A stretch of DNA of 64,000 nt from Catajapyx aquilonaris (Eukaryota). A model generated the notes under the pieces. It was not told where the DNA came from. It saw only the letters and a program-made list of their open reading frames with translations, and made no database searches. Every line of letters starts with the position of its first letter. The first letter of the stretch is position 1. The translations under genes were made by a program, and so were the position numbers. This document shows positions 1 through 64,000 of this stretch, one piece after another. The stretch covers positions 1 to 64,000 of the forward strand of contig JYFJ02001033.1 of NCBI GenBank assembly GCA_000934665.2. Direction: 5' to 3'.

Positions 1-912
1 TCGGGTAGGAGCCGGTCCACCGAAAAGGTTTGCCATTTGACGGCACACTTCTGTAACATTTTTTTTCACTGAATACAGTCGAACACACTGGACACGTGCT
101 GGACACGTTTCTCTAACGACAGTCTTGCTTCGGCCATTTTTGTAGCAAGACCTGAGCATTGCTTAGTACTGCCACCTACATGGAAGATTTTCGAAACCTC
201 CCTTGATGTTTTGGTACGTACTTTAAATAAATATGTTGTTCCGTTCGAAAGTAATTGCGTTTCAAAGAGTGAGTCGTCAACTCTGGAACACCCTGTATAT
301 CCATTTTGCATCTATGCTCTGATTCATTGTTACATTGCTAGGTAAGGAAACTTCAGGGACTAATGAGCACCAAAATGGACATCCAACCAGGAAAATGGTG
401 AGAAGAAGGGATGGTGGGGACAAATAGGGCAGAAGGAAGAAACAGGTGTAGGGTTGCTTGCTTGCTTACAAGGGTTACCCAGTCATGCCAGGTTGACCAT
501 TATAGTCATGAAACATTATTTTTGACATGTACATGCTGAATCACATGCGTCCTTTAATGGCATCAATGTGTTCAGTTGAGAAAATCCTGCTGTTAGATTT
601 ATTTGTGGAGACGATGATGTGTGTCTACCATAAAGAAAAGGACCATAGTAGTGTGTATGATCCAGTCTCCACTCTGGGACTGTTTACAACAAAACTGACA
701 AGACACACCTTCACTGCATTTCCTCTCCCAAGAAGCTGCACATCTACAAAAATTAGAAATGCTATTTTTGCAACGTAGTGCAGGTGAATTGAACTCCCAC
801 TCGCTTGACCTTCAGTCTGACCTAAGAAGGTAGCACTTGCGACACTTGTTTTGCTCTGAGGATGTGGCAGAACCAGGACCAGAAACTATTTTTTGGATAG
901 GAATACTGCCAC

Positions 913-1044
913 CCCAAGGAGAAACACTCTCTTCAAGGGCGAGGGTGAAAGTTGCACGCATGCCCTGCACTAATCCCCCGACCCATGCACGGGGCATGCA
1001 CTTTCACCCTTACTAGTTTTGGAGTTAGGATGTTTCTCCTTGGG
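913..1044. repeat. Imperfect inverted repeat (decayed fold-back/MITE)
   Basis: Complementary pairs CCCAAGGAGAAACA / TGTTTCTCCTTGGG and AGGGTGAAAGT..GCATGCCC / GGGCATGCACTTTCACCCT. Confidence 0.55.
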
Positions 1045-1494
1045 ATGGGAGAATAGTACCAGCAACCTGCCTGAACATGACCAAAATTTAAGTTAAATCA
1101 AAGTGGGACAATAATTTATTGTCCCATTTTACATTCTAAATCCTAAATTAAGCTTAATTATCAGCAAAATTAAATCATGATTTTCAATAGAATCCTGTGT
1201 CAGTTTAACTGCTAGTGATTGCACTTACACTGTCTGTCATAAAATCGGCACCTGCAAGGTTGCTGACTGTGAGAAAGGACAAACAGGAGGCGAGTAGTTG
1301 ATGAAGGCAATCTAGCAACAGGGCAAATGAATCAAATTCTAGTGTTATTTATTCAAGGGCCTGTTATAGATATACTATCAATAAATATCTTCTCTTACTT
1401 TCCCTTCATGACACATTTTATTTTCAATCCATGTGACAAATACTGATGGAAAGCAACATGGAGACATGACAAATGCAGACCCTTATAAAACTGG

Positions 1495-3646
1495 TTAGTT
1501 GGTTGAAAGGAGGGTCAGCTTCTCATTTAGTTGCAGCTGTGTCCGTGTTAGCTGTGACAAGTAAATCACCATCAGGAGATCCTGCAAGGGATAATAAGAG
1601 GCTAGTGAATCACTGTCAAGGAGGTAACATCTTACAAGGAGAAGTGTAACATTGAGCTGGCCATAAAGGATCAGTTGCATCACTGCACACTTTATCACAC
1701 CTATTTTTAATGCATTGGTTGACCCGTTGTTCAAAACGAGGGAAAACATTAATTTCATTATTCCACATGTGATACAACCTGGCTTCAGGGCATTATATTG
1801 CTATCATAAAACTTTTTCCCGAGAAGAAAATACCAGTGACGAGTAAAAATTTATTGTTGGATGCATGACATACCTTAACGTTAGAGTTGATCATCTCATC
1901 AAACTTCTCTGCCGACATCTTTGGCACTGAGTGGATCATAGCTAGCAGCTCCCTTCCAACAACATTGTCAGCTGAAATCCTTCCTGCCAAAACTTCATCC
2001 ATGTACGCTAACACTGTGTCCAACATGCTTTCCATGCTGGTAGCAGTGTCTGCAATCTGGCCCAATTCAGAGGTCAGCTCAGCTTCCCGGTTCGCATTCT
2101 GCTTGCTCTTCTGGCACAGCCTCACTGAAATATGGGCAGGGGTGAATTAGCCACTTATGAACGCATATTTCTAATCAAGGAAAGGTAGGCCTTACTGGCG
2201 TGCGGGAGGCGGCAGGGTGAGTGATGGCTGGGGGCAGCTTGGCTGTGACGCAAAGGCAAGGATGCAAGAATGGATTTTTTGGATTTTGGAAGGGATATGC
2301 TGTACCAACACAACGTAACCAAGCCTAACCTTCCCGAGTCCTTGCAGATACAGACCTATCGTCAGCAGATACACGCCTATTCTTTATCCTTGCCTTTGCG
2401 ACACAGCCCGCTGCCCCCACTACTATCTTCCCACCTCCCGCACGCCAGTAAGGCCAACTCTATCCCAAATCAGTGTTATCTCACCTCCAACTACTTCAGG
2501 CTGGGTCTGTATCGTCTCAACTGGAACTGGTGTAAACATGGATCCAGTGGTGCCACGAGGTACCCCAATTGGAACACTGTTAAATACAAAAACATGAAGA
2601 TCATTTACATAGAGAAGAAAGGAAGGCTTATGATGTGGCCTTCTTGGCTGACAATTGCTACTCAGCCATATCTACTTGTTTAAGGTCATCAGTCCAAAAT
2701 CATACCAGACATAAGCCTTGATTCCAAGTTTTCCAGACTGCAACGTGGTGTCCACAGTGAGATGCACAGGGTTGTTGCACTCCCTGGTGTAGTACTCGTG
2801 AATGAGGGCTGAGTGACTTGTCACCTCATCTCCAGTCGCCCACCACCCAACAATGGTCTCCTGGGGGCTCACACGCTTGTTCAGATCCCACATGTCTGAA
2901 GCAAACTTCAGGTCAGCTTCCACTTTCTCCGCATATTCCTTATGTGGCACACAGAAGCAGTTTGACACTTCCACCGTCCCCTTGTCAACAGTGCCTGAAA
3001 CACGAAACAGAGAGTAAAAAGTGAGAACAAGCCCAGGCACCTGAAATTTTTCATGGTTAATTCACAAATGCAATGAATAATGAAGTCTCATATGGAAGCC
3101 AGCTTATCGGCGTGTTCGACATCAATCCTGGTATCCAAGCGTTTCCCTTGTCAGTCGTCTTGCGCGAGAAATCTAGTATGTCGGGACAGACTCTATATCA
3201 CCTCTGGCGTCCTTGGAATAGGAATAAATGTTGAAAATTGTCTACTTTAACTCTGATCCTATGATCCAGGCATGCGCAGTTGGCTTCTCTGACAAGAGAA
3301 ACTCTTGCGTGGATACCAGGCTTAGGAGTCCAACATAGCATGTCAAGCTGTGATACAGTAAGGCATTACTGTCTACATTACTGTCTACATTATCACCACT
3401 CTCAGCTGGTTGAAGCCAAATTATCTGAAGTTATCCATCTAAATAATTTCAGCCGCATGCTGCAACATGGATGCATCCATATGGCCACGCAATTAAATGC
3501 ACTCAAGCGAAAAACTTATGCCCAAAATGTAGCCCACCAAGCAAGGTTCCGATGACCCTGTGAGCGTCTGCATTCCGTCGCTCGTAGGCGTCGATAATCT
3601 GGAAAAGGATGACCGGATGGACTTTCACGGTGACGTTGAGCGCCAT
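1495..3646 (-). CDS. eIF3f: Eukaryotic translation initiation factor 3 subunit F (MPN-minus domain), 5 exons, 275 aa
   Basis: Exons 3538-3646, 2706-2994, 2485-2576, 1874-2124 and 1495-1581, all GT-AG and phase-consistent (828 nt). Translation [80 protein letters not shown] matches the eIF3f family. Confidence 0.96.
2188..2455. mobile_element. MITE-like inverted-repeat element in eIF3f intron 3
   Basis: Termini GGCCTTACTGGCGTGCGGGAGG and CCTCCCGCACGCCAGTAAGGCC are exact reverse complements. Imperfect complementarity extends about 80 bp. No clear TSD. Confidence 0.75.
3127..3320. mobile_element. Degenerate MITE-like element in eIF3f intron 1
   Basis: CCTGGTATCCAAGCGTTTCCCTTGTCAG at the left end versus CTGACAAGAGAAACTCTTGCGTGGATACCAGG at the right end form an imperfect terminal inverted repeat. 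Confidence 0.55.
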
Positions 3647-3979
3647 TTTGGAATGCACGTGAGAACGTCATGGCCGCCGGAAAATCATAATTGTGATGTT
3701 ATAAACAAAACGCCAATATTATCAATCCTTTCATATCTAGTAATTAAAATTACAGATGGAATTAATATTAAATATTTTGAGAAAAGAACGCGTGACGCCA
3801 TCCGTTCCGTTCCGCTCCGTCCATATCTTTGTCAATCATCCTGGACATCGGAACGGACCGCTTGGGGAATGGACCGACCCAGACGAATATTTTTTTGCAG
3901 TTTGTTAATTTATGACCGTCTTTACCGGATTAATTTAGGATAATTTTTGTCTGCACTAATTTGTTTCCGGAAAGAAAAG
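3647..3979. promoter_or_regulatory. Probable bidirectional promoter shared by eIF3f and NFRKB, including a putative non-coding NFRKB exon 1
   Basis: An AT-rich core (about 3690-3785) is flanked by CpG-rich DNA with TGACG and GCCAT motifs. A + strand donor AAG|GTACGC follows 3979 and could pair with the acceptor TTTTCAG at 5830, just upstream of the NFRKB ATG. Confidence 0.5.
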
Positions 3980-4913
3980 GTACGCGTGAGAGCAGGCCGC
4001 CTCTTTTATCGGTCGGACTTGCTGTCCCTCTCCAGTCGATCCCCCCAGAGTGCAGATTGGGGATTTTCGCACAAGGACACAGAATAACTGGGCACGAAAA
4101 GGGAAGGAGATATGCTGGGTGCGATCAGTCTGGGTTGGCCGGTGGAGTCGCCTTGCTGGCCTTATGCTGAATCCTGAGTAGGGCTGGGATTGTGGGCTGG
4201 CTTCCCATAATCGAGTGGTGAGTCACATGCAGGCAAAGGATGTGTGGGATATTGTGCCTTATGGATGGCACCGTCTGTCACTGATTGTCGCAAGTGGGAT
4301 CTAATCAGGTGGTTTTCAGGACTGGATTCAGAGAAAGGGCTTGGAGCAACAGGGAAGGTGCTCAACCGGTTCTTCAGGGGTTGCGTTCGCTTATGTAACA
4401 CATTTAAGTAGGTGCGCATGGTAATTGAATGGAGCAGCTAATGTTGCGCACACGATGTACAACACAAGTACATTAAAAATTCAATCCGGGCCAGGACCAA
4501 ACAAAAAAATTCCATAATGGACAAGTTCCCACAGCATCCAGGGCTTGTGATGGCCAGGTGTTGCCCTATTAAATTCCCATAATGTTAGAATATATGAAGA
4601 CCTCAGTGGAAGAACTATCAAGGTCAACCTCAGGTGAAACTGATATATTCCTATCTTCAATTTCGAAGGCCCATAAGTTTTCATTGTAATTCCCACTTCC
4701 GGGGCCTTCCATAGTGACCTATGATCATTACTCCATAACCACAATCGAACCATCATATTATACACTTGTGACACTATCTTCTGTGATGTGCAACTCAATT
4801 TTGACAAAAAGTGGACCTTGATCGTTCTTCCCCCAAGGTCTTCATATAATTATGAGTTGTAATCGTACTTGACATATAACTGATTATTGTGACTACTGTA
4901 CATCAATAATGTA

Positions 4914-5117
4914 TCGCATTTGATGGCATATAAGATGCACCCTAATTTCAGCAGATCATATTCAGAAAGAAATTTTTAAGTGTATTATCAGATAATATAA
5001 GATGCATGGCGATTTGTTAGCCACTTTCCCCCCGCACAAACATGTGCACATTAACGCACGAACATTCCCCCCCCCCCCCNAAAAAAAAAGTGTTATTTTA
5101 CATGCCGTCAAATATGG
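4914..5117. mobile_element. Decayed Tc1/mariner-pogo-type MITE in the NFRKB 5' intron
   Basis: Left TA|TCGCATTTGATGGCATATAAGATGCAC and right GTGTTATTTTACATGCCGTCAAATATGG are diverged copies of a CCGTATTTGACGGCAT-type TIR. Contains the single N (5080) at a poly-C/poly-A junction. Confidence 0.55.
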
Positions 5118-5845
5118 TGTATCCAGGGTGGTGGAAAAGGTGTGCAGGGTTGAGATGTTATACTATGTTATAGGATGAAATTATCATCTGAGCTGATTTC
5201 GGAGGTTGTGAATGCAGGAAGGTGATGCAGCTGCCTTTATTTAGAGACAGAGAGAGACACCTTTAGAGTGCAACTGGTGGATTAAGCAACACTGAACAAT
5301 CCAGATGCCCAAAACAGGCAATCCTTTGGGTCAGCATGGTGATGTGTGTTTTAACTACATGGCAAAAGCTCAAGGCATCTAAGATCTAATTAGGGCATTT
5401 ATGCACCGCTACATTGGAATGGGAAGATGGTCCAACGCCACACGGCCCCTTCCATCTTCCACTTATTTGGCTTTTCAGAATTTTGAGCCCAAATATCACC
5501 ACCCAGGAAATGCCTTTTATCTCATTTGGAAGGTGGCAAAAATCTCTGGACAATCAGACACCATGTGGTTTTTCTAACATAAGCACTTTGGTTGTTGAGC
5601 CAATATGGGTAATTCCAGAGCCACATCCAAAAGTGGAAAAACCTGCATAGTTATTTTTTTTTGTTTTTTTTCAAAAGCATTTTGTTCATTCGTTAAGGGG
5701 ATTCTCATATGGCAACCTTTTAAGTGCAGGTCACCTTTTGAGGGTTTACAGTGCCGCAGAAATTCAGTTCTAGGTGAAGGATGTAGATGCCAGCCTCTTC
5801 TTTTTATTTGTTCTTACAACTGATTTTCAGGGTGGGGTAAACCCA

Positions 5846-8800
5846 ATGGACGAAGCATCCTTCATGCCTCCGCTGAAGGGACACTTCAACCGAGAAGGCA
5901 ACTTTGACGGTGACGAGGACGAGAACGAGTCGGAAGGAGAGTTTGTCTTTGAGGAGGAAGAGGAACCAGAAGCAGACGAGGAGGAAGAGGAAGAGGACGA
6001 CAACGAAGAAGGAGAAGAGGACGAGGACGAGGAAGGTGAAGAGCAGAAGCCACAATTTCCAATTACATTAGAGGAATACAGCATTGGCAATGCTCGCCTG
6101 AAGCTCCCAAGGGACTTCTGCCAAGATAGGCATATTTTCCAGAGTGTATTTAGCTACAGCACATGGAAAGAAGAGATCAGTCAGTCAGATCGTGAGCACC
6201 TCAAGGTTGGTGGAGCTGCACTTGTTCTTTAGAAATTAATCTTGGTGAACCATGAAATGCTGATGACTAAGGGCTGGATTCTTGTGGACTCCCTCTGTCA
6301 ATGTACAAGTGGTCAGACCCACTTGACTCTTACTAGACCTTTACCCCAGTACACCCAGGATGCTACAATACTGTACCACTTTCAGTACCAGAGTTGCGGC
6401 ATCATCTATGTGGAGATTAAGTGGATCTGGGCAAAGTCCATGAAAATCCACCTCTAGGTCTGCCTTAACATAGATTTCCTTGGTTACTCTGGCACCATGC
6501 TTTTTTTTAGATTTACTAACCATACTGAGTCATTTTGAAAGCCTCATCATGGTGCGAATTGATGAGTATTTTGCGTACTTTCATTGTGTGTTTGGATTTT
6601 CAGAAATTCCTTCCAAAGTTCAGCAACAGTGCTGATGTTGAGGAGACCTTGCAGTCTTTATTCAACTGGGATAACTTCAAGTTTGGAAACCAGCTCTCAG
6701 GATTGTTTGAGAACATGAGGGCAGGAAAATGCAACCCTCGGGCAGTTGTGAGGAATAGTGTTATGAAGAAAGTTCGGAAGAGGTGAAAACTGTGTTCTTT
6801 ATGTCATACATGTTACTAATTATGTTATTATTCATGATCCACTTTTGATGTGGAGAGTGGGCAACTACTATTTTTAACTTATATGATGTGACACCAAAAT
6901 CCTGTGGTATCTGACCCTACCTTCTTACACTTAATTTCGAAGGTATTGGTTTGTCATGTCTGATTTATTTACAGAGAATATCGGCGGAAATTACGTTTGC
7001 ACTACCAGAACACTTTGGCCAACCTGCTAATTTCAAGACGAAGATTGTTAACAGCTGTAGCTGGAATTCCAATGGCAAACCCTGACTTGACCTTGAACCT
7101 GACGTCTAGGAACCACCGACATCGTGCTCGTTCTTCTCGCCTCCCACCATGCAACTCTAAGTCAGATTTACAGCAGAGAGCAAGGCGGAGATATTACCGT
7201 GAGCTGTCTGCCATTCGTGAGGAACTTGGAGAGAGTTCTGACAGTTCTGAGGATGAAAATTATCCTGGTGAGTTAACCACCAGATGCTTTGTACATCTGC
7301 GAGCGAAAAGGAGGCGATTAATTCTGAAAGAATATTGGCAACATGAGTGAACAGTCAAGATTCAAGTGTACTTGCTAGGATATATGTGAGGTAGATGCTC
7401 TAAGGGTGCTGGCAGATGATTTTAGGTACTTCTCCTTTTTGTTGTCAGTACATGCACTTCCTTCCCCAGATGACAGTTGTACATTGGATTCATTTCTCTC
7501 TCTCTGGAAGCTTCTTGTGACATGAGATTTGTGGGATATTATCTGCAATAATTATTAATAAGATGACATTCTCCTATGAAATTAATTGATGCTACGTGAC
7601 AGAAATTTCCTACAACCCATCTCTAAAGGGGTGAATTTGTACCTCAAAAATTTACTGAGCTGGTTTCTGTCAATTATAACAGAAATACATACATTCAAAA
7701 TAATTTGTTGGTCTGCAACAAAAAAAAAATTATGTGGATGAATGAATTCAGGGTTTGTTATTTTGGGAGGAAGAGGTGCACCTTGACCTCATTGGTCATA
7801 GGTTACAATGCAGGTAAATTGAAAATAAGAAATGACTTTCTCATAGTTGCAAGTTAAAATCATGTTGCTGTTAGTTATATGTTACGACATCAGCAAATAA
7901 ATTGCTCATAAGTAGAATTTGTGATAGCAGTTTTACATGTGAATTAATTTACTCTGTTGCAGAGGGACCTCCATCTAAAGTGAGCAAGAAACAGCGAAAG
8001 CACCTTTCCGCTTTGGAGGCATCGCTAGAGGTGCGGAAGGTCTCATCTACCTTTGCATCTAAAGGGATGGATCTTGACTCTAACCAAGCCTCGCTCTTAA
8101 TGTTATCTGAGTTTGGAGATGATGCTTTTCGCTCTCTGCTACAACAACATCGGCTTAGGAGGATGAGCAATGAGGTAACAAATCAAGCATGGTTTTGCTA
8201 ATTTAGCATTTTATTATCATAAGTAGGTGTTACATTTTTACAGCAATGGAGACATTTTTTAAATGTTTGAAATGCTTACCATATATTTTTAAAATTCAGA
8301 CACCTCAATTGGTGCTAACGCTGTAGTCAAAACTTCATGCTAGATATCCTTTAAAAATTTGATTCAAGTACTTTGACTAATATTAACAACAAATGCCAAT
8401 GTCATTGAGCTAGTAAAAATATAAACCATATTAGGTTAAAGAATATCCATATTTTTAATCATTTTGGTGGAAATAGCAAATTTGCGAATTTTTATCCTGT
8501 GTGGAGAGCCAAAACAAAAAGTCTTGTGACATAATGATTAATTTGATGATCCATACTAATGCAGGATGTATATTTTTTTATTTAGCGTCATATAGATCTG
8601 GATGTGAATGGCCTTACCCTAGAGGATATCTGCCAGCGAACCCCTCTAGTGGTGGGCCCCAACAAGCGCGGCTCTGCTACCCAGTTCCAAGGACCATTTC
8701 TGCCACCCCCAAAACCAACCAAGCGAAAGTCTGCAACTGTTTCTGCTGTTGCTCCACCACCTCCTCTGAATTTACCACCACCACCTGCACCACTGGCACC

Positions 8801-11800
8801 ACCATTGCCACCTTTGCCTCTTCCTGTGCCCGAGCCTCAACCACAGCTCCTCCCTCCATCTGCCATCAAGCAGGAAGTGGTGAGCAGCCCACTCCCAGAG
8901 GAGCCTGAAGTTTCTAAAGCTGTTGTGCCTCCTTCACTGCCGCCTCCCTCACCTGCCAAACCTCCCCGGAAAGTGGTCAACCGCCGTAACAACAAGAAGG
9001 AGGTAGCTGCTGCCACAGAATCCCTGGCACCCCTACTCAACCAGATAAAAGTGGAGCGAATTGATGAAGATGAAGAGTGTGGATTAACCTCAATAGTTAG
9101 TGATACTGTGAAGGTGAGTTGGTGCCAGTTATGTGATTGAACTATGCGGTCTGAAAATTATCATCAAGTTCTTAAGTTTGGTTGAAAGATAATGCTGATT
9201 TGTGAGCATTGAAAGGAGTGAAAATTTCTCATGTGTTGGTTCTTGGTGGATCTGAGGAAACCTTTGCCTGGCAATGGAAGAAACATGTAACTGGTTACTA
9301 AATACTAATCAACTTAGTTGAATTACATCATTTCAGCTAAAATTTATGGGAGAGTCCATTTGTATGTTCCGTGCATCAGCATCCGACTTGTGAATATTGA
9401 GTACTATTCATAACTGTATAATAAAGCAAAATTGTCACATATTTCTTTGTGACTAGTTCAAAATAGCATTTACAACTGCTGCAATAACACAGCACTTAGG
9501 CCTCATGTGGTGCAACTAAAAATGTCCTTCCAAGTACAACCTTCTTATTTCTTGTCTTGTAGGTGCAGCCTCCTACTCCACAGTTCACACCACAGCCTGT
9601 GGTGGTTCAGAGCTATCAGACCCTCCATCACCCACTGCCACAATCCCAACAACAGCCATGGTCTGTGCCTGAACTGACCCACGATACCCACTCCTGCTTC
9701 TTCTCCTTGATCCGAGAAGTGATGGCAACCACCCCTGAGCAGCGCATGGGGGTCTTGCTCCTCTCAGAGAGCCTCCGTGCATGGCAGGATAGCCCAATCT
9801 CCCCTCTCAATGATTGGTATTCTGCAGTGCCCAGTTGGGTGGAGGCGTTGCCAGCAGCACTCAGGTTCCTCTCGGGAGATATTCCTCAGAGGTTGGCACC
9901 AGATGACTTCGTGCCCTACTTGCAGTACAAGCCAGGATCCAGGTAGGAAACCCTCTCATGCTTAATGTTACATGTACAGGTGAAAGTATGCCATTGTAGT
10001 GTGGCAAGTGGCCAGAACTGAGTGATGCTTGGAAGTATTATTTACAGAATTATTGTGCCACTGTCTAGGACTGATTCTGATATGAGAAAAAATAAGTCCC
10101 ATTTATGTGATGGAGATTTTAGCATCTGATTGAGATTAATGGCAGAATGAGCTTGTATTGTAATGGTCAAGAAGTGAAGGTTGATAGCAATGGATTGAGT
10201 ATAGAGATAGATTGTATATTGACTCTGCACTCATAACAGGAAGGACTGAATCAATTGTGGGATTGACATGGGGCCCAACGTAGGTACTGCTTAGGTTCTC
10301 TTCATGCACATGTATACAGTCCTGTACAACACATACTTCTGTTTTATGTTAAAATATTGCAATAACTGAATACCATAGAGAATTTTTGCCAGAATCCGGC
10401 CAAGATTTTACCACCTGCTTCCCAATGGTGGGGAAAGTGATAATCCAGATGTGGAAGGTCACAGGCAAATTTTAAACAGTGTTGCGCACTGACTGGTTCC
10501 ATGTGCCCACATCTTTTATTTTGGTTCAACATGACCACTTTGGGATCACATGCAGTGTAACCATTAGAAAGACAATTCAGGATCTGATGTTTCAGTTTGG
10601 ACAGTGATAATGTGATGATGGTATCACTAGGTTTTCTGATTACAGGTCATACCAGTGGATAGGTGCAGGTCGTGATACAGACACCCATCTGGCACCCTTA
10701 TGTCAGTTCTGGCTGGAGCGTCGTGATGAGCTCAGTGCTGCTCCATCCGTCCCTGCACCAGATCCAGACCCTGTGCCAGCACCTTCTGTGGTTGCACCAT
10801 TGCCTACTGCATCAACTCCTCCTGAGTCACCCCCTCCACCGAGGTGCCCGACAACATGGACTGTGCGGCCTTCAACCCCTGAAGAGCGTGCTGTTTTTCA
10901 TGAGCAAGAACGCCGTCGCTATGAATGCCCCCAGCGTGCTTTTGCCTTCAGGATGCATGGTTATGAGTCAATGGTGGCACCAGTCAAAGGCAGCCAGCCA
11001 GGTGCTGGAGCAGGCACTGCAACTGCATCAGGCAACCGCGCCCGTGGTCATCAGTTGTTAGCTGAAGGTCGACCACCGTTTGTAACTTTATTGTCACTAG
11101 TACGTGATGCAGTGGCTCGTTTGCCCAATGGCCAAGGGACACGTTCGGACATTTGCACCCTTTTGGCCGACTCGCAGTATTTGTCACCCTCAGCAACAGA
11201 TGACCAGCAGCACCTAAACACTGTAGTGTCAGGTGCTCTGGATCGATTGCATGGTGAACCTGACCCATGTGTGCGTTATGATGCTCATAGGAAGCTGTGG
11301 CTATACCTGCATAGAGGTAGGTCACTGGAGGAGTTGGAGCAGTCTCACGCTAGGGTCAGTCGGACAGTAGCTGTTGCAAGAGCCAACAAGAAGGCAGCGC
11401 AGCAGGCTGTTGTTGCAGCCGCAGCCGCAGCACAAGCAGGAACCTCATCACCTGTCAGTGTCAGTGGTGTTACTGCAACAATAGGATCTCCTGTAACACC
11501 CTCTGGGACACCTCCTCTTTCAGGTTTGTTGCCTTTTGTGTTGTCTGTGGAAGTCAGTTGTGTGTGCCAAAAGTTCAGAGCCAAATATTGGCATGTGGTG
11601 CTTTTCTTTGTATGATTAGTGCAGCTTAACTATAACATGGGATGAAGCTGGGTGTGTTCTAAATTTTCATGCAAATGAGGCTATAAATTTTAGCCATGGT
11701 ATCAATCACAGCTGGAACCTTTTTCTTTGGCTATGTCAGTGTTATTGTTGCATGATTTTTGGTCCAGAAAACCAGTTTTGTTCTCTTCTGGCAGCACTTT

Positions 11801-13822
11801 ACATAGTGCCTGTAGCAGTGCCTCATTGAACTTTGCGTGCCTTTGAGAACATTGTAGAGTCAAAATTTAGTTCTCAGAGAAATATCATTCATTTTCTGCT
11901 TGTTTTTCTAGTGAGTGCTGCCATCCAGACAGTTCGTAAAACTACACCTCGCCCTCGAGTTAGACAAGAAATGAAAGCAGCGGCTGTGTCACCACTGCTT
12001 CAGTCCGAAATAGTTCCTTCCTCTCCTGTCATACACACCAATTCCCCAACCATTGCTGTTACTCCTCCACCTGTCACGACTGTTGCCATGACACCCCCTC
12101 TCCCACCACAGCAACCTTCCCCAATTCCAGTCACTGTAAGTGTTGCAATGCCATCTCCACCCCAGCCTCAAATCACAGCATCACCAATTGTGACCATGTC
12201 ACCTGTGCTGACCCAAGCTGCAATATCAACTGTTGCTGCTGCAGGCTATCGAACTGTCACCATATCGACATCTGCTGGCATGAAGACAATTCAGCTAGCA
12301 CCTTCTGTAGCAGCACTCAAGCCACAACCCGCCTCTCCTCAGCAGGTGAAGCTGCTGCCAGCTAAGAAGCTGGTGGTCTCCACAGCTAGGTTGGCTGGTA
12401 CAGGCACTGTTACTAGGCTTGTGGCCCCCTCTTCATCACCTGGGGGCAAGCCAGTAATGGCCAAAGTGGTGAGCACTGTTGCGTCTGCCACTGGACTGAC
12501 ACCATCACCTCCCCACCAACAAGTGGTCACAATGGAAAGTCTCCTTAGTGCGGGCAATGTGACAGTGCAGCAGCAAAGGCCAATATTGCAGCAGGCCATT
12601 TACCAAAATGCACTAAGGGTATCAGCTGGAGGGAAAGTACTCCAGATTGGGGGTGTTGCTGGTGCAGCTGGTGGGGCAGGTCCGCATCAGTTGGCATTGG
12701 TGTCTGGTGGGACAGCCCAGGCAGGGCAGGGCGGATTACATGTGAGTGTAATGGCCAAGTAGTGGCAGACGTTTAGAATTGGTTCTGCCCTTTGAATTGG
12801 TGCAGGATTATTTTAAAAATTTAATTTAATTTAATAGTTTTTAATAACCTGAACTCAGAATTATTGGTCAAAGCACTGGTGACAGTTGCATTGCAAAATG
12901 ACTAATGAATTCCTTGTTAATGTAATGTTTTAGGTTCAACTTGGTCCACGAGTAGTGATGGCTTCGCAGAATGCTAGAGCAAATGCTCCCCTCAGGCTGG
13001 CATCGGGGTCAATGCCAACCCTGAGTGTGGCACAACTGGGGGGTCGGCCTGTGCTTCTGGCCTCCACCCGTGGACCAGCTCCTGGACAAGCTGCTGGACT
13101 GAGTGTGGCCCCAGGTGGGTCCCCAACAACAGCGACAGTGAGGACAGCAAGTCTCGGGACAACAGCTGGTGGGACACTAGTCTTGCACTCTCCTGGGGGA
13201 GGACCCCCACAAATTATTCTGCCCTCCAACCTCCAAGGAGGAATTCCACTCAAGGCACTACAGGGGTTGAAAGTAATTCCTGTGGCACAGCATAAAGGTG
13301 AGGGATTCCAGAATTATAAGTACAGTGAATTTATACACTTATGTTTAGGGAACCTACAATTTAGCATTGTAATTTCTTATAGTATACCCATTAGAATAAC
13401 ATTACATTAGCATGCTCAAAAGTGTGTCATCTAGTGAACAGCTGTGAAATCTTATTCCACCAAGGGGATTAACATTATTAACTAATTGCCTCAGACCATT
13501 GCAAATAGGCCAGTTTGTGGCAGCATCTGGGACAATTCATGATTCACATCACTACATATGATTCAAATGCATGGTGCCACTAAAATATTCTAGATGCATT
13601 CATTGTTGTTAATATGGGTTTCCAGGAAAGCAGCAAGTCTTTGCCCGCATAATAGGGTCACCATCTGCGACGTCTTCCACATCAACTTCTCCGGTGATGT
13701 CAGGTGCGCCATCAAATGTGCAGGGTATGACAGTGCTCTTGGCTGGAAGCAATGCCAATGCCACCAATGCTGCTTTTGGGGCATCACAACCAGCTGCCCC
13801 TAGAGAAGGACAGCAACAGTAG
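5846..13822 (+). CDS. NFRKB: Nuclear factor related to kappa-B-binding protein (INO80 complex subunit G), 10 coding exons, about 1406 aa
   Basis: Exons 5846-6205, 6604-6782, 6975-7267, 7963-8174, 8586-9113, 9563-9942, 10646-11523, 11912-12741, 12934-13297 and 13626-13822, all GT-AG and phase-consistent (4221 nt). DEUBAD-like region (FSYSTWKE..DREHLKKFLPKF..FKFGN), winged-helix region (CFFSLIRE..WQDSPISPLNDW..YQWIGAGRD), conserved FVTLLSLVRDAVARLPNGQGTRSDIC..VSGALDRLH..DPCVRYD..KLWLYLHR, and a low-complexity C-terminus. Confidence 0.93.
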
Positions 13823-14618
13823 AGAATTTAATTAATTTGTTCAATTAAGGATCATGTTTCTTACGTATGTGGTGTACCCCCACCGTTAGTATTTGTTATA
13901 TCTTTCACGTATGAGGTAGGGTAATAAAGTACGAATTAGGGACACAGATCCAATACTTTATTATTGTCATGTCTTGCAGTGAGTTGCCCAGGAATCTATT
14001 TATGTGGTGGGAAAATTGATGACGTCCTGAGGCATGCCACTTGGGTAAATAAAATATGCTTTCTACTATATAGATCATTTTTGGACATACCCCCAAGTAA
14101 CTGGACTTTGAAGTTGGAGACAACTGGGCCTTAAAAACCAAAAGAATGTTATTTTGTGTTCTCAGAGTTACACCATACTACAAATCATGAAAATCTTCAC
14201 ATTTTAAGTTAGTTAGTGAATATTTCAACTACTGTATTGTTTCTCATTGTTAGTAGTCTTATGTGTTTACTCCTTCAGGATCATTGTGCATATACAGGGT
14301 ATTGTCAAAGGTGCACATTTCCTGTCAGATTTAGGCATCATACATTTCTAAGGCAAAATGTCTGTAATAATTGATTTTGGTAGTTTCAGTTTCATTATGA
14401 TGATAACTTTTCGACCCCCATGCTGTCTGTTTTCTTTGATGTGAACATCCGATTACCCTAATCTAGTACATCCTGCAAGATTAGAATTTTACTTTGCCAG
14501 TATTAGAGGGGTCTGTTTTTGTTTTGTTCTGATGGACTCTTTTTCTTCTTACAAACTTTTCTAAAACCTGTGTAACATTTTAAAAACCTGACGTACACTC
14601 AATCTCTGATTAGCTTTA

Positions 14619-14728
14619 GGGCTGAATCTTCGACGTATCGCGCAAACCTGCGGGAAGGGCGGGCAAACGGGGAGTTACCACACCTTCCACACCCGCAGGT
14701 TTGCACGATACGTCGGAAGATTCAGCCC
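14619..14728. mobile_element. Tourist/PIF-Harbinger-like MITE, 110 bp
   Basis: TTA|GGGCTGAATCTTCGACGTATCGCGCAAACCTGCGGG ... CCCGCAGGTTTGCACGATACGTCGGAAGATTCAGCCC|TTA: about 36-bp TIRs, GGG termini and a TTA duplication (14616-14618, 14729-14731). Confidence 0.8.
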
Positions 14729-15599
14729 TTAATAAGTGACTGAAGCAGCATACATGGCACTGCTGAATGAGTTTTGTCCAATAGTTGCAGTACTGCATCT
14801 GAGAACATTGGCACTTGATTTTTTTTTTGGAATTAAACTGGGGAAATTACTCCAAACATCCCCATGGATTTGATTGGTCAGGCACAAAAACTTCTGGGCA
14901 GACCTTTGTTGAAAATTGCTGCTCTAGAAATTAACCTAGGGCATGGTACCTAATCAACCATAAAAATTGAACAAGATCCACACTAGTCCATGGTACTCAT
15001 CCTTCCACTGACTTGTGAGTACCAGATGGAAGGCCCTTTGTACATTGTGTGACACTTTCACAAGCACCAGGTTGTCCTATGGAAGTTATCGCAGATATTC
15101 TGACCTTGTTACTGGCCTCATTAATTTTATGTGCACCAGGTTTAAATCAAAAGCAGGTTTACGACCTGAATATCAATGTACTATATGTAAAACCTCTGCA
15201 ATCTCACTCTCTTCTGTTGGTGCTTAATTACATCTCCTACAAGTCTTGTACAATGTGGTGATGAAAATATTCTTGGCTCATCACTGGTGTGACGACCAGT
15301 CCAAGGAAGTAACCAGCTCATCAATAGTGATACGCAATATATTCACAATTGCTGTACGAGCATACTGTACTTAAAATAGGGAGTAGCCCACTGTCATCAT
15401 GGTTTTTTTATTGGGGTATTTTTTAAATACAAATTGTTCAATTTGTACTCATATCTTGTTTGTTGCAAGGATTAGTAGGTTGCTACATGTGCAAGTGTGA
15501 CAATGTCTTGGCATGTGACTGTTGTGATGCTTGGACAAATTGTTCAACAGGTGTTGGAATTGGTTCTTTTGTAGCATTGCTTTGAAGGTACTGGTGGTA

Positions 15600-18500
15600 C
15601 TAAAGTGAGTTGGTGGCAAGACTACAAGTTTGGCAACACATTTGCCTAAAAGGAGAGATGCTGCAGTATCTCCGGAGCTCTCGTAATCTACAGAAACGAG
15701 ATAGGTCCTTATGATCCGTGTGAGGGCTCTGACAATTTGAAAGTTTTTTGCCATCTAAGGTTGCACAGTTTCGCCATTCTTCAGGCTCAGGTTGACAATG
15801 GAAAGGCCTTCCTCTTCCGAGGGGTCTGCACCTCTTCAGGAGTCTTTGTTGCCTCTCTTCATTGCCCTCAATTCTCCTTCCACATTTCTGTAAAGAAATG
15901 AGAACATAACTAAAATTAAGACTTTATGGGAAATTCTAAGTAATAAACAGCCATCAACTGCATTCACAAAATGAGGCTTTCTAAAATTCAAAGTTGCAGT
16001 TGAAGGAATGATTTTTACATTATGATACAATGTACAAAAAATGATATTTGAAGCCTTCAAACTGTTCAAAGTGTGCATAAAACTGTATCTGTTAATATGA
16101 TGACAATGAGCTATACAGTATGCATCATCAGTAAATTAGAATTTTTGAAAGATAAGCCTGGCAGTGGGCAAGTTATGAGTGCCAGAATATTGCAACCTTC
16201 TCCCAACCAACAGTGATCCAACGTCCAGGACATGGCTCCTGGTTGCACTTCCTGATCTGTACTGGCTTTGTATCTTGACACTGCTGAGGATCCAGTGCAT
16301 ACTTGATGAGGGAGCTGTCGTTTACAGGAATGTCCAAAAGAAGTGTTGGAAGACAGTACAGCTGCCTCCTTTGCTTCCCCCTGTTCCCACATGTTGCACT
16401 GCAGCCCTCCCATGGTCCAGCAGCCCACTGGAAATGGCAGCTGAAGTCGTTGCACGATCTCTGCGTGACTTGAGGTTTCTGGTCCAGTGGACACTTGCGC
16501 CTTGAAGTTGGATGTCCAGTAGAGCGATGCCTGCAGGACAAGAGAAGCCTCTGGTGGCCCCGTCCACAAGGAACTGAACATGATGACCATCCTATAACCT
16601 GCCACCCAAATTCTGACAATTGGCCATCATCATTGTACCAGTCAGCAGGAAGGGAATAGTTGATCCGCGTCACATATCGGTGTCCTGTTTCCAAAGGATA
16701 TGCCTGCAAAACACATCCAGTGTATAAATTCCACGGTGACAACACAATATTTGCTGATATTTAGTCGACATCAGTTTGAAAGCTACTTTTTTCCTCATGA
16801 GCCATACCAGTAAGATGACTTCTTCGAGAAGTGGTCCTTTAGCCCACACAGTCTCCCCTCCATTGATGACATCATAATGGAATCGAGTACCTGCTCCGAC
16901 CTCACGTCTTGACAACAAAGCCACCGATGCTGGGAGGATCCAGTGGCGTGACTGGCGTCCACGCAAGGATATCACACCTCCTCGGATGCGTCCGATATTT
17001 GTTGGGATTTCTTCAATCAGGATAGACCTTGCTCCTCTTGGAATTACTCCAAGTCGACGTGGTTCTGGAAAGATAATTTATTGCTCACGTGAGAGCTGAT
17101 CTATGATACACATTCGTAATTTGTGCATTCCATGCTTACCGTCCTGCAGCATGCGTCGATATGTGACGGAATGGTCTTTGCAAGTGGTCCCTTTTCCACT
17201 ACACACCCCACAGCGGTCCTCTCTGACACGCGACCCAAGGACACCATCGCAACCTACAGGTCGGCACACACCTTGTATGCATACATCCCTGGAGGAGTCA
17301 TATGAACAGGGAGTACCATCAATGACCACATCTCGTTCACCACCCATGAAGACTTCATCTGTCTCATCTGTCTTGCATAACAGTCGACACTGCAAACTAT
17401 CTGCAATGAATAAATGCCATTTGCAGCGTAGGTGTGTTGGGTAAATCCTTTTGAGGAAGGACTTTTAATTATGGTTGAGGATAAGAGTCTGTCCTGTATA
17501 TACTGTACCTTGGTCAGTCTGATGAGGCCTCCATGTCAAATTGCCCTGCTTATGGTCTAGCTCTACCAGCTGGGCCAGCCTGGCACACTGTTGCGCCCGA
17601 AAGTCAGCAATTATAGGACACTGTTTCAGATTGCACAGCTCCCATTCCTCCGGACTTCCTGGGCAATTGTTACCGCCAAAAGCAGGGGCCGGATTGTTGC
17701 AGGTGCGAGACCTGAACCTGGCGCCAACACCGCAGGATCGAGAGCATGGTCCCCAGGAGTGCCAGGAGCTCCACTGGCCATGGCGTGGATTGTGCCTCAG
17801 AGGTCCTCTGGGTCGAGCAGTGGTTAGTGTGACCGACGTGGCCTGAGACGACGAGATGCGAGGTACCCGTACGCAGGCACCGTCAGCGCAATGCTTGCCA
17901 TTCCCGCACGGAGTACCCTCCAAAGGCGGTCCTCTCTTAGTCCGACACACCCCTGGGGAGTCCGTACCAGAGCACCACAGCTGCTGGCAGGGGTCGGAGG
18001 TCACCTGCACGGCGGTGCACACCCCGTAACCATCTCCGAATTCGAGGCGGCACTGTTGGTCCAGAGTGTACGTAACCTGGGAAGAGGAAGCCAGCGTCGA
18101 GGCATCTCCTGGAACATCCCGAAGACATGTCCATTTGGCGCTCTTGGCCCGGAACTCCTTGGCCGAGCAAGTTGACCACAAAAAGCGGGTGAAGGTGGCG
18201 GCTACCAGAGGAGCCATCACACTTCCTTTGGAGGCCTCCCGGTCGCATCTGTTTCCAGCCCGATAGTCCCCGTCGTGAGTCATTCCTAACCTGCATATCA
18301 GAGGTTGATATGGTCATTTGGCCTCTCTAACCGGGACATGTCACATGATTTTATAATTATTCTAGCAATAGAGTGAACCTCTTAGCACTAGAAGATAGAT
18401 CTTGCGAATGCCACTACGGCGAACCTGTGACAAATAGTGGGAAATGTGATGTCCACAATGATATTTGGTTGTACTTACATGTGTCCCAACTCGTGAGCTA

Positions 18501-19930
18501 GTATGAACGCAGAGGACAGTCCTTCATCCTGATTGAGAGAGCAGGACCTCTTAGGATCGCACATTCCGGCCACAGGGGCGTATCCGGAAGGCCCACCAAG
18601 ATCGAGTCTGGTGAGCCAAATGGCAGCGTCATGCAGCTGGGCACCGGGATCCTTGGCCAGATTCGCCAAGACGTCGTTGTTCCAGGAATTTACGCCCTCT
18701 AGGGAACGTCTGGGGCTTCCAGGAAACACTCGTCCTCCGCCTAGTTCATCAAAGAAGGTGACCCGAAGCAACCCCAGCTTCAGGTCGGCGCCCAGTGACG
18801 GGTCCTCGAAAATTGCACTGACGATGTTCAACAGAGTCAGCACGTAGTCTTGGACGTGGGACTTGCCGTGGAAGTTGACCACTGACCCGTCCACTCCTAC
18901 GGCCAGGAGTAGCCAGAGCGATTGCGGAACACTGTTGCTGTTGATGGTGCTAGGGTCGGCCCAGTACGCTTCCATCAAGTCAGACACGTTCTCGCTCGGA
19001 CCTAACTCACCACCGGAAGCTGTGTCCGGTTCCCAAACCGGGTCTGCAACATATCCTTCCCACTGCTCCTTGGAGAAGTTCAGGAAGCTGTCGTAGTTAC
19101 CAGATTCCAGCTCACTGAAGGAACACCCGGTCAAAAAATGCAGGAAAATATGCACTGGCTGATGGTATACATTTATCAAAATTGTTATGTTTTTGTACAT
19201 ACCTAAAAAGGGTTGGTTCCGACAATGCGTCATGGCCACTTCCAGCAGCAAGGTCGTCTTCTGGGAACACCTGATCCTGACGCAGTTGGAACCGCTGCCT
19301 GTGAGCCGCAGCCACACGCAGCACGTGCGGTTCTCCACTATTCCAAGATGTGTAATTGTCGGTGACTAACGGGGAGAGGATGAAATCAGCTTCTGTGGTG
19401 CGGACAAGGCCGCTGAGTCCTTCACAAGCACTCAGCGCTACCAGTGACCCCGACTGAGAGCGGATCCGACCTCGAAGGAAGCATTCGGGAGGTGAAGGCG
19501 GAGGTGACGATGAACTGTCGTCTTGCCATACCACGGTTGGTATAGTGTCGAAAGAAGGCTTGAGTTCCAGATGCAGCTTCCGTCCTGCCAGCGGAAGAAT
19601 GATGTGTACCTCGTCTTCAGCTGTCTCCCGTCGACGTCGACTATTCATCCTCACCTCTCTTGAGACGACTTGTCCTCTCCTGTCCGCAAGGAGCGGATAC
19701 ACAATGTCGAAGTCTTGGGCATCCTCCACACCATCTAGCATTTCTAAAGTCCCCTGTTGATCATCAGTCGACTTTTTGCTTTCTTATACGCATCATGCTA
19801 AACGATTTGGTGACACTTGACACATGTTAGGATTAGTCGCTTCATATGCACTGCGCGTCTGCGCCTCACTTACCTGGCATAATGCTGTAGCTCCGGTCAG
19901 AGTCAGAAAGAGTAGCACTACGTGTAGCAT
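15600..19930 (-). CDS. ADAMTS-family secreted metalloprotease (signal, prodomain, reprolysin, disintegrin-like, TSP1, Cys-rich, spacer, TSP1 repeats, PLAC), 8 exons, about 1112 aa
   Basis: Exons 19874-19930, 19203-19753, 18479-19114, 17509-18290, 17140-17400, 16808-17064, 16197-16703 and 15600-15887, phase-consistent (3339 nt). Signal [18 protein letters not shown]; zinc motif HELGHMLGMTHD split by an intron; Met-turn SVMAP; TSP1 [38 protein letters not shown]-terminal [20 protein letters not shown] (PLAC-like). Confidence 0.93.
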
Positions 19931-20472
19931 ACTTAGCAACAACTGTGCTGCCTTGGATATTCTTCTTTTGCTAAGAGAGAAGAGGGGATGGGTGGGAGAG
20001 GAAGGAAGGGGGTGAAATGGATCTGGGAACAAGGGCGCACTTATATTTCGAGTGGGTGTGTTTCATCTCTGAGGTCACTGTATTAGCCTCTTCAAACTTC
20101 GTAGGGTCTAAACACAAAGCAGGCCCGCCCATGCAACTTAGGTTTTCAAAAACAAAATAAAAATAATGTGCCTGTCCTTTGCTACCGCCACAATATTTGG
20201 TGGTAACGTCAGTGTGGAGTTATTCTTCAACAACGTTTCGAGAGTAAGCTGTTACATTTTATTTTATTCATGTACAAAGCCCAAATTACTTGTGTATTTA
20301 CTTTTTATATAGGCTATATACGAGAAAGAAAGGTACGCTCGTAGAAAGGTATACACATCAGCCGAATAAGCCAATTTAATAAAATTACTATACATGTAAC
20401 AATTATTTTGCCCGAGCAAAACACTATACAATAATTATTTCGTATGTATCTTCACATATTAATTGTCTTTGA

Positions 20473-21320
20473 TTAGAGGAAAGAGTAAGTCGCTTTAGCG
20501 CATGAAAAGATGAAAACAACCAGAAATAACAAATCGGGTGCTGTTATCCTTCTCTGACTGTTATCAACATTGCACAGGTAATCGTTGCAGCAGGACATGC
20601 AGACATGGAGCTTTGTCCTCTCGCCCATTATGATACATCCAGATTCGCAGCTCTTCACACACCCTCTTTCTATCGACCACGTATCCGGCCTTCCTAAGGT
20701 TCCATTCTTGGTCAGCGCGTAACTGAATCTCTTGACCTGGAGGAAAACGTACCGATAATTATTGTTAAAATCACATAGATATGGTCAAGTTTACTTTCTC
20801 ACATTCTGATGAAAGGTGACAATAATAATCAGGAAGTTGACATAAGAGCTCTTCGTTTCAATTATTATCAGGTAAGATTATCTTTGTCAACAAACACCAT
20901 ATGAAAGCTCATCTAATATTCGTCGATAAAATCGGTTGACGTCAAACTATAGCTTATTTAAATTTAGAATATCAATGATGCCAAACGTCACGTTTATTCC
21001 TCTGGTGATAAGAATCAACATAGACGGTTTAAATTAGGCATAACATCCGTGACCTATAGAGGAACTTGACCTACCATGCAGACGACACGTCCATCGGAGC
21101 ACTTGGTGGCCATATGTGAAATATCTGAGTGGTTGAGATGCACGCATGAGTCGCCGTCTTCCACGGAATGACACGTCAGGCAGCTCAGGTTGTGGGCCTT
21201 GGGCACCACGGAGGCCACGGTAGGGGTAGATGCCAGGTCAAGCCCTGTGCCCTCGACCCAGCTGGCCATCAGCTCCACCCAGAGGAAGAGACCGCAGAGC
21301 CGGCGCCATGTCTGCTCCAT
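20473..21320 (-). CDS. Ly6/uPAR three-finger-domain (quiver/sleepless-like) GPI-anchored protein, 2 exons, 169 aa
   Basis: Exons 21075-21320 and 20473-20736 (ATG|GTAGGT, CAG|GTC, phase 0). Signal peptide; LSCLTC..C..C..C..ERGC..C..C..C.SCCNDYLCN with the Ly6 CCxxxxCN end; hydrophobic C-terminal tail typical of a GPI signal. Confidence 0.88.
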
Positions 21321-24300
21321 ATTTAGTGTGGACTCTTCCCAGATCGATAAGGATGCTGGAGTGTGTCATCCCTGGAGACTCTTGGTCGGTAGCGACACCG
21401 CTTGACGCACGTGCCTGCGCACGTCGTTGCCAACAGACCGATAACGTCGCTGAAAGAGGAGAAGATATTCGAGTCTCGCACACTTTGCAGTGACGATAGA
21501 ATATTATCTAATGGCGAAATATGAAGGCCAAGGGCTTTCCATATCGCGTTGGATCATTGAAGGCTTGTGCTGCATACGCATTCACATATTGTGATTGAGG
21601 TTTCTTTTAAATATAATTTCCGGACTAAACGACTCATAAATTCTCCACCCGTCACTTTTGTTGGACTGTGGGAATGCATAACCCTGTTTCACCTGGTACA
21701 ATATCATCTACATACGCAGTATTTTTAAAAAAGAAAAATAGATTCCAAATGGGGTTATTTCCGGTGATTATTTTCTATGCTAGAGGTTGTTCAATATACT
21801 GTAGGTCTTCCTGTGTAAAATTGACATACGGTAGATAAAATCCACAAATGAAAAAGTAGGCCTAAAATGGGAAATTCTGAAAAAGCACATACTCTTGCCC
21901 CTTTTACTGTAATATTTTTTTGTTCTCTCTCAATGAGTTCTGTAGGGGTACAGTATTTAATTTTAAAGGAATGTACAGTATAGTTTGCCGTGTATGACGT
22001 TGTGATGCGTACACTGAAGTAGTGTAAAACCTCGTGTAAAACACTATTATTTTAGGCAACATTTCAGTGTTCATGTGTGATGTGTGCATATTCAGTCCGT
22101 GTTGTTAATAACCCCAATAATATCTCAACAATGCGTAGTAGGAAAATAATCAAGACATGGATCCATGCAAATCTGCAATAGTACATATACGGTATATTTC
22201 ATTGTATACAGGAATGTACAGTACATGTTGTAATATTAATTTTAGTGCGAGTATACAAATGCAACTACCTGGTAGCCTATAGGTCTCTTAGCAAATCGTC
22301 GTGTAGATGTTTTTCTAGCATACTTATCATAACCGTCATGTTAATTTTCTTCCTTCAGTATGAAAATTAGTGCCACATATGCACAATGACGTGCATAAGT
22401 TGCCATAGGCTGCAGCGTGAAATGCATTACCATGTGAGACATTTCATGACATTAACTTATTAAAATATGGAAATTCCACACAGAAGTAAATTATTCAATT
22501 TAGAATGTGCGCGATACCGAGATAAACCCACGAAATAGTTAAAAGTAATGTATTTGACTCATATACGGTATTGAAGAAAACGGCCCAGTTGAATGTGCAC
22601 ATTGAACTCAGAAACGACACCGGTGTACTGCGCAGATTCCCATTTTACATAATATTATATATCATCATTTCCATACTTGCCACCTTGACCAAACCCTCAT
22701 CCATCGACAGTATAGGTGCAGAAATCTCGTTTTTTATCTCCCAAACTCTCGTAAAGCTCAGGCTCACACATTTTATGGGGTAGTACATCCTGATCCCAAA
22801 ACCCTATACTCAGGCAAACATTTAAGGTAGGTGACCGCACCAACACCCTTCAGATCCACCAAACCGCTCTGAAAATGAAACCGATATCGTAAAAGACTCA
22901 GTCTAACCGGAATGGAAACACCCATCCAAATACACAAAAAAAATCTGCAAAGCAAGCCCCCTCAAATTAACTTTAAACTCTGAGGACTGTCTGGCCAGAT
23001 ATGGTCAAATCCTTTTATTGAAGCAGCAAATCTTCAGAAACCAGGACTAATGTGACAGACGGCTTTTGTTTCGCTGCACACACAGAACCGAACCCACGCA
23101 CCGAAACTTTTCCTGGTAAAAGGATCCAACCAGGCTCTTAATCCCGCCTGTTAACTTTCAGAAGACCACCCACCCCCTCATCACCCCCTTTTTCTTCTTC
23201 CTTCCGTCTAATATTGCTAGTTCTTGAGGGACAAATAGAGGAGTTGGAGCGTCCTCCTTGTGCAATATTGGGCTGCTTCTCTTTTTTTGTAGGTGCTTTG
23301 GCCAATCTCGAGCCTTGGTAGTGAGGGTTGGGAAAAGGTGAGAAATATATGTTCGTCGGGATGGAACAGCATGGAGACGTTGCCTAGGATAAGTCACGAA
23401 CGACGAATGATGATGTAACGAGGAAGTGGGCGGAGATGCTGAAGCCGTGTTATAGAGTGGAGATTGATGCATATAGACCTACAGTGGCTATGGAGTGCTT
23501 GGAAATTGGAGAAGGCATTTACTGGGCATATTAAACCGAAAGTTCCTTATGCAACACATCAAATTATAATATTAATATTATATAGTGAAGTAATTAAAAT
23601 AATATAAGGAAACATTAGCAGGTTATCTGATATTCCAGGATGCATAGAATAACTATAGCAGGTATTGGAAACGTGTGCGTGACACCAAAAAGGAATGAGT
23701 ATTTTTAATCGCGACTCTGGGCTGTTTGCTGATAGTTTATTTGCTGGGTTTATAGGCGCGAAATCCGCCAACTGCAACCACAACCTTTGATTTTATATCC
23801 GTTCGGTTTTGAAATGTACATGCGTAGGTGGCTAATTTTCTACTGCTTCAGTTTTTTTTTTTTTGGGGGGGGGGGGGAGGGGGCGGTACTGCTTAACCCA
23901 GTTATACAGGACAAAATGCGTTACCTGTATGGCGTGGGTGCGATCACAGATTTCGGGAAGAGGAAGCCACACCGGTATATTGTAAGAGCTATAGTATAAT
24001 CGTGGGTTGCTGGGGGGTACAACTCTAGTAATTGGGTGGTGAGAAGTATGCCTTGACATCTCCATGGCGATCTCAATTACGTTTCAAAAACCAGTGGGGA
24101 ACCAGAGGAAACTAACTTCGTATTTCTGGTATAGGAATTACCGCAGCCTCTAACAAAACGGAGAAAATTCATAATCATAACCACAGGCAACGACTCATGC
24201 TGGTGCTTGCTTGGCAACACAAAAGTACTGCAATATAACGAGCAATATTTATCAAAGATTATGAAACATTACTTTGTTTTCCCAAATGTCTCTTGTGATT

Positions 24301-24584
24301 TACATATAGGTGTTATGTGGACTGCAGCAGCTCACTTTAGAGAAATGAGAGTGTTTAGAGATGGATTACTTAATGAAACGAGTTTCGCATTTTTCTCCTT
24401 CCACCTCATGAGAGTGAAATATAGCTTTGTTTTGTTTCACAAAGCGGGCCTTGACCAGAATAATAAAAGTGTTAACTATGTGGCAACACATTTTCTTTCA
24501 TTTATTAATCTTTGTACAGTACCTGTAGAGTTGAAGGAATACGACGTACAGTAAATTAATTTATAATTACCTATCAGAATTTTC

Positions 24585-24650
24585 TAGAAAATTACCGCAC
24601 ACACTAGCATGGTAGTTGGCTACCATGCTAGTGTGTGCGGTAATTTTCTA
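24585..24650. repeat. Perfect palindrome: 31-bp arms, 4-nt loop
   Basis: TAGAAAATTACCGCACACACTAGCATGGTAG-TTGG-CTACCATGCTAGTGTGTGCGGTAATTTTCTA. Confidence 0.95.
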
Positions 24651-27600
24651 CCTGGCATCAAACCCAGTACTTCCAAGCTCAGACCGAAACCCTCCCTTAC
24701 ACACTTTAAAAAACTAGCGCAACTTGTGGCCCACATTCATAATAGCCATATTAGGTTAACAGGTGACCGTTGTCATGATTTATCCTGGGCACATCAAGTG
24801 GCCCACTTTGTGGCAAGGTGATTTCTCACTCCAATAACGCGGTATAATTCTGTCTTAAAGGCGAGAGAGACGTAGAGTGGTGAGCATGACAGGGGGCAAG
24901 AATGCACATCGACTGCGCAGACTATATGGGTACAGCAGTTCTCTGCTTTTCCCACATTTGCCAACTCGGTTTGAGTCCTCTTGGAACGTCGTCGGGGATC
25001 CCTGAAACATCGTAAGTCCTTGCCATTCAATTTTTCAAACAATTCCGTCCCTTACAAACCAATTTTAAAATCCAAGAATCACTAAAAGAGATTAAACAGT
25101 TGTTTCGAGCTCCTCATTTGAAAATCAAAAAAGGCTGTTTATCATAATCCTTAGCTGCAAATCAGCTTGTCCTAAGATAGGCCCCCAACTTTTTTTTTTC
25201 TTAGAACCGCCAAATTGAAGTTTTTAGCTCCTCTGCGACTCTCTGACACAAAGTCCTATTCAGTGCGACAGGTGCTGTCCTTCAAATGCTATTTACACGC
25301 ATTCCCCACGATTTCTACTCGGTTTTTCATTCTGAATAGCAAAGAGAGAGACCGCCCCGTCTAAAATTGTTTTGCCGCTTTTTCCGAGCTCTCCAAAGGT
25401 CCCTACTCACAAAGAGATGAAATTTCGTTTCAGAGTCTCAGAGGCACATATACACAGTCCCTATTTTACTTTTTTTTATCTTTTCTTTTTTTGCATGCTA
25501 TCGATTGACACTGAGTAAAAGGCTGCTGGACATTCGGGTTGGAGAAAGCTGGACATTTTCTGTAAAAAGCCTTCCAAGGCGTTTCTTTTTGCCGCAGGGA
25601 ATAGGATTTATTGGGAGAGTTTGGGATGTGTAAGCATAAAATTCCATTTGATACGTAGACTATTCTTAGGGGTTTGTCCATGGTGTATAGAGTTGACAGA
25701 CGGAAAAATTGCGTTGCAAAAATTTCGACTTATCGGTTTTGAATATGATAGCCATATAATTACAGCATAAACGCATCACCGAGTAAACTTTTATCGAAAA
25801 TTAGGTTGTTACGTGGTGACAAATTGCGTGCTAATTATATATGAAACGTTATGAAAGAGCATCGTCGCATGTGTATGAGCATGAAAACATATTTTAATGA
25901 CAAACAAAACCCTTGATTGAGCAAGAGTCGTGTTTATTAGCGCTATGCATTGAAGTTGAGGCTTGTTGATCAATTCATTACGGGGCAGGTTATAGCATTG
26001 CGATTTTAATTCATTAAATCAATCACAGGAGAGGCGGCCTTTATGACGAAGCGGACTCTGCATGCGGAATTAATTGATCAGGAAATTGGCAGCGGAGTTT
26101 GCAAAACGGAGCATGAAAGAAGCTTCTGCGATACAGGAGTTTTAAAAAAATGTATCGCTCTAGGAGAAACTCTGCTGCCTGATTGGAGAGGTAAATTGAT
26201 TAGGACGATACGTGGAAACCAATTAAAAGGGTTGTGGGGACAAATTAACGTAAATTGCCACTTCATTAGCGCAATTTTGCGGAGTCGCTCGGAATTCTAT
26301 AATCCCCAGCCCGTGCCTTCTATTCTTGCTCTGGAGAATTATAATGCTCTGCTGGGAAGGAAGGGACAATAAATCGGCTTCCACCCATCATTTCACCTTT
26401 CCGTCAGTTTCCTTGCCGAGCGGAAACTTTTAATTGCCACCTTTACGCAGCCACGCCGTCTTAATGAGGTTGTCGAGAACAAAAGTTGAAAAAAAAGTTC
26501 ATTGACAATCGTTTTGGTTTGCTCTCGAGTCATTCGTCTTCTAGCACTGGGGTGATAACAAAAAGGAGGGGAAAGTGGATTTAGAAACAAATAATCACTT
26601 CTGATTGGCTCGATTTTTTAGATCATTAGCTCTACCGCATAATTATCATGATCCATCTGTTGCTCAACATTGCTTTTGTGAAATAATTATGGAGAGTTTG
26701 AACATATCAAATATCCACAGTGGCTAAGTAATGAGCAAATAGATGTGATGTCGAAAATGTCTTCCTCCATTTCTTATTCAAATGGATTGTGGTCTATATC
26801 TCCTGACTATTCTGATGGGAACATCTGAAAGGGAAGAATGGACCATGACCGACACTGACAGTATAACAAACCCACGACAATTAAACAGCTGAAGGAAAGC
26901 CTCAAATGTGAGATTGCCACATTTTCCATTCAATGTGCTTCCCAGCAAATGATTTCCAAAATGTGCCTGGGCGCATCTTTCAGCGAAATTTTCAGCATCT
27001 TGTCTAATGCGGATTTAGATCTCACGAAGTACGGCATCATAATTATGGTTCACTATATGTATATTTTCTATATATTAAAACTCTCCACGGTTATTTCACA
27101 AAAGCATAATTTTGCAACAACTGATTGAATCATTATGTAGTTGCTCCATCCGTTGGCTCCATCACGTTCATGCATGTATAGCCAGAGAGTGCTGATCAAC
27201 TCTAGGTGATGTAGCCTACAGGGTGTTAAAATGCTGAAGAGGGGTATAAAATGTGAGTTACCAGCGCATTCTCCCTGGCAGATGTAAGATGCGCGCATGG
27301 AAGTTCATTGCGCATATGCCATTGAAAATAATAATCCACCATGTTTTACCCCTTCCTGTCACTGCAAGTGTCAAGTTGGCAGTGTACCATCCTGCATACC
27401 AATATCCACAAATATTATAAATAACTATTATTTGGCTAAATGATTTTTGCCACATTAGGGCTTCAATTCAGAGGCGGGAACACAGTGAACTTCCTTTTGC
27501 TCATCCATGCACTCTGTAAACGGGTTGTAATTCAGTCTCAGCACTATTATTATCTGCACTGCAAAATGTTTACCGAATATACTGTAGGATATTACATCTC

Positions 27601-27945
27601 AACGGTGCATCAGTGAAATATCCAGCAGATGAAAAATGTGATTGCCTCATCCTTGAAGTTGATTTGAAACAACCTCCTAGTTCAGTTCAGTTACATCTTT
27701 CACTGTATGTGTTTACTCTCTAGCTTTAGTTATGCACATGGAATATGGAATGGTCCATTTTGGCCCTGGATCCTCGTAAGCACCACAGTGCATGAGTTGC
27801 ATTACCACGACAGCTCAATAAAAAATGAGGGAAAGAAATCGAAACCTCATTTTGCACCCAATATTTGAAGTGGAATTCTGCATTTGGCCAATAATGTGTC
27901 TTGGTCGTGTTATGCAAAACCACCTCCTGTCGTTACAGGCATGGG

Positions 27946-30900
27946 ATGTGGGTGGAGAGGCTGCTTTTTCTCCTTCTACTCCTGGCTTCGCTGATGCTCA
28001 GGTGAGAGAGACGGACTCCGGAAGCATCCAAATGGGACCCTCATGTCGGAATCTATCGAATGTGACTGCCACAAAAGCAGCCAGTTCTGAACATATTTCT
28101 GCCGGCATTTCAACAACCAACTCCGGAGCCACAAAAAGCCACCAGAAAACAGCCCGTGAAAATTGTCCCTATACATTTTCACGTTTTGAAAATTTTGTAT
28201 CGCAGTTGTAGCCAACTCGAAACACCCGACTGGTCACGCTTGCGTCAACTAGCGGTTTAATTCGACTAACGTCCCTCTTATGCATTCAGCAGAGAGCCTA
28301 CAAGTTGAGCTGCTTTGATTAATGGCCGCATATATCAGGAAAGTAGCAATAGGCTCGTTAGTCACCGCAGTCTATATAATTACCTGCGTAATCCCCGGTT
28401 TATTGCGCAACAGCGATGCATTTTTCTGCATCAAAGTTGCATATGGTTCGAAATGTCCTTGCCCCAATTGCCGAATTAATTACAGCGTGTCTTAATCCTT
28501 GTAAAATAATTAGCAGGGGTAAGACGAAGTCCGGTTTGAGAACTTGTTGGAGACAATGGGATCCTCCCCTAAGGAAATGAACTGTCCTTTCAAAGAAGGG
28601 CGGCGAATAAAAAAGTGATTGAAAGAGCCCTTTAATTAGAGACAATCTGTTTGCCAAGAAGAGAGGTGCTCCTTAATGGCAGCAGCGGGCTGGGATGGAA
28701 TAGGTAAGCAAAGGGAGTCCCCGTAAGTAAGTGATCGATCCGGGTCTAGGACAAGAGTAATCACCAAGTGGAATTAGAGATAAGGAAGAGAGGGGGGGGG
28801 GGACTAACTCTGTGTCTATCTGCCTCTCCCGTTGCGTGGACCGGCCCTGATGGTAGAGGAATGCAACAAGTGAAACTCTCGACTTCTTCTAATGGGCCTG
28901 TGGGTAGGTGGGATTTGGCCGTTTATGAGTCGGATTATACACTTTCCCGACGGACTCGTTGTCATCCGGTTGGAGTGCGTTCAACTTTATAAGTCCACTG
29001 AGAGGCTCGCAATTACTAGGGGTCATCAGCTAGAGCCAGTCTCCAGAGGCAGTTTTCACTGGAATGTCAGATGGGAGATAATTCATCAACTTCACACATG
29101 GCTGCTGCTGGACTTGTAATATTGCTACTCGTTTGTTATTTTTAAGAATCTGACAGTGAGAATGAAAATGGTCGTTATACAACCTGTTCGTATCATAATG
29201 TAAAATTAGTGTGTCCTAATATTTGCAATCGGTTCAAGAAAGAGCTACAATTCTCATCGATTTATTATATTATATTAATTTTTTTTTGGCTCCCCAGCTC
29301 CGTATGCCTGCTACATTCTCAGAAGAACAACCACAAGAATATTTCGGAGCTTCTGGACAGTTTGCTAAGAGGTTACGACAACAGCTTGCGTCCGGACTTC
29401 GGAGGTAAGTGCCTGCATTAGACCTGAGGAAATCTGTTTTGAACTGAAGTTAAGCTCTCAGTCAGAATCTGGCGGTGATAATTGAATCATCTGAACTATA
29501 GGGAACCCTGCACTTCACAGCCTCGACAGCTTTGCAGGAATTTTGCTGACCATCAAAACTTTCCCTAAAGCTACACAAAACTAGTGTATACTGTTGTTCA
29601 TCAGGGTGTTGCGTAATGGTGATAACTCTGGACACCAGAAAATTACTTGACATATTAATTATTTTCACCATTCGGTGAATCAAAAAGAGTGCATCATTTG
29701 TCAAAGGTACCGCCTAATTGCCATTTAATTAAAGCCATATCCAAATATGATACGTAACACCCTGTATCAAGGCAGATATGACGTCATGCCTTCCACTTTT
29801 ATCGGCAGGTCCTCCTACTCTGGTGGAAATTGACATCATGGTCCGCAGCATGGGTCCTATTTCCGAGGTGGACATGGTACGTCCGTGCATTTGTGTATCA
29901 ACATTACCGCCTTCAGTCGGTGTACGGCATTAAACCGTTAATCCTATTCCCCCTCAATTTACGATGCGATATGCAAAGCATAGTACCGTAATTACGTTGC
30001 CTTCGACGCATTCGCAAAATGGTGCTACATAAACAACGATCAAGCTAGTAAAAGAGGCCACTTGAAATCCATCATTCAGGTATTTAAAATGCATTATGAA
30101 TGGTGTGGGGGGGCGAGATACGTATTGATTGATATTGCGGTTTTGTGCTAATGTAAACAGTGGAAAACTCGCTCAGAAATGCTTGGAGGGAGACAAAAAA
30201 AATAGCATGAAGGCTATTTTTGTCCACTTGAAAGAAGGATGCTGACAAATCGGAAGCTGTCCGGATATTGGGGATGGCGGAAGCTTTTTCCATCGGCCGT
30301 CGACGGAGCTTCATTTGCATAAAAAAGAGTCGTTGGGTACAGGGTGGTGTATTGAGGCCAGGTTGTGTCGAGTGGGACTTTACAGGGAAGGTCTCGCGAG
30401 AAACCACTTAGACTCTACAAATGACTGACAGTCTCCGGCTGATCTCGACAATAATGTTGATTACAGGCTGAGCGACCCATATACCAAAAGTGCTTTATTC
30501 CAGAGCTTCTCGATGGATTGTTACTTCAGACAGTCCTGGGTGGACAGACGACTGGTTTTGACTAACTATAAGGATGCTCTGGCTCTTAGCATATCTATGC
30601 TGGCGCGCATATGGAAGCCTGACACGCACCTGTACAACGGTCGTCAGAGCTACCTGCACACTATTACAACGCCGAATAAGTTTGTCAGACTTTATCCTGA
30701 CGGACGTGTCCTTTACTCTTCAAGGTATGTCTAGAGTTGCAGACATAGGCTTACTATCAATTGTCATGATAATTTAAAATATGCCTCTTTGCCACATTTT
30801 TTGTCAGATTGACAATCAAAGCCAGCTGTCCGATGAATCTGGAGGATTTTCCAATGGACATGCAGAGGTGCCCCTTAAAAATGGGAAGCTGTAACTATAC

Positions 30901-32673
30901 CATATTTTCCGCTATGTACGATATACAGTACAGTTTACCTTATAGTAACATTCACTATTTGTAGTTGGTTACACGACTACGGACGTGATCTACATGTGGA
31001 ACAGTGCAAGAAGGGTCAATATTGCATCCGATATGAAAATGTCACAGTTCGATCTCATATCAACACCTTCTGCCAATCAAACCGATGTCTATCCAACCGG
31101 TGAGTCGCCACATATTTTATTTCCTCAAGCCGAAAATTCCTCAGGATCTTCAGACCACAGTCAACTAATTTTGACGGAGTTGGGGGAGAATTACAGGACC
31201 TGTGTGATTGATCCAAGAGATCTACATTGAGGATGAAGCCTTGTCCTTTGTAGGCGAATCTGAAAGGGGGGCGAACCTTTGGAACTCAATTCTCCACGAT
31301 AATCCAATTACTATGGGGGGGGGGTAGTTCTCATAGTCTAACTATACTGAGTGCGTTTCAAGTTAATCAGCTTGGATTGGGGGATTGGACAATATTCGTG
31401 CATGGTGTCTAATAATGTGCTGCTGATTTTTGATTAGGAGACAGGAGCGTGTTGGTGGTGTCATTCCATCTTCGACGTCACACTGGCTACTTTCTTCTTC
31501 AAGTGTACTTCCCATGCGTTTTGCTGAACGTGCTGAGTTGGGTGGCATTTTGGATCAATCGAGAAGCGACGGCGGATAGAGTTGCTTTGGGTGAGTTTTC
31601 CTTAATCCTATCATCTCAAAATTGCAGCCCGCAGCGATATACCGTAACTTGTACACTCGATAATCAGCCCACTAATTATTATAGCTGCGCATCCTGATCG
31701 AACCTACTTAATATATAGGGCAGCAAGTCCAAGATTGAACCGGAAGCTGCGACAATAACTTAGGCTACTAACGAATCAGACAAAGTGAATTTTAGACTGA
31801 ATCATTATGAAACACCCGGTACTTTGCTTTTACGATTGGTTATAATAGTAACATCAACTTTATTTGTAGGAGTGACCACCGTCCTGACCATGACATTTCT
31901 CGGGATGGAAGCCCGGATGGACCTGCCGAAAGTGCCGTACCCGACGGCGCTGGACTTCTTCGTGTTCATGTGCTTCGGGTTCATCTTCGCCTCCATCATT
32001 CAGGTGGGGTGGATGACCCACTGGCACAAGACGAGGGGCAGTCACACCATCACGGACCTGCGCTCCGTACAATTTCAGTTTGCTCTGGTGCACTACTTCA
32101 CCAAGTACGGCTCCGGGGAGGTCTACTTTTATAGCTCCGATGAGGACGACCCTGACCAAGAGGACCAAGAATCCTGTGATTCGGTATTTATATTTTTATG
32201 TGTCATATTGATTGGACAAACTTGTGTTGGCACATAAAAGCTCAATTTCAAAAGTCTATTGTTCAGTACTGTGCCCAATGTTCTATTATCTATCACGCTA
32301 CGTGCCTCTTGTATATAGCTCGGTTCTGTAAGCAATTGAGTCTGAATGCAAAGAGTGAGATGTAATCTTTCGACAGCAGAACGTGGCCTTCGTGATGGAT
32401 GAAGGGAAGGTGTCTCCTCCACTTCCGCCTCCTCCACCCCCGCCCAAGAGATGGCCCCGAAGCCAACCCCTCAACACTCGTAGAGGAAAGTACCTGAAGA
32501 GGGTCACCTGCAGGAATCCTTCTCCGACCTTTGACCATTCCAATTCCAGCGGACACCGTAGATTTAATTCAGTTTCCAAAATAGATCGCCTCTCCAGATT
32601 CCTTTTCCCTCTTGCTTTCCTAGTAATCAACATTTTTTACTGGTTGTCGTACCTGACCAAGGACAAGCTGTGA
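27946..32673 (+). CDS. Grd: GABA-receptor-family Cys-loop ligand-gated ion channel subunit, Grd-like, 10 exons, about 452 aa
   Basis: Exons 27946-28001, 29298-29404, 29809-29876, 30504-30724, 30808-30890, 30965-31099, 31438-31590, 31870-32003, 32079-32183 and 32377-32673 (1359 nt). Signal [62 protein letters not shown]; Cys-loop [16 protein letters not shown]2 [26 protein letters not shown]4 [15 protein letters not shown]. These match the Grd subtype as I recall it. Confidence 0.9.
29602..29764. mobile_element. Small decayed mariner-type MITE in Grd intron 2
   Basis: Terminal inverted repeat CAGGGTGTTGCGTA ... TACGTAACACCCTG|TA. The left TA is not preserved. Confidence 0.5.
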
Positions 32674-34563
32674 GACTCATCCCAGTAGGTGTTGACTTCC
32701 TCAATTCATTTTCAGCGGATTAAATGCCCATTTGACACCAGTTTGGGGTTCGGAATAGAGATTCCTGGAAATTGTTTGTTCTCATGGATGGCCTTTAATT
32801 TTGAGCCGCAGTCCCTAGGGGAATCTGGTTGGAGTTCAAGTCCCAATTAAGATTTGCTGCCGAACAATAGTGAGTGGCATTGCTTTTCGTGGGAATTCCG
32901 ACGCAAATGGAAGCCTCAAGTGTGGCCTAAAGCCATGTCCTCTTTGTGCTCCAAGCAGAGAGACATTCGCTGAATTGCCAGGTCGGAAACTAAGTTTTTT
33001 TTGTTGAAAAGGTAAGCTGTTTTTTTCCGTTTCCAATGGTAAAAATATGTGGGCTCGGATTTGCTCTAAAGTAACATAATTATTGCAGTAGTTTTTGACA
33101 GCGGTTAAATAAATATAGTATTAATTTGTGGTAACAACATCCGAAACAACGAATAAATATAAATCAACCATTTGTTTTGGGTGTATCATGCAAGCCACCC
33201 TCGGAATGGAAGTCTTGGTGCTGGGTAATGACAAAAGGTGTCTTAGCGTGACAAATTCCGGTTTCAATGGGTTCTCTCAAGCATGGAGGAACGCATGAGC
33301 GGCACGCCGAGAGGGCTTGGTGGCCGAGTCGAATGTCAAAGTGGACTTTATGCGGTCAAGGGGCATTCCGAAAGACGCTATCCGTGCCGGACCCGACTTT
33401 GCAAGGTGTATAATTGAAGGAATTGAGCAAGAGCATGGTATCCTAAGAGGAATCACGGTGATGCAGGTAGAAATTACAAAAAAAGCACTCGATGTAAGAG
33501 GGGAGTGATACTCTTCTCACCATTACATGTATAGAAACATTACTAAAGTTGAATTTAATTTACACAACATTATTTACCTTTCTTTTGATTGCTTGCTCCC
33601 TGGTAACTGTATCATATCTGTGACCCTCACAACGCAACTTGTTGGACTTCAGATAAATTTGACATTTATTAAGTTAATTTTGGAAATAGCTACAGCTGCA
33701 GGTGTGGGTATTGGTCAGGTATCCGGAGTATTTACCATAGATTGGGATTCCTGTCGGAAGAACATGCATTTTGAGGCACGTGAATGGCAGTAAGTTTGTT
33801 TTGAAGCCACTGAGCATGTGAAAACTGACTGATAACTAGTTGCATGCGCTAATTTGATTGACAGTACGAAGAAGCAATAATTTGGGAAAAGTTAAGAGTG
33901 GCCCACTCGCAGCTAATTTTTGCGCAAAACTTTAGTTTACACTGGAACTGTGTTAAAAGTATGCTTAGGATGAACAGGCCTATGATCATAAAAGGGATGT
34001 TGTAATATTTTATAATGCAATTAGAAAGTTTTAAAGTGGCCCAAAATACAAATAAAATGGTATTGATTTACAGCAGTTGTTGTCGCAGGTAACCTTAACC
34101 TATATATGCTAATTAGGCAGCGTACCACTAGTTATTTTCTTGAGTGGCATAATAATACTATTGGAGACAACAAGCTTCGTGTCCACAAACTTTATTCTGT
34201 TACTGCCTCATAAGAAGACCCTACTTTTTTGCATAACGTTCAATGAAAAATAATATTTTTACCCTCTTTCATCCTGTTCATCAGGCTGCCTGCTGGACAC
34301 CTGAGTCACATGGGTGGTTCTGATCATTTAGGATAAACGTAATACCGCAATTGATATTGTCGTCTGTTTTTGTGCGCACCCAGTTTATGGGCGGTTATTA
34401 ATCACGCCATTATTTACCTATTTTCAACGCAGATATTTCCATGTATTGAAACAAAACATGTAAAGTCGAAGGCAAGCTGAGTTGATGGCATGTTCTCTTT
34501 CCTGTTGAAGGATAGTGTTCAGGCAGTGTACGTATAGGCCAGCGGTGTATAAGTGTGATTTTA

Positions 34564-37500
34564 TTATCCGCTTGTGGTACCATAACACATCCAGTAGAAG
34601 AAGTTGAGGAGGAAAAAGGAAAGCGGGAAAAGGACGCGCGCTGCCTGGTCAATCTTGGACACGCTGTTCAGGCCAGAGCTCTCCTTCTGGCGCCGGCGCC
34701 TGTACTTGTCGTCTGCTATGAGACAGTGGAAGCACTGCCGCCAACAGGCGTCATGTCGCCGCTCTCCAGTCCGATGCACGTGGTGGCGCTGGCCTCCCAG
34801 GGATGAGGGGGACGCCTGCGTCGCACCCTCAACTCCATACACAAGCCTCTCCTGAAAAGTGCGGGATATTACACCATACATCAACACGCCATAACAATTC
34901 CAAACTTACATATGTATGTAGGGTTGTAGGAAAGAGAAGCAGCACAGTTAGACCCACATTTAATTGAATTTGAGATATTTTGAGCAATATTACTGTCAAA
35001 TTATGTGCGGTTATGAAATAAATAACTGCTTATCTTTTTCAAGACTATGAGTTATACAGGCTCTCATTTCCCACCGGAGCAGGGTCTACGTAATACACTT
35101 ATGTATAATATTAACCAGAAAGATGTGCACGCAAAAATGCGGTGTCGAATGTAGCTGTAATACAACTCTTGGATACCTTACCTGCCCAGACTATACATCA
35201 CATGCTGTTAAAGTGCTTAATATGACCAATGACATAAAATAAACAAATCTAATTACGTTATAAATAGGGCAAATAATAGCGTTTTTTCTTCTGCTTCTAA
35301 TCATTTGTCTCCTCTTGATTTCCTCCCTCGTATCTTCTTCCCAATCGTCTTCGTCCATAAAAATTTCTCCACTTCCAACCTACAAAAAAGAATCCTTATT
35401 ACTCACTTCACTCTGCTCCTAAACATTCCCTATATAAGAAGCACCCCCGTTCAAACAAGAAGCACAAGCGTTTCAACTAAACAGCCTAACCAAATGTGAT
35501 CATTTGAACCTCTGAATGTGAATTTGAATACCAGTTCAATTGACGTGCAGCTAACCTTGGTGAAGTAGTGTACGGCGGCAAATTGCAGAAGGGTAGCGAT
35601 GCAGTATCCGAAGCTCATTAGGAGAAACCAGTCGAGAGCAGTGGCGTAGTGGACTTTGGGAAGGTCAACTCGACTGTCAAGGCTTATGGTGGACAAGGTG
35701 AGCACCGTGGTGATCCCTGAGGGGGTGAATACATATCACGCGTCGTCAATTAACGATAGATCTCCAATCAATGTAAATGATCTCTCCAAGGCCTCGTTAG
35801 GACGCTCCCTACTCGTTAACCATGTGATTTAAACACCCAACTGCTAATGGGCATCGGGTTGCTCGTTCACTGCTTTTTTTTAGACCGATACTCGCTTACT
35901 GTTTCAACCCAAACAGTTGTATTTGATGTGGCGGAGAAGAGGACATCCAACTTACTTGCGTGGGTGAGGATGTACAACGCACTCTATTTCTGGCATATAT
36001 AGCCAAGAGTAAGACTTTGACGTACCATGCGGATGTGATCAAAAAGGGCGCATAGTTTCTGCCATATTTTTTTCATTTGTGATATACCGGTAATAGCCTA
36101 TACCGTACATCAATATGCAGAACCAGAGATATCACCAGTTTTATAACGAACTATTTGCACCTACTTATTCAGTCCTCCTCCATCGTCATGCACAATGACT
36201 GTAATGCAAAGAGAGCCATTCATTTTCCCTGTCAATAATCCTAGTGTATTATCAGCTACAAATCCATCATTTCCTCTCTGAATTAACAAGTCCGAAGAGG
36301 CTTTTACTTGCAAACCTAATTGTGTGTACCGGCACATGCCGGCTATCCTCAACCAGTGTAAACGAATCGACGTGTTTCATCATAATGGCACTTCAGCAAT
36401 AGCAAATCCCATTGCTGAAGTGCCCTGTATGATACCCATCGATTCCGTCCGGTTCTGACATGGACACCCATGTTCATACCAGAAGAGCAGAGTAAATAAG
36501 AACATGCATACCCAGCCCAACTCGGTCACTAGTCGCTTCTCGATGGATCCAGAATCCAACCCAGGAGAGGACCACGATGAGGATGCATGGCAAGTAGACT
36601 TGGATCAGGAAGTAGCCCGTGTGTCTCTGCAGGTTAAAGTGGACTTCCAGCACTGAGAAATTCCCTGCGTGATGTCCCCCAAAGTGAGCCAATCAGAAAT
36701 CATGCTGTCGGAAAAGAAAGTTTGGCGAAGGAGTATAACAGCAGGTTCATACCTTCGACGCGACGGATAGAATGGTTGCTGTAGGAGCTGGCCATTAGGT
36801 CAAACTGGGACAGAGTCATTCCTGACACGAAGGACACGCTGTCTGTTCCTTGCCATTGGTATGCCAGGTCTCGAGATGTGTAGGCGTCTGGTAATATACA
36901 AATTTTTTGGTTATTTTCAGGACCATTAACGTAGGCGCTGATGGACCTTTTAAGGGTGCAAGTTATGCCACGGAATTGATTACCGTATGGCAACAAAATT
37001 CGAAAGGGAAAAAGGTCCACATTTAACAGTTTGATGAAGTGCTATTTGTCCAGATAAACAGTTTGTGTTGAATTTGTGACAGCATCGCCAGTAAGTGGAT
37101 CCTTGATCAAACAAATGGCTTGCGCATTCCCATGTACATTAAGCCATTACTCGTCATATTCTTTGAGCTACATTGTATGCAAAATTTTATCTGGACAACT
37201 GATGTTTTAAGTAGGACAGTACCGAGCAAAATTTATGTAGACAATTGCGTTATAAAATGTGTATGAAAAACCTGACTGCAAAATTGAGGACAAGTACTGT
37301 TTATACCGAATACAGGTCGATCCTGACTATAGAATTGCTTGATATGTTTGCAAAAATCTAACTGTCTAATGACTCTAATCTAAATGTAATGTCGAAACTG
37401 TCTAAATATATACCGATTGCATGCAATAATTTTTTTAAAGTGTCCCGTGATGCCTGATGTTACTTACAACTTCCAAAAACTAGAGGGCAAGTCTGACGAT

Positions 37501-40500
37501 CCATTGGGAAGTCCTTCAATGCCATAGGGCACTTGGCTTTTATGGTCAGCCTGTAAAAATAAAGGGTTCATTACTTTCCAAAGGGTGTAAAAGTGCTTGT
37601 ATCAACTAACCTCATAGAATAGACAACTTGTCCGTCATGAGCCAGTCGAAGAAATTTGTTTGGCCTCGTTATAGTGTGTAGATACGAGTTTTTTCCATTA
37701 TGGAAATAGGTGTCAGGGCGCCATATTCGTTCCAACATGGAAATGCTAAGGCTGAGGTCCTTTATAGGACCATCAAAACTTAGACGGGAATCGCGCCAAT
37801 ATTGGCGAAAATAGCAGTCTGTCGAATAATCCTAATGAAAAAAATGACCCGAAATGGATTATTTGAAACGCTGAAGTGGAAACTCATTTCTCTTCCTTTC
37901 TCACCATGTCCAATTCAGATATAGGGCCCATACTTCGGATTAAGATGTTACTGCTCACGACCGTTGGGAAACCTGAAAATGAAATATGCCGTACTTTTAA
38001 AGCTATCCTGAAGCAGGTTTAATATGGAAGTAAATCTAGAGTGGACTATATTTAAGGGAAGCAATGGTTCGAGCTGTTTTAGATGAATCCTCTACTGCTG
38101 CTAGTGGATTAATTAAGCAAGATACCTGTAGGTAAGCTCTTGCAGTGTGCTGGACAATTATTCGATAAACCGGCCACTCCTCCCTCCACCACAAGGTTGA
38201 AGTTCCAATTACTGAACATGCACTAGGTTCAAATACTGTGTATAAAACTGGGTTAAAAGGCAGGAGGAACTTCATTACATTTAACAAGCTAATTAAACGT
38301 ACATTGTATTTTGTTCAAGTAGCGTGCTTTGGCATGTAGTGTTGGTCACTGCTCTTACGTACAGCTAATGATCAGACACACTGATGCGAATATCAGCAGC
38401 ATATATTACCAGCAGTTGGTTCAAAATTAATGCGACTTGTTGCATGGGCCATTTAAACAACATGCAATACCTGCATATGATTATAGCATCATGCTGAATA
38501 CATGGCAAGACATCTGCAAAGTTCCTTTACAATGTAATGGCTTTTCCCCCCCGACAACGCAGGTTCATTACGCACCTTACACCTTTCTCCAGAAAATTCC
38601 TGGAAACCCGACCCTATATTTCTTTTGAAACCCGACCTAAGTCCCTTCCCAACCCACACGAAAGGAATTTGCTGGTGGCCCCGAGTGGATTTGAACAGCA
38701 AAACCCATTTAATGGGGATAAAGGCAAGGGTGCAGGTGAAGTGGACACTCGCTCCTTCAGGCTGAGCGATTTCCAACAAGAGATAGATAGATATTTCCTA
38801 GTGCCATGGTGTAAAGGACGGTGCGCAAATGAGCTCCGCTTTTGCCCTGGATGTCTCAGGAAGTTTGTTCACAAGTCGGGGGGGTAGCTGGGCACTGCTT
38901 CTGGCCGGGGAGGGAAGAGCCTCTTCTTCCTTGATGGAGCCAACTATCCCGGACCCTCTTTTCAGTGATGTACCAGAAGCCAGAGAAATGTCCCTAGGCC
39001 CTTTTTACCCTCTCTCAGTATCTCCCAACCCTCTTTTTTTCATGCCGCGGGACAGTTCAAACTTTATATTTTGGGACAGCTTCCTGTGCTACCGTCCCCC
39101 CTCTTTTTTTGCCTCCAGGGTAGGATGCCCCCAACTGAGTTTCTCTCTTGAAGATTTCCCTTGAGTAACTTACACACAGTACACCCCCGGCCTCATTGAA
39201 ATTCAAGGGAGGCAGAAGGGACGGCGCTGATTACCCCTCTTGGCCTCCTAATTACTTCTGTTAATCACGTCCAGCTCATGAGCAAACATTCTCCAACAGT
39301 TTATCAAGCGCTTGGAAGTTGTAACTTTTACGCTTCGCTGCCCGTATAAGCACACGTGGATAGGTTTCAGAACACTAGTAGGCTGTACACATATGAGAAG
39401 GTCTTTGATCTGTGATTTTCGAGTTCTCGGGTCGTCGGGTGTAATGTAACGAAATGGCAGGAATCACAATTAAGTAAATAATGAAATGCATACTTAAAGT
39501 ACACTACAGCTACACGAGCCATTTATGATTCTACGTCATGGTAATCCATTATGAAACCGACAATAAACAGACTCGGTGCATTTATATAACCAGAGGCTCA
39601 TTTTCATTTGACGTACGCAGCCTCGTTAATATTGAGATAATAATTATTGGCGTCACAGAGCATAGAATATCCTGGAAGGGTTACACCCACGCATTAGACT
39701 CATCTAAAAATAATAATTTTTCTGACAGACTGCCACTGCACATATAACTTCGGCATCGCGCCCCATTTTGAGCATGTCTGTGGTGCGCATTTGATATCGT
39801 TTCACTGAGAGTGGGATGATTAATGCATGGATTCGTGCGTCGAGCACAATTACTTTGCCAAAATCACTTGCATCAGAGAACGCATAGTTTTTAGTCGAGC
39901 TCCATGATGATGGTTAGGTGTGGCTGTACTGTATATTGCAGTTAGTGATAGGAAACACCTAGCAACAGCTGCCTTATAGGACAAAATTCAGAGGTCATCT
40001 GTAGATTCTGCAGCTTCAATTATGTATTCGGATTCGGATTGCGATTTTAAACCCCTGATAGGGTTGTTCAATAAGATATCATTGCGGAGAGCCAATAACA
40101 TTGCATTTTTCAAGTCGGTGCTGAAGCACCGCCACATTTTCAAGTAGGAGTAGGAGAGGAGAGAATCTCGATTTACAGCACACCTCATAATCTTTGCATA
40201 TCCCCAGATACCTTACGTGGCACATTTGAGCGTTAAGTTATTCGTAATTTATGATTTGAATGAAGGGCATTGAGATTCCGAGTTATTTTATTCTTTCTTG
40301 TGTGAAGCCGTGAAGCCAGTAATTATTCTTCTCTCAAATATATCCCATTGAATTTGGGCATTAAAGCAGTGTAATTTTCACTCGAAAGACTTTACAAAGG
40401 CGTTCTTCGGGAACTGGGTTCCTATACAAGGATCTTACGACGATGAATTCAACTCTGACATGAGTGAATTTCTTCTGATCAGTTTTTCCCTTAATAATTG

Positions 40501-43404
40501 AGTGACAGTTGACAGCTAGTCCAATTTGCATAAATGCAGTGTGATGAGTTTGAGAATACGATTTCAGTTCTCCTGCACGTGACAGTGCCAATTATTGCAA
40601 ACTGGGTCAGGTCACTAGGTTGTATAGTTGAAGTTGAAGCAAGGGTCAGGCAATTTGCACAAATGAACATGAAACGCCATTTTCCCTCCTTTAATTCACT
40701 TTCTCTCTCCATTAAGTTGTAATTCATTTAAATTATAATTGCTTAGGCCTCACTCTTAATCCATGGTGTGGAAATATACGGTTGCAAAATCACCACATTT
40801 TGTGGCCATTCTCACGCTCTCATTACACAGAATGTGTTTCAATGGCAGCAGTTCCCTGGCTTTACCACAGTATACTGTAACTCAGAGGCGTCAAGTAATA
40901 TTTGCTCCCATTCTTGAATAGTGAAGTGGGCAGGAAAATTAGGGACTGAAGATGTTTGGAAGCAAAGGAATTCAGAGTAAAGCACTGCGAGGTTCTGTTT
41001 CTCGGGCACAATACGAGTATATAAGTGGGTGAAGCCAGTAGATTTGGGATTGGTAGAAAGCAAGTGGCGGATGGATCCGGATGGCCCATTATCTCCGGGA
41101 AACCGCTGCCTAATTGGGACCTCTTTACCCGTTCTAGGGAAGGATGACAGCCTAACAAAAAAAAGAGTGTGAGAGCTGGGCTCGGCACTGAATGAGCTCT
41201 CGGTTTCGTCCGACATGGAAAGCTCATCTCTTGTGCTCTTAAAAAGTAGTGCCAGGAAAGAGATACTCGAATTAATTTCGTATCTTCTAATCGTGCTCTT
41301 TAATTTATCGAAATAGGTTTATTAACTAATTATAATCCCATTAGGTATGATATGAATAAGGTCAATAAATTCAATATTGTTGGGCATTTTTTGTTATTTA
41401 AAAAAAATTGCGCGATGCTCTATGACTGTAATTATATTCCGAGATTTTTTGAAGAAAAAAACTAATCCTGTAGCACTTTTTGTATCTAATAATTATTGGC
41501 TCCAATGCTGAGGGTTGTATGATGCCAGAACATTTGAAATGATTTTAAACACAAGGCACGTAATAGCACCATAAGTATACTGCGAATATAAGCAATAAAT
41601 ATGCAAAAAATGTCATAACGAGATAGTAATTTTAATCAAAGTAGAACGGGTTTTGGTGATGATATTTACCATTTTAAGTGAGCTTTTTACGTATTTTGCA
41701 GATGTTGCTGTTAAACTTTCTGGAAAGGTCCGGCACATTTATTTTCCTTCGTTAAATCCTAGAATTGCCACTAATCCCTGCAAATATATCTTGCATGCCC
41801 TATGTTAATCTCAGATTATTTTTTTTTAGATCCCAATTTGGTTTCGATTACTAGTTGAGTAATGAAAGGCAAAGCCAACTCGCTATCCAAAAAAAGTGCG
41901 ATAGGCCACCATCAAATTATATTCGTTCCTCTAATTAGCCGTTTTTGCACTTTCTACTCGCCCACTCATAATTTTGGTCCTTTTCATTTGCCCGAGAGAA
42001 AACGTCAGAGACGATTTCTTTGATGTCCTCTCAATAGCAGCAGCAGTTGAATATTTATTGCCTTTTTACATCTGCCCCAAAGGTAATCAAAGCCGTGGTC
42101 AAAGCAATGCATGCATTTTAAAAACTCGGTGCAACATACATAATTTTATGATGCTTACCAGTTCCATAGTTGGGGTGCTGGCTGCTATCGTAGTTGTGAA
42201 GCAAGTTTTCAAGAAGACTACTTATGTTACGGCTCAATGCTTCGTCTGCCTTAGGTGACGGGGTTACCTTAGTAATATAGTGACCCTTTGTGGCCTTGTT
42301 AATTCCTGCAGGGTGTTGAGGCGTTGGTCGACGACCCTTTCCCCGAATTTCTTGTGACCTTAGAGCTACCAAAGTTGACCTGCAATACAAATATTGCCCT
42401 TGAAATTATATTGACATAATACACCATACTATGAGAGTACGAATTTTTGCAACATTGTTTCAAAACTCTCATGCGTCATATGCCACACATGTCACAGGGC
42501 AGCCTAAAAAGTTCAAGTATGAACTGCCGCATGATTGGTTTCCCAAAGGGGCACAACAACACCGTAATTCTTGACAAAGCCTCTGCGTCATATTGTAGGT
42601 ATTAATAATGTGATGGATTAAACTGATCGCATCACATGTATATGATGCACTTTGGCGAGCTCTGAAGCCCTGCTCTAACTCGGCTGACAAAAGCTATTTT
42701 CTAAACTCCCTGAAGCATGAGATCTCCATGGTGAAATCGAGTATGCACTCGCCTAGTACATGCGGGCGAGGCGTCACGTTAGAGAAGATATACGGTATCC
42801 TCATAACTAACCCCCGTTCCAAAATAGTTAATCGTTACCAAACTTTGTTGCAAATAAACCTATTCAACAAGCAATTTAAAAGGTCACGCTATTATTGCAA
42901 AAATATAGCAACTTTTTAAATTTACGACCCAGAAGTCTATCAAAATGTCACTTTTTTTGCTTCTAAAAACTTTTCATGTCCATCACAAACTTTTGTGACG
43001 GTCACTTGACAACTCAATCTAAACGTTTAAAGGCAAATGGGGTTAACTCTGACCCATGGCTTGTCCCAAGAGGTGCATCCTCCCCACCAAAAAAGAGCTT
43101 GCAGAATAATGCGATTAAAGACCTTAACTCGATTAATCCATTTCGTTCCCCACCATTCCCATTGAATCCTCCCAGACTTAACTGAAAGCTTTCGCCTCAT
43201 TACTTGAAGAATGACTTTTCTTTTCACCAACTCTTCATCCTCAATCCAAATGTAATCAATCTCTATTTTGCCTGCTCTTGCGATAGACTGACTTTGAAAG
43301 CCACACTTTGTGGACAATCACCCTGAAGATAAGTGCAAAGTTTTGTCAGGTATATATACTTACATACAAATCCAGATGTAAACATGAGTCGACCACATGC
43401 TCAT
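34564..43404 (-). CDS. CG8916: GABA-receptor-family Cys-loop subunit, CG8916-like, at least 10 exons, about 497 aa
   Basis: Exons 43364-43404, 42159-42379, 37905-37972, 37611-37831, 37468-37550, 36753-36887, 36512-36664, 35556-35716, 35257-35379 and 34564-34851 (1494 nt, phase-consistent). Signal [47 protein letters not shown]; Cys-loop [77 protein letters not shown]. Exon 1 and the exon content of the M3-M4 loop are less certain. Confidence 0.88.
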
Positions 43405-46400
43405 TTAACACTGACACCACAGAAGCTGGATAATAATATTTCAAGAGGCGACAATCGGCACTTGGTGCCCAACGCTCTCTGTTGCCCAAATAATTCTAGC
43501 GCGCTGTTTGCCAAAAATTTTCTCTCTTGACGCCGGCGCCTTTTGCTTCCGGCCCTCCTCTTGTGTTGGACCTGACGGTTTGTGTGCTCGGGGTACAATC
43601 GGCTTCAAATCAATATGCAACCAATGAGGGAAAGGCGGACAAGCAAGCAAGCCGCGTGCGGCAAGAAATCCTTCCCGATCCTTGATGGAACTTGATGGAA
43701 TTTTCCTTTCGACGTTATCGGGCTTGAGTGCCAACCAGATCACAAATTCCATTTACGAGCCAATCAGAGGTCAGCTCTAGTCCCACTCAGAAAATTCGCT
43801 TTGGTTATCTCTCATGTCCTGTTACTAATGCGCCTTTGATTTACTTCGAGCATTAACGTCAACAGGGCTGCTGCTGAATCTTGTTCGTTATTTTATTTGA
43901 GTAACTTATACTGTATCTATTTATCGGCGTGTATATTAAGCGAAATATTCTGCAGTGGATTAGAACCATTTACATTTCCTTAATTCTTCGGGAGTAATTT
44001 AACCAGGTCGTTAAAATGCATTAAATCAATTTCGAGAGGTATATAGACTTGGTCTCTCATATTCTCATGATATATTCAATTTGCGTATGGGTAACGATAC
44101 TCGAGCAATGTGGGCCAAGTATAGCGGTTTCAGATTCTTTGGCCTGAGGAATTATTTGCAGGTTTAAAGCATTCGCTGCTGAAGGGGCTTTAATTGGAAT
44201 GGAAAATGATCATAAAAAAGTGCAGTGGGCAAAATTATTAATTGAGTAAACTCTGCAGAAATCTTTACCACATCACACGGTGAATAACGAAACACTCCTA
44301 TATATAGGAGGGGATATGCGTAAGGTATAGGTGTGTGAAAATAATGAAGAAATTAAGCTGACGACTAATTCGCCAATATAAATGGCTTAAAATGCAGAAA
44401 ACTATCAGACACATTTTTGATAATTCCGAGACATGAAGGTTTGACATTTGAAGATTATGCGTATATTCTTGAAGAAATTTCCCCCTACAGGGGGCTGTAT
44501 GTCCATGTCCCTATCAAAAAACTTAATTAACGCCTAACTCAGTTTCGGACAAAATGTGACTGATCGTTCTACATTTCAGACCATCACATTGGTCCTTTAA
44601 GAACGCTTGTACTTTTCAATAATATATGATCTCTCAGAGAGAAGTCATTACATTTTAGTAAATACTTTAAAACCCTAATATTGAGATAATAAAATATAGG
44701 CATTCCTTGATGTCGCAAGTTAGTACTGTAAGTTTTATTCATTTCTTAGTTCATAAAAGAAGTTCGTGACATTGTTACTGTACATTGTGTTAAATACTAT
44801 TTCACACAGTAGGCCTACCATATTATCTGATAATAGCAGCAATGATTGCAGTGCAACAAAATATATGAATCTTTTGATAAAACTGATGTCATGGCAAGAT
44901 ATTTGGAATCGCAGGAGGCAGGGCTCAATTACATGGAAATGTTGAGGTAAATTATTCCTGACGTCGTCAATGTGGCCACCGCCTGTGTCATCCGGTGCAT
45001 TGTATGTTCCTTGTCCTACGAATCGAAATACTCCTCTGTAATCTCCTTAAATGGCGCCTTTTCATTGGTTATCTTCGTAATCATATCCTTGACCGTAGAA
45101 GTGTGCAATTTTTGAAAGGTGAGGCCTTAATTATTTTAGTGTGTCTTAATGTTTTTCTTAACAATTTCCATTACATCACTTAGACCTACACATTTCATAA
45201 ACTGTATAAGTCACATTCCAAGAGAACTCTTTTCAATTTCTTCAGTGAGTTAATTACAACAAATTAATATTCGCTGAATATGGACCTGTTTCACTGTACC
45301 CAACAAGGTTGAAAGAAATATTATGGAAATAGTAGGCCTATACAGGAGTTATAGCGAACGGCTACTGTAATGTTCATCATCCCTCAAATGATAATAATAA
45401 CCTACTCGCTCCATCGTATAAGAGGCGTACTGTAACTTGGCAGACACCCTTAAGATTGAAACCCACATTAGCCACATGACCCGCCAAACCGGATAATGGT
45501 AAGAAGTAAATCCTCGCAGCAGAAGTTAGAAGTTGCTAATTTATGCGACCAACACCGGTGCCTAATGTGATTCAAGGTATTATCGAAATAAGGTGAGCCA
45601 ATGAACCTTGTTAGTACTTATTGATGTGAATACATCGAGGAGCCAAAATTATAATTCTGAATTCTAATTATTTGTTGTGTAAAATGAAGAATGTATTCTC
45701 GAACTATAATTTTACCACTGATTTAGCCGAACCAGTCTATAGTATGTAAGTCTATATGAATTAACCCACAGCACTCAGCATTGAAAACTCGCAAATTTTA
45801 AAGTTGCTGCAATTTATATCATATTCTTAAGGCATAGGTTCCGATCACTGCGCAACTTTTCATTAATTTGCGTCAATTACTTTTTTTTAAATTTACAATT
45901 TATACAAAATGCAACTCCCGGTCTAAAATAATATTCCACTCCAATGGGAATGTTTTATCATTTTGCCAACTGCTTTCGGATTTGCGGATTGCTTTTCATC
46001 TTTCTCTCTCCTTTCGCTCCTCGACTGCAGTGATAGTGTCAAGAAAATCCCGCATTACTTAGCCTAAGTACTGCAAAGTCTGAAACAAATTGAACTCACA
46101 AATATTGCACTTATGCGCTATGATTAAGGTCGATTGTCGATTAAAATTACATCCTACAGGCATATATTATAGCCTACGTAATTATCACACAAGTAGGGCC
46201 TTTAGCAACTAAGCGCTCTTCAAAAATTAGGATTGGAATATGAATTTGCTTTAAGCACAAAGCTGAGCTGCAAATGGCATACGTATATCTCACTTGAAAA
46301 TAATGAAAATGAAATCCACACTTGCGGTTAAAGGAGGGCATCAATTTGATGTTGCATGTAATATCTCATTTTTGGCTATGTTTTTGTTTTGATATGCAAA

Positions 46401-46959
46401 CTGGCACTTCGCACTTAACTCCACACTGCAGTGAAACAACATGTACAATACGTATATTACGTATGTACAATACGTATGTAGCAGAATCGTTCGGTGCCGC
46501 GGGAATTTTTACGCCGTAATAAACAAGTTTTGTCTGTATCGGACAACACTAAATAGGATAGAAAACCGAGGCTCATTACTTTCTCCGAAAGGGCGATTTT
46601 TCTTCCGCGACTTACTGCACCGTACAGGTATACTAATAACTAATAAGTGATCCAAAATATTCTAATCAATAGACTGTAGAGTGTATAGAGTAATTATTTT
46701 TGCTTTTCTAAATGAACATTTTTATATTAAGTTATAGAGTACCGGTACTCAACAAAGCAGCAGCCTTTTGAATCACTTGAACTTAAAATTGCGTATTACA
46801 TGCCCTTATTTGAAACCAGTCGTACACTTTCATTTGAAGTCACAGTTATCTGTTCTTAAAATTCCGAGATGAAGGAGATGGGATGGGCTCACGCTTTGTG
46901 CAAGCCCGAAAACCAATTGGTGTTTCGTAAGGTGAGTACGGAGATATTTTATTTATTAA

Positions 46960-47086
46960 CTTCCTGAGACCTGATGTCCAATACAGTATATTGGACATCA
47001 GCTAAAAAAAAAATTGCGTCAATTTCAGTTGACGTTTTTTTTTTTTTTGCTGATGTCCAATATATTGGACATCAGGTCTCAGGAGG
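46960..47086. mobile_element. piggyBac-like MITE, 127 bp, TTAA duplication
   Basis: TTAA|CTTCCTGAGACCTGATGTCCAATA ... TATTGGACATCAGGTCTCAGGAGG|TTAA (TTAA at 46956-46959 and 47087-47090). Confidence 0.8.
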
Positions 47087-47458
47087 TTAATACAGTACTA
47101 TATCACGTTCTGGTGATATGCTGCTCCTGTCACCACTCATTAAATACAGCACATACCTCAAGCTAGGTAGGGTACTATATAAATACTGGATGCTTACACA
47201 CGTAATATGAGCAGAGTCCCTCAAGCGCAAAATCCAGTTCCAGTTGCATTAATGTAAATTAAGAAAAATCTCTGCTTATCATAATAAGTGATTTTATCTC
47301 GATTTAAGTAGGTGCAATCAACCCGTATAAAGGTCCGTCCGTAATACCCCACCACTACCTGCAATTTGATTTTCCCTCCCTCAGACCCGCCATCTTTGAC
47401 GCAGTCATCCCCCTGGCGGGCATGTTTAATCCGTTTGATTAGAACCTCTTGGTCCGAT

Positions 47459-50954
<3,496 letters not shown>

Positions 50955-52649
50955 TAGCCACAATTTTTCTGGCACGTCTCAGAAGTCCTTTGCAGTGTTG
51001 GGATGTTAGAATGTGGAACATTACAACAAGTCATTTCTGCTACTCATGTAAATGATGTAATAAAATTGTAGATGCACACTAGTAAGTAAGTGGAGTTTAA
51101 TTTCAGGTTGGAGGCAACTATTAATGAGTAATCTGAACACTTTTTTTTTGGTTTGTTTTTCTCATGAAGTGTGCATACTACCTGAATATATTTCCATCCT
51201 ACTTGTAAAGAGTGTGCAAAACTGCAATAAACAATGTGTGTTCTTTTGCTCAAATGAATTATTATTTGTAACCTTTGATAATGATTGTGGGTGGGTTTTT
51301 TTTTTAACCTACTGCTAAGGCTCTGCTAGTATCCTGCTTCTAGCCAGAGTTCCTCGTTAAGCATTATTATGGATCACCAAACAGGTGTGTGACAGGAGGT
51401 CAATGATCTCCCTCTCAACAAAATCTAAGGGAAATTCTTTGGCCAAAGGTTTAAAATAATGATGGAAACATACCACAGTTTACGCAGCACTATTGAGTTC
51501 AAAATCTCACCTGAGAGCCATCATTGTCATCCCTGCTATTAGGCACATGACAAAAATTAATGTTAGCCAGTCCTGGTGGCATGATGCAATGCACCCTGTC
51601 TAATTTGTTCCTAGTGGTTCCAAGTATCAGTCAGAGGCAAAGACAATGATGCAACCTCAAGTATGCAATGAAGGTCGTAAAAGGAATCCTGTTTCTATCC
51701 AAAGCCATCAATGACATCATTCTACTACTTGGCAGAGTAGTTCAGGGAGAATGTTCTGCACATGGCCATCACTGACAAAGATCCGGTCAGGGTCTATTAC
51801 CTGTTGGACAACAGGGATCCCTTGATGCTTGATCCTTTCTGCAAATTTTATACCTGGAAAACTCTATTTTCCTACTGAGGGGCCAAGAAATGGTCTGTTA
51901 TACCCAATGTGAGGGGAAAATGAGTGTTCTAATTCAGTTTAGTTTATATCAGGGGTAAAATACACAGGGTCTTATGGAGGCATGCCGGGACTGGCCTTTA
52001 TAACCAAGTCTAGCGGAAGCTGTTATATCCGTATTCAACTGTAATAAATACAGTACAATGCATTCATCCCAGAGCACCCCCAGATCAGAGAAACAATATG
52101 GCGAGCAATATGGCCAATTTGCAAACAGGAATTGAAGTGGGTAGGTGATGAAGGAAGTGATGACGGAAAAAATGGAGGGGGTGGGGGTGGAACTGCAGGT
52201 GGAATTCTGAGGGTTTGTTTGAACTTTGAACATAGATCCTGACCATCCTACTGCGCATTCGGCCCTTTGAAGAAGAAACCGAATTCCGAATAGTTATTGA
52301 GGGAAAAAATGAAAGCGTATTTTTTTGTGGTTTTAAATTTTTTGCAGAGTTTTGAAGAGGAATTGAGTTTAGCTGTAAATGGTAGGAATACACTTCACGA
52401 CGGTGTGGATCTGTGTTAAAAATTTGGAAACTACCTGCAGCAGAACTTGAGCTAGCGCGAATAAAAAAGCGTAACAACAACAACAACAAGATGTTGGAAA
52501 AATTCATTGTTGAAATCTATGCTACGGTCTTACTGAGGCGCTACCGCCCCTAATTAATAATCTGGGTAGTGCATGACCCCTATCATTACTAATTACACAA
52601 TATATTGGGACCCGAACAACCGCCACAATCTCTTGATAAGTGCTCTGAA

Positions 52650-52882
52650 TTGGTCCACTTTGGCGCCCTTTTCTCTGTCCACCTGGTAACAGTGCGTTCC
52701 AAAAAGGACGCGACGGAGGCTCCATCTGTGGAACGAACTGAGGACAGGGGAACTAAGCGGCTCGTCGCCATTGTTCTATCGGGGGATTCACATTCAGGTG
52801 GCGTTCCGTCTGTTCGGCTGTGTCGAGAAGGGAGTGTCCGCCCCTGTGTGCTAGCTCCGGGTCGACCCTTTGCGTCCATCAG
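52650..52882 (+). other. Putative non-coding first exon of Ubc9 in a CpG-rich promoter region
   Basis: Strong donor CAG|GTGAGT after 52882 and acceptor TTTCCTAG at 53453, 26 nt before the Ubc9 ATG. The 5' boundary is approximate. Confidence 0.55.
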
Positions 52883-53479
52883 GTGAGTATGGGCTTGGGG
52901 GACACCGGGGAACAGGGGGAGTCGGCATTAGGAGGTTAGGGGGGAGGCCATTATGGCGGGATTCTGAGCTTGCCTGACCGAATACGGATATTACGGAACG
53001 TGAAGCGAGTTGGCGGGACCTGCTCTGGCGCCCGCCCGCCCTACGCGGTTTCTTACTGAGGCAGGCGGATAGAACGGCCCCAGACCGCTGCCTGTATGTT
53101 GATAGCTGCTGGATAAGCAGTACTTTGAGCATGTGTCACCTGACAGCATTAATCATGTTCCATGAACAGGGAGACCCTTCTCTTCTAGTGCATACTCTGC
53201 CCCCAGGGATTGTAATGGCAGTTTAGTATATTGCGAAACTAGCAGCAGAGCCTGTTATTCACACTGCCTGTTTCTATGGACATGTAATCAACAACAATCA
53301 TTGCTTTTTAATGGCATTGAGACCCGTTGCCACGGATGCCTCATTGCCACACGGAACATGTTGAAACACGCACCCATGCCATACCAAACAACTTTGTGCA
53401 ACTTTTTAAACAATTTGTTCTTGTTGGTTCACCTTGTATAAATTCTTTCCTAGGTTTGATACTACTGCTTGATTCAAGG

Positions 53480-54571
53480 ATGTCAGGCATTGCCGTGGCA
53501 CGACTTGCGGAGGAGAGGAAGGCCTGGAGGAAGGACCATCCTTTTGTAAGGTGTTTTTGTACCTGGTCTATGTAGGTAACCCCGTTAGCAACTAGCATTA
53601 ATAGTAACTTATCCTTCACAGGGTTTCGTGGCCCGTCCAACAAAGAACCCTGATGGTACTCTGAACCTGATGAACTGGGAGTGTGCTATCCCAGGGAAAA
53701 AGTCGGTAAGTGTTGCATCTGGAAAGGCATGGCCACATCACATGAGGGGTTGTTGAAACCATTTCAGTTAAAAGAGGGGTGGGTCAAGTTCAGTATAATT
53801 GAGGGATTTGTTGCCCATACAAGGACACGGAACGTGGTTCACAGACTGAGCTTTTTAAAAGTCTGGCAAAATATCTCTCGACACATTTTGTTGAAAAACA
53901 TTCAAATTTCACCAACTGAATTTGTATTTGTATGCAAAAGATATTTTTCACAGTTATTTGTTTCTTTCCACCTTGCAGACAGCCTGGGAAGGAGGGCTGT
54001 ATAAGCTGCGCATGATCTTCAAGGATGATTATCCATCCACTCCTCCCAAGTGCAAGTTTGAGCCCCCCTTGTTCCATCCGAATGTGTACCCATCTGGAAC
54101 GGTGTGCTTGTCCCTACTGGATGAGGAGAAGGACTGGAGACCAGCTATCACCATAAAGCAGATCTTGCTGGGCATCCAGGATCTGCTGAACGAACCCAAC
54201 GTCAAGGACCCAGCTCAGGCTGAGGCCTATACCATCTACTGGTATGTACTGTACCAACTGTGTTGTAATGTGCTTGGAATGGTGGAACTTTAGTGACTCT
54301 AGTTATTAGTCATCCTAGACGACCCCGAGTGACCAAAGAATGGGAAACTATTGGGAAAGTCAGTCACTTTCATAGTTTTATCCATCTACGTACCTTCACA
54401 TTGCCCTCACATTTGTATGGAGAGAGCATTACATATGTGAACAAATAAGCAACTGACATGCCATAACACCTTTCTTAATGATTAATGGTTTTCTCCCACA
54501 GCCAAAACCGTGTGGAATATGACAAGAGAGTGCGTGCTCAGGCCAAGGCGATGGCTTCGCCAGACCAGTAA
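53480..54571 (+). CDS. Ubc9: SUMO-conjugating enzyme Ubc9 (UBE2I/lesswright), 4 exons, 160 aa
   Basis: Exons 53480-53545, 53622-53705, 53979-54241 and 54502-54571. [82 protein letters not shown] at 54811. Confidence 0.98.
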
Positions 54572-55218
54572 GGAGTTGTAATTTTCAGTTGTTGTTGTTT
54601 TTTTTTCCCAACAAGCCCTGCAGTCAGAACAGCAGAAGTGTGGATGGTGGTGAAAGACATTTTGCATTCCTTTTTTTCTGCTGGAGTTTCATACAAATTT
54701 GCCCCAGAGGGTGAAAGTTTCTTGGATCTTCATGTCATGATATTTTTTTCTGTTCAGGTAGTTTAGTTATTTTCTTAGTGAATTTCAAGTTGAAACATGT
54801 GTGATGTCAAAATAAAATTTAGCCTACAGATTAAGCATGTCAATGATCCTGTGGTGATACTGGAGCAGCGTTATATGGACTAGGTATGTTGCTAAACTCA
54901 GCTGCAGTGAAATCAGCAGCTGTCATCACTGCTGAGTTGGAGTGCTATTGGACCTTGTGCAGTCACAGAATGGGGGCCAATGGCATGTGTTGCCCTAAAT
55001 AAAACCTTTGGTTCAGTTAACGTTGGGGTCGGGGTGGTATTGCCTCCCCTCCCCTCCAACGTCACAGGTGCTTGGCGCAGTATAGCCATTGCTGCTGTTG
55101 CGCCATTAAACCTTCAATCAATCAATCATGTGTTGCCCAAACAATTAACAATTTTAATCATGTTCAGAATTCACAATGGGTGACTCCATCCCTACACTGA
55201 TTGACTCATCACCTCGGT

Positions 55219-55262
55219 CAGGGCTATTCAATTGGCGGGCCGCGGTCTGCATCCGGACTGCG
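55219..55262 (+). mobile_element. hAT-like transposon terminal fragment
   Basis: CAGGGCTATTCAATTGGCGGGCCGCGGTCTGCATCCGG resembles common hAT/Charlie-type MITE ends. No partner end found. Confidence 0.35.
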
Positions 55263-56014
55263 ACGATATACAGGACAGTTTGAAATAGCATTAGAAATTA
55301 CTAATTCCCGATTTTTTGGAAAAAGTGCTACCAATTTCCTCAAATACACACCAGTTCAAATCTCCCACATTCACCTAGCTCGGGTGACCTTGGACCCCCA
55401 AAAAATATTCCTCCTGCGGCGGGCTTGCTCCCCACCCTTTATGGCTTGTTCACCTTGTGCCTACGAAATTGCTCCCCTTCTGAAAATTTTTCTGCCTACG
55501 TGCCTGTACAGGACATCATAGAGGGTGAAAATGTCCTAATTATACACTACAGATTCACTCTCTTTAGCTGTCAGAGGTTGGTGACGGAGGCGAGACACGG
55601 GCCAGTTATGGCGCCCAGGTGGACTTTGTGTGGTGACACATCCTGAGAGTGGCAGTAGAGTGCAGAGAGGGAGCCCATGTGCCAACTGGTAATGGCATAT
55701 TGTACTACATCCGAGTGGGGGACAGGCCAGGCAGTGTTGCCAATTTTGGGCTTTGCTCAATGGTGCATATTTTTGTAGTCATTTACAATGGTATACCTTA
55801 TGGCTTATAACATCACGTTTTCAATGAATGCATTGTGTCTGAGCTAAAACAGTTTTGAAGACTGTAGTCTTTATACCCACTCTCATGAATGTGTAGGTTT
55901 TGCTTGTCTTCAAGGAAGTACGAGTCACAATTTGCATATTCCAAATGCCTATTTATTTAAAAATAAACTTTTATCGTAGTGTTTACTTCATGGAACACTG
56001 TATAATTATCTTGA

Positions 56015-59000
56015 TCATTCGTAGCTAACAGTGTGCCAGAAACTCCAGATGTGGTCATTGCAATCCTGTCAAATGATATGAAGTAATATGCATTGATAAG
56101 TACGTTGTTCGTATTTCTAAATTCAATGTGAGAACTTACTGTTTTATATGCTCCGAAGAGGCAGAAGCTCATCCCTTCTATGTAGCTACAGTACTCATCT
56201 TCCAATTTTGATTTTGGGGCTGCAAAGGGCAATGATATAGTTAAGCATATGTACAGTACTGTTTATGAGATGTGGCCTACTGACTTTATGGTTCAATTAT
56301 TGCAATTATGCTTCAGCTCATGCTACATAATCCATGTAATGCTATCGCACATGGTTTTATGTTTGAACAAAAAGAAAGAAACCATATTTAGAGGATGATT
56401 TATTGAATTGTGCATTCTTCCAAATTATTTGGAATGGCTTGCACAGCTTGTAACAATTTGCTGTTTTTCGTAGATGGTATGTTGTACAGGGCTGGTAGTA
56501 GTTTTGCTGATGTGAGTATCATGTTGAGATGTTTCCCTTCAACATTGACACCATCTGTATCTCAGAAATATATTATGTGGCAAGGTGAATAATTGAAGCC
56601 ATTTTGGAAAATAGGGCACGTGTCAGGAGGAAATGGAATGGAGAAAATTGAGAAAAACGTACAACTTGGTAAATGACAAGTGCCCTTTATGCCGATAACA
56701 TGCAACCCGACGCACGTGACATGTGCCCTTGTTACAAGACAGCCTAATCTTCAAACCCCATTTTCAGCTGTGACAAATGTTCCTTTTGTTGTACACTTTT
56801 CTCAGGACCTCAGAAACAATCCCCCCTGCCATTTAGTGATAATAACTCGAATATTACAAAAGAGTGACATGTGCCCTTTTTGCCAAAAGGGCTTCAATTT
56901 TGTGGGATAAGGAGGAGAAGTTAACACACAAATTCAGCAAAAATATTGGCTCTATTTGCCATCATTGGGCAGAGTTCTTGTGTACTCTGTCATGATCTAT
57001 ATACTGTACATAAATGAGTTTGTTTGTGGCTTCACTATACAGGGTGTTTCCGAGCTATCTTTACAAACTGCTAGGGCGTGTAGGGGAGGCAGAGATGATC
57101 AGATTTGACCAATGCACCCCTGGTCAGAAAAGCCATCTAGAGGGGGTTCATAGACAAGGAACATGTCACGCGGGAGGTGCTAGGTGAGCGGACTGTGTTG
57201 TTGATCGATGGCCCGCAGTTGTTGCCAGGTTATGGAGTATCACGTTGTTGTAAGTCAACAACGACGCGATATGCCATAACTTGGCAACTACAGAACCGCT
57301 GTTTACTATCTGCTCGTCTCCTAGGGGATGGACTTGCTAGATGGGTCTGTTGTTACCAGGTTATGGCACATCGCGTCGTCGTTTACTATCCGAGTGCCAT
57401 CTATCAACAAAACAGTTAGCTCGCCTAGCGGCTCCAGTGCAGCATGACATGTCGGAGCGCACCCGTTCCTTGTCTTTGAACCACCTCTAGATGGCGTTTC
57501 CGACCGCAGGTGGATTGGTCAAAACTGATCGTCTCTGCCTCCCCTACACACCCTAGCAGTTTGTAAAGATAGCCCGGAAACACCCTGTATAAATCCAACG
57601 GAATGTCCCTACACTGCGGTCACTGCCTTAAACTAGCTCATCGGAGGTTACTTTTTCCAGGAATTTAATGCCGCATATTTCAGCTTTCGAAAATGAGCCT
57701 AACTCCCACAATATGCATATTCCCGAATCCTCTCACTACTGGGGCCTCAACAATATCCAACTTAACAATATCAAAAATTTCTATTTTTCCAAGTTCGCAT
57801 TCCCATGGAAATGCCCTTATGCAACAATACCTGGCAAATTAAACCATCAGGCCAGGCATCAGGCGTTTTGCATTTGCATCGATGTCTCGCGCCTCTCTTT
57901 TTTACACATCCTATCACCGTAAATTCAAGGCAAACCAAGGCAATATAGCCACCTCACGTGAGTTCGTATGGTGTGGTCATTCCGGAATTTTGTGAGATAT
58001 TTTGAAGTAGACTTCCAGACACAAATCAATCTGGACATACAACATTACTCACAGTGTTGAAAACTAACTTTCCCACCCAGCATCTGTGTATACATTTCTA
58101 AAGTTCTTCAGGGCAAACATATGGAACGAGGTGGGTGTGGAAGGTGGGGTGAAGGGGGGGGGGGTGAAGGGGGTCAAGAATTCTGGGGGAAAAACACATG
58201 TCTGTGCTCTGTGCAGTCTTTTCCTGGGCCAACTATCCGCATTCCTCTTTTTACAATCAGCATGTCTGTGTTGACTACACTATAACCGAAGCAGGTAATC
58301 TATCACAGATATTGACAAACGTTGGCTAATTGTAACTTGTAAGGCCTGTTTTAAGGGATATCGAGTTTCGAGTGTATGGAAAGCAAATTTTACACACTGA
58401 CAAACTTCATGATATATATGTATCCGGCCACAAGATACTTTCTTTAGCCTATAATTGCTCATCCGGAATTGAGCATCACACTACCTATATGGAATCTTCC
58501 AAGAAAGATGTTCAATCCCAAGACTGAATCATTTTTGAAGTACTGGTAATGTGTTAGATTTCATTCAACCTGTCCCAAGAAACTTTGTATGTTTCTCTAC
58601 AAAGCAGCACGCATTGTGAGTGTATGTTTTAGTCTAGGTTTTTATAGTGTTGAAACGGTATTTCTTTCCTAGTAACTCTATCTATTTAATGATGCACTGC
58701 ATCACGTATAGAACCTGCAATGTGATACTGACCGTTGCTCTGGTGGCACTCATTGATTAGGCGTGGTAAAATGGAATTTTCTGGCAAAGACGATGACACT
58801 TTTTCAGTGTCAAGTTTGCCATCCTCATCCAACTGAAATATTTAAAAAGTATGGTGAATCTGTGAGTTTATTCGCTAGCATATAGTAGCATATCTGGTTC
58901 TTACCCATTGTGCTCTTCCAAAGGTGCACTCTGCTGGACACTGAGAAAAAATTCATCATATATGTTACATCAATCAATGCACAATATTATTGGGTTATTG

Positions 59001-59776
59001 CACAATCTCTCCCCATATTTATACAGACCATCGTGCATTGCTCCAGATGATCTCGATTCACCATTGAAAAGTCAGGTCGTGGTCCCCTGCAATATTCCTT
59101 TTCGGAAGTTCATGCCTGGAAGATTCCAATCACTATTACTATGCCACCTTTTCTTTGGGACCATCTGGCCAACTCACCAACTCGAACGCCTCTCGAACGC
59201 ATAGTCCTAAGGCATTAGCAAGTTTACACAGATCTTTCTTTCCAACTTGAGCTTCAGCTATATAAAATCGTTATGTAATTATATCATGTTTTCTTCGCCT
59301 ATATCTGAGCCTTCTTTGTCTTGTTCAAAGAGTATTGGAACAGGATTCATTTTACCTGTTTGGAGACATTCTGATCCAATTTCCTTTAAGTCATCTTGTG
59401 AGTTTGGAAATTCATCTTCAGGAAAGAAGAACTTTTGTAGCATGTCGAGATTTGGCGTGCCATCTTCCTCTACCTGAACAGCGTTAGCATTTCATGTAAT
59501 TACGCACATTGCATTGCATAACTCGAAACAGCAACCACCAGAAAATTACTTACCCATCCAGATTTTTCAGCAACACAAGCCAAAGGACACTGGAATAACA
59601 CATGAAATATCATCCTTAATTTTTCTAGGTTTTAATTACAAACTTACTGCAAAGCATTCTGAATGTGCAAACTTGAGTCGAGTGCCGCCTTCCCCAAGGT
59701 TACATTGCTCCTCACACTGGATGTTCGCGATTGCGGCGAACAAAATTATCGAAAAGAAAATGCATGTATGCAGCAT
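56015..59776 (-). CDS. Secreted Cys-rich protein with two tandem odorant-binding-protein-like domains, 9 exons, 232 aa
   Basis: Exons 59648-59776, 59554-59589, 59356-59473, 59178-59257, 59029-59097, 58905-58940, 58733-58832, 56140-56219 and 56015-56065 are GT-AG, phase-consistent and stop-free. Signal MLHTCIFFSIILFAAIANIQC. Each unit has Cx3C (CPLAC/CPAEC), a DG..[ND] loop, EC and Cx8C. AATAAA on the minus strand at 55952-55957. The exon 5 splice sites are weak. Confidence 0.8.
57040..57587. mobile_element. Tc1/mariner-type MITE, 548 bp, TA duplication, nearly fully palindromic
   Basis: TA|CAGGGTGTTTCCGAGCTATCTTTACAAACTGCTAGGG ... CCCTAGCAGTTTGTAAAGATAGCCCGGAAACACCCTG|TA. Imperfect complementarity continues most of the way to the centre. 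Confidence 0.9.
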
Positions 59777-62044
59777 ATTTGTAACGACCACAATATGCAC
59801 TTCACTATTGATGTAGTCAGGATTACAACTGGCTATATATATGAATAGGTCCTGCACTGTATCTTGTGGCATTTGGTATCGAAGTTACGTGCCTGCTTCC
59901 TGCAGTGTTGATAATCGGCGATGCAATGAAAACTGCAGGATGACGATATCCGGATTTTTCGTGTGTGTGACATTCAATGACTTTCAAACCCAGTTAATAC
60001 GTAATGGGGGTAGCTCAGCTAATTCAATCGCATCTCCTTCCCACACCGCACGTCGACGTCCTCAATACAATTTCTTTTTTAGCTCATGTAACAGCTTACT
60101 CATGTTCTACTTTGTTTCTCGGGAACACAATATATTGCTGTGTATGGCGTAGCCCTATACAGTAACGGTTACAAAATTTCTCACTGCGCAACACATACAC
60201 GCAAAATCCTATGTTCCTCTAGTATAGTCTAGTGACATACCATGGCGTATGTAAAGTATAGAGGTCACAAAGAACGATTTACTCGTATGACCCATTTTAG
60301 TCCGTCACCTCCGAACTGGATCAGACAATCAGGAAGGATTCCCTCACCTTGGGTACGTCATGGTAGGCGATCCAGAATAAAAGGATTCTCATGTGTCAAC
60401 TGGATGCAACTGGTGTCATATTATATTGTGTCTCACAAGTCAATTGTTGCGTGAGAAACATGCGAGGCATCCGCAGATATTTTCTCTACGTGCTATAACA
60501 AGACACTATAGGAAACGGGGTTTTGGATTTCTTCAAGAACACATTGAAATATTTCTAGCTCAAAATAAGTGGTGTACTGTACCTGGTCGGTTTGCAGTAA
60601 GGGTGCAGTATGTATGTCCTCTTATCCCGCTGATCACGTGAGAGAGGGCCGCCGCGCCGTCGAGGTACTGTACTCTGTATAATTATTTTGGTGATGCATA
60701 GATTCAATAAGGCCATGTATACTCTACAGGCCAACAGCTAATAGAAAACTATTAGAGTCGACGAAAGATTTTGTTTCAAATAGTGTAGAGCCTGCCCTAC
60801 TTCTTTCATCCTGTGCTCCTACTTTTGTCTAATAATGTGTACGGTATTCGGTAGCCTATACCTGTTTTGCCATAACGGTTTTACTAGATATGTGAGGACG
60901 AACAGACATTCAAGAGGAAAGATCTTATTATATGAACTGTATATATACGAACTGTACGAAAATTATTCTCAAGAATAAACTGCAGTTTTTTGATACCCAA
61001 GTCATGTGGAAAGTCCTGGCTTATTGTAAGCCACGTGTTGTAAGCACAGCCATTTCGTTCACTCAGACAAACTGTAGAGCTCAGTTTTCTGTGTAAAAAT
61101 GAACTTATATGCGGTATAGTTCCCTTGAAAATATCAAGTTGCTGGCTTTACAGGCCATAAAAATAATATGAAATGAATTAACATAATTGGAAACGCTTGC
61201 AGAAGAGAACATAACATATTAAAAGCTGGGTTGGTGGTGGGGGGGCTTGCATTAGTTTAATTGCAAATGTGCGCCGTCAGCAGCATAGGACTCGTTCACA
61301 GGGTATGTGCATTTGTTGGAAGCCTTGCGATATTAGGTCGCAGATTTCCGCTCTGGTTTCTTCCTTGAAAGGTGAAACAGTGACTTAACCAGCATTTGTT
61401 TGACTGGCCTTTCGCTGACAGGATTATCCAAAACCTGCTCGTCCCTTTGAAGCCTATAAAATAGGCCTGCCATACTCGTATCCAAATCCCGTAAGCCGTA
61501 TATCAACACAACATGCACGAACAGGTGACATTTTTCGCTCCATTTTGGTCTATCGTACTCGTGGAAATGTGCAGTAAGTAGAATTTCGTGCACCTGGAAA
61601 ATAGTGAAGTGCCAAATAATTTGAGTTTACTACCCAATAGTAGGTTTCCTTCATAATGAGAAACTACGCAATTTTTGGTACATTCGAGCTTTTGGATATT
61701 CGCGCCATGATTGATGCCTGTACAAACATGGCTGCCTTTCACTGCAAGCCATCTGGTGTTAATGCTAAATCCATGTCTCGGTTGCTAGGTTGTAGGTTCA
61801 TGAAACTAAAGAAAACATGGCGATTGACTGAAGAACGTTCGATGGAGATCCGGAGAGTTGGATCCGGATTTCCTTCACTTGACCAGCACTGCTGATGCTA
61901 TAGGGTGAATTTAAGATAGGTCTAGGCCACGCGTAGTTCAGGCCGGTCCAGGCTAACATGCGTAGCAAGCTTGTCTGGTGACATGACCGAATTCACGTGG
62001 GGAAATGTTGTTGACCCATATAATTCCATTCACAGGTGGGGATA

Positions 62045-63674
62045 ATGGCCTTGCCGTTCAAGTACTTCAGGACAGCCCGCCTGGCTCTTATCTTCCTCTG
62101 CTTGGGCCTGCTCGTCCTCGCCTGGAACGTTCACGAGCTATGGTCTCTGCACAGCCAGGAGTTGAATTATCCGTGCCACTTGCATCCAGCTCAGGGCACG
62201 GAGGGCACGGAGAAGAAACTCACGTATGCTGTGCATGGGAAGAATGTCAGTATTATGTCCATTGTGTGTGGGTTGACAATAAGTGTTGAATATGTTGCTT
62301 TCCTGGATCAGACTAGGCAAGGGTTAGGTTGTGGAATTTGTGCTACACTGGTTCTCCATGATTAATGGAGTCAAACTGCCTATTCTCTCCAGGATTACAT
62401 GCCCTCAAAAATACGTTATCTTCTTTGGATAGCATGACATTAGTAGGGAGTAGATAGAGGTTTAAAGTGTATGAAATTGTATTTATCCATAAATTGTGGC
62501 TAGCCAGTGAAAACAGGTGACCATTGCTATAGTAAGACTTGCTGTTGTTGATGCATTTGGCCCAGAGAAATGGGCTGTCACAGAAATGGTGAATTCCAAT
62601 ATTGCAGAAACTTATTATGCGTACGGTACTTTAAAAAAATTATTTTTGTACATACCACAGATTTTTATGCTACTAACATTCTATTACCTTTCCAGGTTGA
62701 CTCTGGTTACTTGAAGCATGTGCACTTAGTCATAGGCAATTTGGGCTTTGAACGTCAGCCACTGGAAACTCCTGGGTGGGATCTTCTCTGGTCCCATGAT
62801 TATCCATTCAAGACCCTGAAAAGTAAAATGCTCAACCTAGAGCCTCATCAGAAGGTGAACCATTTTCCTGGATCAGGTTACATCACCAACAAGAGGACTC
62901 TGGCACTTTCTAATCACTCATTCGTCCCAAAATCCTTCAGAATTCCGGAAGACAAGATTGCATACTTGGATTATGTAAGCATGTTATTTTGTCTTTGAAT
63001 CTGCTTTGTCACTTAAATTATTGAGAGAGTTTCAATTGGGCTTTGTGAGTACTATATCACTCAAAAAGATGAGACAATTTTGCATTAATTATTATTTACC
63101 AATTATTCTGTGAAATGTGTCTGCTGCACATATATTGCAAATTGAACTTTTTATAAGGGCCATTGGTGATTTTACCTAATGATGCACTAAGCAAGTTTTA
63201 TTAATTGTGTCATTGCAGGTTAAAAAGGATCCAAATGCTACTTTTGTCCAAAAAAATGGGAGCCACCGAGGTGTCCAGTTTCTTTTTCCTGGCCAACCCC
63301 TCCCAGACACACAGGAAGTATATTTTGTGCAGGAGTATGTGAATAACCCCTATCTAATAGATGGGCACAAGTTTGACATTGGGGTGTATGTCATTGTGAC
63401 TTCAATCCAGCCCCTAAGGGTGTATGCATACTATGGCGATATATTGCTCAGGTAAATTTTTCCATTTTATGAAGTGAAATGCCTTTGTAAAAGGATTTTT
63501 TGTTCTGCAATAGGTTTTGTCCTCACAAGTATCATCCATTTGACCCAGCAGACAAGGACAAATATGTTGTAGGTGATGACTACCTACCTCCCTGGCAGGT
63601 GCCATCCATCAAGAGGTACATGGATAGTGGATACAATGCGAAAAGTGCCATTACTGGGTACCTCTGGCATGAAG
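62045..63674 (+). CDS. TTLL15: TTL-family ATP-grasp protein (tubulin polyglutamylase TTLL15-like) with N-terminal signal anchor; 3'-partial
   Basis: Exons 62045-62245, 62696-62974, 63219-63451 and 63514-63674, phase-consistent; TACTAAC branch point at 62671. Motifs WDLLWSHDYPF, QKVNHFPGSGYITNK, FVQK..HRGV, FVQEYVNNPYLIDGHKFDIGVYV and LLRFC. The gene continues beyond the window. Confidence 0.85.
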
Positions 63675-64000
63675 GTAATGGTAATTTGGGTACGAGTACT
63701 GTACATCCAAATGAACAACTGGGTTCCTTCTCAACACATTGAACTGCATTGCAAAAAATGCGTTAATTAATAATTATTGTGGTTCTAACATTGGTGGCAT
63801 TTCTCCATAAATGAAATTGGTAAAAGTGAAAGCCTTTTATTTGTGTACGAGTAGCGGACCCTTTGCCAAATTTTGGCAACACTGCTTGGCCCACCTCCCA
63901 CCTTGGGAGTTGTACGATAGGCCCCTACCAGTTGGCACATAGACTGTCGCCTCTGCACACTGCTGCCATGCTTATAGGGAAAGTAGTACTACCTGCATGT

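Follow-up and report, generated by a model that had tools for sequence, protein, structure and literature searches.

Gene structure

A nine-exon gene had been proposed in a preliminary description of the window, by which we mean the whole 64,000-nucleotide stretch of Catajapyx aquilonaris DNA that was analysed. Reconstruction of the model from coordinates alone reproduced this gene on the minus strand, between positions 59776 and 56015. The spliced frame comprised 699 nt, corresponding to 232 codons and a stop codon with no internal stops, and all eight introns were bounded by GT..AG. The entry phases of exons 1 to 4 were 0, 0, 0, and 1, and the same series was found for exons 5 to 8, giving intron phases of 0,0,1,0 twice.

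The exons, all on the minus strand, encode two successive units and a short tail. Exon 1 (59776-59648, 129 nt) contains the start codon, a predicted signal peptide spanning approximately residues 1-17, and the N-terminal region of unit 1, which includes C21, C25, and C41. Exon 2 (59589-59554, 36 nt) encodes C-P-x2-C followed further on by W, providing C2-X3-C3 of unit 1, and exon 3 (59473-59356, 118 nt, phase 1 at its end) encodes an E-E-D-G loop, two predicted helices, and C4 (C91). C5-X8-C6 of unit 1 (C105 and C114) is encoded by exon 4 (59257-59178, 80 nt). Exon 5 (59097-59029, 69 nt), which corresponds to the mature-protein portion of exon 1, encodes the N-terminal part of unit 2 with C124 and C142. 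The remainder of unit 2 is encoded by exon 6 (58940-58905, 36 nt; again C-P-x2-C with a later W, providing C2-X3-C3), exon 7 (58832-58733, 100 nt, phase 1 at its end; a D-E-D-G loop and C4, C185), and exon 8 (56219-56140, 80 nt; C5-X8-C6, C200 and C209). Exon 9 (56065-56015, 51 nt) encodes a 16-residue C-terminal tail with C218, followed by the stop codon.

The start codon has an A at position -3. On the same strand, a TATA-like hexamer (59836..59841) precedes the ATG, starting 65 nt from it, and an AATAAA (55952..55957) starts 57 nt past the stop codon, both being pattern matches only. The sole upstream in-frame ATG was located 5' of the TATA-like hexamer. Seven of the eight introns measured 58-98 nt; intron 7, at 2513 nt, was the only longer one. 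Within it, outside the coding unit, lies a 556-nt foldback (MITE-like) insertion (57036..57591, no strand assigned), whose 127-nt arms (57036-57162 and 57465-57591) are 91% complementary. GC content was 0.44 in the exons and 0.26-0.39 in six of the eight introns, and retention of any of introns 1-7 introduced an in-frame stop within 3-25 codons. Codon usage ranked the true frame first among all six (-6.1 bits; next -19.8). With a small and compositionally biased training set, the NFRKB and ADAMTS exons of the window, the codon-usage likelihood test was non-significant (z 1.06; 724 of 5000 random stop-free sets scored as high).

Internal duplication of a four-exon module

Exons 1-4 and exons 5-8 represent one module present twice, with paired exon sizes of 36/36 and 80/80 nt, and the four-exon block duplication with matching phases that had been described earlier was borne out by direct comparison of the two units. 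Local alignment of unit 1 with unit 2 gave a BLOSUM62 score of 68 (z = 8.2). Full shuffling never reached this score in 2000 trials, and shuffling with the cysteines held fixed reached it once in 2000. Identity between the units was 25 of 88 aligned residues (28%), seven cysteines aligned, and nine columns were invariant when exon 3 was aligned with exon 7. Nucleotide identity between the paired exons was only 18/36 and 25/80, and third positions (6/12 and 4/26) were saturated. Both 36-nt exons fit the pattern AG/TGYCC..TGY..(18 nt)..TGG/GTAAG with identical boundaries, marked here by slashes; this pattern, built from the two copies themselves, occurred exactly twice on the two strands of the window (2 x 64 kb), and none of 100 shuffles contained it. 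No paralogue of the units was detected elsewhere in the 64-kb window, where the best match outside the locus had an E value of 0.75.

The alignment of seven cysteines in spite of this low residue identity and the saturation of third positions argues for selection on both halves. Collectively, these sequence comparisons indicate that the exon-block duplication is old and that both halves have long been maintained. We propose that a four-exon, single-domain ancestral gene underwent tandem duplication, followed by fusion of the copies. The second copy would have lost its start codon and the part encoding the signal peptide, which would explain why the start of exon 5 nearly coincides with that of the mature sequence of unit 1. 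The halves would then have diverged almost to saturation, with exon sizes, phases, and the seven cysteines retained. Exon 9 had been likened to a truncated third repeat; this comparison was not supported, as the exon supplies just a short tail with a single cysteine, which raises the mature total to an even 16, and the window is otherwise devoid of unit-like sequence.

Predicted protein and cysteine pattern

The N terminus of the predicted protein is hydrophobic: hydropathy averaged in 12-residue windows was 2.1-3.0 across residues 1-21, with a peak of 2.96 within the predicted signal peptide. The sequence A-I-A (A-x-A) precedes the predicted cut, and no other hydrophobic segments were found. 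The signal peptide noted in the preliminary description was thus recovered by a heuristic call based on hydropathy and the cut-site motif. The mature protein would comprise ~215 residues and is acidic, with 39 D/E and 19 K/R.

The protein contains 17 cysteines, of which 1 lies in the signal peptide and 16 in the mature protein, the latter consisting of the seven aligned pairs and the unique residues C21 and C218. Each half therefore has eight cysteines, seven aligned and one unique, and not the seven counted previously. Cysteine spacings were 3, 15, 2, 3, 42, 13, and 8 in unit 1 and 17, 2, 3, 35, 14, 8, and 8 in unit 2. Read as six-cysteine patterns, these correspond to C-X18-C-X3-C-X42-C-X13-C-X8-C in unit 1 and C-X20-C-X3-C-X35-C-X14-C-X8-C in unit 2, with a conserved extra cysteine three residues before C2 in both units (C-x2-C-P-x2-C). 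Only ~7 residues precede C1 in unit 1, suggesting that the first helix of a classic odorant-binding protein (OBP) would be short or missing there.

Likeness to odorant-binding proteins

Assignment to the OBPs depends chiefly on the six-cysteine pattern, and identity among family members can drop below 10%, as described in PMC4145409. The C-X3-C and C-X8-C spacings to which attention had been drawn earlier were present in both halves, in OBP order and with OBP-like spacings. A relaxed six-cysteine motif (C1-X15-39, C3-X20-47, and C4-X7-15, with X3 and X8) fits both units and was matched by 28 and 31 of 20000 shuffles. Neither unit matched two strict published motifs, one given in PMC7414794 with C4-X8-10-C5 and the other, for Glossina, in PMC4174292 with C3-X20-30-C4 and C4-X8-12-C5. 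These were missed because C4 and C5 are separated by 13 or 14 residues rather than 8-12, and C3 and C4 by 42 or 35 rather than the 20-30 of Glossina.

AlphaFold2 modelling of single-exon pieces predicted helices at model residues 9-16 and 25-39 for exon 3 (mean pLDDT 71.2) and one helix at model residues 11-31 (protein residues 101-121; block pLDDT 82-86) for exon 4. In these models C4 lies near a helix end, C5 and C6 share one long helix, and there are no strands; in solved OBPs, C4 is likewise near a helix end, and C5 and C6 lie in one helix. These fragment models are of moderate confidence (pLDDT ~70), and pieces of one or two helices cannot identify a fold.

Searches with exon-level queries had very little power and detected no relatives. 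No Pfam family was matched at E <= 10 by any of six single-exon peptides (23-43 aa), and sequence search of the PDB gave 0 matches for exon 3, for exon 7, and for an exon 4/8 profile. The exon 3/7 profile gave five chance matches in the PDB (E 0.5-1.5), with no OBP among them, and three matches among 1.84 billion proteins, all to tandem-repeat proteins for which Pfam reported TPR or nothing relevant. Among 5.8 billion clusters, exon 3 retrieved one candidate and none at E <= 10, and in the ESM Atlas its best score was 0.85, to a DUF4869 cluster, with a recognition value of 1785, which is below the informative level. A metagenome scan returned six loci, all of which matched only residues 43-62 of a read-through query; as these residues are intron-coded, the matches are attributable to chance. 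Rfam gave 0 matches over the window, and no mention of four peptide motifs of the protein was found in the literature.

Several other assignments were considered and rejected. An EF-hand loop does not fit the D/E-E-D-G sequence, as this reading would put W at position 1 and K or D, instead of a chelating E, at position 12. The chemosensory protein (CSP/OS-D) motif C1-X6-C2-X18-C3-X2-C4 is absent from the spacings of both units. A Plus-C OBP does not fit, as unit 1 has V and unit 2 has L in the place of the proline that would follow C6, and neither unit has a cysteine between C4 and C5. The presence of C2 and C5 in both units excludes the Minus-C type of OBP-like protein found in chelicerates and myriapods.

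Host setting

The NFRKB and ADAMTS exons of the window had best protein matches of 58% and 52% identity and were about equally distant from insects as from krill, decapods, copepods, and Daphnia. In NFRKB and ADAMTS trees the window fell on a long branch whose placement lacked resolution, and queries with these exons found no proteins of this genome in the protein database. Judged by these sequences, the host is a pancrustacean without a close annotated relative.

Proposed gene product and alternative explanations

On the basis of its sequence and the fragment models, we consider that the locus is probably an intact gene encoding an acidic secreted protein, 232 residues long and rich in disulfides, with two homologous domains of ~100 residues that share with insect OBPs their cysteine signature and helical character. 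At the level of the cysteine signature, the two units probably stand in one frame behind a single signal peptide, as in double-domain OBPs. By analogy with the OBP family, each domain would form a small helical bundle with bridges C1-C3, C2-C5, and C4-C6, to which the extra cysteine three residues before C2 could contribute a fourth. Each bundle would enclose a pocket for a small hydrophobic ligand, making the protein a putative two-pocket carrier dissolved in an extracellular fluid, for which sensillar lymph, haemolymph, and reproductive/eggshell fluid are among the candidates.

It is unlikely, although an appreciable alternative, that the duplicated gene is real but encodes a domain from another family, or one yet to be described, of helical secreted proteins rich in cysteine, with the X3 and X8 spacings convergent or coincidental. 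Sequence methods tied none of the exons to PBP_GOBP or to an OBP of known structure, both units missed the strict published motifs, the cluster and protein-library searches yielded no relatives, and eight cysteines per domain, a conserved one before C2, and a very short N terminus would all be in keeping with such a family. Against this, six of the eight cysteines fit OBP order and spacing in both diverged halves, at the low shuffle frequencies given above, and the modelled helices hold C4, C5, and C6 as an OBP would predict. The protein is also acidic and predicted to be secreted, and both the CSP motif and the Plus-C proline are absent. The exon-wise searches were of very low power, and the cysteine pattern is the main criterion in a field where identity falls so low (PMC4145409). 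We regard as more doubtful the possibility that the locus represents either, should the host prove to be a non-hexapod pancrustacean, an OBP signature of the classic type that retains C2 and C5 beyond the hexapods, or an undescribed eight-cysteine carrier domain marked by C-x2-C-P-x2-C and C21/C218, whose copies would be stapled by inter-domain disulfides.

Departure of the transcript from the nine-exon model is also improbable, whether by exon 5 being skipped or spurious (leaving 209 aa and no C1 in the second half), by retention of intron 4 (leaving unit 1 alone), or by retention of intron 8. The splice sites of exon 5 are the weakest of the gene, with 9/20 pyrimidines at the acceptor compared with 10-14 elsewhere and GTCTGT as the least consensus-like donor. 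The frame survives omission of this exon, the GC content of intron 4 is unusually high at 0.45, and intron 8 lacks an in-frame stop. However, exon 5 is open, has a cysteine three codons before its end, as does exon 1, and has an upstream cysteine that aligns with C25. Among AG..GT phase-0 candidates in 128 kb, 20 of 3600 were open with a cysteine at -3 and an upstream cysteine, as was one of three in the 237-nt interval holding exon 5; ~0.017 such stretches would be expected in the interval (20/3600 x 3 candidates), by a criterion picked after the fact. In addition, the introns flanking exon 5 (80 and 88 nt) fall within the 58-98 nt class of the gene, unit 2 lacks a separate start codon and signal peptide, and only the nine-exon form places eight cysteines in each half. 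Least probable, and in our judgement very much so, is a non-functional locus, whether a gene relic in decay or a model fitted too closely to stretches that are open by chance. The lack of a homologue among the clusters and proteins searched and the non-significant codon-usage test would fit such a locus. Nevertheless, the duplication is far beyond chance, and the halves, at 28% identity and with saturated third positions, still have an open frame, 16 splice sites, and their exon sizes, phases, and seven aligned cysteines, with a signal peptide, TATA-like box, and poly(A) signal all in place.

If confirmed, the intact two-domain gene that we favour would be a further case in which duplication and fusion independently gave rise to a two-domain OBP, here in a pancrustacean lineage without a close annotated relative, and would add a non-standard eight-cysteine form to the OBP domain. 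As the ancestral four-exon structure is kept in both halves, the gene would document cleanly the way in which such fusions come about. In practice, genes whose exons measure only 36-129 nt are overlooked when a sequence is viewed by its open reading frames, and surveys of chemosensory genes in non-model arthropods may count too few of them. OBPs are stated in PMC5850775 and PMC4145409 to be absent beyond the hexapods; were the host a non-hexapod, the origin of classic OBPs would move back before the hexapods. Unless the host lies outside Hexapoda, the wider importance is moderate, because double-domain OBPs are already well documented and the function proposed here is putative.

Comparison with known systems

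The statement in the preliminary description that dimer OBPs exist agrees with the accounts of double-domain OBPs in PMC4174292, PMC3892079, and PMC3428353. Double carriers of this kind are known from flies, mosquitoes, wasps, and beetles. The OBP-like proteins of chelicerates and myriapods, as described in PMC5381604, are similarly divergent and secreted, with low copy number and weak sequence recognition (E 1e-3 to 1e-5), and their fold was confirmed by modelling. In that description they are single-domain proteins without C2 and C5, whereas the Catajapyx protein has two domains with C2-X3-C3 and C5-X8-C6. Plus-C OBPs share the presence of more than six cysteines per domain, but their extra cysteines are C4a and C6a, with a proline after C6 (PMC7414794), and that of the Catajapyx protein lies before C2.

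The Minus-C "tetramer" DponObp4 of Dendroctonus ponderosae resembles the Catajapyx gene in having become multi-domain through duplication of domain-coding exons and in having introns that are mostly ~60 bp, with one long (PMC6720082). However, its domain is a single Minus-C exon, whereas the Catajapyx domain spans four exons and keeps C2 and C5. The atypical or two-domain OBPs of mosquitoes (e.g., AaegOBP45) are likewise two-domain and secreted; they form a lineage-specific mosquito family (PMC3892079), and their likeness to the Catajapyx protein is one of architecture. Non-olfactory roles in the ovary/eggshell and haemolymph have been proposed for them in PMC3892079 and are thus worth considering for the Catajapyx protein.

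Closer in layout are the dimer OBPs of Diptera, such as Drosophila Obp83cd/Obp83ef and Glossina GmmOBP3 and GmmOBP7, in which one signal peptide is followed by two six-cysteine units in one chain (PMC4174292). Dimer OBPs are reported there to be ~240 aa with a single signal peptide; GmmOBP7 has 240 aa with a signal peptide at residues 1-19, compared with 232 aa for the Catajapyx protein, and C2 and C5 are kept in both units of each. In contrast to these proteins, with which the comparison was one of pattern, the Catajapyx protein has eight cysteines per unit, a C4-C5 spacing of 13/14 rather than 8-12, and a very short N terminus before C1, and its host is not a fly.

In gene structure the Catajapyx locus resembles NvitOBP38-46 and NvitOBP48 of Nasonia vitripennis, both domains of which have the same exon-intron structure save for the signal peptide (PMC3428353). 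The Nasonia genes are described as lying in a large OBP cluster and as having one domain without the canonical cysteines (Minus-C), whereas the Catajapyx gene has no paralogue in the 64-kb window and retains all six in both halves. From the shared structure, tandem duplication and fusion were deduced for the Nasonia double OBPs, with an independent rise in wasps, flies, and mosquitoes (PMC3428353).

Results

The gene on the minus strand at 59776-56015, which encodes a predicted secreted protein resembling insect odorant-binding proteins (OBPs), was rebuilt from coordinates after inspection of the minus strand over 55800-60000. The model consists of exon 1 (59776-59648), exon 2 (59589-59554), exon 3 (59473-59356), exon 4 (59257-59178), exon 5 (59097-59029), exon 6 (58940-58905), exon 7 (58832-58733), exon 8 (56219-56140) and exon 9 (56065-56015). 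Joined, these total 699 nt and read uninterrupted through 232 codons to a terminal stop, and each of the eight introns has GT-AG ends, bearing out the nine-exon, stop-free 232-aa gene of the preliminary description. Exon GC content was 0.44 versus 0.26-0.39 in six of the eight introns, and retention of any of introns 1-7 would introduce an in-frame stop within 3-25 codons. A TATA-like hexamer lies 65 nt upstream of the ATG, the sole other in-frame ATG being 5' of this hexamer, and AATAAA is found 57 nt downstream of the stop codon. The signal peptide claimed earlier was also predicted here, from a hydrophobic N-terminus of about 17 residues with A-x-A ahead of the likely cut. The predicted mature protein is acidic (39 D/E versus 19 K/R) and contains 16 cysteines. 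When codon-usage likelihood was trained on the NFRKB and ADAMTS exons of the window, the true frame ranked first of six (-6.1 bits; next, -19.8), and the score did not set the gene apart from random stop-free sequence (z = 1.06; 724 of 5000 sequences reached the true-frame score).

Introns 1-6 and 8 measure 58-98 nt, and intron 7 measures 2513 nt. Within intron 7 lies a 556-nt foldback (MITE-like) element (57036-57591), whose 127-nt terminal inverted repeats (57036-57162 and 57465-57591) are 91% complementary and separated by 302 nt; it carries an internal 34-nt direct repeat (57218-57251 and 57349-57382, 79% identical). The same intron contains a C-rich low-complexity tract (58130-58205, minus strand) of C runs broken by TTCA.

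As had been proposed, a four-exon module occurs twice. Intron phases of 0,0,1,0 follow exons 1-4 (unit 1) and again exons 5-8 (unit 2), and paired exons measure 36/36, 80/80 and 118/100 nt, two of the pairs being identical in size. Both 36-nt exons share AG|TGYCC..TGY..18 nt..TGG|GTAAG, a pattern derived from the two copies themselves. Searching the whole window on either strand located it exactly twice, and 100 shuffles gave no occurrence. The BLOSUM62 local score between the units was 68. None of 2000 shuffles attained it (z = 8.2), and when the cysteines were kept in position 1 of 2000 did (z = 5.7); thus, the similarity of the units extends beyond their cysteines. At the nucleotide level, the size-matched exons are identical at 18/36 and 25/80 positions (6/12 and 4/26 third codon positions), and the duplication is old, as judged by these low identities. 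At the protein level, 25 of 88 aligned residues are identical and seven cysteines align, and the diverged units retain exon sizes, phases and every splice site. We regard such divergence with conserved cysteines and structure as the best evidence from within the gene that selection has acted on the coding sequence of both halves. Collectively, these data make the gene and its internal duplication very likely to be real.

A four-exon gene may have been duplicated in tandem and the copies then fused, after which the signal-peptide coding part of the second copy would have been lost. This course is suggested because the start of exon 5 corresponds roughly to the mature N-terminus of unit 1, and because unit 2 has neither a start codon nor a signal peptide of its own.

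The splice sites of exon 5 are weak: its acceptor has 9/20 pyrimidines (10-14 in the other acceptors), and no other donor in the gene departs as far from the consensus as its GTCTGT. Skipping of exon 5 would preserve the frame and yield 209 aa. An alternative acceptor at 59086 is better-looking but breaks the frame, and only 59097, the acceptor named in the preliminary description, leaves it open. Exon 5 carries a cysteine three codons before its end, in the same place as in exon 1, and an upstream cysteine matching C25 of unit 1 in the alignment. A scan of 128 kb for AG..GT phase-0 candidates 60-81 nt long gave 3600, of which 20 were open with both cysteines. The 237-nt interval separating exon 4 from exon 6 contained three candidates, and one of them was of this sort (expected, ~0.017); the two-cysteine criterion was chosen after the fact. 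Because its cysteine positions match those of exon 1 and unit 1 and such open stretches are rare, exon 5 looks real despite its splice sites.

Cysteines are located at 21, 25, 41, 44, 48, 91, 105 and 114 in unit 1 and at 124, 142, 145, 149, 185, 200, 209 and 218 in unit 2. Each unit therefore has eight cysteines rather than the seven first reported: seven that align, and a unique one (C21 or C218). The cysteine described just ahead of Cx3C is present in both units, three residues before C2, forming C-x2-C-P-x2-C. With C25 and C124 taken as C1, the spacings are C1-X18-C2-X3-C3-X42-C4-X13-C5-X8-C6 in unit 1 and C1-X20-C2-X3-C3-X35-C4-X14-C5-X8-C6 in unit 2. Published accounts give the classic OBP motif as C1-X22-32-C2-X3-C3-X30-47-C4-X8-10-C5-X8-C6 (PMC7414794) or C1-X20-35-C2-X3-C3-X20-30-C4-X8-12-C5-X8-C6 (PMC4174292); neither accommodates unit 1 or unit 2, chiefly through the C4-C5 spacing. 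A relaxed six-cysteine motif (C1-X15-39-C2-X3-C3-X20-47-C4-X7-15-C5-X8-C6) fits both units, and was fitted by 28/20000 and 31/20000 composition-preserving shuffles. Two OBP subclasses were excluded: the Plus-C type, as the proline after C6 is absent, and the Minus-C type, to which chelicerate and myriapod OBP-like proteins belong (PMC5381604), as C2 and C5 are present in both units. Exon 9 encodes a 16-residue tail, and its reading as a truncated third repeat was rejected; no other sequence resembling the units was found elsewhere within the window.

Folding was performed on contiguous window translations. The exon 3 piece was predicted to form two helices (model residues 9-16 and 25-39, protein residues 64-71 and 80-94; mean pLDDT, 71.2), the second containing C4. 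The read-through around exon 4 gave one helix (model 11-31, protein 101-121) carrying C5 and C6 (mean pLDDT, 69.5; core blocks, 82-86). Neither fragment model contained strands. Such placement of C4, C5 and C6 is consistent with solved OBPs, although fragments do not test the fold.

Homology searches used short queries of low power. None of six single-exon peptides matched Pfam, and no PDB match was obtained for exon 3, exon 7 or an exon 4/8 profile; an exon 3/7 profile gave only five chance PDB matches (E 0.5-1.5). A search of 5.8 billion clusters with exon 3 gave no protein match, a 1.84-billion-protein library returned only three matches, all tandem-repeat proteins, metagenome loci matched only intron-coded residues of the query, and the ESM Atlas gave nothing informative.

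Neighboring genes recognized by Pfam and homologue searches include an NFRKB-type gene with several long open exons (5774-13410, plus strand; homologues carry PF14465 and PF25793), an ADAMTS-type metalloprotease with Reprolysin and TSP1_ADAMTS domains (16111-19783, minus strand), a Cys-loop (neurotransmitter-gated) channel exon covering the transmembrane region (31764-32237, plus strand; PF02932, E 7.5e-11), and a ubiquitin-conjugating enzyme exon (53895-54293, plus strand; PF00179, E 8.5e-34), which looks like UBC9. This enzyme exon and the 3' end of the OBP-like gene are ~1.7 kb apart and lie on opposite strands. An open stretch at 62552-62998 (plus strand), considered as a candidate tubulin-tyrosine-ligase-like protein, had no Pfam match at E <= 0.001. 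Also observed were a (GTT)n microsatellite turning into (ATT)n at about 48350-48410 (plus strand), seen as poly-Leu in one listed ORF, and a single N at position 5080.

The best identities were to Odonata for both NFRKB (58%) and ADAMTS (52%), with krill, decapods, copepods and Daphnia just a few points below. Full-coverage ADAMTS best matches were 46-52% identical and came from insects and crustaceans, and chelicerates were absent from the better matches of either gene. Neither single-gene tree resolved the position of the host. Given these low identities, the near parity of insects and crustaceans, and the lack of chelicerates, the host is a pancrustacean, and none of its annotated relatives is close.

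Discussion

Of the two-pocket OBP-like carrier originally envisaged as the product of an internal duplication, the gene and the duplication stand and the third repeat does not. The carrier itself is the best explanation and a reasonably probable one, judged on the cysteine pattern and the predicted fragment helices. The hexapod status of the host matters for this reading because OBPs are stated in two reports to be confined to hexapods (PMC5850775, PMC4145409).

Dimer OBPs are established in Drosophila and Glossina, an example being GmmOBP7, a 240-aa protein with a single signal peptide (PMC4174292). Ovary or eggshell and hemolymph roles have been proposed for the atypical, two-domain OBPs of mosquitoes (PMC3892079), and a bark beetle Minus-C tetramer is described as made by exon duplication (PMC6720082). 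Double-domain OBPs also occur in Nasonia, and such proteins are described as having arisen independently, by convergence, in wasps, flies and mosquitoes (PMC3428353). As in the present gene, gene structure in the Nasonia proteins is reported to be equal in both domains, signal peptides excepted (PMC3428353). The OBP-like gene fits the same kind as these known two-domain OBPs, from which it differs in its eight-cysteine units, longer C4-C5 spacing, short N-terminus, four-exon units and host lineage.
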